Assembly (NCBI GenBank): GCA_977862235.1 | Contig: OZ374563.1 | Span: 682,001-746,000, forward strand | Source: Dudresnaya verticillata | Taxonomy: Eukaryota | DNA length: 64,000 nucleotides | Reading direction: 5' to 3' | Shown: positions 1 through 64,000 of the stretch, one piece after another | Position numbering within the stretch: the first letter of the stretch is position 1 | How the letters are laid out: every line of letters starts with the position of its first letter | Program-made: the position numbers and the translations under genes | The notes under the pieces: model-generated | The model's database searches: none | Seen by the model: the letters and a program-made list of their open reading frames with translations, nothing else | What the model was told of the DNA's origin: nothing

Positions 1-830
1 GACGGGCGCCGTCGAGATTGGGACCGTGAAGCAGTGATTTGTCACTATTGGGAACCGCTCCACAACGGCCGCCTGTGGCGGCGGTTACAAGTGAGCCGTT
101 GGCCCAATACTCCACTGGGATTTCAAGCTCGCCCAAGACGGGGCCAGTAGAAACAGCCTTGCTGGCTTCGCGGGTCTCTCAGCTTTAACGAGGGGGCAGT
201 GTGGAAGAATGAGCCGCAGCAGAAGTGCTGGCGCACTGTAAGGCATTTGTGCGCATTAAGGTGTAAGGCGCCCACGCACATCAAGCTGTAAGGCGCGCAC
301 AAGCGCCGTGCGCTGTAAGGGCGATGCGCCCCGCTGGCGTCCCTGCTGGCACGTTATTTGATGGCAAATATTGCCATTGGATAATTTATCGTGGCCGCTC
401 CCGCGGCCCGACGCGGTACTACCACTAATCCGTATTTATAAGTGACAACAGTACAATTAGATTAATAATGACAGTTAGAATAGCTTAGAATAGCTCATTT
501 CGGCTCTTTATACTTAATAGGCCCCTGAGTAGCAGGGGCCTCCTGAATAGAACCCACGGTGGGTTTCGGGTCTTTACCCCTTTTCTGGAATTCACGGACT
601 CACCGTAACCTCCCTTTCAGGTGCTTTACGAGCCTTGCCTCCACACGACGGTTGCTCTGTGCGAGCTGGGTGGCACCGCCCCTTTTCCCCCTTTTCCCTT
701 AGGCTCCGTGCCTTTCAAAGTCTCCACCAACCCCTTTTCCCGAGCTACCTAAGCTAGTGTGTTGTGCACCTTCAGGACAGCTGTCCTTGCCGGCTGGCGG
801 GTTTCCGCCTTGACGGGCCATACTACTACA
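1..830 (+). mobile_element. LTR (3' or solo LTR; 5' end lies outside the window), related to the solo LTR at 15221-16041
   Basis: Ends CCATACTACTACA at 830. The last ~130 bp align by eye with the minus-strand end of the solo LTR (GCCTTT..AAG.CTC.ACCAA, CGAGCTACC, GGACAGCTGTC, CCATACT.CTACA). TATA-like TTTATAA near 436. No TGG PBS follows. Confidence 0.7.
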
Positions 831-1730
831 TCTACCACCGCTACCAGGTACCCGCTCTGTGGCTTTCTCATTAAGTGTAAGGGATGGCCTCGGAGCCTAA
901 CGAATGGCCTCGTAGCCTAACGGAGAAACGAAAAGGGGTGGTAGCGTGGTAGAGCGGAGCGACCAGCACGAAGGACCACGGTGTCAACGTATTCGTGTGC
1001 GGAAGGGAGAACTCGAGCGATCGATCACCGGGGATGACTCCGGGTGCTCGGGGCTATCGGAAGCGAGGCTCGACCGTATCTGCGGTCACGAAGACGAAGA
1101 CACGGAACTCGAAGAAAAAGGCGTTTACCGAAGACCCCGAGGTCCGGGCGCTAGTCGCTTACTGGAAACCCTCGGAGGTTGTGCCAGACGACTGGCTAAG
1201 TAATACTACGTGAGCACGAATGCGCGTCAACACGGGAGACGGTTCGTACTCGAATGATTCGTAACGGCCTCGGTGCCAACGAACGGTCGCCTCACGTATG
1301 GTGGCGGTTGCGAAGTGCTGTGGTGTAGTGAAAACCCACGAACTCCGAGACGGACAGCTGGCCTCACTTTCCTTAACGGACGAGAGCAACACTACCTCCA
1401 CGGGGTGGTAGAGCAGTTCGCACCGTAACGGGAGAACAGCTAGCGGCTAACCGAGACGGATATTGGGAAGCAACAGACAAGGGGGTGGTACAAGTGCCGG
1501 GACGGACTCCGTAACGGTGGTGGTGGTAGACCGCAACGGGCTCGGCGCGGGGAAAACCGTAAAGGATTGGGCTAAGGTTGCTTACCCGTTTACCTTAGGA
1601 GCCGCTGCGGTGCCGCCCTGATATACAAGTCAGGGTGGCACCGAGTGGTCCGGTCCGTGGGGGCCAGACCCTAATGGTCTGGTCCTATGGTGGAATCGGC
1701 CCTGCTGGTCCCAATCTCCGACACCGACAT
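831..1730 (-). mobile_element. Possible degenerate LTR-like fragment of an older retroelement
   Basis: Shares ATACTACGTGAGC (~1203) with the TATA region of the LTR at 2302-3160 (~2649). Has a similar purine-rich tract, and shares GGTCCCAATCTC with the reverse complement of the window start. Boundaries are uncertain. Confidence 0.3.
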
Positions 1731-2057
1731 GCGCAGCATTCTCATTGGCCGGCGCACTACTCTACATACTGTACATATACTCACTAAAAATAAAGAATAA
1801 ACACTACAAATACTCCGGTATGGTTGGTGCGCTACACTGCTGTACAGCAATGCGTACCAGCGTACAGCAACGCTCACAACACCGACACGGATACACGTTC
1901 ACACGTCGCACAACGGTAGAGACCACACTATATGCATTTCCACCGTCTTGGATGCCGAATCTCACTTCACCACAAGTGCGCCAGCGATGCGTACGGAGGT
2001 GCGCGTGTCTCGTGGGCCCCGATACCGTTACGCACGGGAAACAACGGGAAAGTCACG

Positions 2058-2262
2058 AAGGTGTCAGCGATTTCGTATCGGGTGCGCACTGTAATGCGAA
2101 TGCCATCGTGGCGCGCCCGATCACGAAGTCGGCTCGGGATTCATCCGGAGGTGTCAGCGATTTCGTATCACGTGCATGCTGTAATGCGAATGCCATCGTG
2201 GCGCGCGCACAGTATGCGCACTCTAATACGTTTGCCATCGTGGCGTGCGCATTCACGGAGTC
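2058..2262. repeat. Imperfect tandem repeat (~90-bp unit, 2 copies plus a partial third)
   Basis: AGGTGTCAGCGATTTCGTATC...TGTAATGCGAATGCCATCGTGGCGCGC occurs at ~2059 and ~2149. A third partial TGCCATCGTGGCG is at ~2233. Confidence 0.85.
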
Positions 2263-2301
2263 ATTTCTAAATTCGTATTTCTCGATTATTTTCACGTAGA
2301 C

Positions 2302-3160
2302 TGTGGTGCAAAGCGTCTGTAGACGATGGACCGCCGAGCAGTTCGGGGCTCGGTGGGTAGCTGCGCCCTTGGCGAGGGGTGATCTCGCCGTGGGCGACTT
2401 GGTGGTAGAGCAAAGGAACACGCCTTGGGCGGACTGTAGACGCCCGAGGCGGAAGGTGTGAAGGAAGGGAAAAGGGAAACAGAAAGGAACAAAAGGAAAA
2501 CACGTCAAGGACGGGTAGAGACGTGGAAGCACGGGAGGTAGACGCTTAGCCGTAGGCAGCGGTAGGATACGCGCTAGCGGAACGGGGAAGTCTGGACCAA
2601 GGCCGGCTTGTCCGGGGTTTACTCAACGTCGCAGACGGATTACCTAATATACTACGTGAGCGACGGCGGTAGGCGCGGTGCGCGGGAACTCAGGACGCGT
2701 GTCACGTCGTTGAGCGTCTGACACGTCGTCGTCGCCATGCAGCCGCCCGTGCGCGCGGGAGCTCAGGAGTAGCTTACAGGCGCGTGCGTGTAGCGTTGCG
2801 GGTGATCCGGATTCGGATCCAGATCCCGGCCAGCATTGCTGGCGCGCGGCCCTTACAGGCGCGCTCCTTACATCACGGTGGATCCGGATGCCGGATCTCG
2901 AAGTTCCATCCGGATCCGATCCGGATCCGGGCCAAGCTTACAGGCGGGCGCCCTGCGCCCGGCCGATCGGGATCGTGCATCCGGATCTGGCCGTACAGTG
3001 GGCGCGTGCGCCGCGCCGCGCGGGGTAACGGCGGCCGTATGCCCGTGGGCCAATCGTCGATGACGTGTTCGCGCGCCAACGGCGGTGGACGTTCCGTCGG
3101 TGGACGTTGGCATATAATACGCTCAGAGCGAAAAAGGGGCAGCCCTCACCTTGCACCACA
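2302..3160 (-). repeat. 3' LTR (859 bp)
   Basis: Bounded by the perfect 10-bp inverted repeat TGTGGTGCAA (2302) / TTGCACCACA (3151-3160). Preceded on the sense strand by a G-rich PPT. Sense TATA-like TATATTA at 2651-2645. Confidence 0.85.
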
Positions 3161-3172
3161 CGACCCCCTCGC
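3161..3172 (-). promoter_or_regulatory. Polypurine tract (imperfect)
   Basis: The sense strand reads GCGAGGGGGTCG immediately before TGTGGTGCAA. Confidence 0.65.
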
Positions 3173-3612
3173 AAAACGCGAACACGTCCGCCTCAAGCTT
3201 GTGCTTTCCTGCGGGTCCCGCTTTGTCGTGCGTGCGTTCCTGCGTTCCGGCTGTGCCGCGCTAACTTCCCGTGCTGCGCGTTGCGTCCGGCGAGCTCTCG
3301 TTCTCTCGCGCTCGTTTCACCGTTCTTCATCGCCGCTGGCGCATTGTGAATCCCGTCAACGACGCCACATCCAAATCGTCGCCTGGGGCGTGTCAGCTGC
3401 ATCGTCGTCGACGAGTTGTGTGAAGTTCATCGCCCAAGGCGCAGGTGTTTCCCGGTGACGCAGCTTCATCGTAGTCGCCCGTGGCGCAGAACAAAAGGCG
3501 TCTTTGACGTAAGCAAAAAGTGTAACCGCCTGTGGCGTGGGGCAAGAGTCGTCGTTGACGGTTGTTTGACCTTAAGCGCCAGTGGCGTAAGCGAAGTTGC
3601 GTCGTCGACGAT

Positions 3613-5967
3613 ATGCCGACGTTCAACGGTGTTCAGGTCGCGGCGCCCTCGGCCGCGCCGGTATACTTATCTCCATACGACTTCGTCGGAAAGAACCCGC
3701 AGGATCACGGGGATATTTTCGCGCAGCCCCCCTGGTTTGACCAGGAGGCCTTGCACAATGAGGAGCTCATTGCTCATTACGCTACTAGCGGATTTTTGCC
3801 GGGGGGACTCCCCCTTGCCGTCGTTTGGACGATGGATTGGAAGTTGCGCTGCGCGGTGCCGCCCGATTGGCTGTGGGTTCGCGCAGGGCAATTTCGTGCG
3901 GGCGTTCATGCCAAGTTCGTCGCAGACGTATATCGTCGTCCGATGCGTTATCCGTGCTCGGCGTTAACGCCGGCCATTTTCGAGTTCGATGCCGGTCAAT
4001 ACCGGACCAAGGGTGAGATCGAATATGGGAATCGTCTAGGGACGTTGTCGCTCAAACATCTGAGCGTTTCGGCGGAGCCGCGCATTAGGCAGGAGGCATA
4101 CCTCCTGGAAGTACGCTTGAAAGCAGATTTTCGTTACCAACACCGAACGGGGACGTTCTTTTGGGAACGATGCATACGTTGGGAATGTGAAACGCGTCGC
4201 TGAAAGGGCGTTTTTGTAGCCTACCAGGATATGCAGGTCGATCATATCGAACGCAGTAAGTTGCCTCATTGCTTCGTGAAGGTACCGCCCGTTTGGCGAG
4301 AGTTCGAAATTTGCGAAGGTTTCGCTGCCGAACTTCCTCCGTGTCTCACGTATATCGGGTCGGAGTTAATGACGGACCCGTACTCCAAGTGGTGGGTCAT
4401 GTTCTACACCGAATGGGTAGCAAACGTAGCGTACGCATGGATGTGGGAGGTGTATGACACCTTCCGCATGTATTATCTGCCACCTCGCATAGTCGCGTCT
4501 CTTGGTGGCCTGGACCTAGCTGACATACTCGGCAGGTCGAGGAACAGCCAGGAGTTCTGGGATTTGCGCTCAGTAGCGGATGAAATTAACTGGAACGACC
4601 CGGCGATGGTGCCGTGAGGGAACAACCGTCGTAAGACGAACCGCCCGCGATTCGCGATGAGTCGTACTCACTCCGCCTGTGGCGATTGGATCCATTATAA
4701 CCCATGGACAAAGCGTCGTACGACGAAGAACGTTGCGGAGCGCCATCGCAAAACGGATCGCTTCACCCCGGGTAATCACCCGCGTGGTTTTCGTAAGAGC
4801 TGCGACTTTGTCGGTGATTTTCCTCCGCACTTGAGTGCCTTGATGGCCGAGGAAGATGCTTTTAACGCCGATGGCGAACTGGATAACCCGTCTGGGACGG
4901 CTGTTGCTACGCCTATGGCGGTTGAGTCATCTGCCGAGGCTGCCGCTACACCATCAGCTTTACCACAAGGGTCTGTCGGTGGTGTTGGGGTGTCAGCTGG
5001 CTTGCCAGCTGTGGCACCTTTGGACCTTGCGGCTCCCGTCTCGGACGTTGATGGCGATGCCGTTATGGCGACGCCAATAGTCGAGTCGGCTCCGCCGACC
5101 GTAACGCCTCAAGGCGTAGTATCAAACGTCATAGACGGGTCTGTGAAGGCGCCCTCGGTGCCAGCCTGGACCGAGGAGCAGCGCCGCACCGTGCTTGCCT
5201 TAATGCGTGCAGCTGGAGTCGCTACTAGCGGTTTGAGTGGTTCGCCCACTGAGTGGGTGAACCAGTCTCTGGCGGATGCGTCGCGTTCCCAGAGTGCGTC
5301 GGTGCCGGTGCCGATGGTTGGCGTAGGTTCTGCGTCGAAAGACGGTGCCGACGGAAAGTCGTCATCGCCTAAGGCGACTGGTTCAGCGTCCAAAGACGTA
5401 ATTGCTACTGTACCGCCAGCGGCGAGCGAGGCAGATGTCGCTTCAACGTCTCCGACGGTTGAAGAGGGCCCAGTGGCTCCTGCGTTGATGACGGATATAG
5501 ATCCAATGAGGCCAAAGGCAGGTGAGGGGTCTACGTCGGTTCAGACGGTTGCGACAGTTGCGCCGAAGGCGGTATGTTCTGCGGCGCCGAAGGCGAGCGA
5601 TGTGTTGAACTCTACGCCAAAGGCGGTTGCGGTTGCTTCGCCGTCTAAGGGGACAGTCCCTGCAACTACGCCGAAGGCGGATGTTATCGGGGCAGCACCG
5701 GAGGCGAATGGACCACTTGGTTCTGCGCCGTCGGCGGTTGGGAAAGCCAAAGAGGCTTCGCCGCCTAAGGCGGGTGGCGAGTCGAATTCTTCGCCAGGGG
5801 CGCATATTACTCCTTCAGCTGTGGCGGTGGCGGTGCCTTTGCAGTCCGTCCCTGTTGCCGCTGTGGGTGTGCCGTCGGTGACGGAAGACGACCTCTATGA
5901 AGATGCGTTGAGGGAGTCCGCCGAGGGCGATGGTGCGGCGGACTCGGCCAAACCGTCTGCGACGTGA
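3613..5967 (+). pseudogene. Antisense accessory ORF of the retrotransposon (~784 codons, two in-frame TGA), unknown function
   Basis: ORFs 3562-4203, 4231-4617 and 4657-5967 are all in one frame. The gaps between them contain no stops other than TGA at 4201 and 4615. The N-half is Trp/Tyr-rich and globular-looking, and the C-half is Ala/Pro/Ser-rich. TATAAT at 3113 upstream and AATAAA at 6149 downstream. Confidence 0.7.
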
Positions 5968-7345
5968 CATAGTTAGCGTCGTTTAGGGCGGAAGGCCTTC
6001 GCGGGGGTGCGTATCGTGTACCTGGTCGGCTCCTTTGCGGAGTCGGGGCAAGGCGTCGTACGTCGTTGACGAATGTGTTAACTGTTCTGCGGCGTTTAGC
6101 CGCCGTGGCTTGTAGCTTGGGCGCGGGGCTTCTCCGTTGCTTAGCCCGAATAAATTGTATCGTTGGTAACGTAGTTTGGTTTCGTCTCGCTGCAACCGTC
6201 GTGTTGCAGCCGTCACGTCTTAGTGTTTTGCCACCGCGTTTCTTGTCTTCGTCGTGACGACGTTAGCGTATTAATCGTCGAGAGACGTTACTTGGGCGTT
6301 GTACCTCCCTTCTTGTTCGCACATTAGCGTTGTGTAGCGCGTCTGGAGCGTATAGGGGTTTAGCGACGTTGTCGGGGCCGAGCCTCTTGGTTATCTCGCT
6401 TAGCGAAGCGTTTCTTTGCGTTGCATTTCATCCTGCCACGCCCGACGTAGTCGTCTTAGGGGACTCGCTCAGCGCGTTGTTGGGCCATTTGCAACGCCTG
6501 GGGCGTATTCTCTTCTCGTTTGGTGCTCTGTAGCTTAGTTGCGCACGTCGTCGTTGACGGAGGTCGGCGTGTGGTAGGTGAGGTCAGAGCCTTGTTCCTC
6601 GTCTCCGACGTTCGCTTCCGAGGGTGGGGAATGGTCATCGCGCGACTGTGGCGGCCATTCCCAGCGGCGGAGCCAGTTGCGCGATTTGGTTAGCGATTCG
6701 GTTGTGCGTCGTGCACGGAACCGTGATAAACGCGTCCTCGACGACTCACTCCCCCCCTTTGGCTGCGGGTACGGCGGCGTGGCCCTTCTTCGGGAGGTGC
6801 GTCGGCGGCGTGGTGCGTGTGTTCGTGCCCGGCCGAGTCGTTCGCTGGCTGGGTAAGTGAAGGCGGCAGCGACTTGGCCGTGGTGCGCAAGCGTGCGGCA
6901 ACGTCGGGGACGGTCGTTGCGCGTTACGAAGTGCGTCTGGCGTCGTGCTTGCCGGTAGCACCGGTGCTGCCACTTGGCATATCTTGTTTGGCGTAATGGT
7001 TGATTGTCGGGTAGTGCGCCTCCCCTTTGTTTGGGCATTAAAATTTCCAGCTCGCGTCTGCGTCTGCAATGGGATTGGTGAGGAGCGTACCTCGGCGAGT
7101 GATCGGGAGCCACTGTCAGCCACCCGCGCATCCGGGGCGTTGTATGAGGCCCTTTTGGTATGTTTGTCGTTGACGCCAGATTTGTGTCCGGCTCCGTCGG
7201 TGACGTGTGTGCTTGATTGTCGCCGCGGCGGGTGTGTCCGCGTCCACGTACGTTAGAGGGGGCTTCCACGCCGTTGGCGACATCCTGTCCGCGCAGTCTC
7301 TGAACGTCATTGTATTCGCTATTAGCGTTGTTTTCCCGATTAGGG

Positions 7346-10300
7346 TTATCCGCGCTGGGCGTCCTCAATATTTGGAGCCAGGCGCGTGTGCTTCCGACGG
7401 TGGTACCGCACGGTGTGTGATCGCGGCAAACTGGACACGGGCTCCCAGGTGTTCGCTGAAGCGGGGTATCCAAACCACTTGACGCGGTAGAGGATCTCAC
7501 CATCATCCGCGTAGGCGTGCGACTCGATGCGTTCGATAACGTATTCTTTCCCGCTCACAGCGTTCGGCTTGGACCTGTGTCCTTCCAGCGCCTTTGGCGG
7601 TTCGTCTCGTTGCGTGATGGGCGTCTGGTCCGGTTCGGCGAAGCGTACTCGACGAGTTGATCGCCTGAGGCGTTGGCCGTGGGCCTCGGACGCTCGATCA
7701 GCGGTCAGTGGGTTGTTGCGTCTTGAGACAAGTTCATCGCTTGCAGCGCCGTGCTTCGTGCTTGCACGGTTAACGTCTTCGTTATCGGACGCGCTTTCAG
7801 CGGAGTCATTGTTCTCATTCGGCGGTGCCGTAGCGACGTGTTCCAAACGGGTGCGAACCCCTGGGGTATTGTCGTCGTTGGAGACGGATTGCGGAGCGCG
7901 GTCGTCGGGATCGGCAGCGAAGGGCCAAAGCTCTGCCAACCCACGGCTGCGTGACGCTGTGATCGTACGCTCTTGCGGATCTCTCGCAGTATGCGAAGTC
8001 TCTGCGTCCCCCTCCGGGTCCGCTGGTGGCGTGCTGGGGGTAGTCTTCCCTTCGTCTTGTGACGTGGGGGCGACTGCGTCCTGCTCCTCAGGCGGACCTG
8101 GTGGTACGACGATTGGAGGGGCCGCCTGACCCGGTGGGGTCGGCGCCCAGACCACGCGGTCTCGGTACAAACGTTCCCGCTCATTACGTCCCTTGTCGAC
8201 GGTTACTGTCTCGTTATCCACGTGAGTTACCCGATATGGGCCGTCCGCCACTGGCGCCAGCTTGTGCTTACGCTCTGCGCGATCCGTGCTCCCGCCGCGG
8301 GCGAAGTATTCCTTACGTACGAAGACGAAGTCGCCTATGGCGATTGATTCCTTCGATTTCCTTAATCGGGTATCGAAGTTTCGTTTGTAACGTGCTTGAG
8401 TTTTCTCTAACGACGCTTTAGCGGTTCCCATCAGTGCGGCCAACCAGGTTCGCCACTTGGTGTCGTATTGCCCCGCGGTGAGTACGCTTTCGAGCGAAGG
8501 TTCCGCTTCGAGCGACAGTGGGCGTGGTGGCTTAGACAGCACCAATTCAAACGGAGCGAGATGCGTAGACGAATGCAACTGTGTGTTGTATGCGAACGTC
8601 AAGGCATCCGTGAACAGATCCCAGTCTCTCGGATGATCCGCAACGTAGTGACGTAGCGAGGCCAGGATAGTTCGATTGAATCGTTCTGCCTGGCCATTGC
8701 ATTGCGGATGATATGTCGTGGTGAAGAGATTCTCCACTCCCAAAAGACGGCAGATATCCTGAAACAGCTTAGCCACAAACTGTGGTCCGTTGTCGGACAA
8801 CAATTTCTTGGGAGGACCGTACACGAAGACCCAATGTCGTACAAACGCCTTAGCGATTTCCAATGCCGTAATACTACGCAGTGGGACCGTCCGGACCAGC
8901 TTCGAGAAGCGGTCCACAATGACGAGTAGGAACTTGTTTCCTCGCTTCGTGCGTATGAGTTCGCCCAGGATGTCGATCGATACGAATTCGAGAGGCTCGG
9001 TTGCCGGGAACAACTTCAATTGCTTGGTGTTCTTTCGCAGCAATACGCGATTCTTAGCGCAGGTTACGCAGTTGCGGACGGTCGCGTAGCAGTCCACTGG
9101 CATCGATGGCCAATAGTATTCGCGTCGAAGCGTATGATACAACTTACGCCCCCCTGGGTGCCCTGCCAACTTGGCGTGGTGCCGGAGGTGGAGTAAGCGA
9201 GCGCGTAACGAGGAGGGTACGACCACTTGCGGACGGGCTTCCACCGTTCGGACCAACAGGCCCTGTTCATCCGTTGCGAACGGTAAGGTGACCCCGTCAT
9301 CAAGACGTTTCCGGACATCGTTACAGTAACTGTCATCGCCTTGGGCGTGTACCAACTCTTCATGCGTCACTTGACGAAGGAGTACCTCATCCGCCGGTGG
9401 CGTGTTGTTGATCAACACTTGGTCGAACTCTTCGAACTCGCGTTCGGCGAAGTCGACCTCGCCTTCGGCGTCTGACAGATCGTCTTGTGACGTTTGATGG
9501 CCGTCTTCGACGTAGCTTCCGTGATAGCACGGTATATCATCGTCAATGGGCTCGACGGTTTCTCCCTTCGTCTGTAGACGCGAAAGGGCATCTGCCTGAG
9601 TATTCAGGTACCCCTTTTTGTACTTCATGACAAAGTCGAACTCGGAAAGGCGAAGGCGCCACCGCATTAACCGTCCAGAGGGGTCGCTGATTTCCATCAG
9701 CCACCTCAATGACGAATGGTCCGTATGGACTGTGAACGACTCCATCTGGACGTAAGGTCGCAGCGTCACGACGGACCATACTACTGCGAGGCACTCCTTT
9801 TCGGAGACCGAGTAGTTACGCTCTGGAGCGGTGAGCGAGCGGGACCAGAAGCCGAGTGGCTTACGTTCCCCGCCTGGCTGCGTTTGAAAGAGAGCGCAGC
9901 CAACCTGATACTCGCTTGCGTCACAGTCGACGGAGTAGGGGAGACCCTGTTGTGGTAGCGCCAGCATAGGTGGATGAGTCACGGCCTCGAGGAGCGTACT
10001 GAACGCTTTGGCTTGTGTCTCATCAAACGGTGGTAACCGGAAGTCCTGTTCCTTCCTCAGCAACTTGTTGAGGGGGGCAGCGACGTGCGCGTATCGCGAG
10101 ACGAACCGTCGGTAGACGTTACAAAGACCGAGAAAACTCCGTAGCCCCTTCTGATCCCCTGGATGCTTGGCTTCGCGTAGCGCGGCAGTGACAGTTCGGT
10201 CAACTTCTAACCGTCCTGGACGTATGACGTGTCCTAAGTAGTTGACGGTCGGGGTGAAGAAGTCACACTTGGTCAACTTCAGAGTCACCCCGGCACGGTA

Positions 10301-12073
10301 CAATGTCGAAAGGATCTCGTCAACATGACGGAAGTGACTGTCGATGTCGCTGGAGAAGATTATTACGTCATCGAGGTAGACGATGCACGAACGCCACTTG
10401 TAACCAGCGAGCAGTATGTACAACGTTCGTTGAAACGTAGCGGGTGCGTTCGTGAGACCGAATGGCATACGCTTATAGCGGAACAGTCCGGCGTGGCACG
10501 TGAACGCAGTCTTATCGCGGTCTCGCGGATTGATCGGCACTTGCCAGTACCCACTGTTACAGTCTAGGGTGGTGAAGACGTTTGCTTCCCCTAGACTGTC
10601 GATGCATTCGTCGATACGCGGCAGCGGGTACGTGTCCCGTATGGTTACTGCGTTCAAACGACGGTAGTCTACGCAAAAGCGGAGGGTCCCGTCCTTCTTG
10701 GGGGCGAAGACCACTGGTGATGCCCACGGCGATTGTGCGGGTTCGATAACCCCTTGACGCAGCATGCGGTCCACTTCCGCTTGAGCGAGTTGCCTTTGCT
10801 TCGGCCCCGCTCGATAGGGCGGGGACGATATCGGTCTAGAGCCGGGAAGCAAGTCGATGTAGTGCTCTGTGGTTGAGATTTCTCCCAACGAACCGTCCCA
10901 CATAGACGAATACTTGCGCAACATCTCCTTAAGCCGGCCTTGATGCTCGGCGGGGAGTTGGCTCAGGTCCAAATCGTCTACAGACGGAGGTTTGGCAGTG
11001 GTTGCCTCGATAGACTTCGTGAAAGTATCCGGCTGCGCCGCAGTGTTATCGTTCGTTTGAAAACGGAAATCTTGGTTTGCCTTCTCCTCCTCGGCTTGTT
11101 CCTCCGTGAGGCCCAAAACATCGGCAAGACTTACGTGACTGGGGAACACTGCTGTCGGATGTGGTAACGCCGTCGCGGCGACTTGGCCTTTGGCCAGCGC
11201 CTGCGGGCGGGGAGAGAAGTTGGCAACCAGAATGCGAAACGCTTTTAGCGGCTCCACTTGAGCAATCCCGTTCGTAACGGCCAGACCTTGTTTGTCGTAC
11301 AGCGTTCCGAACGGTTGAATTGTGATGATGCCGGCGCGCTCGGTGGTCACCGATACCCATTGCTGCGCCTTAGGCGGGATGATCGCGCGCTCGGCGACTC
11401 GGATCTTGGGCGACGTCCTCCCCTCGGCCTTGCCGAATTCCTGTTCCGTTGGTAACGGAGGATACGACGGGGGTCGGCTCAGCGGGCGGCGCGTTATAGG
11501 GACACGAGTCCCGTCATCCAATTCAACCTCGCGACTTCGCGGATATATTGCTTCGACGAACCGGTCGCAAAAGTCACAGCCTAGTATCACCGGCGCAGCG
11601 AGTCGTTCGCAAACGATCAGTTCCAACTTGACGACTCTCCGTCCTAGACGAACGATCAGGTCGATGGTGCCTCTTGTCTGGATCGCCTTATTGTTGGCGT
11701 CGGCTATGACGGGGAGGCTCTTTGTCACGACGCGCGATCGCGCTTCCAGCGGAATGTCGTCGATGCGAATGAAATTCGGACCGGCCCCCGTGTCGAGGAC
11801 AGTGAGTTTACGTGCCAAGGTACTAACGGTTGCGCCCAAATCGGCGTACACCTTATAGTTCCTCTTGGCCATTACGAACAACTGCCCTCGCATTTGGGGG
11901 GGCTGGTACCTTCGCCATGGGCGTTTTAATGACGTCTGCGACGACTCTATCCGCCCGTTGGCGTCTTTTGTAACTAATTTCGGGCCCTCCTTCCGTGTCA
12001 GCACCCGAGGCCTAGGCCTCTCGTCGTGGTGCGACACCCCAGTGTCAGGTGTTGGTGCCCGAGTTAGTTTTTC
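7346..12073 (-). CDS. pol: Pol polyprotein (protease, RT, RNase H, integrase, chromodomain), entered by -1 frameshift
   Basis: LDTGAG protease, YLDD RT, DCDAS RNase H, HH..GHPG/CVTC zinc finger, DDE core and GPY motif. C-terminal chromodomain EYVIERI...YRVKWFGY...NTWEP. The frame is open from the slippery site at 12073. Confidence 0.97.
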   Translation of the reverse strand, partial: EKLTRAPTPDTGVSHHDERPRPRVLTRKEGPKLVTKDANGRIESSQTSLKRPWRRYQPPQMRGQLFVMAKRNYKVYADLGATVSTLARKLTVLDTGAGPNFIRIDDIPLEARSRVVTKSLPVIADANNKAIQTRGTIDLIVRLGRRVVKLELIVCERLAAPVILGCDFCDRFVEAIYPRSREVELDDGTRVPITRRPLSRPPSYPPLPTEQEFGKAEGRTSPKIRVAERAIIPPKAQQWVSVTTERAGIITIQPFGTLYDKQGLAVTNGIAQVEPLKAFRILVANFSPRPQALAKGQVAATALPHPTAVFPSHVSLADVLGLTEEQAEEEKANQDFRFQTNDNTAAQPDTFTKSIEATTAKPPSVDDLDLSQLPAEHQGRLKEMLRKYSSMWDGSLGEISTTEHYIDLLPGSRPISSPPYRAGPKQRQLAQAEVDRMLRQGVIEPAQSPWASPVVFAPKKDGTLRFCVDYRRLNAVTIRDTYPLPRIDECIDSLGEANVFTTLDCNSGYWQVPINPRDRDKTAFTCHAGLFRYKRMPFGLTNAPATFQRTLYILLAGYKWRSCIVYLDDVIIFSSDIDSHFRHVDEILSTLYRAGVTLKLTKCDFFTPTVNYLGHVIRPGRLEVDRTVTAALREAKHPGDQKGLRSFLGLCNVYRRFVSRYAHVAAPLNKLLRKEQDFRLPPFDETQAKAFSTLLEAVTHPPMLALPQQGLPYSVDCDASEYQVGCALFQTQPGGERKPLGFWSRSLTAPERNYSVSEKECLAVVWSVVTLRPYVQMESFTVHTDHSSLRWLMEISDPSGRLMRWRLRLSEFDFVMKYKKGYLNTQADALSRLQTKGETVEPIDDDIPCYHGSYVEDGHQTSQDDLSDAEGEVDFAEREFEEFDQVLINNTPPADEVLLRQVTHEELVHAQGDDSYCNDVRKRLDDGVTLPFATDEQGLLVRTVEARPQVVVPSSLRARLLHLRHHAKLAGHPGGRKLYHTLRREYYWPSMPVDCYATVRNCVTCAKNRVLLRKNTKQLKLFPATEPLEFVSIDILGELIRTKRGNKFLLVIVDRFSKLVRTVPLRSITALEIAKAFVRHWVFVYGPPKKLLSDNGPQFVAKLFQDICRLLGVENLFTTTYHPQCNGQAERFNRTILASLRHYVADHPRDWDLFTDALTFAYNTQLHSSTHLAPFELVLSKPPRPLSLEAEPSLESVLTAGQYDTKWRTWLAALMGTAKASLEKTQARYKRNFDTRLRKSKESIAIGDFVFVRKEYFARGGSTDRAERKHKLAPVADGPYRVTHVDNETVTVDKGRNERERLYRDRVVWAPTPPGQAAPPIVVPPGPPEEQDAVAPTSQDEGKTTPSTPPADPEGDAETSHTARDPQERTITASRSRGLAELWPFAADPDDRAPQSVSNDDNTPGVRTRLEHVATAPPNENNDSAESASDNEDVNRASTKHGAASDELVSRRNNPLTADRASEAHGQRLRRSTRRVRFAEPDQTPITQRDEPPKALEGHRSKPNAVSGKEYVIERIESHAYADDGEILYRVKWFGYPASANTWEPVSSLPRSHTVRYHRRKHTRLAPNIEDAQRG
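12025..12073 (-). promoter_or_regulatory. Putative -1 ribosomal frameshift signal
   Basis: G AAA AAC directly before the gag TAA, with pol in the -1 frame. Downstream GGCACC...GACAC-TGGG-GTGTC has stem or pseudoknot potential. Confidence 0.75.
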
Positions 12074-14637
12074 GACTGCGGCGGTGGTTGTGGCGCTTCA
12101 TAGCGGTTGATCATCGTCGGATGACGTTCTGCCGCGTGCGGCATGGGTCCGCCTCGTGGCGATTGTGGTCGTGCAGCACGGCGAGCAGCGTCGCGGGTCG
12201 CACGTTCTTTGCAACGTACATACGCATCAGCGGGGACACCAGCCTTCTCGGCTTCGGTTAGTCCTTCATAGTTGGTAATAACCTTCATGAAGTCGCTCAT
12301 GCGGAGGAAGCAGTCCGGCGCGATGTGGCCGCGGGCGTAGCATTGGTGGCATACCAGCTGCCGACGCGCGTCTTGACGGGGCGGGCCTCTGTCCTGCCAC
12401 CCGGGCCTTGCTCGGTGGACGTGAGGAGCATACTCGGAATAGGGGACGCGTGGCGCTGGCACGACCGAGCGCCCAAAGGCGAGAGCAGGGTCCATATCCC
12501 TTTCGTCCTCGTCATCGACGTAGCTGTCCGTTGGTAGGGCCGAGGTTGGCACCGACGCTTGCTCGTCTGCCAAGTACAAATCGCCTTCGGCGTGTGTTTC
12601 CATGTCATCGACAGGTCGACTAACGTCTCGGAACTCGATGGAGGACTCCGCTATCATAGCGCGCGCTCCAGGCTTGGCGCCTCTCGTCTGTGGACGCAGT
12701 ACCCCTCGGGCATCGCCGATGGCGGATCGCGGCGTGCGTACGGCTTGAGCCGGTGTCAGTAGGTCACGTCGCGCTGACGCGGAACCGGCTCTGCCGTGTC
12801 GTGCGCGGTTGGCATCCCCTTCGTCCTGTGCGAAGTGGACCAGCCGCTCAAATGACAACTCCGCCCTTGGCGTTTCTTCTCGGAAGCGAGCGACCAGAGA
12901 CCTGATCGACGGGTCTAACCCGTCGATGTACAGCGTCATCTTTTCCCAATCGGGATATACGTTACCGCAACGAATACACGCACCGGCTAGCCGCATCCCA
13001 TAGGTCGTCTCGTCCTCGCCTTGCTTTTGGGCAGTCGACCGTAGGGCGAGGACAGCGTCCCTGATCGCCGCTGGCGTAGCATACGTACGGAGGAGGTACT
13101 GTACCGCCTCCGGATACGAAGACACCCCGCCACGGTGGCGAGAAGATGTCGACTTGACGGAGCGGAATTGCGTGGCTGCCGTACCTCGCAAGAAGTACGG
13201 CAGCGCGACGAACGCTTGGGCTTCGCTCATCTCCAGCGTATCCGCTTCATCCGCGTAACGCGTCAGGAACTCGAGGACCATGACGGGGTCGCTGCCGTTG
13301 AAGGCGGCGTCCTTCATGGTCAGCTCCAAGCGCTTGATATGGTCTTTGACCTTACCCGTGTCGCGCCCTGAGCGTTTTTGCCCTACGTCTTTGAGACGGT
13401 ACGTCCTGTACGATAATAACTGATCGAAAAGGGGGTTGGAGGGGCGTAGCTCCTTCAACCCCTTGAACCGCTTTCCGCGAGGTCTTGCGGCACTGCCGAG
13501 AGTTGGGTAGTCGTCGTCTTCAGACGAAGAGTCCGATGACTCTCCGTCACTTGACGAGTCCGAAGACGATGAGGATGAGTCCCCTCGTCGATGACGATTC
13601 TTCTTCCGTCTCTGACGTAGCTTCCGACGGCGTTTCTTCCGGTCCTTACGTCTGTGACGATCTTCGCCTGAGCTCTCGTCACCTGACGGCGGACCATTGC
13701 GCCACTTGGCGGTTTCGAGACGCTCTAAGCGGGTCGCAAGTCGCTGAAAGCGTTCGCGTGAGCTAAGCTCAGAATGCGAATGAACCGAATGAACCGTTAC
13801 TGCCGGCGGTGGTTGTGTACCCTCGCCCTGGGCGTTTTGGTTCGTCAAGAGACGGTCGAGTTCGGAGCGTAGCCCTTGTAGGGCGCCGTTCCGATCCTCT
13901 TCCAACGTCTGTAGACGACTTGCGATTCCTCCGACACTGTCGTCCAGCAACCCGGCGAACCGAGCGAGCATCGCATCGTCCTCTAAGACGCACACCTCTC
14001 GGATCCGTTCGCGTGGTATCGTTAAGTTACTCACGCGGACGGCCGAGGGTGACGCCGTTGGCGGTTGGCTTTCGCAGTTGGACCGGTCGGGCGTCCCTTG
14101 CGCCCTTTGACTTGGCGAATTCGGCTTAGCCGGTGAACAACCGGCACTGCCGTGGGGAGTGGGGCAACATGCCCCGTGTGTCAAAGGTTCGTCACCGACG
14201 TTGCGCTCCGCGGAGCGCCCCTGTTCGTCGTTGACGTGGATGGTTGGTTGATCCGGAAGTTCCGGTTGTCCCGCGACGATGTCGGCTTGTGTTCCGTCTA
14301 CGACGTCCTGTTGCTCGGCTTGTACTGTATCAGCCGAGTCAACATAGGAGCGGTAGGTGCGGAGGGCCGATCCCTCGGGGACGGAGGTGCGGACGACGAC
14401 GGGGTTGTGGCGCGTCGGCGGGGGAGGTAACTCTCCTCCGTTGAGCGACGCGTGGGAGCCTGCGTGGCCATGGCCCGGGGGTAGCGTCGGGAACGCCGAC
14501 GCGATCTCGGGGCTCACGAGGCGCCCAGACCTCGTTGTCATCCGCTGTAGCGACCGTTCAGACGCGGGTACACTCCCAGGCGTCGAAGACGGTCTTCTTG
14601 AACTTGGGCCTCGCGACGGCGGCGGTCGTGAGGCCAT
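12064..14637 (-). CDS. gag: Gag polyprotein (857 aa)
   Basis: Long ORF just downstream of the PBS. Capsid-like region (FNGSDP...FL...QKQGEDETTYG) and CCHC knuckle CHQCYARGHIAPDC. Confidence 0.93.
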   Translation of the reverse strand: MASRPPPSRGPSSRRPSSTPGSVPASERSLQRMTTRSGRLVSPEIASAFPTLPPGHGHAGSHASLNGGELPPPPTRHNPVVVRTSVPEGSALRTYRSYVDSADTVQAEQQDVVDGTQADIVAGQPELPDQPTIHVNDEQGRSAERNVGDEPLTHGACCPTPHGSAGCSPAKPNSPSQRAQGTPDRSNCESQPPTASPSAVRVSNLTIPRERIREVCVLEDDAMLARFAGLLDDSVGGIASRLQTLEEDRNGALQGLRSELDRLLTNQNAQGEGTQPPPAVTVHSVHSHSELSSRERFQRLATRLERLETAKWRNGPPSGDESSGEDRHRRKDRKKRRRKLRQRRKKNRHRRGDSSSSSSDSSSDGESSDSSSEDDDYPTLGSAARPRGKRFKGLKELRPSNPLFDQLLSYRTYRLKDVGQKRSGRDTGKVKDHIKRLELTMKDAAFNGSDPVMVLEFLTRYADEADTLEMSEAQAFVALPYFLRGTAATQFRSVKSTSSRHRGGVSSYPEAVQYLLRTYATPAAIRDAVLALRSTAQKQGEDETTYGMRLAGACIRCGNVYPDWEKMTLYIDGLDPSIRSLVARFREETPRAELSFERLVHFAQDEGDANRARHGRAGSASARRDLLTPAQAVRTPRSAIGDARGVLRPQTRGAKPGARAMIAESSIEFRDVSRPVDDMETHAEGDLYLADEQASVPTSALPTDSYVDDEDERDMDPALAFGRSVVPAPRVPYSEYAPHVHRARPGWQDRGPPRQDARRQLVCHQCYARGHIAPDCFLRMSDFMKVITNYEGLTEAEKAGVPADAYVRCKERATRDAARRAARPQSPRGGPMPHAAERHPTMINRYEAPQPPPQSKN

Positions 14638-14744
14638 GATACAATCGTAGAGTTGCTTGAACGTCGTGGACGATTAGCGACAAACGTCAGAGACGGAGAG
14701 TCGGACGTCGCGCGACGGAGGAACTCGTTGAAACGTAGCACTGC

Positions 14745-14762
14745 TTCTAGGTCGGGAGACCA
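14745..14762 (-). promoter_or_regulatory. Primer-binding site, probably tRNA-Tyr
   Basis: TGGTCTCCCGACCTAGAA lies 2 nt after the terminal CA. Its complement ends CGGGAGACCA, matching the C1:G72/A73 acceptor end typical of eukaryotic tRNA-Tyr. Confidence 0.7.
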
Positions 14763-14764
14763 GA

Positions 14765-14848
14765 TGTGGTGCAAAGCGTCTGTAGACGATGGACCACCGA
14801 GCCCCGAACTGCTCGGCGGTCCATCGTCTACAGACGCTTTGCACCACA
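14765..14848. repeat. 84-bp palindrome replacing the 5' LTR (38-bp arms, 1 mismatch, 8-nt loop)
   Basis: TGTGGTGCAAAGCGTCTGTAGACGATGGACCACCGAGC-CCCGAACT-GCTCGGCGGTCCATCGTCTACAGACGCTTTGCACCACA. Bases 14794-14848 are the exact reverse complement of 2302-2356. Confidence 0.98.
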
Positions 14849-14937
14849 TAGACCACGGAGTCGTTCCGCGGATAGCGTCTATACCGCAAAGTGCACTCTT
14901 TGAGTTCACAAGAGACCTAAAAGGTACTTCGTTACAC

Positions 14938-15215
14938 CTATCGACGTGTGGAATCTCGGCGACGTCGGGCCGCAGCGGTTTCCATGTGCTTTCCATTCCA
15001 ACAGCGGTGGATGAAGTTTTGCGGCAACTCCTCGGCGGGTTCATACGTATCCTGGTCTGGTGGGTACCCGTAACAACGCACCTTGCAGGTCATGCCCGTG
15101 GGTTCTTCACGGTGTCCCGCGATCTGATAGATGATATACTCCGTGTCGGCATCAATTGTCTCGGGAACAAGGGCAGGAAGACCGCCTGGAGTTTGGGGCG
15201 TTACAGTAATACCAC
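14938..15215 (-). pseudogene. Decayed chromodomain of an older chromovirus pol
   Basis: EYIIYQIAGHR...KVRCYGYPPDQDTYEPAEELP resembles the intact element's chromodomain, with the conserved Trp residues lost. Confidence 0.8.
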
Positions 15216-15220
15216 CTGTG

Positions 15221-16041
15221 TGTAGCAGTATGGAAGCGGCCAGAAACAGCAAAGAACAAGAAAAGACAGCTGTCCGATGCCACACGCTAATGTGTGGTAG
15301 CTCGAGGGAGGATTGGTAGAGGCTTGGAAAAGGCGGGCCCTGATGACCCGAAAGGGGGGGTGCGGAAGCACGGTAAAGACTCGGCGCGACCGACTGAAGG
15401 AAAGTATAGAGGTTGCGACCCGGTGTTTTGTAGAGTACTTGTCGTACGATGTCTGGGCCTGTACTGGGCGACCCCTGCAGGCGCGGAGCGTCCGAGCGAC
15501 CAAAAGGTGGAAACTTCCCGAACAACTCCGCTGAGTGTTTATTATGAGGGCGCCGGCTATTCCGGCGCCCATAAGCAGGGCTTGACAGCCGAAAAGTCTA
15601 TCAGCCCGAAAGGGGGTCTAAGTTAGTCTGTGATTATAGATAAAAAGGTCAGTAATGTCATTACAAGTCAAAAGTGGGAATGTATTCCAGTTAGGGGACT
15701 TGGCGGCGGATGTGCCGGTGTGCATGACGAGGTCCCGGCTGCACTGTCGATAACCTGAGCGCAGAGGTGCTCCTCGTCCGTGAGTAGGAGCGCAGCGGCG
15801 CGTCATAAATCAGCCAATACGGGGTGTCCAACTGGCGCCATTACAATGCCACGTGTACGCCCCGTGTATAGCTGCACGTCCACGTGTACAGCTGTAAGTC
15901 CACGTGTACACACGTGTATTCCACGTGTCATCCACGTGTACAGCGATGAAAGGACAGCTGTCCTGATTAAGGGACAGTTTGTCCCGCGAAAAGGAAGGCG
16001 CTCCTGTCAGCCCTGCTGCTGACAGCGTCCATACTGCCACA
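15221..16041 (-). mobile_element. Solo LTR (821 bp)
   Basis: TGT...ACA ends with an imperfect 23-bp terminal inverted repeat (19/23). 5-bp TSD CTGTG at 15216-15220 and 16042-16046. Interrupts the old integrase-chromodomain linker. Confidence 0.9.
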
Positions 16042-16046
16042 CTGTG

Positions 16047-16600
16047 GGACACCACCTGGTGTTTGGGGTATTACTGTGGTGTCTTCCGCATGCTGGGGTA
16101 CTGTACCGCCCACGTCGGTGTGTGGCGTAACCGGCGGAGCCAATAGCGGCACCGGTTGAACGGGAAATCCAATTGGTACCTTAGTGATGCGATCGTTGCT
16201 GATGGGAACCAGGACGCCGTCCTGCTTGATAGTGACTACGGAGTCCGTTGCGGTGTGAACTTCGTAGGGGCCCGTCGATCTTGCGAGGAGCTTCTTCATT
16301 TGCTCCGCAAATTCACCGACGTGGGCAGGGCCTTGATCCAATCGGTCGCGTTCCTTCCGTTTGGTGGGTCGTAGATTACGCGGCGGGCGATCTACGTAGA
16401 CTTGATCGCCACCGCGAACCACCGGTTGGAAACGCACCTTACGGTCGAAGAGGGCCTTAGACTTCAACTGGGCTGCAGTCTGCTTGGTCTGCGCCTTCTG
16501 CAGGGCATAGCGCAAACGCCGCATGGTTCCCAGTTTTTGGAGCACGGGCGTCATACGCCCCTCCGTAACGGTTTCTTCCAACTCCACAGGGGTGCCCATT
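16047..16600 (-). pseudogene. Integrase C-terminal fragment of the older, 5'-truncated chromovirus
   Basis: AQLKSKALFDRKVR...GDQVYV...KKLLARSTGPYEV...ISNDRI parallels QARYKRNFDTRLR...GDFVFV...HKLAPVADGPYRV in the intact pol. Confidence 0.8.
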
Positions 16601-17678
16601 GCAGAGTTCTGCAAAGAATCATAACGACTACATTTTTCGCATTGCTGGATTTCTCCTGCGTTGCAGATGCCCTGTGGCGTAGACTATCTAGTGTCAAGCC
16701 AACGCGCACCCAAACAAGCTCGCGACACGTGTCAGGCGCGTGCGCGTGGCACGGTGGAACGTTGCGCGCCCCGATCGGCCCCACAAGCCGCGCAGTAGCA
16801 TTCCCTGTCCCGCACACGCGCACACCCGCTCGGCTTACGCACATGTCGGCTGCTGCTGCTGAGCCGCGGCGGAGGCGCCGCCTGTCTGGCGCTGTGCCAA
16901 ACGCGGAACAAACGCGCGCAAAGTCTACGGTCCCGCCGCCCGCGGCGTTTGCTCTGCGCCCTCCCGCGACCGGCCGCGCGCCGCGCCGCGCCGCGCCGCG
17001 CCGCGCCGACACGCTTTGTTGCTGCCGGCGCCGGCGCGACGCCCGACACGCCGCGCCACGCCGCGCCCTTTCTTTCCGGCGGCACTGCTCTTGTCGGTGC
17101 TTGTCGTGCTTGAACGCCCGCGCTATCTCGCAAACAGACAACCGTGCACTTCCTGTGCTTTTGATCCGCAGCCCGCCAACTGCTTTTCGGACGGCGGTTG
17201 CGCCTGGTGCGTCTGAAACTCTGCCAGTGCCCTGTCTTTGTCGTTGTAATCCGCCGTCGTTATCCTCCGGCCAGGAAACAGCTTCCCTTCCATCCAGCCT
17301 TTCTTCCGAGCCGAATCTACTCGCTTGCTACTTTCAAATCTAATGCCATTGCAGCCCCAGACTTGCTCAATACCATACACCACCGACCGCTACCACCTGT
17401 CCCGGCCCGCACCCCCATTTCGCACAACGCCTTTTAGTATGAAAACGCCCCGCAGCAACCACCTCCCGCGCAGGCCACCCGCTTAGGAAAGCAGACCAGC
17501 AACAACTTTCAATCCCACGGCTTCACCATGCCCTTCCAACCCACCTCATCCACCTTAACCCCTCACCAGTCTTCCTTCACTACAGCCGTCCCACGTTTGA
17601 GCAACGCTACACAAACGAACACCACCCCAACGCCCCGCCTCTCAAACCCCACACCTCCCACCCTTGCGCCAGCACACC

Positions 17679-18956
17679 ATGCCCGCAACCCGCCACAGCC
17701 ATGCCCACTTCGCATGTCTCTCCGCGCTCGTATTGACGCTACTCCTGCTGCCAGTCCCAGCCGACTCGCAACCAACGTGCGGCTTCGCCTTCCGCGACCT
17801 GCTGCGCTACTGCGCCCAGCCGGACCGCGCGTCGCCATCGAAGTGCTGCCACGCCGTGCGCCTCTTCAACGACGCCCTGTGCTGGTGCCAGCCGGCCGCG
17901 CTGGCCGCCGCGTCGCGCCTGGCGGCTAACCAGTACGCATTCGCGCTACGCGCCGAGTTCTGCGACGTCTCCGCCCCGTACCGTCCGTCCTTCCCCGCGC
18001 GCAATGGCCCGCCCACCCCCGACACCTGCCCGCCCGCCTTTGCCTCGCTGCCCGCCAACGCGTCGCAGGAGGGCTGCCCCGCTCCTGCGCAGCTGCGCGC
18101 GCGCCGAGAAGCTGCCGTAGAGAAACTGGACGGCTTGAGGCTTGCTGGAGTCGCGCCGGAAGATGTCAAGGCGTTCAGGGACCAGGTCGAGGGGCTCATG
18201 GTGGAAGATGTGTTATTTTCGAGTATTGGACTGTCGTACATCAACGGTGTTGGCCATGCTACGGATCTTTTGTTGAGCCGGCAAGACGCCGTTGGAAGCG
18301 AGGTGGACTGGTCTGGCGGACCGGAGGTTAGCGCCAGCGTGAAGGGCAAGTTTTGGCAAACCCCGGATATGGTCAGCTATTCCGTGGACTTTGTAGGTGA
18401 GGACGGGTTTTTCACCTCGAGACTCATGTTTGTCGGGTTTGAAAAGTGTTCCAACAAGATGCGATTTGTGTTCACTGCTGAACCGGGGGTCATCGAATCT
18501 ATAGCAAGCCAGTTTTACTATCCATCTGTGCCTGCCGACACAATAAGCCAGTATGATGTATCTGCAAAGGAAGTTTGTGACAAGATTGAGAGCGCTTGCG
18601 GGGATCGGGACGATTCTCCATTCGCTACAATGCAAGCCTGTATCGAGCATGTAACGGCTATGAAGGGAAATGGACAGGTGCTGTGTAACAACTTTGACCG
18701 AGAAGAAGTACCAGTTCTAGGTCTCTACGGAGATACTGTTGGCTGCAAGTATTCTCATGCTCTTGCTGCTGTTGCAGAGCCGGCAAAGATTTGCCCTCTG
18801 CTTGGTGCGACAGCGGGGGGTGTATGTGCGAAAGAGTTTTGTAGCAATGGAGAATATGCGGACATTTTTCAGTCTTCGGGACCGAGGTTTACTGGTTCGA
18901 GCTCATTCACATGCAATACTGGCACTGGGGTGTGTACTGAGAACTGGCCACAATGA
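17679..18956 (+). CDS. Secreted Cys-rich protein with an N-terminal eight-cysteine-motif-like module and an unknown C-terminal domain
   Basis: 425-aa ORF with a signal peptide (LSALVLTLLLLPVPADS), a C-x10-C-x10-CC-x10-CWC-x24-C-x21-C pattern and a second Cys-rich region at the C-terminus. Confidence 0.85.
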   Translation: MPATRHSHAHFACLSALVLTLLLLPVPADSQPTCGFAFRDLLRYCAQPDRASPSKCCHAVRLFNDALCWCQPAALAAASRLAANQYAFALRAEFCDVSAPYRPSFPARNGPPTPDTCPPAFASLPANASQEGCPAPAQLRARREAAVEKLDGLRLAGVAPEDVKAFRDQVEGLMVEDVLFSSIGLSYINGVGHATDLLLSRQDAVGSEVDWSGGPEVSASVKGKFWQTPDMVSYSVDFVGEDGFFTSRLMFVGFEKCSNKMRFVFTAEPGVIESIASQFYYPSVPADTISQYDVSAKEVCDKIESACGDRDDSPFATMQACIEHVTAMKGNGQVLCNNFDREEVPVLGLYGDTVGCKYSHALAAVAEPAKICPLLGATAGGVCAKEFCSNGEYADIFQSSGPRFTGSSSFTCNTGTGVCTENWPQ

Positions 18957-20491
18957 TACGTCATCCCCAAGGCTATTTCTTCGGCTCGAACATTGAAGTT
19001 GCGTTAGGGGACATTCAAAGGTGAGAAACGCACCAAGACGGTTCGATTGAGCACTCAGTGACTGATACTGTATGTCCGAGAGGGTCTCGTCGAGATAGTC
19101 GGAGCAGATGATGGCAAATCGCCACACATTCCCCCAAACCATACAAATATTCCAGGGGAATTGTACTTCCCCGACTTTACTGCAGCGTGCCTGACGTACC
19201 ATTATCATCACTTTATCAGTGTCCAGCTAAAAGGAAACCAGGTAATGTACATTGAGATGATTTCTACACTAGCATTTCTCACAACCACAGTTTTGTAGCA
19301 TGTCTACGTTCCTTTCGATTCTGTCATGCCTGTGTGATGTTACGCCTTGCTAGTATTTTAGGGTGCCTCAGAACAGGTTGTTCGCTAATATGAACCTTAG
19401 CAGAAGGCTCCTCAACATTTCTATAGCGGGAAGGTCAAAAAAGAACAAAGGGCTATAATGCATAGTACAAAACGAACACCCACAACTGCTGATGAGAGTT
19501 CATCATTATTTTGTGCAAGGTGCGGATTGAAATTGTTATCACTTTCAGGTCGTGTAACGCTACAATAGCATGTAGGGCAGGCAGTTGAGGTATACCTTCT
19601 CGTTCCTTTGCGGGAAAATTTGCTGTGTTCCACGTAAAAATTCAACGCTCAACGCGGCTCTTGTCCCAAAACAGCACTACACTGTCATTTCTATGCTACA
19701 TGCTCTGGAGAGCCACACGCAGTGGCATATGTTACAATGCAACAAGAATAACGGATATGCAAGCATTGGGTAACGGCATTCCATGAGTTTTACAATCTTC
19801 GCAGTCCAAAGAAGATGAAAGGCCAGAAAAGCTAACTAGTTATCAGAAGAAGCGGCATTAATCTGGCTCATATAGCAATCTCGCGGGATGTTTCGACATC
19901 GCAGTATGGTATCTCTCGCTGAAAAGGACAACTTTTGCTCTATTTTCGCAGGACTTTGGTACAGAGCAGTGCATAGTGTGGGAGCTATCCTCTGTGTCTG
20001 CACCGTTGACTACCTTCGAAGGTAGCTTGCCGTGCTCGTTTTATCGGTCACGCGTGAAGGGAGCTGCTGTGGCTCAGAGCAGTATTTTCCGAATCCCCTC
20101 CAAGGGGTCAGATATTTTTTTTGTTTGTAATTTGCTAGTTTTTCGAAAGTTTGTGGATCAACTCGTGAAGGTTCGCGATGAACCAGCTCGCCCGTTTGGA
20201 CGGGCAATCCCGTTTCCGAATGCCACTGTCTCCAGGAGAGCCCCGGTGCACCCTTTTCAACATCGCCACGCGCTCTAGCATGCAGCACAACGGCCGCCTC
20301 CTGTCTTGGAAGGCAAGGGTCCTCATCCCACGCATAGAAGCTTGAGGCGACGGCGATGACGTGGATGGCAAGCACATCATTGCACCGTGCTGGCAACTGA
20401 AAACAACTTGGAACCGGCACGCCCTTGGCCTGTCACTTCGTGCCGTCGTCCGGCGCGAGACTCGGGCCACTCCCTTCTGTTCCTGCTGGTC

Positions 20492-23043
20492 ATGGATGTT
20501 GCGGATTCCATCGAGGCCGAGGGAGATCCCGAAGAGTTCCAGCAGAGGATAATTGAAGAAGCGCGGTAAGTAGTTCCTTATGACCTACACCTTGCGTACT
20601 CACGTGCTGTCTGACTTTCGGCTCGCGAACAGGCGACTGATGTATTCTTGAAAACTCGTTCTAACCGTCATCTGTGCTTCGGACATCAATGCCTGCTTTC
20701 GATAGAGAGCTCAAAGCCGCGTATGACGCTACCAAGAGAGAGGCTGCCCGCCGCATTGTCTTGAGGAATGTCCATAACACTGCAGCGTTTTATGCAGAGC
20801 AACGTGCATTGCGAGACGAGTATCTTGCCGAGAACGAAACCGAGCGGGAAGGGAACGAAGGCAGTGCAGGGCAGAGTTGTGTTGGTCACGAGAAGCCTGC
20901 GTCGCCTGCGAATGATGACCTACAAGTTGTTTCTGTTAAGCGAACAACAACTGCTTTTGATATTTCTCTGGAACGCTTGGATAGAATTCGTGAGATGAGG
21001 GCACATGGAGGTGTCCATGTTGTCATGCCAGACGTCAACAAGTTACCGCGTTTTAACGCTTGGGTACCGGTTGTGCAGAACCAATTTGTCACGGAACCGG
21101 ACTGCGGTGTCTACGTCCCTTGGTTCGGAGATGACGCCGAGTCGCTGAAGAAAGCAGCCGAAGTGTATGAAATGATGCAAGATGACGCGGAGTTCGAGTC
21201 TGCGTTTAACGAGCCAAGCGACGGCGAGATAAATGAAGTTGGCGAGCTGAAAGAGAAGAAGGATCCGTCGAACTACACTCTTGACTCCATGCTCGGCCGT
21301 GCAGCAATCAGACACGTTGTGGTAGAGATTACTACCCGACATGGCAAGCCTTACGTCATTTGGGCTGCACTCGCAAACGCTTTGAAAGTTGATGATATTC
21401 GTCGCCTGCTGCATATGTGCGACCTTGCAGAAAGACGAAATGCTGAGAAGCAGAAGAAACTGGAGGACCGCAAGACATCTCTGCGACATAAGAAGAGTAT
21501 TGAGAAAGCAGTATACAGGCGCAATGCGGAGTGTTTCAGACAGCAGGGTCGGGACGGAAACGCAACCAATCCTCTCCGCTTCTTCTGTTTTTTCTGTCAT
21601 GAGTTCGCATGCCACTTCCACGCTGGCGATAGCGTAGCCCCAGTCATACCGATACCGGACCGAAAAGCGGAGCAGAGAAACTTACACTTCGGGAGAAGCA
21701 AAGGTAAAATTGAGCCATGCTCGATGAAATGCTATCTCCTGGAGAAGTGGAGACAAGTTCCAACTCTGCCTGAAGAAGGCCAAACTTGGTCCGCGACGGA
21801 GTTAGCACTCCTCGACGAGGGTGCCGCAATGTTCCTCAGGGATCCATGTGGAATATCACAAATAATTGGCACAAAGACATGCCGTGAAGTCAATGAAAGA
21901 ATTCGGGGCCCGCAAGAGGTGGTCCGCATCAACGAGCTTATTTGCCGGGTGAAGGCTCCACGTGATCCGCCACCGGCCAATGCTGGCCCGGATGGCAGAA
22001 CCCCACAGGAAGATACTCGAGATCTGGTTTCTGCGAAGCAGAAACGGGGGAGAAGACTGCGATATCGGCGGCGTCTCAAGTCTGCCTGTACAGTTCCCGA
22101 GAAGAAGTCCTCTCCAACTCAGGATGAAGAGCGTTTTGTCCCCTGCAATCATGCCGGGATATGTACGAAGAGAAATGGATGCAGATGTGCGTTAAAGGGG
22201 CTAGAGTGCCAGTCAGTGTGCGGGTGCAATAGCGGTCGTTTCGTTGAAGGGAAGGAGGGGATTTTCTGGCTTGGTCCAACGGAGGAAGCGACAGACAGGC
22301 TGGATGGAAAGAGATGCAAGCTGAGAGTGCAGGGTTGTGACTGTAAGGATGGATATTGCAATACGGCCAACTGCGACTGTCACCAGGCTCGCCGGATATG
22401 CAACCCTGATTATTGCAATTCTTGTGAATGCAACGTGCTGCCTTCGCAAGCAGACTTTCGAATGAGGCGGTGCCGAAATGCTGATCTTATTACCGGGAGG
22501 CATAAGAAGACGTTTGTCGGTAGGTCGAGCGTTCACGGATTTGGGTTGTTTGCAGGGGAATACTTTTGGCATGGAGATCTGATCGGGCCGTACTGCGGAC
22601 GTCTGATGGAGAACGATTTGATGGACCGGGCGTTGCGGGTACCGCAGGCGATACGTGAAACATTCGCATTCCAGGTTGTGAAGGGGATGGCAATTGACGG
22701 GGGTGTGGTGGGCAGCAAAGCAAAGTTTATTAATCATCAGGAGGGGAAGGAGGTTAACTGTGAAGCGCGCACAGAGCGGTACCGTGGAGAGGCTCGGATT
22801 GCTCTCAAAGCCAAACGGCAGATAAGTCCAGGTGAGGAGCTTTTCTTCAACTACGCGATCATTGATGAAGGAGGAGATGGGAATAACTGGTTGATGGGGG
22901 ACAAGCGAAAAAAATCCCGACGACAGGGTTCAAGTCGAGGCACGAATGATGCAGACGAGGAAAACCGGGCTAGTTCAGACGAGGAGGGTTCTTCGTCGAA
23001 GAGTTCTAGCAGCTCAGACGATGAGTATTTTGCGGCGTTCTAA
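20492..23043 (+). CDS. Enhancer of zeste-like (PRC2) CXC-SET histone methyltransferase; exons 20492-20565 and 20706-23043
   Basis: FCFFCHEFACHFH motif, SANT-like region, CXC (PCNH...C...) and SET (VHGFGLFAGE, YCG, KFINH, GEELFFNY). The intron GTAAGT...CTAAC...TAG joins the exons in frame. Confidence 0.9.
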
Positions 23044-23554
23044 TTGTGTCTTGGAGTGTGCATATGTCGACCTCGAGGACGCTATGGCAGTAAACAAGCT
23101 GCCAAAATGTACAGTAAAAGGAAGAGTCAAAGAGTCAGGGGTGATGCCGTCGTAGAGCAGACCCTTGATTTCGATGGCCATGTTCAGGAAGTCGTTGCGT
23201 TTTCGGTAACCCTCCCCAACATGTGGAGAACTGTTCACTGCTGGCGCACAAACGGAGGATGCTATTATCCTTCGCGTTCGTCTCGAGGACGGGCTGGGAT
23301 GGGAATCGGCAAATGTGTTCGCGAAGAGCTGGAGTTGTCGCAGCAGAAGAGTCGCAGCACTTGGGACACAGCTGAACGGGAAACGGCACGCATTGCTGTG
23401 CCAGAAGTGACAACAGCAGCCAATTAGAGCCGAGAGTTCAATGTGGCCCAAGAGATAGACCTCCAGAATCTTGGGACTTTATGCCGAGCAGCTCCCGCCT
23501 CCAGCTTCTTCTCTTCCCGATCGCCTCGCGTCTGGTATCTCCATCTCTTCTACC

Positions 23555-25081
23555 ATGCTGGACTTGATTCCGCTGCGTCCTGCCTCGGCCGTAGCCTGGG
23601 ACACTCTACAAGCCCTGGCCGAGAGGATTCCGCCGCTACGATGGCTTTCCTCCGCCATAGGTCTCGGCCAGGCGCCAGCGCCGCGCCCGGGCGTACCGGT
23701 ATACGTGATGCTACCGCTAGACGCGGCGCTACCCGAACCAGAACTGGCTGAGGAGCGGTTCGAAGCCGCACTGCATGCCTTGAAAGCGGCCGGCGCGAAG
23801 GGCGTCATGTGCGATGTGTGGTGGGGTGTGTGCGAGCCGACCCCGGGCCAGTACGACTTTTCCGCCTACGTGAAGCTCTTCAAACTGTGCCGCGACGCCG
23901 GCCTGCGCGTGCAGGCTACTATGTCGTTCCACGCCTGCGGCGGCAACGTCGGCGACTCTGTTTGCGTCCCGCTCCCGGACTGGGTTGTCGAGGCGGGTGA
24001 CGAGCACGCCTTCTGGTTTACGGACCGCTCCGGCGGCATCAACCGCGAGTATATCTCGTTCGGCGCGGATCACAAGCCGCTGCTGCCCGGTGTGAAGGAA
24101 CAGTCAGAGAAAGTGGAAGACGCAGCTGAGCAAGTAGTGGGCGAGGACGGCGAGCCGGCGGTCGTCTCGCCTCAACTGGTGGCTCCGGTGCGGCTGCGGA
24201 CGCCACTGCAGGCGTATCAGGCGTTCGTGAAGGCGTTTGTGAATGAGATGATGAAGGAGGAATTGTTTGGCACGACCATTACAGAGGTGCAGATGGGCGT
24301 CGGTCCGTGTGGCGAGCTGCGGTACCCGAGCTACCCGATGGACAAGTGGGCATTCCCTGGTATTGGCGAGCTGCAATGCTTTGACAAGTTCTTGCTGGCG
24401 GACCTGGAAGCAGCTATGCGGGAGAATGGGTCAGATGAGGTGAAGGGCGCCAATATGCCGCCGGAGGACACCGGTTGGTATAACGATTCGCCGGGGAACG
24501 CCGAGTTCTGGCGAAACGGGTTTCAAACGGAGGCTGGCGAGTTCTTCCTCGCGTGGTACTCTAGGCGCATGCTCCAGCACGCAGAGGATGTTCTGGGGGT
24601 TGTGCGCGATGTGCTTCCTGCCGGAGGGGGTGTTGACCTTGCAGTGAAGGTGGCCGGGATTCACTGGTGGAAGTTTAGCAGAAGCAGGGCGGCGGAGGCC
24701 GCTGCAGGGTATATTGTTGGGAGCGGGCGCACGGCATATGGCGATGTGGCGCGGATGTTGCGGGCGTTTGATGCAGTGCTGGACTTTACGTGCTTGGAGA
24801 TGCGGACTATTGACCAGCCGTTTCTCAAGGCTAGGTGTGGACCAAGGCAGCTGGTTGCGGAGGTGTTCCGAGAGGCTGAGCAAGCCGGGGTTGCCGTGGC
24901 GGGAGAGAACGCGCTGGAGCGGTTCGATTGGGGCGGGCTCTCGCAGGTTGTGTCAGCGTTTCGTAGGTGCCGTGCCAGGCGTGTTGGGTTCACGCTTCTC
25001 CGGCTTGGGGCTGGGTTGCTTGAAGAGGACAATATGAGGACGTTTGAGCGGTTTGTCAAAGCGATGAAAGAGGCTCAGTGA
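23555..25081 (+). CDS. Beta-amylase (GH14); start codon uncertain
   Basis: VYVMLPLD, DVWWG, SFHACGGNVGD, GPCGELRYPSY, GIHWW, FTCLEM and GENAL motifs. Confidence 0.95.
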   Translation: MLDLIPLRPASAVAWDTLQALAERIPPLRWLSSAIGLGQAPAPRPGVPVYVMLPLDAALPEPELAEERFEAALHALKAAGAKGVMCDVWWGVCEPTPGQYDFSAYVKLFKLCRDAGLRVQATMSFHACGGNVGDSVCVPLPDWVVEAGDEHAFWFTDRSGGINREYISFGADHKPLLPGVKEQSEKVEDAAEQVVGEDGEPAVVSPQLVAPVRLRTPLQAYQAFVKAFVNEMMKEELFGTTITEVQMGVGPCGELRYPSYPMDKWAFPGIGELQCFDKFLLADLEAAMRENGSDEVKGANMPPEDTGWYNDSPGNAEFWRNGFQTEAGEFFLAWYSRRMLQHAEDVLGVVRDVLPAGGGVDLAVKVAGIHWWKFSRSRAAEAAAGYIVGSGRTAYGDVARMLRAFDAVLDFTCLEMRTIDQPFLKARCGPRQLVAEVFREAEQAGVAVAGENALERFDWGGLSQVVSAFRRCRARRVGFTLLRLGAGLLEEDNMRTFERFVKAMKEAQ

Positions 25082-25315
25082 GCCTCTCGAGATGTCAGGT
25101 GACTACGAATTGGCTGAAAGGATGAGTGGCACGATGTCACCCACACGAATTAATTTACGCTATTCAGGCGACGGCTAAGGAGGTCCTGAACACTATGAGA
25201 GCAGCGCTGCTCACGTTTCTCACTTCTTGGGCAACGCGCTACCACAACCCTCACCACCTTGCCAGCTGCGCAAAACACATACCCCCCCTTTCTCGCTAGC
25301 AGCTATCGCTATACC

Positions 25316-26473
25316 ATGACTGAGAAGGACATCTCCACCGACCCCTTTCTCCACGATAAGCACAGCGACCCTCCGGACTACTCCATCCAGCCGGACTTGT
25401 CTCCGCGAACGTTGCCATCCGATGACTTCGCGCCGTCTCTCGAACAATCTCTGCCCCCCTCCGACCCACAAGACCTGCACTCACAGCCCAAATCCGGCCC
25501 GAGCTCCTCCCCAACTCCGCCACCGCCACTGCCACCGCCAGAGGACCTGCCGGAACCATCGGGCCCCTCTCTGCTAACGCTAGGCACGGTGGTTGTGATC
25601 GGCGCCATGGCGGCAAACGTAATCGGCTTCCGTTACAGCAGGTGGGCCGTGGGGAAGGACGTGCACCGCGCCTGGGAGACGCACCAGCGAAACACTGCCT
25701 CGCGCGCTACGGATCAGCGCGCGCGTCGCGCGTCGGAGCACCGTGCACGGCGCGCGGCCGAGCAAGCCGCGGAGCAGGCGGAGCGTGCGGCACGGGCGGC
25801 GCGCGCCGACACTAGTGCGCGCGCGGACCGACAGGCACGCGATGAGGCGCGTGGAGCGTACCAGCGCTGGGAGCGCGTGTTCCGTGACGGCGACCGCGAG
25901 TCGTTCTTCCGCGAGTTTCGGGTCGAGGTCGACCCGCATGTGGTGGAGGAGCTCTTGCGCGCGCAGCGCGGTGCAGCCAGGGGGAGCAGGCGGGGGAACC
26001 CGTTTGGAATGCCGGATGAAATGCTTCAGGAGTTGCTGCGCGCCGCGCGTGGCGGGCAGGGTGGTACGAAACGGACACGGGAGGAGGAGGAGTTTGACCC
26101 GTTTAGGATCTTCGAGCAGATGCAGCGCGAGAATGCTGGCGCGCGGGGAAGGCGGAGGGAGGCGGACTTTGACCCTTTTCGGTTTTGGGAGCAGATGCAG
26201 GGGGCACAGTGGCGGGACTTTGAGCGAGGGATGGGTGGTGGGCCTGGGGCGGGTGGTGGTGGTGGCGGGGTGTTCCGACAGGCGGGGTTGAGCCGGTACT
26301 ACTCGACGTTGGGGCTGGACTCTAACGCAAGCGAGGCGCAGGTCAAGGCTGCATATCGGAAGGAGGTTATGAAATGGCACCCGGACCGGTATCGCGGAAA
26401 CGAGCCTGAGAAGGCGGCGAAGCGATTCCGGGAGGTGACGGAGGCTTACGACGCGATAACCAACAACAGATGA
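25316..26473 (+). CDS. J-domain (DnaJ-type) protein with one TM segment and a C-terminal J domain
   Basis: YYSTLGL...VKAAYRKEVMKWHPDRY...FREVTEAYD, plus the hydrophobic segment LLTLGTVVVIGAMAANVIG. Confidence 0.9.
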   Translation: MTEKDISTDPFLHDKHSDPPDYSIQPDLSPRTLPSDDFAPSLEQSLPPSDPQDLHSQPKSGPSSSPTPPPPLPPPEDLPEPSGPSLLTLGTVVVIGAMAANVIGFRYSRWAVGKDVHRAWETHQRNTASRATDQRARRASEHRARRAAEQAAEQAERAARAARADTSARADRQARDEARGAYQRWERVFRDGDRESFFREFRVEVDPHVVEELLRAQRGAARGSRRGNPFGMPDEMLQELLRAARGGQGGTKRTREEEEFDPFRIFEQMQRENAGARGRRREADFDPFRFWEQMQGAQWRDFERGMGGGPGAGGGGGGVFRQAGLSRYYSTLGLDSNASEAQVKAAYRKEVMKWHPDRYRGNEPEKAAKRFREVTEAYDAITNNR

Positions 26474-26618
26474 TCCCCAATTCCCAGCAACACGACTAAC
26501 ACACCAACTTATGTTAGAACTCGTGGTTAGAGTTTATAGATAACCTAACACAACGCGAAACCGCAGCTACCGTACAAGACCCAATACTCTACACAAAACT
26601 GTCTCTAATAACCATACC

Positions 26619-27578
26619 CTATTCATCGCCTACCGAGAACGAGGGCTGCTCCCGCACGCCCTGCCCGCGGTAAGTGCCCTGTTGAGAATCTACGGCGGGC
26701 ATGTTCTCAAAGCCCTGGTTCCGTCTGCGAATGCCCCAGTAGATAAGCACGGCCGGGGCCAGAATGGCAAGAGCGATGCCAACAAGCGCGACAGCGGAGA
26801 TGCCACCGACCGCAGCGCCGCCCGCAGCGGCGCCTTCACCACCCGCCGACTTCCCTTCGGCGTCGCCATCATCGCCATCGCCGCCCGACTCCCCCTCGTC
26901 GTCGGACCCGTCGCCCGGCGGGGCGGCTGCGCCGTAACCCGTGGCACCGCTGTCCGACGGGGACGGGGAAGCGCCCGGCGATGCCGACGACGCTGGGGAC
27001 GGGGCGACGCCCTCTGCGAGCGGCGTGGCGGTCACGGCCGGGGACGGGGACGCCTCTGGAGACGCGGTCGGCACCGCGGACGCCGTGGGCGGCGGAGGCG
27101 CGGCAGCAGATTCTGGGGTGGGCGAGGCTAGCGCGGAGGCGGGGGCGGGCGGGGACGGGGTGGGGCTGGCCGGGGCGTCCGGTTCTCCATCGTCGTCGCC
27201 GACGCTGCCTTCACTCTCGTCGTCGTCGTCGTCGTCGCCTGCCTCTGCAGCTGGGCCGGGGTCCTTGTCGCCGTCATCAGCGCCGTCGTCGTCGTGGCCG
27301 TCGCCATCATCGTCGCCATCGGTGCCGGCGGCGGCGGCCGGGTCGGAGGGGTTCCCGTCGTCGTTTTCCGGGTCTGCGGGCTGGGCGGGATCGGCGGGCT
27401 CCGCGGAGTCGGGTTCGTTGATGTGGCGGGCGGGGGATGGGGTGGGGGTGGCGGGCGAGAGGAAGTCGAACAGGCCGCGGTGGACGGGTGGGGCCGGGGC
27501 GGCGCGGGCTGGGGGGAGGAGGGCAGCGAGCAGGGCGGCGAGGGCTAGAGCCGCGGCGGCGTGGCGGGGGCGCGGCAT
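26619..27578 (-). CDS. Type I membrane protein with an acidic and Pro/Ala/Ser-rich ectodomain (AGP/mucin-like)
   Basis: Signal peptide AAAALALAALLAALL, low-complexity ectodomain, TM segment ISAVALVGIALAILAPAVLIYW, RRR stop-transfer and a short tail. Confidence 0.8.
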   Translation of the reverse strand: MPRPRHAAAALALAALLAALLPPARAAPAPPVHRGLFDFLSPATPTPSPARHINEPDSAEPADPAQPADPENDDGNPSDPAAAAGTDGDDDGDGHDDDGADDGDKDPGPAAEAGDDDDDDESEGSVGDDDGEPDAPASPTPSPPAPASALASPTPESAAAPPPPTASAVPTASPEASPSPAVTATPLAEGVAPSPASSASPGASPSPSDSGATGYGAAAPPGDGSDDEGESGGDGDDGDAEGKSAGGEGAAAGGAAVGGISAVALVGIALAILAPAVLIYWGIRRRNQGFENMPAVDSQQGTYRGQGVREQPSFSVGDE

Positions 27579-28184
27579 TGTTGGGGGCGGGCGGGGTACG
27601 GCGGGCGGGGCACGGCGGGACGGAGGAGGCCGGTGGTGGAGGGGCGCGTCGCCGGTGATATAAGAGCAGTGACGCGAGCGTAAGGGGGCCGCCGGGAGCA
27701 GCACGAACGGTGCGTCGGGCGGCGCCGTGTGCGGGAATTGGGGCAATGGGCGACGCGCGGACGGACGGTGTCAGCAGCGCGAGCACGGCGCGCGGTGCCA
27801 ATTGCGCAATTGGAAAGGCGCCGATGCAATTGGCGCGAATTACGTATCCGCTGACGGCGCGCCGCGGATTTGCCGATTTGGTGCTGCGCCGATGCACTGC
27901 ACCGTCCGCGCGCCGCGAGGGCCGCGCCTTCGCATTCTGTTGCGCCGCCGCGCGCGCGCGCAGACGCTGTCGGCGCGCCCGCAGCGGCCCGCGCCAATGC
28001 GCGCGGACCGCGCCGCTTCGCTTCGCCGCGCTTCGCCGCGCGCGCGCCTTCCGCGCGCGATCCAATTTCCCCCAAAATCCCCCTTCCCTCCCTCTCCACG
28101 CCCCGCCGCGTCCCGCCCGTCCCGCCCGCGCCGCGCGACAGCCGCCTCCCCGCCGCCGCCGCCGCCCTCCCCCCGCACGGAAGA

Positions 28185-31100
28185 ATGCACTTCTTCCTCC
28201 CGCCGTGGCTGCGCCACGGCCGCCCGCGCGCCCCGGCCAGCGTCTTCAGCGTCGACGTCGAGCCGCACGGCACCCGCCTCGCATCGGCTGGCCAGGACTG
28301 CGCCGTCAAGATCTGGTCGCTGCCGGTGCTGCGCTCGCTCGCCGTCCCGGCCTCGTCCGCCACCGCCGCCGCCACCGCCGCCGCCGAGGCCGCTGCTCCC
28401 GCCGCCGCCGAGGCCCTCCCGCCGCGCGGCGCCCTGCTCGCCACCATCTCGTCGCACTCGTCCGCCGTCAACTGCGTGCGCTGGGCCCCCGCGGGCCGTC
28501 TGCTGGCGTCCGCGGGTGACGACGCCGTCGTCCTCATCTACCACCAGCTCGAGTCTGCCCCGGGCCCCACCTCAGCCTTCGCCGCCGCTGCCGCTGCCGC
28601 CCCGGGCCAGCCCGCCCTCGAGAACTGGCGCGTGCGCCGCCCGCTGCGCGCCCACGCCGGTGACGTCACCGACCTGTGCTGGAGTCCGGACGGCCAGCGC
28701 CTGGCCTCGGCCAGCGTCGACAATGTTATCTACATCTGGAGCGTCCGCACCGAGCGCGCTGTCGTCCGCCTCGATGGACACACTGGCCTCGTCAAGGGCG
28801 TCGCGTGGGACCCCGTCGGCCGCTACCTCGCCTCCCAGTCAGACGACCGCTCATTGCGCATCTGGCGCACCTCGGACTGGAAGACGGAGAAGCTGATTTC
28901 TAAGCCCTTCGACTCCGCCGTGTACAAGGAGAATTCCATGGCCTTCTTCCTCCGCATCTCGTGGTCCCCGTGCGGTACACAGCTCCTTGCCACCAACGCG
29001 TACAAGAAGCCCGGCGCACACCACGCCCCCATGTTCTCGCGCGAGTCTGCCTTTGAGGAGCAGATTGAGTTTGTCGGCCACCGCGAGCCCGTCGTCTCCA
29101 CCCGCTTCTCTCCGAGGCTGTACCGCGCCCACCCGAAGAAGATCTCCGCTATGCGCGAATCTGTCGAGGCAGAGAACAAACGCAACGAGAGTGTGGCTGG
29201 CTATGTCAAGAAACCTCCACCAGACCCTTTGGCCACCTATACCTGCCTCGCTCTCGGTTCCAAGGACTGCGGTGCCACTATTTGGCAGGCGACTGGCGTG
29301 CGCCCCTTTTTCGATATGGCACAAATGTTCGATTCTGACGTTATCGATTTGTCCTGGGGCAGCGATGGCTACACACTCGTCTCATGCTCCACGGATGGCA
29401 AGATTATGTATATCAGATTTGAATCGGAGGAGCTTGGTGTCGTCGTGTCTCAGGAAGAAACTAGGAATATTCTTACAAAGGTCTGGCGCGAGTTTGGCGG
29501 TGCTGGTGACAGTGCCGCTCCGATTCCTGAATCTGCCACCCAACTACAGATGGAAAATGCGCAAAAGCAAGTGGGGGAGGAAAAGACTCCAGTGCCTCCA
29601 GTGCAAAGAAAGGGTACTCCAACACAGTCGGCTCAGCAGCAGCAGCAATCGCGACTGCAGCAAAAGCAGCAACCGGCACAGCAATCTCCACAGCAATCTC
29701 CACAGCAATCTCCACAGCAACCACAACAACAAGCACCGGACCAACTGCAAAGACCAAATGGCCATGAAGGCTCTGCACGGGAACGCGTCGATGTCGTCGA
29801 AGACACCCTCGACTCTGAGGCGCATCGCCAAAAGCCACCTCTCCCACCAGCAGCAGAAAAGCGACGAAGCGATGTGCCAAATTCAGTCGTTGTCGCTGCT
29901 GCTGCTGCTCGTGAAAATGGTCCCACCCCACCAGCAGACCCACGCATTATCGCAGCACAGGCGGAGGTCCGGGTAAAGGGAGGCAAGCGCCGTATCACCC
30001 CAATGACAGTTACTGCGCATGCCGAACTGAAGCGCGACCCGCCCCCTACTCCCCTGCCGACCAAACGACCGGCACTGCACGATACCGACGGAGACAGTGT
30101 ACCGGCGACTGCGTCACCGATGAAGCGACCTAGGGCCAACGCATTTGCGATAGATGCAGACGTGTCTAGAGAAGGCTTCACTCAAAGCAATGTCGCAAGC
30201 AGCATTGCGACCAACGGAAACTATGCATTGCCTAACGGGGGAGAAGTGCATGCGAAGCGAGATTTGGCAAGCATTGCTCGCCCCGGAGCACGCCCAACAG
30301 CGCATGCAGCTAACCTGTACGCGCCAAGTATAGTTGGGCTGAACATGATGCTGTTACCAGACCGTGGGGAAGGCCCAGGGCGATGCAGAGTAATCAGCAG
30401 AGACATACCACCCACCGTTTTAGAATCAAAGGAACATCATGGAAGTGGTGGTGGATACGTTGTCATGTGTTCACGAGCAGGGGAAGTACAATGGCGGGAC
30501 TACCACCCAAAGTCATGTCCAGTCACGGCACTGGCAGGTGTAGCAGGCAAATATGTAGCCGTCGGCACAGGTGACGGAACTCTATTTTTTTACTCTGCCT
30601 TATCTGGCAGACGTTTAGTCCCGCCTATTGCGATTGACTCTGCGCCGTATATGCTTGAAGCTATCACTTTGCAGACGGAGGGCCCCTCGGATGCTTCCAC
30701 TCTGAAGGAAGAATTGGAAAGATGGTTTGTCGTGCTGGTATCCAGAAGTGCGCTTTGCACTGTTTTCGATGTCAAGGCCAAGAAGCTCGTATGTGCAAGA
30801 AGTGCAGCCTCGCTTTTGGCGAAGCCGCAAGAACCATCTGCGACAGGGAAAGCAGAGAGTGCGAAGGCGAAAATCCTCAGAGAGGTGGCTTATTGCAAGG
30901 TCACTGAAGCTGGGGAACCGATTCTGGTCTTGACGGATGGACATGCCTATGTGTACTCCAAGAGTTTCTGCTCCTGGTTGCGAGTGGCAGACAACTTCAG
31001 TCCAAACTCAGACTTTGTTAGAACCATCCCGGCTTCTACCAAAGTCGGAATTTTGCGCTCATTGCAAGCGAGAAATCGATTGACGGGAAAATCTCTTCCT

Positions 31101-31481
31101 TCTCTCTCAGGAATGGCAGACTTGCAGCGCTCTGCAGTGGAATCTTTAGCTCATCTCGAATCACTGATGGAATCGGCCGTTGCCTTGGGCTCGGCCTCTG
31201 ACTACAGGTATTACTTGACAAACTACGCCAGTCGCATTGCTGGGGCGGTTAGCGACGATGTCGAGAATTGCGTTGTCAGGTTGCGAGAGCTATGCGATGT
31301 CCTGCTGCACAGCAGTGACCCCTCGATGGACAAAACCATTTTGGGGATGAGCAGTCGAGAACTGCTCAAGAATTCGGTGCTACCCGTCGTCTCCAGCAAC
31401 AGGCGTATGCAAAGGTTCGTGGCCGAGTACACGGAAAGCCTAACCGAGATCGAAAGACGCGCCAATGAGACTTGTAAATAG
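28185..31481 (+). CDS. HIRA: Histone H3.3 chaperone HIRA
   Basis: N-terminal WD40 (PPWLRH...VFSVDV, VKGVAWDPVGRYLASQSDD), B-domain GKRRITP and C-terminal Hira domain (SLAHLES, RLRELC). Confidence 0.96.
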   Translation: MHFFLPPWLRHGRPRAPASVFSVDVEPHGTRLASAGQDCAVKIWSLPVLRSLAVPASSATAAATAAAEAAAPAAAEALPPRGALLATISSHSSAVNCVRWAPAGRLLASAGDDAVVLIYHQLESAPGPTSAFAAAAAAAPGQPALENWRVRRPLRAHAGDVTDLCWSPDGQRLASASVDNVIYIWSVRTERAVVRLDGHTGLVKGVAWDPVGRYLASQSDDRSLRIWRTSDWKTEKLISKPFDSAVYKENSMAFFLRISWSPCGTQLLATNAYKKPGAHHAPMFSRESAFEEQIEFVGHREPVVSTRFSPRLYRAHPKKISAMRESVEAENKRNESVAGYVKKPPPDPLATYTCLALGSKDCGATIWQATGVRPFFDMAQMFDSDVIDLSWGSDGYTLVSCSTDGKIMYIRFESEELGVVVSQEETRNILTKVWREFGGAGDSAAPIPESATQLQMENAQKQVGEEKTPVPPVQRKGTPTQSAQQQQQSRLQQKQQPAQQSPQQSPQQSPQQPQQQAPDQLQRPNGHEGSARERVDVVEDTLDSEAHRQKPPLPPAAEKRRSDVPNSVVVAAAAARENGPTPPADPRIIAAQAEVRVKGGKRRITPMTVTAHAELKRDPPPTPLPTKRPALHDTDGDSVPATASPMKRPRANAFAIDADVSREGFTQSNVASSIATNGNYALPNGGEVHAKRDLASIARPGARPTAHAANLYAPSIVGLNMMLLPDRGEGPGRCRVISRDIPPTVLESKEHHGSGGGYVVMCSRAGEVQWRDYHPKSCPVTALAGVAGKYVAVGTGDGTLFFYSALSGRRLVPPIAIDSAPYMLEAITLQTEGPSDASTLKEELERWFVVLVSRSALCTVFDVKAKKLVCARSAASLLAKPQEPSATGKAESAKAKILREVAYCKVTEAGEPILVLTDGHAYVYSKSFCSWLRVADNFSPNSDFVRTIPASTKVGILRSLQARNRLTGKSLPSLSGMADLQRSAVESLAHLESLMESAVALGSASDYRYYLTNYASRIAGAVSDDVENCVVRLRELCDVLLHSSDPSMDKTILGMSSRELLKNSVLPVVSSNRRMQRFVAEYTESLTEIERRANETCK

Positions 31482-31571
31482 AGAGAACTAACAGACCCCT
31501 GACTTACTAACGCCTATTTATAATATAAAAGCCTTTTAACGTTTAAACAAAGTGCAATTTGCTGCGTGATG

Positions 31572-34493
31572 TCATTGTTGCGGTGATAAGCACGTATGCT
31601 TCAAGCTTTGCACAGTGTATGGATCCAGATCCAGAGAACAGAATCCTCCTTTCCTCTTGCTAGCTCGTGTTCTCCGGGGAATTCGTGCAAGAGAACCATT
31701 GCCTTGCCCAGCTTCTCCACCACTTCCCGATTTGCTTCTTTGAGCCATTATTCTCAAGATGGGGAGATACTCGGAATAAAGTGGTCTTCTAGGAACTACA
31801 TTTCCCGCTCTGAGATCACCATAGGTACAACCAAGGCTACCTCGCACACGCTTTGCTATTTGGGACAGAACGCCATCATCTTGACGAAGAGACAAATACT
31901 TCCTAGAATGCCAAACCGACAGAGCGTTCAAGTCCTTGGCTACCTCCTGACTGCGTTGGAAATTATCGTCGTAGAAATGTTGCTCTCCACAATAGTGTTG
32001 CTCATCGTCCTCAAAGTCATCAACAGACCAGTACACGTCTCGCTGCACCGCGCTGTTGACCATGGTGTCCGCGTAGCTCATTAGTTCTAGAGATTCGCTC
32101 CATTTCGATAAGACGTCAGGGCTTGCGATGTTGCTCCTTGACCCGCCATCCTGTTTTTCAGGAGGTCGCTTCCGCCTCAACGATCGCGGAGACGTCCGTT
32201 GAGGCTTCCGCGGCGAGTTCGGTGTGGCCCCGACAAAATTATCCGCCCCGACCTCGAAAATCGTTGCTACAGTATCCTGACCAGCAACCCCATTAATCAT
32301 GGTTAGTCCTTGGTTCACAGTCTGAGTCACCTCGGGTGATGATGGAGACATGTGGCTATTAGTCACAGTAATGGGAACAAAATCGGCTTCAAGCGAAGAC
32401 AACCCACGCGAGTTCCAAAACTGCAGCAAGTTGATGGCTTTCCTCGAGTCTCTGATATGGAGCTGTGCTACGCAGTCCACGATAGCAGTTGGAAGGGCAG
32501 CCATCTCGCCAGATACAACACGTTTCAGTACGGCAGTAGCTTGTCTCTCTGATCGATTTGGGAAATATATGTGTTTGTATGCCATCGGGTTGAGAGCAAC
32601 TGGTTCCTCCCTCACCTTCACAAAGAGCCTGTCAAGGTCGGTGCGAGCCACCTCTTTCGGCTCAACAAACATTTGGCGCATCTCCCAGTTGAATGAATTC
32701 GCTGTGCAGACAATTGGCCTTCGACACTCGCTAGATGTTGCAAGCTCCTGCAAGCTCTGCCAAAAGCCACGTTCATCTTCCTGGAGCTCGTCAACCTCCT
32801 CAAATAAAATCATTGACTTCGCAGCAGCTCCCGAGGACGCGTTCTTCCCTTGTTCTTCCATTTTGACACGGACACCATCGGCAAACGTAGTGTTTCCTGC
32901 GGCAACACGGTGTGTTCGCAGTGCCTCTCGGACCACTTCCCGTACCTTCTTCCCGTTCCGGCATACAGACGCGTTCACCTCAAGAACAGTTAATCCAAGC
33001 TGCCTCGCTGCGTTCGTTACGACCGTAGACTTGCCGCAGCCAACTGGCCCAGTGATAAGCGCAATACGCTCCATATCACACGGGTCCTGTTCTAAGAAGG
33101 AGGCTACGCAAGAGTCGACGTCTGAGTCGGACCCGCTGCACGGCGAAGTTGACTCTGAATCTGTGTACCACGGCCGTAGCCAGTCGACCAATTCCTTCAT
33201 AACGGAGGCACTGATGACATCCGTGCGCTTGTCCAGCTTATACTTTTCTGCCCAAGCCCGCCCATCGCCGCCCTCATGCGGCTGCAACTCCGTCCTCCGC
33301 GGGTGCCCGCCGTCTGAAACCGTATCTCCACCCATAGAGAGGTAGTACGGAAAAGCCTTCTCAACGCCCCCAACGTCCCGCCCCGGACCAGGCCCACACG
33401 CAGAGCCCACCCACGGCAGCAACGGCGGCGCGAAATTGACATGCTGTGTCGCGCCGACACAGCTCCACGCATCGCTGGTCGGCTTGGCGACGCGGGAGCG
33501 CTTCTGCCGTGCCTCCTTCGTCGTGGCGGCAGAAGCGGCGGCCGCCGCGAAGAATGGATGCAACTGGCGCGGCTTCTCCTTGCCGTGCGGCCGGGCGGGG
33601 TCGTCTGCCGTCGACGATGCGCGTGGCCTCTTCCGTGACACACGTTTCACAATCAGCGACGACGAGCCGTCACTGGAGCACTCCGGCACGGCGGCCTCCT
33701 CCGCCGCAGCGGCGGCGGCAGCCGCACGACGCACTAGGTTGCGCCTTCGGCTCAGCCGCGACGAGGGCTGCTCGTCGCCGCGCAGATAGGGCTCCGTAGG
33801 TGCGGCGTCGTCGGGCTGGCATGTGCGCTCTCCTGAGTTTCCCTGCGGTGTGATCGGAGTGGAAAGCAACGCCGTGGAGGGCGCGGGGCGGCGCGGCGGG
33901 AGGTCCAGCTCCGCGAATGGGGCGTGGAAACCGAGCTGTCGTTGGGCTGGCACGGGCGGGATGTCGCATGATGCCAGAGAGGTACAGATTGCGAAACGGG
34001 GCGGTGGGTCGACCGGCAAAGTGCTCGGGAGGTTGGACCGTGGGCCAGCAAGCCGGTCGGACTGCGGGTGGGTCTGTTTCGGTGCAGCTGCTTCAGGCTG
34101 GTTCACGACCGGCGGGGTCGGGGGTTGCTGCAGAGTTGGGGAGGCCAGGGCTTCAGGATTTGGGCTATGAGGCCGCGACGAGGCGGGGACGGATGACGGC
34201 GAGGCGGGTACGGATGAGACAGGTGCGGATGGGGCAGGTGCTGGCGACACAGGTGCAGGTGACACCGGCGCAGACGACCCAGGTGCCGAGGACAGCGGCG
34301 CGGATGGCACCGACGCGGACGGAACCGACAGGGAGCCCGAGGACGACGGCGGGGTGGGCGGCGAGGGTGTGGCGGGCGGGGATGGCGCCGCGGCGGGCGG
34401 CGACTTGGGCGCGGGCGGGTGGCGCGCGGGCACGGCGGCAAAGAAGGCGGTGACGGCTGCCTGGCGGCGGTGACGCTTGCGCGCGGGCGGCAT
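31572..34493 (-). CDS. ELG1/ATAD5-like RFC large subunit (PCNA unloader)
   Basis: WAEKY, Walker A GPVGCGKS, EVNAS, ILFEEVD and RPIVCTAN motifs, plus an N-terminal PIP-like QAAVTAFF. Confidence 0.85.
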   Translation of the reverse strand: MPPARKRHRRQAAVTAFFAAVPARHPPAPKSPPAAAPSPPATPSPPTPPSSSGSLSVPSASVPSAPLSSAPGSSAPVSPAPVSPAPAPSAPVSSVPASPSSVPASSRPHSPNPEALASPTLQQPPTPPVVNQPEAAAPKQTHPQSDRLAGPRSNLPSTLPVDPPPRFAICTSLASCDIPPVPAQRQLGFHAPFAELDLPPRRPAPSTALLSTPITPQGNSGERTCQPDDAAPTEPYLRGDEQPSSRLSRRRNLVRRAAAAAAAAEEAAVPECSSDGSSSLIVKRVSRKRPRASSTADDPARPHGKEKPRQLHPFFAAAAASAATTKEARQKRSRVAKPTSDAWSCVGATQHVNFAPPLLPWVGSACGPGPGRDVGGVEKAFPYYLSMGGDTVSDGGHPRRTELQPHEGGDGRAWAEKYKLDKRTDVISASVMKELVDWLRPWYTDSESTSPCSGSDSDVDSCVASFLEQDPCDMERIALITGPVGCGKSTVVTNAARQLGLTVLEVNASVCRNGKKVREVVREALRTHRVAAGNTTFADGVRVKMEEQGKNASSGAAAKSMILFEEVDELQEDERGFWQSLQELATSSECRRPIVCTANSFNWEMRQMFVEPKEVARTDLDRLFVKVREEPVALNPMAYKHIYFPNRSERQATAVLKRVVSGEMAALPTAIVDCVAQLHIRDSRKAINLLQFWNSRGLSSLEADFVPITVTNSHMSPSSPEVTQTVNQGLTMINGVAGQDTVATIFEVGADNFVGATPNSPRKPQRTSPRSLRRKRPPEKQDGGSRSNIASPDVLSKWSESLELMSYADTMVNSAVQRDVYWSVDDFEDDEQHYCGEQHFYDDNFQRSQEVAKDLNALSVWHSRKYLSLRQDDGVLSQIAKRVRGSLGCTYGDLRAGNVVPRRPLYSEYLPILRIMAQRSKSGSGGEAGQGNGSLARIPRRTRASKRKGGFCSLDLDPYTVQSLKHTCLSPQQ

Positions 34494-34933
34494 GGCGGCG
34501 GTGCGGCGGTGCGGCGGCGGGGGCCGGCGGCGCGGCGCGGGTGGGTGCGGGCTGCTGCGAAGGTTTTGCCGCGCGCACAAGGCACGCCGGGACGCGGGAC
34601 GCGCGGTGTGGCTACCCGCGGCGGCCGCGGCGCTGGCGCTTCTGGGACGACCGCCGTTTCGGTTTTGCGCGTTTTCGCGCGAGCAGCGCGGCTGGCGGCG
34701 GCGCGCGGGCCTGTCCGCGCGCGGCACTTGGCACTGCGTTTTCGGCGGCGCAGTCGTCGGCGCGCGATGCGGCCAGCAATGAAGCGGGAGAGAAATGCGA
34801 AGCCTTTTTGGGCACTGCCTCACCCACCGCGTCGCGCGTCGGGAGAGCCAGCCCCGCCTGTATAGCCTCGCCGTTCGCCTCGCCTCGCCCAGCGCGCCGC
34901 AGCCGCGCCGCCCGCTGCACAACCGGCACGACA

Positions 34934-35278
34934 ATGGCGCCGGACCCGCCGCCGCCAGGCCGGCGGCAGCTGCCGCGCAACTTCAAGGAGGAGCTGCGCA
35001 CGATGATGTCCGGGTTTGGCGACGCGACGCAGCCACGCACGGACACGGTGCTGTTGATGCAGGAGCTGGTGCTGGACTACATCGCGGCGCTGGTGGTGGC
35101 GAGCACGGAGGTTGCGCACGCGCACCGTCGCGAGCGCCCGGACGAGACGGACGTTAAGTTTGTCATCCGCAAGGACGCGCGCAAGCTCAAACGCGTGCGC
35201 TACCTGCTCGAGATGAAGACCGAGATCAAGAAGGCTACCAAGCTCGACGCGGAGGACATCCTCAAGGAACAGAACTAG
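34934..35278 (+). CDS. TAF13: TFIID subunit 13
   Basis: FKEELRTMMSGFGD...P..DTV.LMQELVLDYI...DVKFVIRKDARKLKRVRYLLEM. Confidence 0.92.
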   Translation: MAPDPPPPGRRQLPRNFKEELRTMMSGFGDATQPRTDTVLLMQELVLDYIAALVVASTEVAHAHRRERPDETDVKFVIRKDARKLKRVRYLLEMKTEIKKATKLDAEDILKEQN

Positions 35279-35693
35279 CACGCCCTCCACCGGGCTTGGG
35301 TTTCGCTAACTTGACAATCTCACAGTAAAGCTTGTACATACTGCATATGGCAGACACACACGCACATACACATGGTGGCATGCAAACGCACGGTGTGAAT
35401 GTTGGGCGTTTGGCGTTTGCTGGCTTTCCATCCTTTGAAATACAGTGTTCTTTTGCGGGGGAAAGTACGGCGTCGCGTCCAAGTGCGGTGCACCCGTTTG
35501 TGTTGCCGTCTCTTCTTTTTTCCTGGCGTCGAGGATTTGTGTGAGACAGGCACTTGATGTTTATTATGAGTTTGGCATTGCAAGCACTATATACAGGTCA
35601 TGAAAATGGGTGAGGCGCGAGCATGCTCCTCAAGTAGTATGACGCTGCCGGACTGTAGAGAGCGGGAAGCGTTAAGGCACGGGCGCGTCGCGG

Positions 35694-36344
35694 TCAGGGA
35701 AGGAAGGGAATCAGGAAGACACGACCCGAGCCTGAAGTGAGGAAAATGACTTGCGGGGGAGTGGGTGACGGAGTGATGTAGTAGGTGTTGCACCACTCAG
35801 CAATCAGGATATCCCTGACGCCTCCCCCACTCAAGACGTTAATCGAGAGGCAATTGTCGTCCTGAAAGACATGCCTCGCGACATAGGTGGCGACATCGCA
35901 GGGCCAGCGCTGATGGCCGTAGAACGAAGCAAAGCTGGCGAGGACGACGTCCTTGTCCGCCATGCAGAAAGAGTGGCCGCGGATGTTAAGGGTGGTCATG
36001 GAGACGGCGCGCGCGGAAAAGTCATCGACGACCGCGAGGATGTTGGGCTGGTAGAGGTTGAGGTCGACTATGCTGAGGAACGCGCGAAAGTCGGAGGCGA
36101 GGCCCTTCAGCAGGCCGAGGATGGTGGAGTCGGGGATGGCCAGCGACTGCAGAAAGGCGGCCCTTGCCGGGAACTTGGCAAAGCCGTTGCGGTCCGACTT
36201 GAGAATGGTGGGCAGGTCGGCGGCGTCGTGGTCGGACAGGCGGCGCACGCGCTTGGGGAACTGGCGCGCGGCCAGCGCGGTTGGCGGCAGCACCGACACG
36301 GCCTCTGCGCGGGAGCGCTTGACGCCGGTGGCGGACGAGGCCAT
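35694..36344 (-). CDS. Hypothetical protein (216 aa)
   Basis: ATG-initiated ORF with protein-like composition and high third-position GC, downstream of a GC-rich promoter-like zone. No recognised motif. Confidence 0.6.
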   Translation of the reverse strand: MASSATGVKRSRAEAVSVLPPTALAARQFPKRVRRLSDHDAADLPTILKSDRNGFAKFPARAAFLQSLAIPDSTILGLLKGLASDFRAFLSIVDLNLYQPNILAVVDDFSARAVSMTTLNIRGHSFCMADKDVVLASFASFYGHQRWPCDVATYVARHVFQDDNCLSINVLSGGGVRDILIAEWCNTYYITPSPTPPQVIFLTSGSGRVFLIPFLP

Positions 36345-38793
36345 GTTTGAGGAAGCGTTGAGCGGTGTTGCTTTTCTGTTTTTTTTGTTTTCGGTCTTTT
36401 GTGAGACGGCGTGGCGCGGCGGTTCGGTACGGTGCGCCGCGGACGGCTTCGGCTTCGGGTCGGCAATTTCGGATGCGGCGGCGCGGCGCTCGGCAATCGG
36501 CGAGTGGTGACGGCGGCGTTGGCGGTGCTGCTGCGCGCTTTATGCGGAAGCGGCGGGCGGGAGGCTCCGACCGGGCGGACGAACGGCTCGCGGGGAGCTT
36601 GCGGAGACCAGCTGCGCCAAAGTATTCGAAACAGTAACAGAGTCAACAGCGGCCGCCTCTCGCGCGGGCACAGCGCAAGCTGTTCAAACGCAAAGCGGAA
36701 GCGAAGCGGCGCGGGCGCGGTCCAAGCGCAAGCGCGCGGCAGCGTCCGTCAGGCGACCGTCCGCGCTCGCAGTCTCTGAATCGCGCGGTGTTTACGGGAG
36801 CGCCTCTGCGTGCGTGCGTGCGAGCGTGCGAGCGTGCGCGCGGGCGGGCGGGCGGGTTCGGCGGCGGGAGCGGGCGTATCGGCGGCGGCGGGCGGGCGGG
36901 CGGGCGTCGCCCGCGCGCGCTTAAGACGGCCGAGCCACGGCGGCCTCGGCACGGCCGCGGCGGCCCCGCGGTGAAACGGAAACGGCGCGCGCTGCATTCT
37001 CGTTGGTCCGAACGGGCGCGCAGCAGGCTGCCGTTACATTGCTGCATGACGCGGCGCGGTGGCGAGATGCCGCCTGGAGCGCGCGGTGCTGCCGAATCAC
37101 ATGCGCGTTATATTGGCCGTCGGTCGCTGCCGCATATACGCAGCAGCAGCACCCTCGTGCTCGCATATGCGGTCCATCGCCGCGCGCCGCGTGCTTGCGC
37201 TGAGCGTGACGTGTCCGTGGCCGCTGGCTGTCCGCGCAAACAGCCCTATTTAGGGTTTGTGCCGCGACGCGCCCACCTCTGAAAGCGGCACGTGCCCCTT
37301 GCACAGTGCAGTTGTACACGGGGGATGCTATAATATCAGCATTCGAGCCCAACATTCAGCATCAGCGCCCAGTGCAGTCTTGTTTATGGGCGCTCGATCA
37401 TGTCACGCGTGACTGCCAACCCGATATTCAGCATAACGCGAGTAACGCGATCCTTGATCCCGATCCCAATTGTTCAACTGCAGTGCAGTAGCATTGTGTA
37501 GCATTGCTCGCCTCGCTACAAGACCTTTTCGTCAAGCTTGTACCGTATGATAACAAAGGGCTAGGTTAGGTTACTCGTTTCGGCAGCCAATTCCAAAGCC
37601 TTTTGGCTGCCTGTTTTCTAGACGCTCTATAGCTTTTGTGGGCCGACCGCTTGGTGCGCTTGCACATTCCGTCTTTAACAAAGTCGCCTCGAGATATCAA
37701 CTGCGGGCCAGTTCGACCTGCAACGACAATATCTGTCATTTAACTTTTAACATCCGGCACACGTAGTACTGCCGTTCTCTACTGCACAATACAACTGGTC
37801 AAGGTCAATGCCGTCGGCGCTGCAGCCATCGCGGAGGAGCCCCCCGTCCTAGTTCCGTCCATTATACCGCTTGTGCAACGCTTTGCATTGCCATGTTAAA
37901 GCGCATCCTCACATGCCACCGTCATTATAGCTTTCTGCAAACCGCCTGGTGCACTCATTATATTTGGCTCACCGTCACCGCCTACATTCCACTGCACACC
38001 TGTAAACTACCAGGAACAGGCGAGGAGACAAGGAGAGGACAAAGCGAAAAGCAGAATCGAACCAAAAACACTTTGCAGCTTCTGGCCGTGTGGATAGCCT
38101 TGCCGTCGATAAGGATACCCAAGCGTATCTGAAGCAGCCGCACAGTATGAGTACTGTGCTGCAGCTGCTGCAGGGGCAGTAACGTCTCTCTCTGTCTTTA
38201 GGTATACACCTTCCGGCAGTCCTTCTCTCACGCCGCATGTCACCCTTTGCTCGCAACGCAGTGCCCCAAATGCCTGCATCCATCGCAATCCACATGCTTC
38301 TGTAAACCACCTCCCTACACAACCTGTCTCATACACGCACACAACACGCTCCCCACCATTTGTTGTTAAAAGATAAAGAAGATCAAGCTCAGCTTGCCTC
38401 GCCGCTGTTCTCGCTGAGCACATGCGAAAAGCCAATCCGAACAAATCCAATCGCAACTCTATCTCTCTGATCTCATGCCAAAACCAATTCAACTTTAGCA
38501 AAACATTCCAAAATCCTCCAGTTTTTCCAATTTTCCCTCTTCCACTGCTTACACTACTTTCAACTGTCAGCCCCTCTATTCTCCCCATCCGATCGACCTT
38601 GTCGATGCCCATCCCAGCAACCAGCATTAGCGCCCGCCCACCTTGCCATCAATTCCGTCATTCTGCCCATCCACCAAACGTTTTCTTTAGCGACCTTGTC
38701 AATTCCCAACATCCTCAAACACAATCCACTCCTCCTCAGCTCCTGCCCACGCGCGCAACCTCTTACTTTAGTCACCACGCACCGCGGGCGCCA

Positions 38794-39588
38794 ATGCTAC
38801 GACAAGCACTTTCGGTCGCGCGCCGCGCCGCCGCGCTCTCGCCGCAGCCAACGCGTGCGCCGCCGTCATCGTCGCGCCGCCACGCGTTTTCCGCCACGCG
38901 CCCGGCATTCGCGGCCGGGCTCAACGTGCATCGCGACTCGCCGGAGAACACGCATGACACCCCGTTCGACTTCACGGATGACAACTATGAGAAGATCGCC
39001 GTGATCCTCAAGCGCTTCCCGAAAAACTATGCCGCGTCGGCGGTCATCTCGCTGCTGGATCTCGCGCAGCGCCAAAACGGAGGCTGGCTCCCGTTGGCCG
39101 CCATGAACAAGGTTGCCAAGCTGCTTGACATGGCCCCGATTCGTGTTTACGAGGTGGCTAGCTTCTACACCATGTTCAACCGCGAAAAGGTTGGCAGGTA
39201 TAATGTCCAGGTTTGTACCACTACTCCTTGCATGCTGCGAGGTGGCTATGACATTTTGGAGGCCGTCAAGGAGCATCTTGGAATTGACGTTGGTGGTGAT
39301 ACGGACGATGGCTTGTTTCATCTCATGGAGGTTGAGTGCCTTGGTGCGTGCGTGAATGCTCCCATGGTGCAGATCAACGATCACTATTACGAAGATCTCA
39401 CAAAAGAGACGGTCAAGTCTGTCCTCTCAGATATCAAGGCTGGAAAAGCTCCCAAACTTGGACCGCAAGTCGACAGAAATGGATGTGAGGGTCCCCAGGG
39501 GCGCACCTCACTCCGCAGCGAGGCACGCGGACCGTTCTGTCGAGACTTGGCAGCACTAGCTGCGGAAGCACAGGAAAAGGGAAGCTGA
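38794..39588 (+). CDS. NDUFV2: Complex I 24-kDa subunit (NuoE) with a mitochondrial presequence
   Basis: [49 protein letters not shown] and [12 protein letters not shown]. Confidence 0.97.
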
Positions 39589-39707
39589 GAGGTATCCAAT
39601 TTTCTTAGAAGGATATTATCAAGAAGCTCACTTGTAAACCTAAAGCGTCTAGCATCGGAATACGTCTCCTGCGAGCCTGGCATCGCGCCCCTGTCGCACT
39701 ACTGCAA

Positions 39708-41250
39708 TCAAACATTGACAGCCTTTGCAGCTTTCGCTGCGTTCTCTGCTTGCTCGGCAGCGGCAATATCGTCGGGTATTGTCGTCCGTTCTACTGCAGA
39801 AACGACATCTTCTGACAAGCCTTTGGTGAGCCATTCCGGTTGCGGTAAGCCCTTCTCGGCTAGAAACGGAGGATTGAAAAGCTTGCCTGTGTATCGGGTT
39901 CCCAAGTCGCACAAAACCGTGACTATGTTATGCCCTGGACCCAGCTCCTTGGCAAGTCGCATTGCCCCGGCAATGTTGATTCCTGACGAAGTTCCTAAAC
40001 ACATGCCCTCTTCCTGCATGACCTGGTAGACAATATCCAAAGCCTATATCAAAATGATGAGAAACGAAACGGGATGTATGTTAGCTGTACCGCAATTCGC
40101 AGTTGTAGATTTCGATGTTTGCCTCAAGATGGCGCTCGGTAGCTTACCTCCTGATCGGGGATCTCAAAGGCATAGTTCGGTTTGAAACCCTCGAGGTTGC
40201 CCGTGATGCGACCCTGCCCAATTCCCTCGGTAATGGAACCGCCCTCCGCCTTGAGCACGCCCTCATTGTAGTAGCGCACCAACTTGGCACCACAAGGGTC
40301 CGTAAGCGCAATCTTAACCGTATCACTCTTGCTCCGCAAAAACTCGGCAGTTCCCGCTAGCGTACCGCCAGTCCCAACGGCGCAGCTAAAGCCGTCAACC
40401 TTGCCGGCAAGCTGAGCCCAAATCTCCGGACCGGTAGTAGCGACATGGGCGGCACGATTCGCAGTGTTGTCAAACTGGCTGGTGTAGAGGGCACCAAGTT
40501 CCTTTGCGAGGCGGGCGCCGTACTTGACGTAGTTGTTCGGGTTGGTGTACGGCTTGGCAGGGACCTCGACCAGCTCGGCACCTGCGTAGCGCAGGGCGTC
40601 CTTCTTCTCCTGCGACTGGGTCTTCGGAATGACAATGACGCACTTGTATCCCCGCGACGCGGCGACCTCCGCCAGACTGATGCCCGTGTTGCCCGCGGTA
40701 GACTCGACGATTGTGCCGGGCTCTCCCGGCGTAAGCAAGCCGCGCTCCTCCGCGTCCTTCACCAGGTACAGCGCGGCGCGCGCCTTGACAGACCCGCCCT
40801 GCGCGAGGGTGACGAGATATCATCCCAACACAAGCGAGGAAGCGAGCGAGCGATAGGGAGAGGGCGACAGAGTCAGTACGGCACAAGATCGGGGTCAAGC
40901 ACGGACGCGCGCTCGCGCGCGCGGCGGACAGCGCGCGCACGTACCGGGTTCATAAACTCGGCCTTGCCGTAGATATTGCAGCCGGTCTCGCGCGACGCGC
41001 GCTGCAGACGGATGAGCGGGGTGTTGCCAATGGCGTCCGCCATGCCGTCGTACACGTTGTCGGCGACAACGCGGCGCGGCGGGAACGGGCGCGGCGGCGG
41101 CGGGGGCGGTGGCGCAGCCATGGCGGACGCGCGGCGCGGGCGCGGGCGAGCGCGGCGGCGGCGGCGTGCGGGTAGCACGTGCGGTAGGACGCGGGCCCTG
41201 GACAGCAGCGGCAGCGGCAGCGGCGGCGACGGGAGGAAGCACGCGGGCAT
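39708..41250 (-). CDS. Cysteine synthase (PLP-dependent), likely organellar; exons 41250-40945, 40798-40148 and 40043-39708
   Basis: IGNTPL, KAEFMNP|GGSVK, STAGNTG, GTGGT, EGIGQG and GTSSG motifs. Two introns (GTACGT..CAG and GTAAGC..CTAAC..TAG) splice in frame. Confidence 0.93.
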
Positions 41251-42479
41251 CGGCGGGCGGGCGTCGCGACGCGGGGGCTTCTCCCGCGCGCGGGGCGAAA
41301 CGTTTTCGCGCGCGTGGATTGAGATGCAGCAGCAGCGGGTGATGCCGCCTGGCGGGCGCGCGCGCGGCCGCGCGGCGTGGCGGATCTGATCGCCGCGCGT
41401 GGGGGCCGCGTGTGGAAGGCGGGCGCGACGCGCGCAGCAGCGAGCCGAGTTGCGAGCGAGAAGTTTCGAAAAAAGTGCAACGCTTCAACGGCGGGGGCGG
41501 CGCGGGCGCGGGCAAATCTGGTGCTCGGAGATATGCGCCGCGGGGTGTCCGAAATCACGATCTGTTGCGCTGGTGCTTGCGGAGGGGGCGACAAAAGGGC
41601 CAAGCGCCAAGCCCGGTACCGAGTTCCACCTGGGCGTGCGCGCTATATCAACTCGACCGACGCGCGCTGTCCGCTGTTCTTGTCCGCCGCGCCGCAACCC
41701 GCCCTCTTCAACTTGCTGATGCGTGCTACCCGCTTTGCTACGGCGGCACCGCCCCGCGATGTCGAGGCGCGCAGCGTGATGGCTTCTCGTCAGAGTAAGT
41801 CGGGCGTGCAACGCGTGTTCTGCCGCTCTCCGTCGCCCACCAACTCCGCGGCATCGCGCCACACAGCGACTGGCGGGTCTGCTCGACTGCGTTCATAGTA
41901 TCGACGTTTAATGCACAAAAGCTGTTTCGAATCTGTTCTGCTACTTGATCAATGCGTACTCAGGGAAAAAAAGAGTCTCTGATGCTAAGATACCGAAGCG
42001 CAACAAACAATGCAACAGCCGGGATGACAAGGACACCGGGGCGACGCAAGCGCACAACAATGAAAGACAAAAACCCGGGATCCAAACAAAACAAAAAAAG
42101 GTCTGCACCACACAAAGGTACAGCCCTGCTCAAATGGTACAAACAACGGCCAACCACAGCAGGTTACCCACCACACCTGCTCCTCTTCTCGCAACCCAAA
42201 CCTCACCAAAACCTTCACTCGTCACTAATGTACATGTTGGTGGAAAGTCGTATTCCAGAACCTTGGCACTGTCGATGTGCCCAACGCATTCTGCTTGCTT
42301 TCCTTTCCGATTTGCCGTATGCATAATATTCTTCCCTCGTCACCATCGTGGCCTTCTTCCGTCTGTGCAAAAGCCAACCGTGTCTCTCTCTTCGTCAACG
42401 GCCACGACCTGCCATGGAGAAAAAGAACAACTGCCTATGAAATGATCACAAACATTGGAATGCATTCTTAATGTTTTCC

Positions 42480-43628
42480 TTACCGAAACCGATGGAGAAC
42501 TTGGTCAGACTGCGCACAAAAACTTTCATGCTCTCCGGAAGGCCCAGCCACAACTTGACCATCGCCAGGGAGACGGGCATGCACCCCAACCGACGCTAAA
42601 GGCTGTCCCGAGGACCCTGACCCGGACGATTCTGGGTTTTGGTAGAGTTTTGTTTCATCTTCGGTGCCGTCCTCTGTGCCATCCTCTCCGACATCACTCT
42701 TGATGAGGTTGTTCGGTTTTTGTTGCTGTGCAAGTGCAATCTCTTCCTCGCGCTTGACGAATCTGCCTTGGACTCTTCTGCGCTTGTCCGCAATCATTTT
42801 ACGGCAGTCGTACTTGACTCTTCTACTGTAATTGCGCTGTGCGCGCTTCTCGCGGTACCTCTCCAAGCGTATTCTGCGCTCTGCCGGGGTGTAGCGCCCT
42901 ATTCTATAGGCCGAGGCCATCTGAGAGTCGGGGATGCTAGGCAACGGCTGCAGGCGAGACGCGAAGGCGGCGGCCGTGGCACTGGCAGGTGGCATTGGTG
43001 CCGCGGCGGCGGCGGCGGCGGCCAGCATGTGTGGATGAGGGGCGACGGTAGGGGCGGCGGGGTTGAGATTGAGGGGCTGGGAGAGTGAGAGGGGAGATTG
43101 CGAGACGATGGGAAGAGCCGCGCTTTGTTGCGGAGGGCGGTGCTGTTGAGGTTGGGATTGTGGGGGGTTTTGGGCGGGTGGTGCGGGTTGGGCAGAGGGA
43201 TCCTGGTGTCGTTGTTGTTGCTGTTGCGGGTGTTGACCTTGATGTTGGTGCTGCTGTGCCTGGAGCTGAATCTGCATCTGCAACTGCATCTGGTGAATGA
43301 CGGCAGCAGTGGGGTCTTGCAGATAATATGGGGGCTGTTGCTGTTGCGGCTGCGAAACATGCGGCTGCTGTTGCTGCTGCAGTTGTTGTCGCAGGGGTTG
43401 CGCGGGTTGCTGCTGCTGCGCAGGCGCGGCGGCGGCGGGGGAGGCGGATGGGTTGGAGTGCTGCAGGGCGTGCACGGCGTGCTGGCGTTGGTGGTAGAAA
43501 GCGGCGGTGGCGGCGGCGGCAACCGGGTCGACATAGAGCTGCGGGTAGGCGTGGAAGGCGGGAGCGGGCGGCTGCTGCTGCTGCGGGGCGGCGGGCGGCG
43601 GGCCCGACGGCGGCGGCGACGCAGACAT
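42480..43628 (-). CDS. CCT-domain transcriptional regulator with a Gln/Pro-rich N-terminus
   Basis: ERRIRLERYREKRAQRNYSRRVKYDCRKMIADKRRRVQGRFVK. Confidence 0.9.
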   Translation of the reverse strand: MSASPPPSGPPPAAPQQQQPPAPAFHAYPQLYVDPVAAAATAAFYHQRQHAVHALQHSNPSASPAAAAPAQQQQPAQPLRQQLQQQQQPHVSQPQQQQPPYYLQDPTAAVIHQMQLQMQIQLQAQQHQHQGQHPQQQQQRHQDPSAQPAPPAQNPPQSQPQQHRPPQQSAALPIVSQSPLSLSQPLNLNPAAPTVAPHPHMLAAAAAAAAPMPPASATAAAFASRLQPLPSIPDSQMASAYRIGRYTPAERRIRLERYREKRAQRNYSRRVKYDCRKMIADKRRRVQGRFVKREEEIALAQQQKPNNLIKSDVGEDGTEDGTEDETKLYQNPESSGSGSSGQPLASVGVHARLPGDGQVVAGPSGEHESFCAQSDQVLHRFR

Positions 43629-43699
43629 GGCGGGCGTGGGTGTGGTGCGGTGCGGGCAAACGCGAGGTTGATGTGGGTGGCAGGCAGCGCGTGCAGGTC

Positions 43700-43700
43700 G

Positions 43701-43736
<36 letters not shown>

Positions 43737-43866
43737 GGATCGGGCACGGGCGCTCCGGGGCGGGCCGTGGCGGGACGGGGCGGGACGGGGCGGCGTTGCG
43801 GGGCGTGTCACACGGAGGGTGGCATGTCCAGGAGGGGGGTGGTGTGTGTGTGTGTGTGTGTGTGTG
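43700..43866. repeat. (GGC)n and (TG)n microsatellites upstream of the CCT gene
   Basis: GGC run at ~43700-43733 and TG run at ~43843-43866. Confidence 0.9.
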
Positions 43867-45680
43867 CCGGGCAGCGCGGGTGGGCGCAGGCGGGCGGGTG
43901 CGCGTGTGCGCGCGCGAGTGCGCGCGGCGGGGCGCGGGGTTGGCGCGGTGGGGGTGTGGCGCGGCGGGGGGTGCGCGGCGGAGGAGGGGGGAGGTGGGAG
44001 GTGGGGGGGGTGGGGAGGTGGGAGGTGTCGTTCGCGCGCGGGCGGGGCGGGGCGCGGCGGGCGCGCGACCAGAATGAGGAAATGGCGGAATGCGCGCGGG
44101 GGCGGCGGGAGGCGGAGCTGGCGTGGTGGCGGGCGCGCGTCGGGTCCGTCAACGGCGGCTGCGCGGCGCGCGCGCGCGCAAGCGTGCGGCCGCGCGCGGC
44201 GCGAAGCGGCGCGTGCGCGATATTTTTTGCGCGGCGCGCCCCGACCGGGGCGGCGTCGGGGCGCGGCGATGCGCCTTCGGGGCGCGGCGCGCGCCCCGCG
44301 CGGCCCGCGCGCACGCAGCGTGCGGCGGCCGTGTGGCGCGTGCGCGCGCGCTGCGGCGCGGCGCGGCGCGCGGCCCGGCGATCGGGCCGGCGCGGCCGGT
44401 GTAAGCGCGCGGTGCGGCTGACAGGAGGCGGGTTGCGCGCGCCACGCGCGGTGTGATGCGGCGGCGGGCTGTGCCAGCGCACAGGCGCGAGCAGAGCAGC
44501 AAGCGGCTGCGCGACGTGCAACTGTGGCGTGCTGCACAGTAGTAGTAAGGCCGGACAAGGCCTCGAGCGGTGCGCGGTGGACTCCTCCGTACACATGGAC
44601 ATGTTGCTGTGACGCCGCCGCGCCGCGCCAACCTCCTTGGGCCGTGGCGCGATCTGCGCGCGCAAACAGGTCCAACTGTCACGAAGCGCGCTCTCCGACC
44701 CCGTGTGCCGAGCATAGCGCGCCGCCGCGCTTCACAGCGCTCCCGCACGGCGCACGCACCGACTCGTGCAGCAACCAAGGCCTGCGCGGTCGCAACAAGC
44801 GCCGAGCGAGGGCGGCAAAGGCGCATCGCATCGCATCGCATCGCGCGGGCGCATCTCCGCGGTCATTGGATGGTTTCGCCGCCCACCTCCAAGCGCGCGC
44901 CCCTGATTGGCAAGTCGCGGCGCAGCACCAGCAATGTGCATGGTTCGACGGCGGAGACGGGCCTCCGCGATTCCGCTGTGTTGCAGCTTTTGAAAGCGGG
45001 CGTGGCAGGGGCAGCTCGACGTCCCGCCTTTGCGCGGCGAGAACGCGACTGCTAACGCTAGCAGCGCGAAACGACTCGCTAGTAAAAAGTGAAGAGCATG
45101 CCATGCGGGCAAACGCTTCTACCAGCTTCTATCGGCGGCCAAGCATGGGTGAAAGTGTAGACTCCAGTGCACACACACCGCGCCTATCGTTGCTAGTGCT
45201 ATGTGCCTACCGGATCTAGCGGTAGCAGCGCACTTGGTCCCTCGCGTCGGCCCTGTCTGCTCGCCGAAGGCTCAGAGAGCAAACCATACATTCCACTTTC
45301 TCCAACCAACTCGCCAAATTCCCCTCCTTTCCAACAGCCCAACTCCTAATGATTGCCTGCGTCGCCCAAGCACCCAATGCCGCTCTATCCCGCCGCTCGC
45401 GGTCAGCCAACTTGGAAAGTCCTCAAAACCGCACCTGAGCCCCGTTGCCGCCTCACCCCCCCCAGATCCGCGCATCGCGGGACGCCTTTTCGACCGCGTG
45501 CTCATCACACCCACTCCGCATTCAGTCACCTCCGCCGCGGAGCCCAATCCGCAACCGCGCCTGGCCGCGCCCCGCCTGCACGCACCTCCCACCTGCAAAG
45601 CGCGTGCAGCCATGCCATGTCTGCCGCCGCGACCACCATTCCGCACGCGCGCGCGCGCGCCCGCCCCGCTGCGCCCCTGC

Positions 45681-45735
45681 CGCATCCGCATCCGCACCCG
45701 CATCCGCATCCGCATCCGCACCCGCACCCGCATCC
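45681..45735. repeat. (CGCAYC)n hexamer repeat
   Basis: About 9 units of CGCATC/CGCACC just upstream of the ATG at 45757. Confidence 0.9.
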
Positions 45736-45756
45736 GTCCCGCCGCGCGCCCCCGCC

Positions 45757-47181
45757 ATGCCGTGCCACCACGCGCTGGAGGCCCTGCTGGCGCGCACGCA
45801 CTTCGCCGCCGACGCGCTGCGCGTGCACCGCGCGCAGCTGGCGCGCGACCGCCGCCGCAGAGCCGCGCTCGCGCGCGCGCCGCAGAACGGCGCGCGCGCC
45901 GCCACCACCGTGCTGAGCGCGGCGCCGGCGCCGCAGCTGCACGCCGACGAGCTGCTGTGCGTTCGCGACGACGGCTCGCGCCTGCGCGTCTTCAAGGACG
46001 CCAAGCTGCTGCGACACTACGCAGACTATGACCACACGCACGGCGCCGTTTGGGACGCCGTGCTCTACTTTCTGGGCAGTCGCGCTTTTTCAGACGACGC
46101 TCAGCCCTCGGATGCGCTCGCGCTGGTTGTTGCTGCCGCGCTTGTGCTGGCGGTTTGCGAGGCCACTGAGATGACCGGGAAGATGCTGCCCGAAACGAGG
46201 AAGAAGGCAGCTGTTATGGCCAATGTTGTCATTCCGTTTAATCAGGGTACTGTTTATGCGTGCAAGACCAACCTGGCGGCTTCGGCCCAGCTGAAGAATC
46301 AGCTTCTCATCGCCCATGGCATGATTGTTGGTAGTGCGGATACCAAGAGCTCGTTTGTAACTGATATGCTCTGGTGTCTGTGTACAGAGGTTTCGTTTCT
46401 GGTCATGTTTTCTAGCTGCCCCGACATTGAGAGCACAGCTACAGATGAATTTATGAAGTTTGCAGCTGTCGCGACCGGCGTAGACTTGGTCAGTGCTCCG
46501 CCTGCTTTGCTTACTGCCCAAGGCCTTATTCAGTATTGTGGAAACACGTATAAAGTAGCTGGGTATTGTCAAGATGGCGTCATGCTGGGGCTTGTTCACA
46601 AAGGTGTCCATGCTGGCATCTTGTCATTGGCAATTACTGAATGCCTGTTCAAAGTGCTGGGCTACCACAATATCAAGGGCCCTGAAGACGTATGTGGTGG
46701 ATGTCGAGCGGCGACTGTGAAGAAAAATGGATACCTTTGGGAGTTTACAAACCCATTGATATGTGCTGATCTCAAAAGCGGGGGCGACTTTGTCGTCAAA
46801 AAGGATGGCAGCCTCTCGTTTTCAGCAGAGACTCTGCTCTACGACAAGAAGAAGGGCAAGGCAATTCGCACCACCCGAAAAGCCCTTATTTGCGAAGCGT
46901 ACGACATGCATTCACTACTGGGATTTAACCCAGAGACGTGTCCGAATCTGTCCTCACTCTTTCGTACCGGCACACCTGGCCAGATTATCGTGGCTGCCTC
47001 GGAAGGAATCTGCGTAAGTTCAACACTGCAGCGTGTGGACAGCTACGAGCTTGATGAAAGTGGACGTGTAATTAGCATCACCCATGGCGGAATCACAAAG
47101 CGAGCTGAAATTACCACGGTCGGTCGGTCATGGGGCGTTCGTGGGGGAACAAGCTTCTACTTTGAAGACGTTGTTGGCTGA
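45757..47181 (+). CDS. Hypothetical protein (~474 aa)
   Basis: Long ORF that stays open through ~50% GC sequence, with globular composition. No recognised motif. Confidence 0.8.
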   Translation: MPCHHALEALLARTHFAADALRVHRAQLARDRRRRAALARAPQNGARAATTVLSAAPAPQLHADELLCVRDDGSRLRVFKDAKLLRHYADYDHTHGAVWDAVLYFLGSRAFSDDAQPSDALALVVAAALVLAVCEATEMTGKMLPETRKKAAVMANVVIPFNQGTVYACKTNLAASAQLKNQLLIAHGMIVGSADTKSSFVTDMLWCLCTEVSFLVMFSSCPDIESTATDEFMKFAAVATGVDLVSAPPALLTAQGLIQYCGNTYKVAGYCQDGVMLGLVHKGVHAGILSLAITECLFKVLGYHNIKGPEDVCGGCRAATVKKNGYLWEFTNPLICADLKSGGDFVVKKDGSLSFSAETLLYDKKKGKAIRTTRKALICEAYDMHSLLGFNPETCPNLSSLFRTGTPGQIIVAASEGICVSSTLQRVDSYELDESGRVISITHGGITKRAEITTVGRSWGVRGGTSFYFEDVVG

Positions 47182-48830
47182 ATTACATAGGCATATTCTG
47201 ACCTAGTAGAGATGTTCACAGAGATATTCCTCTAATCTCGAAGGGTGAGAAGCGACGAGTTTTCTCGGAAGCTGCTGTATTATGTTTTCGTCAGCGAAGC
47301 TACGGGAATCAGGTGAAACCAGTTTCACAGAAGCAACAAGGGTATTGTAATTATTGCCATGTAGCCATGTCCACGAGTCTCCATTATTCCGCCTCCGGTT
47401 GCGCTGTACAAACGCTTAGGGAATAGAGACCGACATGCAAAAAAAGAAAGCAAACATAAAGCCAAGCACGGTTGTGAAGAAAACAAAAGGAGTGTGCTCT
47501 ACAAAGATAAGTTTTACTGGGCGTCGTTTGGACTTTGAAGAGCCCCAAGGTGTGAGCACAGCACAGGTTCGGGTTTCTGTCGAGCTCAGTACTGGTAGAG
47601 GAAGAACATTTAAAACTGCTGTCCTTTACTCAGCGACCCACGCAAATCGGAAGTGATCATGGAGTGTAATCGTCAAGCATTCATCCGTTCAGACTGTTTC
47701 TTGTAATCCCTTAGCCCCTCAAGGCCGACCAGTTCTGCACTTCATCGCAGGAAATGCCTGGGAAACGCTGTTTTGCAGTCTTGAAAACCGCAACAGTGAT
47801 ATTTCCTGAACTCTCCAACAGAATAGAAATCCCTTCCCGCTGCTAGGCCGCCTATCGATCTCTCAGAAGTCCAACTAGACCCAGTCTACCGGGCAGCTAG
47901 CTGGCTAGTGAGAATGGTCATCCTTGGCGTCCTTGACAAACGGACGAGCAAACCGTTTGTTGTTTGTGTTCAAATAGTCCTCCTCTGTTTGATCCGTCGA
48001 TCGTTCGCATTATCGCATTGTACCTGCAAGTGTTAGAAAAAATCTTGGAGTGACACATGTTGTATGGTTGCAATCCGGCAATGCCGGGAGGGAAATGTCG
48101 TTTCGCGCGTCTGCAACGTACCCTTGACACGGAACAGGTAGCCGCTCAGAGCGAACACCGTGGTGAAACCGATCGCAAAGCTAGAGAATAGACAAAGAGA
48201 GTATAACCGCCGCAGCGAGACAAATAGTCAAGAGAAGTTAGTTGATAAAGCTGAAGAACGAAAAGCGCCATGGAGTCTCAATAGCAAGCAATGCGTCGGA
48301 ACGCATGCGATGACGTACGGGTACAGCTGGCGACCGCGGAGGTTTTTCGAGAAAGTTTGGAGGACGGTCGTCATCGTTTCTGTAGTGGATGAACGACCGG
48401 GAAGGTTCGGGCGGAAGGTGGTCGGGCGATGTTGGGTGGAGATGGGAGGTCGCAACGATTGCTTTGTGCGGCGGATGGTTTTGAGGGTCAGGCTGAGGAG
48501 CAATGAACGACTGCGTGTCTTTGCTGGCTTCTCCCGATCGGGCCGAAAGCCAAAATATTTTTTGAAAACCCCATTTGTAAGATTTGAAAGCGCACCGCGT
48601 CTTCCGCTGCGCTTGAGCATTTTAGGCTTGTTTGTGATAACCGCTTTTCTTGCCCGCGTAGGATCATTCCTGCTTCTTCGTCTGCAGCAGCCCTTTTTGT
48701 CCTGTCGAACGAAGCCCAACACTACCGTGGCGATTGCTTCTCTTGAGCACGCAAACGACTGCTTGTTCTGGGCTACTGTCAACAGGTTCTAGTGCTCAAG
48801 ACTTCGTTCTTTCCCGTGTTACTGTCAGCC

Positions 48831-49816
48831 ATGTCGGAAGCTCCTCAGGTCGCGGAGCCTGCCGCTGCCAACGAGGTGGCGGGTGAAGTTCCCGATATCA
48901 AGGAAAAAGCACCAGAGCAAGTGCAGGAGAACTCGGAAGATTATGCCGAGAATGATGAATCGGCTGAGGCGGAAACCCAAGATGTTGATGCGGTAAGTCC
49001 GGTTCCCGATTAACTTTCCAACTCTCGGTTGGCCGTGTTTCTCGTGTCTAACCATGTAGAGGTGAAATTCTATGTTTTCCGCGTCTATCGTGTTGTAGGA
49101 GCTCGAAGCAATGAAAAAACGGTTGGCTCAGATGGAAGCGGAGTCTGCCGGCTTAAGGGACGGATCTGCGAGTGGTTCCCAGGAGCAAAGCACCGTGTCT
49201 AACGGTGTTCCAAACCAGAACGGAGAAGGCACGACTTCTGGAGCGGCTACCGGGCAGCCAAAGTTTACGCCAAGTGGCCCGGCTCATATGTCGCTGTCAC
49301 CTGATTCAGTTGCGGATGCGGATGCCCGCTCCATCTACGTCGGAAACGTAAGTCATCCTCTTCCCTGACCCATACTGCGCCGCGGAGAATGAAATCTTGA
49401 AGTGATTCATCTTGCATTGCCCTGAAGCATTTACTGATCAACAAGTCCTGCCTTTTTGTAACTTTACCGCTTCCTTGTTCCAACAGGTGGATTACGCCGC
49501 GACTGGAGATCAATTGAGTGCACACTTTGCAGATTGCGGTACTATCAATCGCGTTACTATTATGACGAACAAGGCTACGGGACAGCCAAAGGGCTTTGCC
49601 TACATCGAGTTCCAAGACAATCTCGCTGCGCAGAACGCCCTCATTTTGAACGAGTCCACGTTCCTGGGCAGGCCGTTGAAGATTGTACCGAAGCGAACGA
49701 ACATTCCTGCAGCCTATCGTGGCTTTGGCCGGGGGCGAGGACGGTATTCCCGTGGTGGGAGAGGGGTTTCCAGGCGTCCCAGACGCTCGTGGCGTGGCCG
49801 ATGGGCGCCATACTAA
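48831..49816 (+). CDS. PABPN1: Nuclear poly(A)-binding protein; exons 48831-48992, 49099-49347 and 49487-49816
   Basis: [15 protein letters not shown] coiled coil, [32 protein letters not shown] and an RG-rich tail ending APY. Two phase-0 GTAAGT introns. Confidence 0.94.
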
Positions 49817-50162
49817 TTTACCAGTCGCATAACGTGTATGCGCAACCGATTTAGGTATGGGGGCCGTGTTGACGGGATTCGCTCAGCACTGCGCTTTTTG
49901 AGTAACGTGGTGTTGACGTATCAATGGAGCCAGCTTTGAAACCAAAAGCTCCGAGTGCATGGGAAGACCTGCATGGAGCAGCTTGCTCTCTTTTTGTTTT
50001 CTGTTTCTAATGTGTACAGACGCTGCCCCATCTCCTTCAGAACAAATGTACAGTGCACGATCTGGGTAAATCACCTTGCGGTTCAAGATGGCACCTAACT
50101 TTTCATAACGTGTCAGTGGGCTAGCAATAGGTAGTCGCCCTGCCTTCGCACTAAGACTGGCT

Positions 50163-50948
50163 TTACTGCGGAAGTTGTCCTGGGTATAACTTGGCAAGGC
50201 GTGGGGGATTGGCCTTGATAAAGTTTGTCAACAGGCGGATCACTTCCTTGCCGATTTCGTCAACAGGTTGATCGGGTTTAATGCTCACAGTGACGTCTGC
50301 TTGCTCGTACAGGTGGCGACGCTTTTCCAATATCGACGAGACCCTTTCCGTCAGATCATCAGCATTGGCCAACAGAGGTCTCCCTGTGTCGCCCTTGAGG
50401 CGATCAACGAGCACACCAACTGGAGCCTCTAGATACACAACGATACCCGTCTGCATCTTCCCCCAATTTTCCTGACGCAACACAGCGCCACCCCCAGTTG
50501 CGATGGAGCAACCAATAAAAGCTTGTACATGGTCAAGGATAGCTGATTCAATGTCTCGAAAAGCTTCTTCTCCGCTCTCCTCGAATATCTCTGGAATACT
50601 CTTCTTTGCAACCTGCTCGATGAGATCATCTGTGTCAAGAAATCTAAAGCCCAGTTCAAATGCCATGTACTTGCCGACAGCGCTTTTCCCACTGCCCATG
50701 GGACCAACCAAAAAGATCGAGCACTTTTTCAGGACACTTCGAAGTTCCTTAACTGCTGGCTTCAAGTCACGCTGGGGCTGATTTCGATTTGAAGCCTGGC
50801 TGTAGACCCGCAGGTGAGCATGCCGAGATATGGCCCTCTGCTGAATACGCCGACTGGGGAGAGCGCGTCTGCAAACGGATGCATCACCCCATGCTGATGC
50901 GCTCCCCTTCGATGGAAGTGCAACAGCGTTAACAAAACCTGTTGACAT
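50163..50948 (-). CDS. Shikimate kinase, plastid-targeted
   Basis: LVGPMGSGKS, FLDTD, GEEAFRDIE, ATGGG and RPLL motifs. MSTGFV transit-peptide start. Confidence 0.95.
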   Translation of the reverse strand: MSTGFVNAVALPSKGSASAWGDASVCRRALPSRRIQQRAISRHAHLRVYSQASNRNQPQRDLKPAVKELRSVLKKCSIFLVGPMGSGKSAVGKYMAFELGFRFLDTDDLIEQVAKKSIPEIFEESGEEAFRDIESAILDHVQAFIGCSIATGGGAVLRQENWGKMQTGIVVYLEAPVGVLVDRLKGDTGRPLLANADDLTERVSSILEKRRHLYEQADVTVSIKPDQPVDEIGKEVIRLLTNFIKANPPRLAKLYPGQLPQ

Positions 50949-51424
50949 TGTCCAAAGGTATTTTTTGTTCCCTCTCCTGCGGCTGTGTCCGCGATGTGTA
51001 ACAACCGCTAACGGGTCCACCTCCTCGGCAGCCGAGTGACACAGAAACAGAAGCTTTTCGCGCGATGGGGAGGGCAGATTCGATACTCTTTATTGTATGC
51101 CAGAGAGGGAGCTCGAGGAAATAATCTGCCAAAAAATAGGGTTGTCCAGTCCTTGCCCCAGGAGCAGGCTGAAGATTGCTCCCACACTCGCCACGCCGTT
51201 AAGTTGACTCGCAGCTGCAGTCATTCAGGTGTCGTGAATGCCGAACGAAGAGTGTGAAAAGACCATTTCCGGGTTGTACTGTAGCAGCGAGTGTGGTGAC
51301 AACGCGTTTGCACTGAACACGCAACCCTGTTGCCAAGTACCGCTTACCGCTGCAACGACAACAGACCGAAACGGGTCGGCAGTATCACAGTTGTCCTGAA
51401 AGCAGAGCGCAGACGGCCTTTGTA

Positions 51425-52210
51425 ATGTCAACCGCAACAGAGAGAAAAACGAAGAGGGCCCCACAAACAGAAGATCTACCAACAACCAAACGATTGCGTG
51501 CCGACTCTAAAGCCGGAGCCATGGACGGCGCAGTGGCCGGTACCGAAATATCGCGTGGAGCTGAGGCAGTTGTTTCACGCCTTCCCTATCTGGGCCGTCT
51601 TGCGGTGTGGAAGAAGCGTTTTGCGAAGCGCTACCGACACCCCGAATTGGACTCAAAGCTGACCTCGAGAAGGCTGCAGCAGGAAGCACGTATTTTGCTG
51701 CGCTTGCGCAAGGCAGGCATTCGAGTGCCGGCTGTTTATCATGTCGATCTGAAGAACAGTGTCATTATCATGGAGCATTTGCCGGGCATGACGCTCAAAG
51801 CGTTTTTGCAACGCGCGGAGGGTGATCAGACGGGAGACGCGATTATGCGAGAGGCAGGCAAAGAGGTAGCCAGAATGCATCGTTGCAAAATTGTGCACGG
51901 AGACCTCACAACTGGAAATATCATGGTCTTGTCAGGGCCGCAAACTGGTGCGAACGACAAAACGGAAGGGGAACCTCTAACGGTATGCATCATAGATTTC
52001 GGGCTTAGCAGTGGGAACGGGACAGAGGAGGATATGGCCGTGGATTTGTACGTATTTGAAAGAGCGGTGATCTCAGCGCACTCTGAGTCAGCAAAGCCGC
52101 TGAACGATGCGTTTTTGTCGGCATACGCTCAGGAGCTGAACATGCCCGCCGTGATGAAACGGTTGGCGGAGGTGCGATCCAGAGGGCGCAAGCGCGACAT
52201 GACCGGGTGA
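51425..52210 (+). CDS. BUD32: KEOPS complex kinase Bud32/TP53RK
   Basis: GAEA, KRFAKRYRHPELD, HGDLTTGN, IDFGL, AVDLYVFERA and a C-terminal RGRKRDMTG. Confidence 0.96.
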   Translation: MSTATERKTKRAPQTEDLPTTKRLRADSKAGAMDGAVAGTEISRGAEAVVSRLPYLGRLAVWKKRFAKRYRHPELDSKLTSRRLQQEARILLRLRKAGIRVPAVYHVDLKNSVIIMEHLPGMTLKAFLQRAEGDQTGDAIMREAGKEVARMHRCKIVHGDLTTGNIMVLSGPQTGANDKTEGEPLTVCIIDFGLSSGNGTEEDMAVDLYVFERAVISAHSESAKPLNDAFLSAYAQELNMPAVMKRLAEVRSRGRKRDMTG

Positions 52211-52360
52211 AGAAAGAGCACAGAGGAAGTTCGCAAACGCTAACCCTTTTACGGAAACAGAAAAAAACGCAGGCGGATGCGGCACGACTCAAAGAGTCCT
52301 TTGTTGTTTTCTTTTTTTGTACATTTCCTGCAAGGACAATGAAATAGCAGCGTGGTTAGC

Positions 52361-53011
52361 CTACTTCGATTCAGTTGCGTCTACTACGGCTTCGGGCTCG
52401 TCCTCTTCGTCAGAAGTGGAGGCACCGGAGCCAAAGTCCATATCCTGGAGGTCCTTGTTGTCAGCAAACTGGGAACCGAAGGAGTATTCGTCGTCATCCT
52501 CGTCCTCATCCTTCCAGTTGTCCCAGTCAACCTTGCAGTGGACATTACGACCCTCCGGTTTCAGGAGGCGATCCCAGTACGGGCCACTGTCAGCCTTGAT
52601 GATTTTGAAGAAGACCGAGCGGGCCGTGATCTTCGATTTGCTCTGATCGGCCTTGACCGGCTTGAAGAGCGTAACATCCAGCATATAGTCTTCCTCGTGA
52701 CCAACGTTGCCGCCCGGCCCCTTGAAGTAGACATGGCCGTCATCCGTTAGCTTGATCGTGGCCTCATCCTTCTTCACGTTTGGCACGTTGATGGTCAGGT
52801 ATATCTGATCCTTCCGCTGAGCCCAGAGGAACTCTGGAGTGAGCGCGGTCGGTCTGTCGGAGGACGACATAGCACAGCAGGCACGTAGGGCGCAGTGGAC
52901 AAGTAAGGCGGGTCAGCACTTGGATTGCTTGCTAATGCACAAGGATGCTTGTTCACTTTGAGCGCGTGAATATCCGAACTAGGAAAGTACAAGGCAGAAG
53001 ACGTACCCCAT
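52361..53011 (-). CDS. HSP90 co-chaperone p23 (Sba1/PTGES3 family); probable exons 53011-53007 and 52853-52361
   Basis: PEFLWAQR, YWDRLLK, KVDWDNWKDED and an acidic tail. ATGGG|GTACGT...CTGAC...CAG splices in frame (MGPTALTP). An unspliced ATG at 52870 is the alternative start. Confidence 0.92.
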
Positions 53012-53289
53012 GTCAGTTGCTTGAGAATTTGTGAGGCACGCGGAGCGTGATAGGCTCGATGAGGGTGGTTGGTCGCGATTGCGGTCGTCTGAAGAGTAGC
53101 AGCTTACTTGGGGGGTACGGCGCTTCGCGAGGACGTCGTCAAAGGCCCAACAGCTGGAGGATTGCGAATGCGTTGTGGAACGGGTGAACGGGGGGGGGGG
53201 GGAGTGGACACGACTGGGCGCTTGTGTGCGGCGAAGCGTCGGCAACTTAAAAACTCGGATCTCGATCGGAAAGAACCGGCAAATTCGGC

Positions 53290-53410
53290 GTTGGACGTCG
53301 GAATCGAGCCAAGGACGTGGCGACACGTTGCCACGGGCAACACGTGGCGATACGTCGCCACTGCCACGTGGCGATACGTCGCCACGTGGCACAGATCTAT
53401 CTAGAAACAC
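53290..53410. promoter_or_regulatory. G-box/ACGT cluster in the p23-AHA1 divergent promoter
   Basis: Three CACGTG (53341, 53365, 53383), eight ACGT cores and a duplicated CACGTGGCGATACGTCGCCAC. Confidence 0.7.
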
Positions 53411-53613
53411 CGCGACTGCATAGTCGACGCCCCAGCCGCCCCACAGCGCCACGCCCCGTCGTCACATTTTTGAGCGGGCACGGCACCGCGTTCGGCGCAG
53501 TGCTCGCCGCCAATTTCGTTCCGCACACTGCAACTTTCTACCGTCCGCTCCGCGCAGTTCGCCGCATCCACTCTGTCGTCGTAGCCGCCAGCCCTACCCC
53601 GCCCCCATTCGCA

Positions 53614-54630
53614 ATGGCCCTGCAAGGCGCCGGCGACCCGCGCTGGGTCGTGCGCGAGCGGCAAGACGGCCGCAACGTCAACAGCTGGCACTGGGAGGAC
53701 AAGGACGTCTCCTCATGGGCGCAGACACGCATCCGTCAGCTGCTGACCTCGGAAGTGTGCACAGCGTCTGCGGGCGACGTGGCGGTCGCAGTGGAGAACG
53801 TTGACGGCGTGGACGGCGACGCCACGCTGTACAATCGAAAGGGCGTGCTCAAGGTGCTGTACGACCTCAAGATCTCCGGCAAGTGGAGCACGTCACACGT
53901 CGACAAGGACGCTCGCACGACTGGCGAGTATAAGTTTGAGCTGTTCGACGAGGAGCCAGATGTGTTGGTGATGCTGGACATCAAGTCCAAGGCCGAGCAT
54001 CGCTTCAAGGTGCTCTTTGCGGACAAGGTGGCCCCGTTGATCCGCTCGCAGTGCCAAATTTTCATCCGCGAGATGCACGCCGGGGCGGGGCAGGCGCTGG
54101 ACGGCGTGTCGGTGCCCGAGAAGAAGGAAAACTTGTCGGAGACCAAAGTGACAGACTATTTGCGTTCTGGGATGGATCAGGCTGCCAAACCAGTGAAGAA
54201 GGCGTCGGTGGTGGGGGGCGCGTCGCTGGAACTGAGAGATGTGTTCACGTGCAGCGCACAGGACATGTTTCTGGGGCTGACGGACCGGGCTCGGCTGGAG
54301 GCGATCACTCGGGCACGGGCGCTGTCGGAGGCAAAGGTGGGCGGGCGGTTCAACCTGTTGAACGGGGCGGCGCGCGGGAGCTACACGGCGCTGGTGGGCG
54401 GGAAGCAAGTGGGGATGACGTGGAAGTTGAAGACTTGGGGTGACGAGGCGGGCGAGGCGGAGGTGGACGTGGGTTTGAGCGAGGAGGAGCAAGGACGAAC
54501 GACGGTGGTGGTGCGGATCCGTGGGGTGCCCGCTGAGCACAAGTCAGCTACAGAGGGGTTTTGGCGGGTGCAGATTTTCCAGGCGATGAAAGTTGTGATG
54601 GGATGGGGCAGCGCGGCGCAATTTTTGTAG
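53614..54630 (+). CDS. AHA1: Activator of HSP90 ATPase
   Basis: GDPRWVVRERQDGRNVNSWHWEDKD, NRKG and a C-terminal AHSA1/START-like domain. Confidence 0.95.
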   Translation: MALQGAGDPRWVVRERQDGRNVNSWHWEDKDVSSWAQTRIRQLLTSEVCTASAGDVAVAVENVDGVDGDATLYNRKGVLKVLYDLKISGKWSTSHVDKDARTTGEYKFELFDEEPDVLVMLDIKSKAEHRFKVLFADKVAPLIRSQCQIFIREMHAGAGQALDGVSVPEKKENLSETKVTDYLRSGMDQAAKPVKKASVVGGASLELRDVFTCSAQDMFLGLTDRARLEAITRARALSEAKVGGRFNLLNGAARGSYTALVGGKQVGMTWKLKTWGDEAGEAEVDVGLSEEEQGRTTVVVRIRGVPAEHKSATEGFWRVQIFQAMKVVMGWGSAAQFL

Positions 54631-55163
54631 AGCAGTGTGATTGTGATGTGATTTGGAGATGTGTGTAATTGTACGTGTCAGAGCAGATTGGGAAGAGGCT
54701 GCCTGCGGCGGCGGCGGGGGGGAATGGGACCTGTAGAAATTCGGGGATGTTGGGTGACGACTGTGTCAGGACAGGTTTTTTTTTGTTTTTGTTTTTTGGT
54801 TTGTTTGTTTGTTCACATTCGTTTTGACTTGGATGCGGTGGTCCGGTGAGGAGGCGGGAAGCTGACCTGACTGCGCTGGCAGGTTGAGATGGAACGATTG
54901 ACATTAGACATACAATGAACGATGATGAAGTGGTTGGGAAGGAAAGGGAGGATTGAGTTGGAGGACAAGGATAGATACAAAAGCTAAAGCGACGGGAAGG
55001 AGGACAATATAAGACATAGAAATGAATGTTGCGAGCGAGCACAGGGCGTGGGGGGGGTGGGTGTCTTTACATTGTTACAAGTTCTGCAGTGAGCGGGGTA
55101 GGTATGTGCGGGGGTAAGGTAGTTGTTACTTGGTCAGTTGGTCGGGGGTGGGGCAAGTCAGGT

Positions 55164-55496
55164 TTAGAGCTGCGAGTACTTCCACTTGGAGCCGGGCACA
55201 GGCTCTCCCGACGCGATGTCGAAGCCCCAGTTGTCGCGGAAGCGGTCGCGGTTCTCGCGGTTGACCTTCTCGGTGAGCTGGCGGATCTCCCTGTCCGAGC
55301 GCGCGGGGCGGTCGTCGTGCGGCGCGGCGCCCAGCTTGAGCGGCTTGACGGCGGCGCCGCGCGACCTGCGCGCCGACGCGGACGACGCCGCGGACGCCGA
55401 CGACGCCGACGCCGACGCCGACGCCGACGACGCGCGCGGGCGCGCAGAGCCGGACGGGCGCGACGGCTTGTCGTGCAGCGAGAGCGCGGCGGTCAT
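55164..55496 (-). CDS. Kip/ICK-KRP-type CDK inhibitor (110 aa)
   Basis: C-terminal CDI motif EIRQL...NRDRFRDNWGFDIASGEPVPGSKWKY. TATATAAA upstream at ~55648-55655. Confidence 0.8.
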   Translation of the reverse strand: MTAALSLHDKPSRPSGSARPRASSASASASASSASAASSASARRSRGAAVKPLKLGAAPHDDRPARSDREIRQLTEKVNRENRDRFRDNWGFDIASGEPVPGSKWKYSQL

Positions 55497-56223
55497 CGCG
55501 CGGGCGGGCGGGCGGGCGGGCGATGCGGCGAGGCGGCGATGCGGCGGGGAAGCGTGTGCACGGCGGGCGGGCGCGGAGGGCGAGAAGGACAGGGCGCACG
55601 GCTCACGACTGGGGCTCGAGCCGATTGGCGCGAAGCGGCGCTGCCGTTTTATATATGCGCGGCGGCGGGCGCGGCGGTGTGACCAGGCGGCGGCGGCGGC
55701 GGCGGCGGCGGCGCGGCGCGGCGCGCGCGTGCTGCGCGAGCGAGAAGGGGCAGAGTGCGAGGGAGACGCGCGGCGGGCAACACAACACGCACGCGCACGC
55801 GCACGCGCGGCGAGGGAGCGGGTTTTTGAGGGCGACAGCGCGGGCGGCACGGGGCGTGCTCAGGCGCGGTGTGTGTGACAGTGGTGCTGCGCTGTGCGGT
55901 TGGATGAGCGAGCGGCGCGCGGAAACGGGCGGGAAAGCACGGAAAAGGCGCGCGTGCGTTTTCAGCGGAAAAGGCGCGCGGCGGAGGCGTTACACGGGGC
56001 GTGTGAGCTGCTTACCTCTCGGCTTTGCTCACACGCAAAACGTGCGCTTTCTTCGAGATCGACCGCGCTCCACGCGCTTGTATTTTGCGGCGCGCGCATT
56101 CTCCGTCGCGCGCGCGCACGGGATCGATTGTTGTACAATTGCGTCGACGGATTGGTACAATACCGCAATACCGCGGCGCCGACAACAAAAACGCGCGCGT
56201 GATTGATTCACCGGCAGAGAGCA

Positions 56224-56224
<1 letters not shown>

Positions 56225-56255
<31 letters not shown>
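56225..56255. repeat. (AG)n microsatellite
   Basis: About 15 AG units. Confidence 0.95.
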
Positions 56256-56256
<1 letters not shown>

Positions 56257-56566
56257 ACTTGCTATCTACCAGTGTGCGCATACGGGCTGCTGCGAGAGCA
56301 ATGTGTTTGCTGTGCGTGCGCGCGGCAGGAAGGACCAGACGCGCAGCAGCTGTACAGTAGTAGTGAAGGCTACATTGCAGAGCCGCGCGCGCACGTTGCG
56401 CCGTTCCCGCTCTACACGCACGCACGGAGAAGACAAGGACACGCACGCACACATCACGATCACTTCGTGTCTGTCCGTGGCGGTGTGTCTGCGCAGTAGT
56501 GTCCCGCGCCGTCCCGTGCCGGCTCGGCCAGGTGGCCTCCAGGCGGGCCGTTCCAGCGCGGACCGA

Positions 56567-56747
56567 GGTTGCGGTTGCGGTTGCGGTTGCGGTTTCGGTT
56601 GCGGTTTCGGTTGCGCGCGGTTGCGGTTGCGCTTGGGGTTGCGCTTGCACTTGCGCTTGCACTTGCGCTTGCACTTGCGCTTGCGCTTACGCTTGCGCTT
56701 GCAGCGCTTGCGCTTGTGCTTGTGCTTGTGCTTGTGCTTGTGCTTGC
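56567..56747. repeat. Compound hexamer array (GGTTGC to GCTTGC/ACTTGC to GCTTGT)
   Basis: About 30 hexamer units in register with a graded change in sequence. Confidence 0.95.
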
Positions 56748-58502
56748 CGTCCCCGTCCAACCGCGTGCACCACGACATGGCGTGGGAGGAGCACCGAGAA
56801 CATCTGTCGGACGCTATCTTTACGAGGCGCACGGGTGGTGCATGTCACCCGTTGTGCGCGAGGCTCTGTCGCTGCCGCGGACAAGTCCTGTCGTCATCGC
56901 GCGGCGGTGGTGCCTTTTTTCCTACTTTCTGCCACCTCGAGTGGAAGCGTGCGGTGCTGCCGGCAGCAGAAAAGCAATTGTGCGCGCGCCCCTCCTGCTG
57001 AACGGCGGCGGCGACAGCACCGGCTCCGACTGACGTAAGATGTGGCCGGACAGGTCGTGCCGTCACGACGAGGCTTTTGTCTCGCCGCCGCCCGCGAATG
57101 CAACGAAAGAATAATAGGAAGACACACCTCAGGCGCGCCCGCAGTGGTCGCCTCGGTAGCTCCGCCCGAGCGGCGCACCACCCACGACCTGTTGCTGTAA
57201 TGCCCATCAAATGCAAACGTCGTCAACACACACACACACTCCGCCCGCATTTTTCGCAGGTGATACCTTCGAACGCACTTTGGCGCCGCGTCATTTTTAT
57301 ATCACAAGGCGCGAAGCAACAAGGCCGGCGACGAACACACACAGAGCGCGTTTCAGCGGTGCACAGGAGGCGCGCGTTGGCGCGCCACCGGCGGCCGCCC
57401 GCGCAACTCCCGAACAAGCCGAAAAAGCGCCGCCTGCCGTTACCCGCGCGCCCGAAAAAGGCACGCGCCGCGCTTCCCGCCTTTTCCGACGGCCGCGCCG
57501 CGCGCGCTTCCCGCCAAACCCGCGCTCGCTCCACACACCCGGCGCTGCACGCGGCGCTGCACCCGGCCGACAAGTGCACCGGCACCCGCACCCGCACCGC
57601 ACGCAACCCCCCGCGCAACTACATATTGTACGCTCTCTCTCCCTCTCTCTCCTCGTCCGCCCACCGCCGCCGCGAACAAACAAACACGCTCACTCCACGT
57701 AGCAACGCGCGCGCCGCCGCCGCGCCGCGCGCAGCGGTCCTCCTTGCACTTGGCCCCCTTTGCTGACTTGCGCGCGAACGCCCTCGAGCAGCGCGGACGC
57801 GACGCGCACAGTCTCCCACGCAGCCATCTCCGCGCGGAGCAAGCGACACGACACTCCACGGCACGCCACGACGCGACTCGCACGCACCCCCACCCCCCGC
57901 GCCTGTTTCCCGGGCGGACAGCCGCGCGCTCCACCAACGCCGCCACAGACACAGACACACACACAGACACAGGGCCACCACTTGACACCACCGCGCGCCA
58001 CGCGCAGCGTGCTGTTATCACAACTGTACCACGTCGCCGCGTCGGCGCTCGCCCGCGCGCCGCGAGGCCGACCGACACGCCGCGTCCGTCCCCGCTCTCT
58101 CTTTCTTCTCTCTCCTTCACTCCTTCCACTGCGCGCGCGCAGAGAGGGACGCCGCAGCAGCAGCACTCGCTCGCTCTCACGAAAACTATCTACTGTCGCC
58201 GCAACCACGCTCGCTCACTGCCCAATGGAAGCCCTGCGCGCCGGCACACACACACACTGCACATGGACTGCACACACATGCACGCACTGCACCTCACTGT
58301 TTTCCCTGCGCGTTTGCAAGCGCGCGGAACCGCCGCCGCAGCGTCGGCCGACCCTTCCGGCTTGAAGCGCGAGTGAGTGACACCGCCAAGCGCGCCCGTC
58401 TCGCCGCGCTGCCGGAGTGGTGCATGCGCGCGCGCACACACACACACACAAAACCGTACGTACGGTAAAGATAGCGTCGTGCGTGCAGTGCGTAGCTTGC
58501 GG

Positions 58503-58556
58503 CGCCAAACATCGCAAGAGCTACCGCCGCCAAACATCGCAAGAGCTGCCGCCGCG
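58503..58556. repeat. ~25-bp tandem duplication
   Basis: CGCCAAACATCGCAAGAGCT(A/G)CCGC occurs twice. Confidence 0.9.
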
Positions 58557-61004
58557 TATCCGCATCCGTCGCATCTGCGTCCCCTTGCTGCGCGCGCCTT
58601 GCGTACGGACGGTGCGCCGCGCCGCGCGCGTACCGAACGCGGTGTCAGTGAGCGTGCTGCGTGCGCGCGGACAAAAGGCACACGGCCCGGTAGGCAGGCT
58701 GCGCGCTATGCGCTATCTCCAGTTGCAGCTCGGCGCCGCGGTACAATCGCGCGGAAACGTTATTGCAGCGCGTGCTTTGAGCAGCCTTTAAAACCGTACC
58801 GACAAAAAGTATCGAAAACACGCTTGATCCACACTTTGATAACTCCACCGCTTGTTTGTTGAGGCCCTTGCACACAGCGCCTGCTACTTTGGTATCGCGG
58901 GGGCCGTGCTGCTGCCCTTGTACCGTTGCCTTCCTCCTGGTGCAGGAGACCTTTCGAGCCTACTTGCAAAATCCGCCTGTCCGTTTATGCTATGTGCCCT
59001 ATGTAGGGTACTACCGTGGTCTGCCTTGACCTGTCTGTAACAGTCTCCACTCAAACCGATACCATATCTCCACTCCCTCAGTCTGGGTGCCGCTCAAGCA
59101 ACACCGTCCAAAGCCGGTGCACCTCGCCGTCAAAACCAACCAGGTGCCCATGCCGTTGACAGCCGTGACAAACAAATAAAGACACCAGCCGAGCAACACT
59201 AAACCTTAAAATAGCTGCCCCATGTCCCTTCATAGACTTTCAGTGCAGTTTCATTCACCTCATCTCCCAGACAAGCCGAGTGGTCACAGTCTGGTGTATT
59301 CTTGTTACCATGTCTTCCCCTTTCTGGCAGCATCCCGCTGCGTCAGGAATAGATTTTTGACTGCAACAGCAGCCATCTCACCAGCGTATTTATTTTAAAA
59401 GAAGGCGCAGCCGTCCATACTGATGACGTTACCCGAGCCTGCGCTCATGTTACAGGCCTCTATCTCTCGTCGGGGGTACTGAGTGGTCTCTCGCCGTCAA
59501 CGCTAGCTCTCGGCCGAATACAGAACGGCATACAGAAACGCACTTTCAGTATGTTCGCTTTACATTGGTCTATTCTAGGATTTTATTTTGTTTGTAAGAT
59601 CGATTGACGCAGCGTCTCAAGTCATTAAGCGCAATATTAGATTCACCAAAAAGCCTGTCTGCAACATCAACCTCGCAGGTTCTGCATCCTTCCCATATGC
59701 AGCAAAACATCACCGCAACCCTTAGGATAGCAGAATGCTCAGAGTGAAACGCTATCACCTACACCGTAGGGTGCCAAAAAGAGAAGGAGCCCCGCCCTGA
59801 CGAAACAGAAACGATTTGACATGATTGTATTTCCTTTTCCTTTTCATACATACCGTACCACTTCTCCGTCACCATTTATCAACGTGCACGAATGTGCGCA
59901 TCCATCATACATGTGCTACCTCCAGGACAAAGATGCCAGCTTTTCTTGCTGACCCGGTCGTCCAATGAGTAAGGACAGAGAATTTTTTCACGATCTCGAC
60001 TAAGGTCACACAGGTCGTCGAGTGAATCTTTTGGATATCTACGGTAGCATTGGACGAGGTATTGCAGCAGCAGTTGGAGCGCGAATGCACACATCCCTTA
60101 ACATATTTTTCTTTCGCCTAAGGGAATTCACTGGCATCATCCTAAACCCTCAGATGGACTCTTCTCAAATGCCCCGGGAAGAACATTCTGCATCTCCGAA
60201 TAGAAGCTGTAGAGCCCAGCAGTGTTACATATCAACCTTCTATGACGATTGCGGGTTGTTTAGCACCGCGATCCCTCTTTAACAGGATTCCGGGCGAAGA
60301 TTTGTTTACGCACTAGCGAAATGGCGCTTGAATAAAGGATTATGGATTGTTACCTAACGGTTGCAGACATGGCAGAGTAGAGAGAGGGATGCTCACCTGG
60401 AAGCATATGAACTGGGAACACAGCAGCTGCGAAAGATGCGCATAAAAGCAGGAATCAGCGAGAACCTCGCATCATTCAGGCACAAGAGGACCGTGGTTTA
60501 GTCTTATTGTAAAGCACTTACAAAACGACTCGCACGGACTCTAAAAATGGTATCACTCTGTCTAGATGAAGAGGCTGGTAGGAATAGCTTCTCGCCCTGT
60601 CCGGTAAGATCAGATCTGCATGCCGAGGAAGAGCCATCTTCTTCTTTGCAAGTCAGCCCGGTGGGCTACAGGGCGGCTACCGTATGCATCTTGTCGCAGA
60701 CAACACTATATTTGTCAATGGACTTGGCTGGCCATTTTCATGGAAGTTTTGGAAATGTTTCCTCTAGTTTCCATCTTTCAACCTCAATTTTCACAATGCT
60801 TTCGTCGCGCATTACAGATCACAGATCGCAACTGTCAGCCACCTCGCGGGTTCTCCACACTCGAAACGTGCGCTGCCGATGGCCATTCTCCCGAAGCCCA
60901 TTCTAGAGTCCGAGCGCCAGCATATTCTCAACAGTCCTTCCTGCGTCTCTATCTTGTTGTTCTTTTTGGGACTAGGGCGATAGGCCGCCTTCTTCTTCTT
61001 CGCA

Positions 61005-62582
61005 ATGGCGGCAAGATCCCTTTTGGGACGCATTGGGAGGGAAGCCCTTGCGTCGACCACTGTCAATAGCGGAGAGGGCTATGCGATCCGAGCCGTTGGC
61101 GCCTTGACGTCAAAGCCATACGCCTTCAAGACGCGCAGTTGGGAGCTCAAGTCCACTGAATCGATCGACATTTTCGATGGCGTTGGCTCTAATATCCGGA
61201 TTGACACTCGAGGCTCCGAGATCATGCGCGTGCTCCCTCGACTCAATGAACATGTCAACGAGGAATGGATCTCGGACAAGTCTCGATTTTCGTACGATGG
61301 ACTTAAGCGCCAGCGATTGAGCACTCCCATGGTGCGCAATGCTGAGGGGCAACTTCTCCCCGTTCAATGGGATCGTGCCCGTGCCGTAGTCAAGAATGCT
61401 CTCATCAACCTGCAGCTCGACAATCCGGATGGATTCGAGTCCCATGCCGTGATCGGACCCTACGTGGATATTAACTCTGCGCTTGAGCTTCGCAACCAGT
61501 TTTATCGCTGGTTCCCCACCGGCCAGATTCACGTACAGGAGAAACCTCGCAACATTCCTACCGACTTCCGCCATTCGTACACGCTCAATACGCCATTGCC
61601 CATGCTGGAGGAAGCCGATGTCGCTCTTCTTGTTGGCTCCGATCCACGAAAGGAGGCCCCACTACTGAATGCTCGGCTGCGAAAGGGGGCTCTTCACCGC
61701 GGCTTAACTGTGGCTTCTGTTGGTAGCCCAGTGAACCTGACGTACCCTGTGAAGCAGCTCGGGAACACGCTTAAGACTCTTGCTGCTATAGCAGATGGGT
61801 CCCACCCGTTCGCAAAGACGCTTGCTGACGCAGACAGACCTGTTGTAATTGTGAGTAACCGAGCGTTGCAGCGTGAAGACGGGCCAGTAGCATTCATGTT
61901 CGTCGAGGACATCATTCGTAACAGTGGAGCCGTGTATGAGGGATGGGATGGTCTTTGCGTGCTGCACCAGGGCGCGAACACTGTTGGCAATTTGGATATT
62001 GGGTTCGAGGACAAGTATGCCGGTTTGCGGGCATTGGATGCTGGGACGTGGGCGCGTACCAAGGTGCTCTTCCTGATGGGTGCAGATGACATCGACAATA
62101 TTGATGTGCCAGATGACTGCTTCGTTGTCTATCAAGGGCACCATGGTGACCGCGGTGCGTCTATTGCGAACGTGGTGCTCCCGGGCGCTGCGTACACCGA
62201 GAAGGATTCAACATACGTCAACACTGAGGGAAGGGTGCAGGCTTCCAAGCTGGCGTTCTTCCCGCCTGGTCTGGCACGGGACGACTCGCATGTTCTTCGT
62301 GACCTACTCGGCGCTGACGAAGATTTGGAGAGTGTGGCGCGTGAGCTGCGATCGCCGACTCTTGAGATTCTCGCGCCTCATTTGCTTCAACAAAACTCTT
62401 TGCAAGCGGCAGACCGCATTCTTGGGACTGACTCGGTGCTTCCGATACGGGAGACTGAGTTCTCCGCCACCCCGCTCCAACCGCCTGTGGACAACTTTTA
62501 CATGACTGACCCGATTACCCGTAGCTCGAAGACGATGGCAAAATGCACACGAGTGCGCAATACGAACAATTTCACGCAGTAG
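61005..62582 (+). CDS. Complex I 75-kDa subunit (Nad11/NDUFS1/NuoG), C-terminal half only
   Basis: VGALTSKPYAF..RSWEL, NEEWISDKSRFSYDGL, YQGHHGDRGA, YVNTEGRVQ and FYMTDPITRSSKTMAKC. No Fe-S Cys motifs, and a short presequence-like N-terminus. Confidence 0.93.
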   Translation: MAARSLLGRIGREALASTTVNSGEGYAIRAVGALTSKPYAFKTRSWELKSTESIDIFDGVGSNIRIDTRGSEIMRVLPRLNEHVNEEWISDKSRFSYDGLKRQRLSTPMVRNAEGQLLPVQWDRARAVVKNALINLQLDNPDGFESHAVIGPYVDINSALELRNQFYRWFPTGQIHVQEKPRNIPTDFRHSYTLNTPLPMLEEADVALLVGSDPRKEAPLLNARLRKGALHRGLTVASVGSPVNLTYPVKQLGNTLKTLAAIADGSHPFAKTLADADRPVVIVSNRALQREDGPVAFMFVEDIIRNSGAVYEGWDGLCVLHQGANTVGNLDIGFEDKYAGLRALDAGTWARTKVLFLMGADDIDNIDVPDDCFVVYQGHHGDRGASIANVVLPGAAYTEKDSTYVNTEGRVQASKLAFFPPGLARDDSHVLRDLLGADEDLESVARELRSPTLEILAPHLLQQNSLQAADRILGTDSVLPIRETEFSATPLQPPVDNFYMTDPITRSSKTMAKCTRVRNTNNFTQ

Positions 62583-63151
62583 ATGGTTGCTGTTTGACGA
62601 TTTTTTGTGACTGAGTTACCTCAGCAACCTGTAAAAGTGTCAGTGTTTCAACGCGTCGTTGGAGCTGCTGAAGCGTAGCAAATCATGACGTGCTCTGAAG
62701 CAGGATTGATATCCGGTTGAGATGGCGACACGGAAGAATATCTCCTTAAACCAACAAAAGTCTATGTCCGAGATTCGATGGGAGAGAGCCTCAGGAAAAT
62801 AAGGCAAGATGCTGAGGTTGAAAGGCGAAGAATCGCCCGGCTGCGTGGTGTGGTTTCTGTGGTGTCGACTGAGCAGGGGAGGCGGATCACGCCGGAACGG
62901 CGTTGCTGATGCACTCTGCGGGTATCTCTAGGGCCAATCAGGTTGCTTTCCTGCCACCGCCAAAGCCTCCCTAGCGTCACTCTGAAAACACCCTTCGAAA
63001 TGTCGAAATGCCTCTCCGAGCGCTGCTATGCTGTGCCCAACCTCCTCGGACTCCTCAACCTCCAGAGCTGGCTGCCGTCGGTTCCACTCGCTCACGAGCT
63101 CATCCGTCTCGCTGCTTCGGCTAGCTACACGACACTCCGGGGTCGCCCGAG

Positions 63152-64000
63152 ATGCAGGCATTCATCTCCCCAGGGGTGTCGGCCTTTAGGGGCTCGCAAC
63201 TCCGGCCATCCGTGACCCGCACCCGACCTGCCCGGCAGGCACGCCCGCGGTCGCGGACCCGCTGCGTTGCCGAGCCTCCGGCATCGCCGGACGATGTTCG
63301 TGCTCTCATCACCTCGAAGGGCAAGGCAGAACAGCAGAAGGGCCTTCTTCTCGTGAAGCGGCTCCCGCCGGCGATTGCCCTCGAGCTGCTACTGCTCTGC
63401 GTGCACACATCAACAAATGAGTTCATTCGCTCCACCGCAGCTATTGCCATCGGCCAAGTCGATTTCTCGGACCCGGCCATCTGCAACAGCGCCGTCGATG
63501 CAATGATCGGCCTGCTCACCACGGACGCGGATTACTCTGTACGGGCCGCTGCCGCCGCTGGCATGGGTTACGTCTCTGGGGCATCTGATGATGTCGTCTC
63601 ACGGCTACTTGAAGCGCTTAGAAGGGCGTTGTTGGAGGATACGGAATGGCAGGTACACTTTAGTTGCCTCGCGTCCTTGGGAAACTTGCATGACCTGCGC
63701 GCCATTCCCGTCCTCATGCCATGGCTTAGTTCGGAGACGGACCTACTCGTACAGGCTTCGGTTGGTGCGCTAGGGGATATTGGAAGCGCGTCAGTGGTCC
63801 CGGACCTGCTCAAGCTGCTGGGATCTAATGACATGATGACACGACAGCGTTTAGCGCAGGCCCTGGGCCAGATTACAGATGCTACGAATGAACCTGCTGT
63901 CATTGATGCCTTGCGTACGTTGAGCAAGGATCAGTCCTTTGCTGTTCGCGATGTAGCCACAGAAGCGCTGTCAGTGCTTGGGTGTGCAGACCCTGCAAGG
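63152..64000 (+). CDS. NblB/CpcE-F-like PBS-lyase HEAT-repeat protein, plastid-targeted (runs off the window end)
   Basis: Manual translation gives an MQAF transit peptide, DADYSVRAAAAAGMG, EDTEWQVHFSCLASLGNL and TRQRLAQALG. No stop before 64000. Confidence 0.85.
   Translation, partial: MQAFISPGVSAFRGSQLRPSVTRTRPARQARPRSRTRCVAEPPASPDDVRALITSKGKAEQQKGLLLVKRLPPAIALELLLLCVHTSTNEFIRSTAAIAIGQVDFSDPAICNSAVDAMIGLLTTDADYSVRAAAAAGMGYVSGASDDVVSRLLEALRRALLEDTEWQVHFSCLASLGNLHDLRAIPVLMPWLSSETDLLVQASVGALGDIGSASVVPDLLKLLGSNDMMTRQRLAQALGQITDATNEPAVIDALRTLSKDQSFAVRDVATEALSVLGCADPAR

Follow-up and report, generated by a model that had tools for sequence, protein, structure and literature searches.

Although described decades ago, the antisense extra genes carried by LTR retrotransposons have, to our knowledge, no function assigned to them. 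VANDAL elements, the source of the VANC protein considered below, are Mutator-like DNA transposons. In plant Ty3/gypsy elements, an antisense extra ORF between pol and the 3′ LTR (aORF-3R) is represented by gene23 of Grande, by RIRE2 and by TRP28 (PF04195) of Retand, and one is also found in Boty of Botrytis; the accessible text of these reports gives the functions of the antisense extra ORFs of plant Ty3/gypsy elements as unknown (PMC7264820, PMC11963269). In HTLV-1, the antisense gene HBZ is driven from the 3′ LTR, according to the same accessible text (PMC7264820, PMC11963269). VANC binds short motifs that have accumulated in non-coding tandem repeats of its own transposon, and the available sections of that study describe both binding and demethylation as demonstrated (PMC5735166). 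Plavaka, an EnSpm element of red algae, carries the accessory genes PAG1-3, of which PAG3 adjoins tandem inverted-repeat arrays proposed, in the available part of the preprint, to be binding sites (10.1101/2025.02.11.637652). The literature covered here, which excludes subscription papers and Repbase entries, holds no account of a gene or of palindromes like those described below in red-algal retrotransposons.

The window, that is, the whole stretch of 64,000 nucleotides analysed here, contains a minus-strand element running from 14848 to 2302 with TAGAC on either side. Its sense features are as follows.

2297 to 2301, no strand: left target-site duplication TAGAC, the same 5 nt as at 14849-14853
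2302 to 3160, minus strand: 3′ LTR of 859 bp with 10-bp terminal inverted repeats TGTGGTGCAA
3161 to 3172, minus strand: PPT, a short purine-rich tract adjoining the 3′ LTR
7346 to 12097, minus strand: pol, open, 1,583 codons from stop to stop, with protease, RT, RNase H, integrase and chromodomain
12064 to 14637, minus strand: gag, open, with one CCHC knuckle
14749 to 14762, minus strand: PBS, beginning with TGG 2 nt from the LTR end, putatively tRNA-Tyr-like
14765 to 14848, no strand: 84-bp fold-back where the 5′ LTR should be (fold z −14)
14849 to 14853, no strand: right target-site duplication TAGAC, paired with the left copy

The TG...CA ends, PBS, PPT and target-site duplication are those of an LTR element, the 5′ LTR being reduced to the fold-back, and the order protease, RT, RNase H and integrase within pol is that of Ty3/gypsy. 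By its coordinates, the pol frame is −1 relative to gag. The C-terminus of integrase carries a chromodomain (PF00385, E 5e-9 in Pfam), the feature by which chromovirus membership was tested here; chromodomain gypsy lineages outside the chromoviruses are present in algae, according to the accessible part of one report (PMC12477816). Genes in the window are compact and have long open frames, which suggests a red alga as the probable host. Among the 120 pol matches listed, Agarophyton chilense, at 52% identity, is the only named alga. The 2,440 codons of gag and pol contain no internal stop, and the conserved columns of pol are well kept. Searches with integrase/pol gave no match in viral contigs and four short loci in prokaryote assemblies, none of which reaches the 3′ region. 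An exact-sequence match in the protein collection was found for none of ten window proteins, and the Rfam search gave no match. A 339-codon sense frame at 6535-7554 (minus strand), which overlaps the end of pol and has no Pfam match, is probably incidental.

In the fold-back at 14765-14848, the final 55 nt of U5, copied in inverted orientation, are joined to its final 31 nt; the structure is near-perfect and centred on a short natural stem, and the target-site duplication is intact on both sides. Its origin may lie in an inverted U5 end used by integrase, in a later template switch via the 10-bp terminal repeat, or in an assembly artefact. Transcription of the fold-back, if it occurs, would produce double-stranded RNA of about 38 bp that matches the LTR. 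Beside the insertion site, 14938-16683 (minus strand) is a remnant of another gypsy element, in which the end of integrase and a weakly matching chromodomain (PF00385, E 0.016) are left. The left flank (1-2301), with three copies of a 61-nt repeat (2056-2248) and slightly more short palindromes than expected, is possibly another decayed element. Elsewhere in the window, a 784-aa gene at 20689-23043 (plus strand) has Cys-rich CXC-like and SET-like stretches and, judged by eye, presumably resembles an Enhancer-of-zeste H3K27 methyltransferase.

Opposite in strand to gag (14637-12064) and pol (12097-7346), the plus strand at 3613-5967 forms a single frame of 784 codons between pol and the 3′ LTR, which is the position and orientation of an aORF-3R. 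Two internal TGA codons interrupt it, at codon 197 (4201-4203) and codon 335 (4615-4617). The features of this antisense unit and of the adjoining LTR are listed below.

2646 to 2653, minus strand: candidate sense TATA box of the LTR, proposed from the sequence only
2804 to 2988, no strand: cluster of GATCCG/ATCCGG words between two outward-facing TATA-like boxes, with 10 GATCCG against 0.4 expected
3113 to 3118, plus strand: TATAAT, a weak candidate antisense TATA box, about 45 nt inside the U3 edge of the 3′ LTR
3119 to 3612, plus strand: leader of the antisense gene, 494 nt, with no ATG
3331 to 3610, plus strand: composite array CGCC-N3-GGCG-N12-CGTC-N3-GACG, ending 2 nt before the ATG
3613 to 4812, plus strand: conserved folded domain of about 400 codons, broken by both TGA codons
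4813 to 5967, plus strand: Ala/Ser/Val/Pro-rich tail, with repeated (S/T/A)PKA stretches written with the CGCC-N3-GGCG palindrome
5182 to 5256, plus strand: weak copy of a two-helix tail module, residues ~524-548
6149 to 6154, plus strand: AATAAA, a weak candidate poly(A) signal

The initial annotation had described three ORFs in one frame of about 784 codons. The frame was confirmed, and the three ORFs proved to be one gene broken twice, since the family matches described below span both stops. A stretch of 802 codons with two stops or fewer appeared in none of 2,000 Markov simulations of the 4.2-kb region between pol and the LTR, and a score combining amino acids and codons singled out the antisense frame, which synonymous codon usage alone did not. 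TATAAT (local chance expectation 0.04) and AATAAA (0.01) lie where that annotation had placed them, but its promoter and poly(A) calls are weak: TATAA within 500 nt upstream was found for none of ten host genes of the window and AATAAA downstream for one of ten, and because host genes here rarely have such words, they are not typical signals. The leader is free of ATG (P = 0.06 under a Markov-1 model, 0.003 under base shuffling), as is one of 81 comparison windows, which lends mild support to a scanned leader. The opposed TATA-like boxes of the LTR may form a two-way promoter. Between these boxes, at 2648 on the minus strand and at 3113 (TATAAT) on the plus strand, the LTR also contains four CTTACA words. 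The 784 codons of the antisense frame include two stops, whereas the 2,440 of gag-pol include none (P = 0.06 for the difference), and the view that the antisense unit is what still functions in this copy is not supported; because the 5′ LTR is lost to the hairpin and the extra gene is broken, the copy is unlikely to supply protein. The check for a nested insertion, which the same annotation had named, came out against one, as no terminal repeats, target duplication or poly(A) lie around the gene.

A full HMMER scan with residues 1-410, with X at the stop positions, revealed 459 protein clusters at E≤1e-3, of which 186 reach E≤1e-10 and 50 reach E≤1e-30, the best at 1e-72 with 36% identity. The matches cover residues ~10-395 and run across both stops. 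More than 300 of the 410 residues are covered by 57 of the best 150 matches, all of which have a folded domain followed by a disordered tail. The window copy keeps 37 of 42 highly conserved columns, and 21 of the 57 relatives keep fewer. The best-kept residues are Asp, Glu, Arg, Trp, Tyr, Gly and Pro, a set as compatible with a salt-bridged core as with a site of binding or catalysis. No named member was present in 20 clusters looked up. In a 19-member cluster, 13 of 15 members listed are partial, with 88-99% identity and many on contigs of 7-45 kb; near-identical and often truncated relatives look like a transposon-like pattern of copies. Two relatives of the gene and two close relatives of pol lie on contigs of identical size (11,104 and 10,021 bp), a coincidence with P≈0.05 (0.006 when restricted post hoc to sizes of ≥9 kb), which forms a circumstantial link between the gene relatives and pol. 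A word-indexed protein search with residues 1-410 gave no match, and the same type of search with a 51-row profile gave five. No locus was found in viral, metagenome or prokaryote-genome contigs, nothing in the three genomes behind loci L001-L003 or in phage records, and no second copy of the domain within the window. Pfam (scanned with 51 aligned rows), NCBIfam, PHROGs and PDB sequences gave no significant match for the antisense protein, and PF04195 (TRP28) is absent at E≤0.1 from the window pieces and from the 51 aligned members. One relative (P0002) had no usable match in the Atlas. The proposal of an unrecognised accessory protein family is thus borne out by 459 clusters that lack a Pfam, NCBIfam, PHROG, PDB or BFVD match, and the locus very probably holds a real accessory gene borne by the element.

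AlphaFold2 with a 150-row alignment gave a model of residues 1-410 at pLDDT 92.9 and pTM 0.90; the predicted domain is rich in loops, and its second half is helical. Foldseek searches against PDB and BFVD returned no match at E≤0.001, and the best VIA-align Z was 2.4; the 408-residue model was searched whole, so that a weak single-domain match could be missed. The prediction is therefore of a compact domain of about 390 aa with an unmatched fold, in agreement with the earlier description of the N-terminal ~400 aa as folded (pLDDT 93). The remainder had been called low complexity, which holds for part of the tail; a two-helix module occurs in 36 of 64 tails, the window's own included. The window's copy of this module scored P=0.0017 in pairwise comparison and was not significant in a leave-out test. 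The module is modelled as helix-loop-helix at pLDDT 87. HeH (E 0.18) and Ish1 (E 0.05) profiles each matched 1 of 22 members, and fold scores for Rho-N (Z 3.7), emerin LEM (Z 3.2) and SAP (Z 3.1) were tied with unrelated rows, so that the modelled fold may bear a faint resemblance to HeH/SAP/LEM. Concerning membrane features, the best 19-residue hydropathy is 1.76, located in the Ala/Val/Pro tail, and 1.8 is reached by 3 of 57 relatives; this is in line with the annotated lack of a clear TM segment. An env-like ORF, which the same source had likewise discounted, is rejected on orientation, membrane segment and signal peptide, given the antisense strand, the few relatives with a strong hydrophobic window and the signal-like N-terminus found in none of the 57.

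During the test for a nested insertion, a recurring palindromic word surfaced. A scan of 3,328 combinations of half-site and spacer ranked CGCC-N3-GGCG first (42 sites against 1.25 expected) and CGTC-N3-GACG second (35 against 1.84), followed by CGTC-N4-GACG, CGCT-N3-AGCG and CGGC-N3-GCCG; these five classes, chosen after the scan, give one further feature.

2314 to 14836, no strand: 125 dispersed CG-ended gapped palindromes in five classes, coding parts included, with a median gap of 52 bp

The 12.5-kb element thus holds 125 sites, whereas the remaining 51 kb of the window hold 24, and the excess ends at the element's ends. It persists when each of the five coding stretches examined, drawn from gag, pol and the antisense gene, is shuffled synonymously, which rules out codon bias as its source. 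Perfect CG-ended sites number 135 against 10.6 expected; at spacer 3, 135 of 205 palindromes are CG-ended, and only these rise above background. Near-matches of the G·U type stay at background (16 against 13.3 and 11 against 8.0), mixed half-sites number 0-4, the stem extends beyond the palindrome in 11 of 101 cases, and folding of the leader RNA is not unusual (z −1.7). RNA micro-hairpins are disfavoured by the lack of G·U tolerance and of stem extension, and as neither mixed nor G·U variants are enriched, recognition as double-stranded DNA is favoured over RNA hairpins. Short palindromes are also in excess, though less strongly, in the left flank (z up to 4.5), the right remnant (z up to 4.1) and the related fragment L001 (z 8.8 at spacer 3), and a host stretch shows none above z 2.3. 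Because the flanks and L001 show an excess, some of it may be general to these retroelements, with or without the gene. L001:1-4100 is a Ty3/gypsy fragment in a bacterial MAG, 51% identical to the pol proteins of the present element and likely a eukaryotic carry-over; its palindromes have spacers of 1, 3 and 5 (z 6.7-8.8) and differ in arm sequence. The element-wide signature is an unexplained feature in its own right, whichever protein reads the palindromes.

In the leader, the two commonest classes are combined into an ordered array. Five exact units start at 3331, 3380, 3476, 3527 and 3577, and a sixth at 3431 has a decayed second site; the period is 45-51 bp (about 49 bp), with the two site types 23 bp apart. 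This order was reached in none of 20,000 permutations, whereas identity at non-motif positions is 33%, and the array was not detected by Tandem Repeats Finder. The leader has 26 sites per kb, compared with 6 per kb for pol. Sites and spacing that are kept while the remainder drifts have the look of a protein-bound array. The array lends indirect support to the possible anti-silencing or regulatory role put forward in the initial annotation. Motifs have accumulated in an array in non-coding DNA of the element, as in the VANC system, and sites are present in its coding DNA as well; the combination of antisense position and motif array is known from this one element.

The element resembles aORF-3R elements in the position and orientation of the extra gene, in its likely own promoter and in the long region between pol and the LTR (4.2 kb here; 2.9-6.6 kb in Retand, according to the accessible text on that element). 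It differs in that its antisense protein has no PF04195 or other Pfam match, and in that its repeats keep only palindromes and spacing. Retand is described there as a non-chromovirus of flowering plants, whereas the present element has an integrase chromodomain and is likely red-algal. VANC offers the other close parallel, a divergent accessory family encoded by the element beside short motifs gathered in an array, but in the available sections its motifs are non-palindromic 8-9-mers confined to non-coding DNA, whereas the present sites are palindromic and run through coding DNA (PMC5735166). Binding and demethylation by VANC have been demonstrated, whereas the activity considered here is putative and drawn from sequence; VANC was not among the matches of the profile or fold searches, and no sequence or fold link to it was found. 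The likeness to Plavaka lies in the presence of accessory genes in red-algal transposons, with PAG3 near inverted-repeat arrays and PAG1 described, in the available part of the preprint, as domainless; Plavaka is a DNA transposon, however, and the present protein has no methylase, SET, ParB or oxygenase match, PAG1 being compared by description only. With HTLV-1 HBZ, the analogy would be that of an antisense gene driven from the 3′ LTR, but the present domain has no bZIP match or long zipper helix. To the already known class of antisense extra ORFs, the present case adds an accessory family not described before, whose predicted fold found no match, together with an array that may be its target.

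In the reading that we prefer, to which we assign a probability of roughly 45% as a whole mechanism, a trans-acting protein of the element binds the palindromes and regulates both itself and the element, in a manner like that of VANC. The edge of the 3′ LTR would drive an antisense RNA through the ATG-free leader, and the product of the antisense gene, rather than a host factor or Gag/integrase, would bind the double-stranded palindromes as a two-fold symmetric dimer or a pair of dimers, with targets across the whole element and in its own leader. It would act on chromatin, perhaps via the tail module, and the outcome would be protection from silencing through open element chromatin, together with feedback limiting its own expression. 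The gene would be supplied by sister copies; as the protein would act in trans, single copies such as the present one could decay. Several points speak against this mechanism. The domain lacks a basic character, with a net charge of +6 in the window copy and a median of −3 across 57 relatives, and the fold comparisons linked it to no known DNA-binding fold. The window copy has a weak tail module, and the words proposed as promoter and poly(A) signal are not those typical of the host genes around it. A single symmetric binder usually accepts mixed half-sites, and since these are absent, two specificities or a read-out of shape would be needed. As a more tentative extension, it is possible that an algal lineage of LTR retrotransposons carries an antisense, diversifying family of new fold that reads palindromes of its own genome and an operator array, as an independently evolved counterpart of VANC.

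It is somewhat unlikely that the gene is a genuine accessory factor serving a different purpose, as an integration tether, in RNA export or as a particle component, and that a host factor or Gag/integrase reads the palindromes. This reading would agree with the near-neutral charge of the domain and with the missing DNA-binding fold match, the tail module, with its faint likeness to HeH/SAP/LEM, could serve as a chromatin tether, and the palindrome excess is also present in L001 and the flanking remnants; the densest and only ordered array, however, lies directly before the gene's own ATG. Improbable is an enzymatic gene product, acting for instance by modification of DNA or chromatin, by which CG-ended palindromes would be written or protected and then accumulate by a ratchet. 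No methylase, oxygenase or nuclease match was obtained by profile or fold, no Cys/His column is conserved above 47%, and the fixed 23-bp pairing of the two site types is not explained by a ratchet. In favour of the enzyme are the CG ends of every enriched class, the restriction of the excess to CG-ended palindromes, several near-invariant acidic and Arg residues, and the methylase and oxygenase accessory genes reported for red-algal transposons in the available part of the Plavaka preprint (10.1101/2025.02.11.637652).

More improbable still is a passenger common to red-algal mobile elements (e.g., PAG1) or a captured host gene, in either case not specific to the retrotransposon lineage. The same part of the preprint describes PAG1 as having no known domain and PAG genes as moving among transposon families of Florideophyceae (10.1101/2025.02.11.637652), and the present gene is broken while gag-pol is open; but the gene has no insertion marks around it, carries the palindrome signature of gag and pol as a sign of long co-residence, has no named member in the clusters looked up, and has two relatives on contigs of the same size as those of pol relatives. 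That the long frame is a product of chance or of GC-rich repeats is negligibly probable and is refuted for residues 10-395 by the 459-cluster match, with the simulations and the confident fold also against it, the empty first word-indexed search and a tail partly built from DNA repeats being the points in its favour.

With an alignable family, a confident model and a candidate target array, one binding assay could address the role of the antisense accessory gene. If the preferred reading of a self-encoded palindrome-binding regulator is true, natural binders with sequence specificity could be drawn from the hundreds of divergent members of the family, and retrotransposons, like the VANDAL DNA transposons, would mark their own DNA for a regulator that they make themselves.

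What the first reader, a model, noticed from the sequence alone, without database searches (positions are those of the whole stretch)
14765..14848. Retrotransposon whose 5' LTR is an 84-bp fold-back hairpin, giving U5-type sequence at both ends
Seen: the element has a clean TAGAC TSD and an 859-bp 3' LTR. Where the 5' LTR should be there is only an 84-bp palindrome followed by TC and the PBS. Its outer 55 bp are the exact inverse of the element's other end. The turn falls precisely on a 9-bp stem native to U5 (CCGCCGAGC-AGTTCGGG-GCTCGGTGG). Inference: this is the exact sequence expected if minus-strand strong-stop cDNA snapped back on that stem, copied U5 and the PBS, and served as the plus-strand primer in place of the PPT. 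Integrase would then see two U5 ends. An alternative is a double template switch using the 10-bp LTR terminal IR and the 9-bp stem, during reverse transcription or after integration. If this recurs across copies it would be a hairpin-primed replication route I do not know to be described for Ty3/gypsy elements. If unique, it is a fossil of aberrant reverse transcription.
Basis: partly seen in the sequence, partly recalled or inferred. Interest (0 to 1): 0.9.

Follow-up and report, generated by a model that had tools for sequence, protein, structure and literature searches.

The report
Retrotransposon with fold-back cDNA end
A seaweed retrotransposon copy has an 84-base hairpin where its front terminal repeat should be, most likely because its early DNA copy folded back on itself and was still integrated; only this one copy could be examined, so it is likely a rare copying accident, not a shown replication route.

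Summary
A chromodomain Ty3/gypsy element (2302-14848, minus strand, red-algal host) has a TAGAC target duplication, one 859-bp LTR with its PPT, and open gag and pol. In place of the 5' LTR lies an 84-bp hairpin: 55 nt of antisense U5, then 29 nt of sense U5, TC and an 18-nt PBS shared with a distant relative. New here: loop polarity shows that the folded strand was the minus-sense strand with its 5' end at the outer terminus, where the tRNA primer sits. A simple DNA-break fold-back predicts the flipped loop (10 of 84 mismatches) and is rejected. Best reading (0.6): minus-strand cDNA self-primed on the U5 stem, served as plus-strand primer, and integrase inserted a molecule with two U5 ends. 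Rivals: host double template switch (0.2), self-propagating route (0.05), assembly error (0.08). No genome, reads or second copy was available, so recurrence is untested. The intact U3 end and PPT argue that the family replicates normally. Self-priming is known in vitro as a dead end; ten paper searches showed no integrated example.

The parts
2297..2301 (.). Target-site duplication, left copy (TAGAC)
2302..3160 (-). 3' LTR, 859 bp, TG...CA, 10-bp terminal inverted repeat; the only full LTR
2331..2356 (+). Native U5 stem-loop (9-bp stem with one G.T, 8-nt loop), the turning point of the hairpin; more stable on the minus-cDNA strand (-8.4 against -6.3 kcal/mol)
3161..3176 (-). T-tract and G-rich polypurine tract, 3 nt before the LTR; same design as the tract before a neighbouring LTR-like start near 200
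3610..5967 (+). Antisense accessory gene of a family with no Pfam hit, interrupted by two in-frame stops (4201-4203, 4615-4617)
7346..12097 (-). pol, open frame of 1583 codons: protease motif, RT (YLDD), RNase H, integrase (HHCC, rve), chromodomain; overlaps the end of gag (frameshift inferred)
12064..14637 (-). gag, open frame of 857 codons with a CCHC knuckle; most homologues carry PF03732
14745..14762 (-). Primer-binding site, 18 nt, identical in the distant relative L002 (from 3262)
14763..14764 (-). 2-nt spacer TC between the U5 end and the PBS
14765..14793 (-). Inner hairpin arm: last 29 nt of U5, normal orientation
14794..14848 (-). Outer 55 nt: exact antisense copy of the U5 end, including the stem-loop; replaces U3-R
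14849..14853 (.). Target-site duplication, right copy (TAGAC)

Best explanation
This copy of a red-algal Ty3/gypsy element has an 84-bp U5 hairpin in place of its 5' LTR, likely because a tRNA-primed minus-strand cDNA folded back on a U5 stem and primed the plus strand, giving a DNA with two U5 ends that integrase likely inserted. Inferred steps: (1) cDNA synthesis stopped, or was trimmed, 53-55 nt into U5; (2) the 3' end paired on the 9-bp stem and copied U5, the 2-nt spacer and the tRNA end; (3) after primer removal it annealed by the PBS to a second, complete minus strand; (4) both strands were completed; (5) integrase processed two TG...CA ends and left a 5-bp duplication. The copy has no U3-R at its 5' end and is predicted to be a dead end. 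Shown: the anatomy, the strand polarity and the duplication. Not shown: when it arose or how often it happens.
For: The hairpin reads as 55 nt antisense U5 and then sense U5, which is what a self-copying minus strand gives. The stem is more stable on that strand, keeps 9 bp of pairing there, and the reverse direction has 2 nt of exact overlap. The folded strand's 5' end is the outer terminus: 0 of 84 mismatches against 10 of 84 for the flipped, break-repair orientation (the cut points were taken from the observation, so only orientation is tested). The arm ends exactly at the LTR terminus, with 1 bp of extension beyond it, which the tRNA-DNA junction explains with no extra event. The stem is the best 3'-terminal hairpin among cDNA stop positions up to nt 147. 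The duplication sits at independently defined ends. Self-priming of minus strong-stop DNA is known for HIV-1 in vitro (PMC6088434, passages), and HTLV-1 proviruses that lost the 5' LTR before integration keep their duplication (PMC6950816, passages).
Against: A two-switch event that uses the 10-bp terminal repeat and the stem gives the same 84 bp. The review states that self-primed products are dead ends and were not detected in endogenous HIV-1 reactions. Stronger terminal hairpins lie further into the LTR; nt 55 ranks 7th of all stop positions scanned. Two stops in the conserved antisense gene suggest that the copy or its parent is not brand new, which leaves time for change after insertion. 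No reads confirm the junction.
Confidence: 0.6

Rival explanations
1. Double template switch, most likely by the host after insertion. A strand entering the 5' LTR from the flank jumped after 10 nt to the opposite strand at the U5 end by way of the terminal inverted repeat, copied 45 nt backwards and returned at the 9-bp stem, deleting about 800 bp. A PPT-primed plus strand could do the same during reverse transcription.
For: The outer junction lies on the 10-nt identity between the U3 start and antisense U5, the longest microhomology found. It keeps the duplication automatically. Short templated inversions through 10-bp microhomologies occur at yeast breaks (PMC11724301, abstract and section 15). 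The antisense gene's two stops allow some age.
Against: It needs two switches and a jump of about 840 nt, against one aberrant step for self-priming. The simple fold-back at a break, as in PMC11724301, predicts the flipped loop (10 of 84 mismatches).
Confidence: 0.2
2. A self-propagating route: the family normally primes its plus strand from the U5 hairpin, and hairpin-ended copies make hairpin-ended daughters.
For: gag and pol are open with catalytic motifs in place. The junctions are exact. Penelope elements show that recurring inverted, palindromic 5' ends can reflect self-priming (PMC3846280, passages).
Against: The 3' LTR keeps a U3 attachment end and an adjacent PPT of the same design as a neighbour's, which such a route would not need. 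The hairpin copy lacks U3 (promoter) and R (first strand transfer). The one relative that reaches its PBS has no fold-back there (L002), though it is distant (37% Gag) and decayed.
Confidence: 0.05
3. Assembly or library artefact: a chimeric fold-back read or a mis-join replaced a normal 5' LTR.
For: The junction is unverified, and perfect hairpins are a known trouble spot in sequencing (general knowledge).
Against: The outer join rests on only 10 nt of homology, too short for a graph mis-join. A read that folds back would also mirror the flank, but the palindrome extends 1 bp past the LTR ends. The duplication is exact, and the two flanks share a 9-nt word reached by 7 of 500 random 60-mers, weak support for one original site. 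The window has no N.
Confidence: 0.08

Closest known systems
Chromodomain-bearing Ty3/gypsy LTR retrotransposons
   Same: gag, PR-RT-RH-IN-chromodomain order, PBS, PPT, TG...CA LTR, 5-bp duplication.
   Different: No 5' LTR; inverted U5 ends instead of direct LTRs; an antisense accessory gene with no Pfam hit.
cTAR self-priming of HIV-1 minus strong-stop DNA (PMC6088434, passages read)
   Same: The 3' end of minus cDNA folds on an LTR stem and is extended back over U5.
   Different: There it is an in vitro product at the natural cDNA end, called a dead end and not detected in endogenous reactions. Here it would have been completed and integrated, probably from a shortened cDNA.
HTLV-1 proviruses lacking the 5' LTR (PMC6950816, passage read; the primary paper was not held)
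   Same: The 5' LTR was lost before integration and the duplication is intact.
   Different: Integrase used an internal sequence there. Here the end is a perfect second U5 terminus and the PBS is kept.
Penelope-like elements with inverted pseudo-LTRs (PMC3846280, passages read)
   Same: A short inverted copy of the terminal repeat with a palindrome at the 5' junction, read as self-priming, inside a duplication.
   Different: A different order of retroelement, with no DDE integrase or tRNA priming (recalled); recurrent there, one copy here.
Local fold-back inversions at DNA breaks in yeast (PMC11724301, abstract and section 15 read)
   Same: A short templated inversion made through an imperfect 9-10 bp inverted repeat.
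   Different: The loop polarity predicted for this locus is the opposite of that observed.

Membership tests
Ty3/gypsy LTR retrotransposon | Pol order PR-RT-RNase H-integrase | tested here: met
   RVT_1 466-625, RT_RNaseH 720-820, Integrase_H2C2 960-1017, rve 1033-1131; DTGA motif at 102
Ty3/gypsy LTR retrotransposon | gag upstream of pol | tested here: met
   No direct Pfam hit, but 38 close homologues, most with PF03732; CCHC knuckle
Ty3/gypsy LTR retrotransposon | PBS, PPT, TG...CA ends and a short target duplication | tested here: met
Ty3/gypsy LTR retrotransposon | Two direct LTRs | tested here: not met
   One LTR; the hairpin replaces the other. Read as a structurally defective copy derived from the superfamily, not an intact member.
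Chromovirus branch | Chromodomain at the integrase C-terminus | tested here: met
   PF00385, E 4.9e-9, residues 1519-1558
Chromovirus branch | RT groups with chromoviruses in a tree | not tested
   No tree was built
DIRS-type elements with inverted terminal repeats | Tyrosine recombinase in place of a DDE integrase; no target duplication (recalled) | tested here: not met
   rve integrase and a 5-bp duplication present; no recombinase hit in the 8 frames scanned
Penelope-like elements | GIY-YIG endonuclease or none; no integrase, no PBS (recalled) | tested here: not met
Hairpin-primed replication route (proposed) | The same hairpin end at several independent target sites | not testable with these tools
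   No genome held; no exact U5 match in three collections
microRNA precursor | Rfam match at the gathering score | tested here: not met
   Best 55 bits against a cut-off of 100; structure-only match

The most novel reading that the evidence does not exclude
In this red-algal gypsy family the U5 stem repeatedly turns minus-strand cDNA into a plus-strand primer, so that hairpin-ended, two-U5 copies are integrated at many sites: a PPT-independent route to integrable DNA, possibly self-propagating with the loop alternating in orientation between generations.
Probability: 0.12. Interest if true: 0.8.

Novelty: new variant of a known kind. Interest (0 to 1): 0.45.

Why it matters
Self-primed minus-strand cDNA is described as a dead end that nucleocapsid suppresses (PMC6088434). 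A genomic copy with an exact target duplication would show that such a product can be rescued through the PBS, completed without a U3 end and integrated. It also names a structure, one LTR plus a short inverted U5 end inside a duplication, that LTR finders requiring two direct repeats would skip, so its frequency in genomes is unknown and cheap to measure. As a single copy it is a fossil of one event. It would matter much more if it recurs.

Tried and rejected
No whole genome is held for the window. No sequencing run was listed for 11000-19500 (none listed, which is no evidence), so no reads were laid. An exact 24-nt U5 pattern had 0 matches in the metagenome, viral and prokaryote collections; the PBS pattern had 0 in viral contigs. 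The Gag alignment gave 2 loci of 105 stretches in metagenomes, 0 of 93 in viral contigs and 0 of 3 in genomes; Pol gave 0 of 2 in viral contigs. L001 does not reach a PBS. No tRNA gene lies in the window, so the primer is unidentified; a tRNA-Tyr-like end is recalled, not tested. Rejected: chance, microRNA family, DIRS and Penelope membership, simple break fold-back. Earlier-findings look-ups gave nothing for this genome or sequence and one loose analogue. Four older virology papers were not held; two of them, recalled as describing rearranged unintegrated retroviral DNA, could hold a precedent. No supplements were read.

Full report
Observation. The feature is as described. Positions 14765-14848 form an 84-bp palindrome with 38-bp arms, an 8-nt loop and one G.T pair. 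It is far beyond chance: z -16.4 with 0 of 200 shuffles as stable, and a perfect arm of 32 bp against 8-13 in 20 of 20 Markov controls. The outer 55 nt are a 100% inverse of 2302-2356, and TAGAC flanks both ends. A BLASTN of the LTR against the window finds no second LTR, only the two hairpin arms and short low-score words.

The element. It runs on the minus strand from 14848 to 2302. After the hairpin come TC, a PBS, gag (857 codons, open, CCHC knuckle) and pol (1583 codons, open) with RT, RNase H, integrase and a chromodomain. Then follow an antisense gene, a T-tract and G-rich PPT, and an 859-bp LTR with a 10-bp terminal inverted repeat. The PBS is independently supported: a distant relative from a metagenome, L002 (37% Gag identity), has the same 18 nt upstream of its gag. 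The host is a red alga; the best named hit of a host gene is Agarophyton chilense at 75%. The element sits just past the chromodomain of an older gypsy remnant.

Which strand turned. Read from the flank, the hairpin matches antisense U5 for 55 nt and sense U5 for its last 31 nt, an exact overlap of 2 nt. A strand made in this direction has 9 bp of pairing at the turn, with a tolerated G.T (-8.4 kcal/mol). On the other strand the same position is a C.A mismatch (-6.3), and a switch in that direction would rest on 2 nt. So the strand that turned had the polarity of minus-strand cDNA.

Where its 5' end lay. If the folded strand began at the outer terminus and was extended into the PBS, the predicted sequence equals the observed one. 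If it was continuous with the PBS side and extended toward the flank, as in fold-back repair of a break inside the LTR (PMC11724301, section 15), the loop would be flipped, with 10 of 84 mismatches. The cut points in this test came from the observation, so it tests orientation only. It removes the simplest host-repair explanation and leaves the geometry of tRNA-primed cDNA.

Best mechanism (0.6, inferred). A tRNA-primed cDNA ended 53-55 nt into U5, paired on the stem, and copied U5, the 2-nt spacer and the tRNA end. It then annealed through the PBS to a complete minus strand and was extended as the plus strand. The finished DNA had a U5 end on both sides. Because the first 10 bp of U3 and antisense U5 are identical, integrase would see a normal terminus. 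The stem is the best 3'-terminal hairpin among stop positions up to nt 147, though only 7th over the whole LTR. Self-priming of minus strong-stop DNA is known for HIV-1 in vitro, where the review calls it a dead end and says it was not detected in endogenous reactions (PMC6088434, passages). Integration of DNA that lost its 5' LTR beforehand is known for HTLV-1 (PMC6950816, passage).

Rivals. A double template switch through the 10-bp repeat and the stem gives the identical sequence and stays open (0.2). It needs two events, but the antisense gene carries two in-frame stops in a region that 66 and 42 alignments among 139 aligned homologues span, so the copy or its parent has some age. An assembly error is unlikely on structural grounds but unchecked (0.08). 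A self-propagating route is unlikely (0.05): the 3' LTR keeps a U3 end and a PPT like that of a neighbouring LTR-like start, and a hairpin copy has neither U3 nor R at its 5' end. The one relative that reaches its PBS has no fold-back there, which is weak evidence given its distance and decay.

What could not be done. No genome is held and no second copy was found in the collections scanned, which hold little red-algal DNA. Copy counting and read support, the two decisive checks, remain open.

Novelty. Ten full-text searches showed no integrated LTR element with this structure in their listings. I read passages of four papers and the abstract and one section of a fifth; four older virology papers were not held, so a precedent there is possible. 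The nearest structural analogue is the inverted, palindromic 5' end of Penelope elements (PMC3846280, passages), a different order. An earlier scan note on a yeast copia remnant ending in a fold-back is a loose analogue that I did not test.

Verdict. A real and unusually clean structure, best read as the integrated product of cDNA self-priming in a defective Ty3/gypsy copy. New variant of a known kind; interest 0.45. If it recurs at other target sites (probability about 0.12) it would deserve about 0.8.

Noticed in passing
window 3610-5967 (+): Antisense accessory gene inside the element. 140 homologues at E up to 0.001, no Pfam hit in 10 of 10 homologues scanned, two in-frame stops here. A TATA-like motif at 3113 in the 3' LTR points toward it.
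   Followed up: partly
window 184-645 (+): Likely remnant of a related LTR: the same T-tract and G-rich tract before TGTGG near 200, three CTGTAAG motifs as in this element's U3, and a possible CA end near 645.
   Followed up: partly
window 14938-16683 (-): Older gypsy remnant with a weak chromodomain hit (E 0.002) and a frame resembling an integrase tail; the hairpin element inserted about 85 bp past it.
   Followed up: partly
window 12064-12097: gag and pol overlap by 34 nt with an A-rich run just before the gag stop, a likely -1 frameshift site.
   Followed up: no
L002 326-366: A 20-bp-arm palindrome with a 1-nt spacer, 90% complementary, far upstream of that element's PBS.
   Followed up: no
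window 2056-2248: Three degenerate copies of a 61-nt unit, spaced 90 and 42 nt, next to the insertion site.
   Followed up: no
window 20689-62582: Ordinary-looking host genes by eye: SET-domain, beta-amylase-like, DnaJ-like, HIRA-like, shikimate-kinase-like and complex I subunits. Only the 61005-62582 gene was searched.
   Followed up: no

Follow-up and report, generated by a model that had tools for sequence, protein, structure and literature searches.

A conserved red-algal gene family, likely for secreted three-domain proteins, carries an nsLTP-like eight-cysteine pattern

The 64,000-nucleotide stretch of Dudresnaya verticillata DNA analysed here (the window) holds a gene of a conserved red-algal family, coding for a likely secreted protein that is predicted to have three domains. 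By size, Pfam score or shown function the protein lies outside the nsLTP family, and it carries the nsLTP cysteine scaffold pattern in its N-terminal domain. Green-algal nsLTPs are already known; what is new is the occurrence of the 8CM pattern in red algae and its fusion to other domains. The reading favoured here, with moderate confidence, is of a disulfide-locked three-domain protein with a distorted nsLTP-type N-terminal domain, likely serving as a non-catalytic binder of ligands in the wall or surface matrix.

The layout of the gene is given in Table 1. The leader fits a signal peptide: hydropathy windows above 1.8 start at residues 9-18, a helix is predicted at residues 9-23, and hydrophobic leaders are also present in the full-length relatives. 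A signal peptide had been placed upstream of the motif by an earlier interpretation made from the DNA letters alone (the sequence-only reading), and on hydropathy alone the hydrophobic stretch at about residues 9-28 agrees with it. That reading had also described a single second Cys-rich domain after the motif, where two domains were found, one NTF2-like and one Cys-rich. The 425-residue protein has 21 cysteines, of which 20 are kept across the family and one lies in the leader, and the three domains are predicted to stand in a rigid arrangement (pTM 0.88).

Table 1. Features of the three-domain gene, with positions in the window
Feature	Position	Strand	Remarks
Complete ORF	17679..18956	+	425 aa, 45.5 kDa; a single unbroken reading frame with its ATG and stop codon
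Likely signal peptide, aa 1-29	17679..17765	+	Putative cleavage site; hydropathy, helix prediction, leaders of relatives
Eight-cysteine (8CM-type) domain, aa 34-117	17778..18029	+	Pattern, conservation, predicted fold
Linker bearing C133	18030..18080	+	Co-loss of C133 and C257
NTF2-like (SnoaL/ketosteroid-isomerase-type) alpha+beta domain, ~aa 135-273	18081..18497	+	Predicted fold
Cys-rich helical C-terminal domain, BfoA_C-like, aa 296-425	18564..18953	+	PF28386 in relatives, Atlas lead, prediction

The cysteines of the N-terminal domain lie at residues 34, 45, 56, 57, 68, 70, 95 and 117, giving spacings of 10-10-0-10-1(W)-24-21 and the pattern C-x10-C-x10-CC-x10-CWC-x24-C-x21-C, exactly as first described; the PSKCCHAV context and the C-terminal stretches quoted with it are likewise found in the translation. 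A loose 8CM pattern arises by chance in 16 of 20,000 shuffles of the 21-cysteine protein. Conservation of the cysteines among orthologues, on which the sequence-only reading had made its claim depend, is complete, as none of the eight varies in any of the 20 full-length rows (nor do W69 and R91), and the pattern of co-loss among family rows is that of a closed set of eight. Of the stored relatives 26 carry the full motif, and the X of CXC is W in 25 of these and F in one. Folded alone, the domain is predicted to form four helices and an extended tail (pLDDT 88), with its cysteines in an nsLTP-like register when compared with the helix and cysteine layout given in PMC5052319.

The distribution of the family points to red algae. 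A phmmer search over 1.84 billion representatives gave 33 matches at E ≤0.001, of which 29 also reach E ≤1e-10; P0033 and P0036 (repeat proteins, short-stretch matches) were then removed. The window's own protein is absent from the searched collection, and three further relatives were added through word searches. The taxonomic survey that had been proposed bears out an algal origin, since all four named clusters among the 29 looked up are red-algal (Agarophyton chilense, Gracilariopsis chorda, Pyropia vietnamensis and Chondrus crispus). Alignment A3, from which P0004, P0034 and P0035 were left out as partial or degenerate, includes 11 rows without the eight-cysteine domain; three of these (P0046, P0049 and P0039) look like late-starting gene calls, because longer members of the same clusters carry it. 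In a quick tree the window's protein groups with the clade containing the Chondrus cluster (support 97), and two Gracilariaceae proteins fall in separate deep clades, which points to old paralogous subfamilies. P0037 agrees with P0017, of the Gracilariopsis chorda cluster, from just before CWC onward and diverges upstream, which suggests an intron inside the eight-cysteine domain of that paralogue. When metagenome loci were scanned with the closest three proteins, 143 stretches came up and none was confirmed; in the wider alignments no stretch was sufficiently conserved for such a scan. NCBIfam gave no match, the main text of a preprint on the Chondrus cuticle proteome (10.64898/2026.01.12.698930) mentions neither the relative nor the family, and a literature search that largely excluded subscription journals returned no paper describing the family, any red-algal 8CM protein or what BfoA does. 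The family is conserved and multi-copy, and appears undescribed.

The middle domain is predicted to have an NTF2 cone fold, with three helices upon a curved antiparallel sheet. Four of the 20 full-length members lack both its cysteine C257 and C133 of the linker, none of the 20 lacks one alone, and the two likely form a disulfide that ties the linker to the NTF2 sheet. Conserved positions here and further along, arginines and aromatics among them, are R143 (27 of 27), R201, W226 (30 of 30), F251, F254, Q278, R357 and W423. The C-terminal domain has 10 cysteines, and the beta-hairpin at its end contains C412-C419 and an E-x-W that is nearly invariant; C412 and C419 are missing together in P0009. 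A Pfam scan of the whole protein returned no family, and the newer PF28386 (BfoA_C) is precomputed for three of the five relatives returned (P0002, P0003 and P0045). As a lead, the first Atlas matches were all BfoA clusters (0.81). The sequence-only reading had likened this part of the protein to fungal secreted proteins with an NTF2 core; the NTF2-like fold and the BfoA_C records on three relatives are in keeping with the likeness, but no fungal protein was identified among the phmmer matches, and PF28387 (BfoA_N) is not on record for those relatives, the corresponding region having the NTF2-like fold. Fold models of the viral proteins A0A6N1NTF9 (Tupanvirus) and W5S583 (Pithovirus) align with the NTF2 and Cys-rich module over about 260-330 columns, so that BfoA-like proteins likely reach giant viruses. 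Identity over this module is 12-14% for these two proteins and for A0A1D6Y766 and A0A6B9UTK0.

Profiles and predicted folds both rank the nsLTPs first for the eight-cysteine domain. When 20 N-terminal domains of the family were compared with Pfam, 10 matched PF00234, two matched LTP_2 and one matched any other family (the positive control for this test detected 32 of 40, with a best E of 3.8e-12), and the other Cys-rich segment of the protein had no match. The HMMER comparison that had been proposed thus recovers nsLTP-type families in part, but the window's protein scores 15.6-15.8 bits against the curated cut-off of 21.7, and Prolamin_like is listed in none of the scans; the best family member reaches E 5.8e-4. 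Foldseek with the domain model put Pru p 3 first and included eight nsLTPs among the 44 rows listed, and after re-alignment nsLTPs made up six of the best seven rows; Act c 10 and Cor a 8 are here taken to be nsLTPs. Type II nsLTP, DIR1, 2S albumin, ATI and HyPRP chains were not recognised among the fold matches listed. The combined AlphaFold and Foldseek comparison thus gave the four predicted helices on which the sequence-only reading depends, and an nsLTP in first rank, but the structural scores against solved nsLTPs are those that any small helical bundle would give.

That level of scoring would suit convergence, whereby a helical disulfide domain of red algae with no kinship to prolamins or nsLTPs came by a similar CC and CXC spacing by chance, an explanation that is possible if somewhat doubtful. 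In its favour, no significant signal beyond the cysteines was seen with type II nsLTPs (the type II profile alone being compared), and the family-specific invariants G35, N64, W69 and R91 are foreign to the type II alignment. Solved structures searched by sequence, whether with the domain itself or with the profiles of the family and of its N-domain, yielded nothing better than E 0.14, an Atlas search with the N-terminal domain alone gave no usable match, and the N-domain profile, whose sensitivity is limited, found no stand-alone eight-cysteine domain among 279 candidates of 50-177 aa. Against convergence, the eight cysteines, the CC/CXC order, the central spacings of 10 and 24 residues and the helix register all agree simultaneously, and the nsLTP family is ranked first by two methods. 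Averaged over the family, the score with the type II profile is 7.7 bits, above the Cys-fixed nulls of 4.2±0.6 and 5.7±0.7, an excess drawn from members that are related and not independent. Moreover, the green-algal nsLTPs are themselves undetectable by BLAST with plant baits, according to PMC9832785. Whether the domain shares an ancestor with the green-lineage 8CM proteins is evenly balanced.

The premise of the sequence-only reading that nsLTPs are land-plant proteins, an older view also found in PMC5052319, has been overtaken by the green-algal nsLTPs already published. Huang et al. 2023 (PMC9832785) list 29 green-algal candidates for nsLTPs, found none in the seven red algae they surveyed and for that reason propose a green-lineage origin; PMC12985213 lists the green-algal lineage as a new nsLTP group. 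The filter of PMC9832785 takes 8CM spacers of 8-50, a signal peptide, a mass below 60 kDa and either the LTP2 motif or no other Pfam motif. All 22 full-length red-algal proteins checked (43.9-55.4 kDa) fall within its spacing and mass ranges. In Chondrus, the annotated relative (XP_005711025.1) is a gene model of 201 aa that lacks the motif, which may explain one of the seven red-algal misses. A red-algal family that passes the same filter makes the claim of a green-lineage origin testable.

We give equal credence to either side of the proposition that a genuine and ancient branch of the prolamin/nsLTP 8CM superfamily exists in red algae, occurs in both Bangiophyceae and Florideophyceae and is in every case joined to an NTF2 and BfoA-like module. 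If it does, the 8CM scaffold would date to the common ancestor of red and green lineages, before the green lineage made a free lipid carrier of it, and the same scaffold would underlie the cuticle carriers of land plants as well as seed storage proteins and the major food allergens. If the likeness is convergent, unrelated domains can satisfy 8CM pattern filters, which bears on the calling of the green-algal candidates. Either way, an apparently undescribed family of likely extracellular seaweed proteins is defined, and the function-less fungal BfoA module is tied to algae and giant viruses.

It is unlikely that the N-terminal domain is a working lipid-transfer domain, with two pockets (8CM and NTF2) carrying lipids or hydrophobic molecules to the red-algal surface. 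The sequence filter for green-algal nsLTPs does admit the family, fatty-acid binding is on record for one of those nsLTPs (CrLTP2), and several green-algal candidates are also 40-50 kDa (PMC9832785 and its supplement); the hydrophobic X in CXC is, moreover, typical of the lipid-binding LTP2 and DIR1 types (PMC5052319). But X here is W, and four of the 13 strongly hydrophobic columns are ≥85% aromatic, against two of 12 in type II nsLTPs, which would tend to fill a cavity; helix 4 is predicted to be only four residues long. A secreted NTF2/SnoaL-like isomerase, cyclase or hydrolase acting on an oxylipin or wall substrate, with the Cys-rich domains stabilising or targeting it, is improbable: ketosteroid isomerases, epoxide hydrolases and SnoaL cyclases are among the closest solved folds, and BfoA is presumably named after a fungal naphthopyrone biosynthesis cluster, but identity to NTF2-fold enzymes is 3-18%, a common fold shows no function, and no Asp, Glu or His of the NTF2 domain is invariant (D/E268 in 24 of 31 and D/E255 in 20 of 30 being the best).

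In the favoured non-catalytic binder, a secreted protein would be locked by ten disulfides and the NTF2 cone would be the main ligand site, binding without catalysis. Its conserved arginines and aromatics would be in keeping with a ligand that is anionic or amphipathic (for example a sulfated galactan, a fatty acid or an oxylipin), or with a purely structural role. The eight-cysteine domain may have been added to an older NTF2 and Cys-rich module, and would serve as a structural, rigid or lid module. Its core would be filled by conserved aromatics (W/F/Y63, W69, Y86 and F88), and it is likely no lipid shuttle, unlike the free nsLTPs.

The surroundings of the gene include a Gypsy-type retrotransposon (7346-14637, minus strand) whose open frames are a gag-like one of 857 aa and a pol of 1515 aa with RT, RNase H, integrase and chromodomain, and fragments of a similar element (14938-16614, minus strand) about 1 kb upstream; long direct repeats were not found in positions 1-20000. 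The adjoining gene (20689-23043, plus strand) codes for a SET protein that is E(z)/EZH2-like but divergent and matches the pre-SET CXC only weakly. A plus-strand ORF at 61005-62582 covers only the C-terminal part of the complex I 75-kDa subunit (NDUFS1/Nad11), with Fer4_NDSU1 from aa 48 followed by Molybdopterin and NADH_dhqG_C, and has an in-frame stop just upstream; the gene appears to be split, with a short leader. The 474-aa ORF at 45757-47181 (plus strand) has no Pfam match at E ≤0.01, and the window also holds long intron-free genes and one gene with a PBS-lyase HEAT-like match, both of which, like the names of the relatives, point to a red-algal host. The 5'-to-3' drop in GC3 within the three-domain gene (0.92 to 0.36) was considered as a sign of recent fusion or foreign DNA and rejected, as the same drop occurs in three of seven other window genes checked. 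Drops of this kind (about 0.9 to 0.4) are seen in 17679-18956, 28185-31481, 31572-34493 and 45757-47181, and not in all long genes.

Compared with the plant nsLTPs (Pfam PF00234/PF14368), the red-algal family has in common the C-C-CC-CXC-C-C order, the hydrophobic X and central spacings of about 10 and 24, together with four helices predicted to be in register and likely secretion. Type D/II nsLTPs (DIR1, rice LTP2) are closest in spacing, and type I nsLTPs (Pru p 3, Cor a 8, maize LTP) are closest in fold score. The nearest spacing is that of DIR1, at 9-15-0-9-1-24-7 against 10-10-0-10-1-24-21 in the window's protein, and the central residue of CXC is W in the red-algal family whereas it is L or F in type II nsLTPs. 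At 45.5 kDa and with three domains, the protein departs from the small single-domain form of nsLTPs, which are usually below 10 kDa (PMC5052319). Relative to NTF2-like enzymes (SnoaL, ketosteroid isomerase, limonene epoxide hydrolase), the middle domain lacks an invariant catalytic acid or His and is likely extracellular and disulfide-tied. The green-algal nsLTPs (CrLTP1/2, OtLTP1/2) are also algal and have a divergent 8CM, a likeness drawn from the spacing, mass and, likely, signal-peptide filter alone; unlike them, the present family has a red-algal host and a fixed fusion to NTF2-like and BfoA_C-like domains. In length, the fungal BfoA clusters listed (290-356 aa) come close to the NTF2 and Cys-rich module alone, as does the Tupanvirus protein (277 aa).

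What the first reader, a model, noticed from the sequence alone, without database searches (positions are those of the whole stretch)
52361..54630. Two HSP90 co-chaperones, p23 and AHA1, head-to-head on a shared G-box-rich promoter
Seen: divergent starts ~600 bp apart around a palindromic cluster (GCCACGTGGC twice, GTGGCGA-TACG-TCGCCAC twice). Only a partial HSE-like TCTAGAA (~53400) is present. Known: AHA1 stimulates and p23 inhibits the HSP90 ATPase cycle. Inference: a bidirectional co-regulated module like HSP60/HSP10, possibly driven by G-box factors. I do not know of this pairing being described.
Basis: partly seen in the sequence, partly recalled or inferred. Interest (0 to 1): 0.7.

Follow-up and report, generated by a model that had tools for sequence, protein, structure and literature searches.

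The report
Hsp90 accelerator and brake genes paired
In this red seaweed the genes for Aha1 and p23, the usual accelerator and brake of the chaperone Hsp90, sit head-to-head 602 bases apart; the pairing appears to be kept in dozens of related seaweeds, so the two likely share one promoter, though shared control is untested.

Summary
A p23 gene (minus strand, one short 5' intron) and an AHA1 gene (plus strand) start 602 bp apart, around a cluster with two perfect GCCACGTGGC boxes. The genome is a florideophyte red alga. The linkage is conserved: 34 of 76 red-algal AHA1 records share an exact contig length with a p23 record (chance mean 0.24), the Gracilariopsis chorda genes have consecutive accessions, and a distant locus (L006, AHA1 33% identical) is head-to-head too, with the same 13-mer TGCCACGTGGCGA between the genes. 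No linkage was seen in Bangiales-like or Cyanidiales sequences; the Bangiales-like AHA1 loci mostly carry a perfect heat-shock element instead. Against a regulatory reason: an unrelated neighbour pair of this window (cysteine synthase/NDUFV2) is also adjacent in G. chorda; p23 but not AHA1 is on the G. chorda rhythmic-gene list; orientation was read from DNA in only two loci, the motif also in only two. Best reading: an old head-to-head co-chaperone pair of the HSP60/HSP10 kind, likely on a shared promoter; G-box/bZIP control is a lead. My literature searches found no report of the pairing.

The parts
52361..52853 (-). p23 (Sba1/PTGES3-type co-chaperone), main coding exon with stop; CS domain plus acidic tail
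   Evidence: Pfam CS; PDB matches to p23/Sba1; alignment with 21 red-algal homologues
52854..53006 (-). Predicted 153-nt phase-2 intron of p23, GTACGT...ACAG
   Evidence: Sequence; the spliced start MGPTALTPEF matches Eucheuma transcript protein P0109 MGPTSLTPEF; no RNA from this genome
53007..53011 (-). Predicted first coding exon of p23 (ATG GG)
53012..53613 (.). 602-bp spacer between the two start codons; candidate bidirectional promoter and both 5' UTRs
   Evidence: Sequence; transcription starts not mapped
53315..53391 (.). Palindrome cluster: three 24-27-bp-spaced related units (75-82% identical to the first), seven ACGT cores at 53315, 53325, 53342, 53352, 53366, 53376, 53384
   Evidence: densest ACGT window of the 64 kb
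53362..53391 (.). 30-bp inverted repeat holding both perfect G-boxes GCCACGTGGC (53363-53372, 53381-53390); its 13-mer arm recurs exactly in L006
53393..53407 (.). Degenerate HSE-like string (three alternating units, two mismatches); not above window background
53614..54630 (+). AHA1 (activator of Hsp90 ATPase), single exon, 338 aa, Aha1_N + AHSA1 domains

Best explanation
The genes for the Hsp90 co-chaperones p23 and Aha1 lie head-to-head here, the pairing appears to be old and kept across florideophyte red algae, and it is likely kept because both genes draw on one shared upstream region, in which a palindromic G-box would be one of the control sites. Shown: gene identities by domain and structure-database matches, the divergent layout in this window and in L006, consecutive accessions in G. 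chorda, the G-box in both complete spacers.
For: (1) 34 of 76 red-algal AHA1 records have exactly the same longest-contig length as one of 79 p23 records; shifting the lengths by 962 offsets gives mean 0.24, maximum 4; 14 of the 34 contigs are 10 kb or shorter, the smallest 3,620 bp. Distances among the paired AHA1s and paired p23s agree (Spearman 0.71, 0 of 999 permutations), as expected if each pair comes from one organism. (2) G. chorda: AHA1 PXF44098.1, p23 PXF44099.1; Agarophyton chilense: CAN8073282.1 and CAN8073280.1, both on a 31,386-bp contig. (3) L006 has p23 on the opposite strand, ATG at 447, AHA1 ATG at 1955, and lies in a deep clade outside the Gracilariales/Gigartinales group in which three more records are paired. 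(4) The other neighbour is not kept: downstream of AHA1 lies a CDK inhibitor here, a ubiquitin hydrolase in L001 and a PSMD8/CSN8-family gene in L006; none of the 9 named G. chorda genes among PXF44082-44119 seen in the table matches a named gene of this window. (5) GCCACGTGGC, chosen beforehand from the finding, is in the L006 spacer (p <= 0.002 by 1000 shuffles); the shared word is 13 nt, reached by 11 of 500 shuffles; among 81 loci (253 kb) the 10-mer occurs in only 3, the other two being one shared site about 3 kb upstream of AHA1, inside an APC10 reading frame.
Against: Cysteine synthase and NDUFV2, adjacent in this window (38377-41484), have consecutive accessions in G. chorda too (PXF46675/6; orthology assumed from the labels), so unrelated neighbours also survive at that depth; no background rate could be measured at the depth of L006. 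In the G. chorda day-night table p23 is listed (lower-confidence 'general-rhythm' class) and AHA1 is not among the 3,098 rhythmic genes. 30 of 64 AHA1 records on contigs of 3 kb or more have no exact partner; 7 are Bangiales- or Cyanidiales-side, one is L006 itself, one is off by 1 bp, the rest are unresolved, including Chondrus crispus and Gracilaria domingensis, whose p23 I did not recover. Orientation is read from DNA in 2 loci only. The L006 spacer is 1.5 kb with a single G-box; the three-unit cluster is not conserved. L001 has no G-box in the 495 bp available but has a five-unit HSE-like array with two mismatches.
Confidence: 0.55

Rival explanations
1. Passive microsynteny: the genes became neighbours by chance in an early florideophyte and stayed so because short gene-dense spacers are rarely broken; each has its own promoter.
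For: The unrelated cysteine synthase/NDUFV2 pair is also adjacent in G. chorda; AHA1 is absent from the rhythmic list that holds p23; Cyanidiales and Bangiales-like algae do without the linkage.
Against: The pair reaches the deep clade of L006 while the downstream neighbour differs in all 3 florideophyte loci read; window genes map to scattered G. chorda accession blocks (PXF4409x, PXF4667x, PXF42335 or PXF47567); a shared 13-mer in the spacer; the two proteins act on the same machine.
Confidence: 0.25
2. Shared promoter, but driven mainly by heat-shock factor through degenerate HSEs; the palindrome cluster is a local inverted/tandem duplication without special function.
For: AHA1 loci L002, L003, L004 carry a perfect three-unit HSE about 410 bp upstream (3 of 4 Bangiales-like loci; L005 has none); L001 has a five-unit array and L006 two one-mismatch triples; the cluster is made of near-repeats. 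HSEs are described in red-algal Hsp20 promoters (PMC8966773, passages).
Against: This window has only two-mismatch triples, at background frequency; the exact G-box with flanks is shared with L006, with a further ACGT 14-15 bp before it in both.
Confidence: 0.2

Closest known systems
HSPD1/HSPE1 (HSP60/HSP10) head-to-head pair
   Same: Non-homologous genes of one chaperone system, divergently transcribed with a short spacer, conserved over long times (fungi, choanoflagellate and metazoan groups in PMC2871058, passages).
   Different: HSP60/HSP10 are stoichiometric subunits of one machine with a tested bidirectional promoter (Hansen et al. 2003, seen only as a reference). Here the pair is two regulators with opposite effects on Hsp90, the chaperone itself is not in the pair, the range is one red-algal class, and no promoter test exists.
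p23/Sba1/PTGES3 and Aha1/AHSA1 co-chaperones
   Same: Domains and best structure matches. Aha1 accelerates, Sba1/p23 slows the Hsp90 ATPase cycle (PMC4980810, passages).
   Different: Linked here; apart in C. merolae (contigs of 908,485 and 1,232,258 bp). The Aha1 RKGK stretch reads RKGV here and in 48 of 76 red-algal records.
Plant G-box (CACGTG; extended form GCCACGTGGC, bound by bZIP factors; recalled, not from a call)
   Same: Exact sequence match, twice here and once in L006.
   Different: No binding factor identified in red algae by any search here; the same core fits other bZIP/bHLH sites.

Membership tests
p23/Sba1 co-chaperone | CS domain whose nearest solved relatives are p23 proteins rather than SGT1/NudC | tested here: met
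   Pfam CS 38.6 bits over cut-off 21.3; top 5 of 6 PDB matches are p23-type, SGT1 last at E 2e-4
p23/Sba1 co-chaperone | W-x-R-L and DW-x-x-W-x-D motifs followed by an acidic tail (motif wording recalled) | tested here: met
   YWDRLL and VDWDNWKDEDE align with human WPRLT / VDFNNWKD; W93, L96, D109, W110, W113, D115 invariant in 22 sequences
p23/Sba1 co-chaperone | Binds closed ATP-bound Hsp90 and slows its ATPase | not testable with these tools
   Family knowledge only (PMC4980810)
Aha1/AHSA1 | Aha1_N domain followed by AHSA1 domain | tested here: met
   full-length match to human AHSA1 and yeast Aha1
Aha1/AHSA1 | N-terminal NxNNWHW and RKxK motifs (recalled as functional motifs) | tested here: inconclusive
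   NVNSWHW present; RKGK reads RKGV as in 48 of 76 red-algal records; effect unknown
Aha1/AHSA1 | Stimulates the Hsp90 ATPase | not testable with these tools
   Family knowledge only
Conserved bidirectional-promoter pair (HSP60/HSP10 type) | Head-to-head with a spacer under about 1 kb | tested here: met
   602 bp ATG to ATG here; 1.5 kb in L006
Conserved bidirectional-promoter pair (HSP60/HSP10 type) | Adjacency conserved in distant relatives | tested here: met
   background rate not measured
Conserved bidirectional-promoter pair (HSP60/HSP10 type) | Correlated expression of the two genes | tested here: inconclusive
   G. chorda table gives values for p23 only
Conserved bidirectional-promoter pair (HSP60/HSP10 type) | One promoter region drives transcription both ways | not testable with these tools
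   Needs start-site mapping and a dual reporter
Perfect heat-shock element | Three contiguous inverted nGAAn units | tested here: not met
   Only two-mismatch triples in the spacer, background 1.56 per kb; definition from PMC8966773
G-box regulatory element | CACGTG core, enriched and conserved upstream of the genes | tested here: inconclusive
   Enriched here; present in 1 of 1 other complete spacer; absent from 495 bp of L001 and from the 1 kb upstream of 4 unlinked AHA1 loci tested
G-box regulatory element | Bound by a bZIP factor and needed for expression | not testable with these tools
   none

The most novel reading that the evidence does not exclude
Florideophyte seaweeds have hard-wired the timing of the Hsp90 cycle into the genome: for some 600 million years the accelerator Aha1 and the brake p23 have been made from one bidirectional promoter at a fixed ratio, switched by a conserved palindromic bZIP site that took over from the heat-shock element used by unlinked AHA1 genes in Bangiales.
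Probability: 0.25. Interest if true: 0.75.

Novelty: new member of a known kind. Interest (0 to 1): 0.55.

Why it matters
Long-lived head-to-head pairs of unrelated genes are rare in eukaryotes and tend to mark real functional coupling. A pair of opposing Hsp90 regulators would suggest that their ratio, not their separate levels, is what selection guards, a point open to test. Almost no cis-element is known in florideophyte seaweeds; this spacer offers a short natural promoter with a candidate conserved site, useful for stress biology and transgene work in farmed red algae.

Tried and rejected
No whole genome is held for this window, so no genome-wide motif or neighbour background. No sequencing run was listed, so nothing on expression or start sites in this organism. 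The records behind the loci could not be searched further. Scans of prokaryote genomes and viral contigs added no red-algal locus. Of 80 metagenome loci only L001 and L006 are florideophyte by the tree; 79 p23 queries hit L006 alone. The unspliced p23 start (MSSSDRPT, ATG 52871) was set aside because the Eucheuma transcript protein supports the spliced start; it is not excluded. TCTAGAA as an HSE: not above chance. p23 and STI1 day-night profiles in G. chorda agree at r = 0.99, but 7 of the 11 other rows I compared also exceed 0.9 (GRP94 and six unrelated or unnamed genes), so this was not counted (13 rows picked). A GTGGC[AG]A motif is enriched here and upstream of Cyanidioschyzon-type AHA1 but not in L001 or L003: left as a lead. 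Three-way alignment of the spacers shows no block common to all three. No complex or fold prediction was run: the report does not claim that p23 and Aha1 bind each other. Literature: searches found no report of this pairing (listings only); PMC2871058 has no occurrence of aha1, p23 or hsp90 in its main text (its supplements not read); searches gave no nuclear microsynteny rate for florideophytes. Most subscription papers are not searched.

Full report
Observation. The window comes from a florideophyte red alga: the best named AHA1 relatives are from Eucheuma, Chondrus and Gracilariales at 58-62% identity, and the tree puts the window's protein in a 14-row starred clade with Eucheuma and Chondrus (quick tree). 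AHA1 runs 53614-54630 on the plus strand without introns and has both Aha1 domains. p23 runs on the minus strand to a stop at 52361, has a CS domain and matches p23/Sba1 structures first. Its start is best placed at 53011 with a 153-nt intron after five bases; a Eucheuma transcript protein starts the same way. The starts are then 602 bp apart. The palindromes are as described: GCCACGTGGC at 53363 and 53381, the only exact copies in the window, and the 18-mer at 53344 and 53368. They form three related units and one 30-bp inverted repeat, far beyond shuffles, centred 354 bp from the p23 ATG and 249 bp from the AHA1 ATG. The HSE-like string is not above chance.

Conservation of the pairing. First, the protein database reports the longest contig on which each protein was seen. 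Of 76 red-algal AHA1 records and 79 red-algal p23 records with such a length, 34 match exactly, against a mean of 0.24 and a maximum of 4 over 962 shifted comparisons. Left out beforehand: records without a contig length, hits I judged not red-algal (P0050-52, P0103-104, P0152 onward), and 14 further listed members of one AHA1 cluster on contigs under 3.5 kb. Three of the 34 belong to one 90% cluster. 14 contigs are 10 kb or less. Distances among paired AHA1s and paired p23s correlate (0.71; 0 of 999 permutations). Second, accessions: G. chorda PXF44098.1/PXF44099.1 are consecutive, A. chilense CAN8073282.1/CAN8073280.1 two apart on one 31-kb contig. Third, DNA: locus L006 has p23 head-to-head with AHA1, starts 1.5 kb apart. 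On the tree, paired records fall in Gracilariales, in the Gigartinales-containing clade, in several unnamed clades beside them, in an unnamed sister clade to all these, and in the deep unnamed clade of L006, which branches after Hildenbrandia. If that clade is Nemaliophycidae, which I infer from position only, the pairing is about 660 million years old (PMC4759575, abstract). Hildenbrandia contigs are too short to test. In C. merolae the genes lie on different contigs; Cyanidioschyzon-type loci L016 and L019 have no p23 in 6 kb upstream, and the Pyropia-like L003 none in 5.4 kb. Seven other eukaryotic loci with 6 kb upstream (L060, L061, L063, L065, L067, L069, L074) also lack it. 30 of 64 AHA1 records on contigs of 3 kb or more stayed unpaired; most are unresolved rather than shown apart, among them Chondrus and G. 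domingensis, whose p23 I did not recover. One near-identical AHA1/p23 couple is paired in one assembly (P0046/P0086) and on separate short contigs in another (P0121/P0107), which suggests that assembly breaks explain some misses.

Is it more than background? For: the gene downstream of AHA1 differs in all three florideophyte loci read (CDK inhibitor here, ubiquitin hydrolase in L001, PSMD8/CSN8 family in L006), and window genes map to scattered G. chorda accession blocks (only the genes in a rhythmic-gene table could be seen, 14 of 38 ids around the pair). Against: cysteine synthase and NDUFV2, adjacent here, are consecutive in G. chorda as well, so unrelated neighbours survive at that depth. 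No background rate was obtainable for the depth of L006.

The spacer. L006 holds one GCCACGTGGC (p <= 0.002), within a 13-mer identical to the arm of the window's inverted repeat (11 of 500 shuffles reach 13), 658 bp from AHA1 and 850 bp from p23. Both have another ACGT 14-15 bp before it. The 10-mer is in 3 of 81 loci, the other two being one site inside a coding frame. It is absent from the 495 bp available in L001 and from the upstream kilobase of four unlinked AHA1 loci. HSEs point to a second input: perfect in 3 of 4 Bangiales-like loci, degenerate in L001 and L006, at chance level here. The multiple copies in this window look like a local expansion of one older site (inference).

Expression. 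The G. chorda day-night study (PMC10853006; passages and supplementary Table S1 rows) lists p23 as dusk-phased in its lower-confidence class and does not list AHA1 among 3,098 rhythmic genes. That is mild evidence against tight co-expression: the list is a thresholded subset and gives no values for AHA1. No run was listed for this genome.

Mechanism. Aha1 accelerates and p23 slows the Hsp90 ATPase cycle (PMC4980810, passages). The most likely reading is that a chance juxtaposition in an early florideophyte came to share upstream control sites, after which separation cost one gene its regulation; a symmetric G-box bound by a dimeric bZIP factor (recalled plant knowledge) could act both ways and keep the two regulators in step. 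Gene identity, layout and linkage are shown or strongly inferred; shared control is inferred (0.55 overall); passive microsynteny (0.25) and HSF-driven sharing with an incidental palindrome (0.2) are the rivals.

Comparison and novelty. It works like HSP60/HSP10, a conserved divergent chaperone pair (PMC2871058, passages), and meets the layout and conservation criteria but not yet the promoter test. It differs in pairing two opposing regulators without the chaperone. Searches found no description; subscription journals and the supplements of PMC2871058 were not seen. Earlier notes of this scan held nothing on this pair. Verdict: real, conserved, a new member of a known kind; interest 0.55.

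Noticed in passing
window 15848-15940: A second ACGT cluster: six CACGTG copies, mostly CCACGTGTA, just outside a Ty3/gypsy chromovirus-type element (RT, RNase H, integrase, chromodomain at 7349-12097); perhaps part of its LTR or promoter. The window's only perfect three-unit HSE is near 15510.
   Followed up: no
window 38377-41484: NDUFV2 and cysteine synthase lie tail-to-tail; the like-named G. chorda genes are consecutive (PXF46675/6) and have similar day-night profiles (r = 0.96).
   Followed up: partly
window 53836-53850; red-algal AHA1 proteins: The RKGK stretch of human Aha1 reads RKGV in 48 of 76 red-algal records, RKGK in 5; effect on Hsp90 activation unknown.
   Followed up: partly
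L002:944-958, L003 and L004 about 418 bp upstream of AHA1: Perfect three-unit heat-shock element upstream of Bangiales-like AHA1, followed by repeated CGCCACGC words; the window has one such word at 53447.
   Followed up: partly
L081:4001-4700: An intron-containing, eukaryote-type AHA1 N-domain gene inside a record titled as a bacterial MAG chromosome; probably eukaryotic contamination of that assembly.
   Followed up: partly
window 53107 (minus strand): A GTAAGC donor-like site about 100 bp upstream of the p23 ATG may mark a 5' UTR intron.
   Followed up: no
window 50166-52210: Shikimate kinase (minus) and a Bud32/RIO-type kinase (plus) form another divergent pair just upstream, about 570 bp apart: divergent pairs are not rare in this gene-dense stretch.
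   Followed up: no
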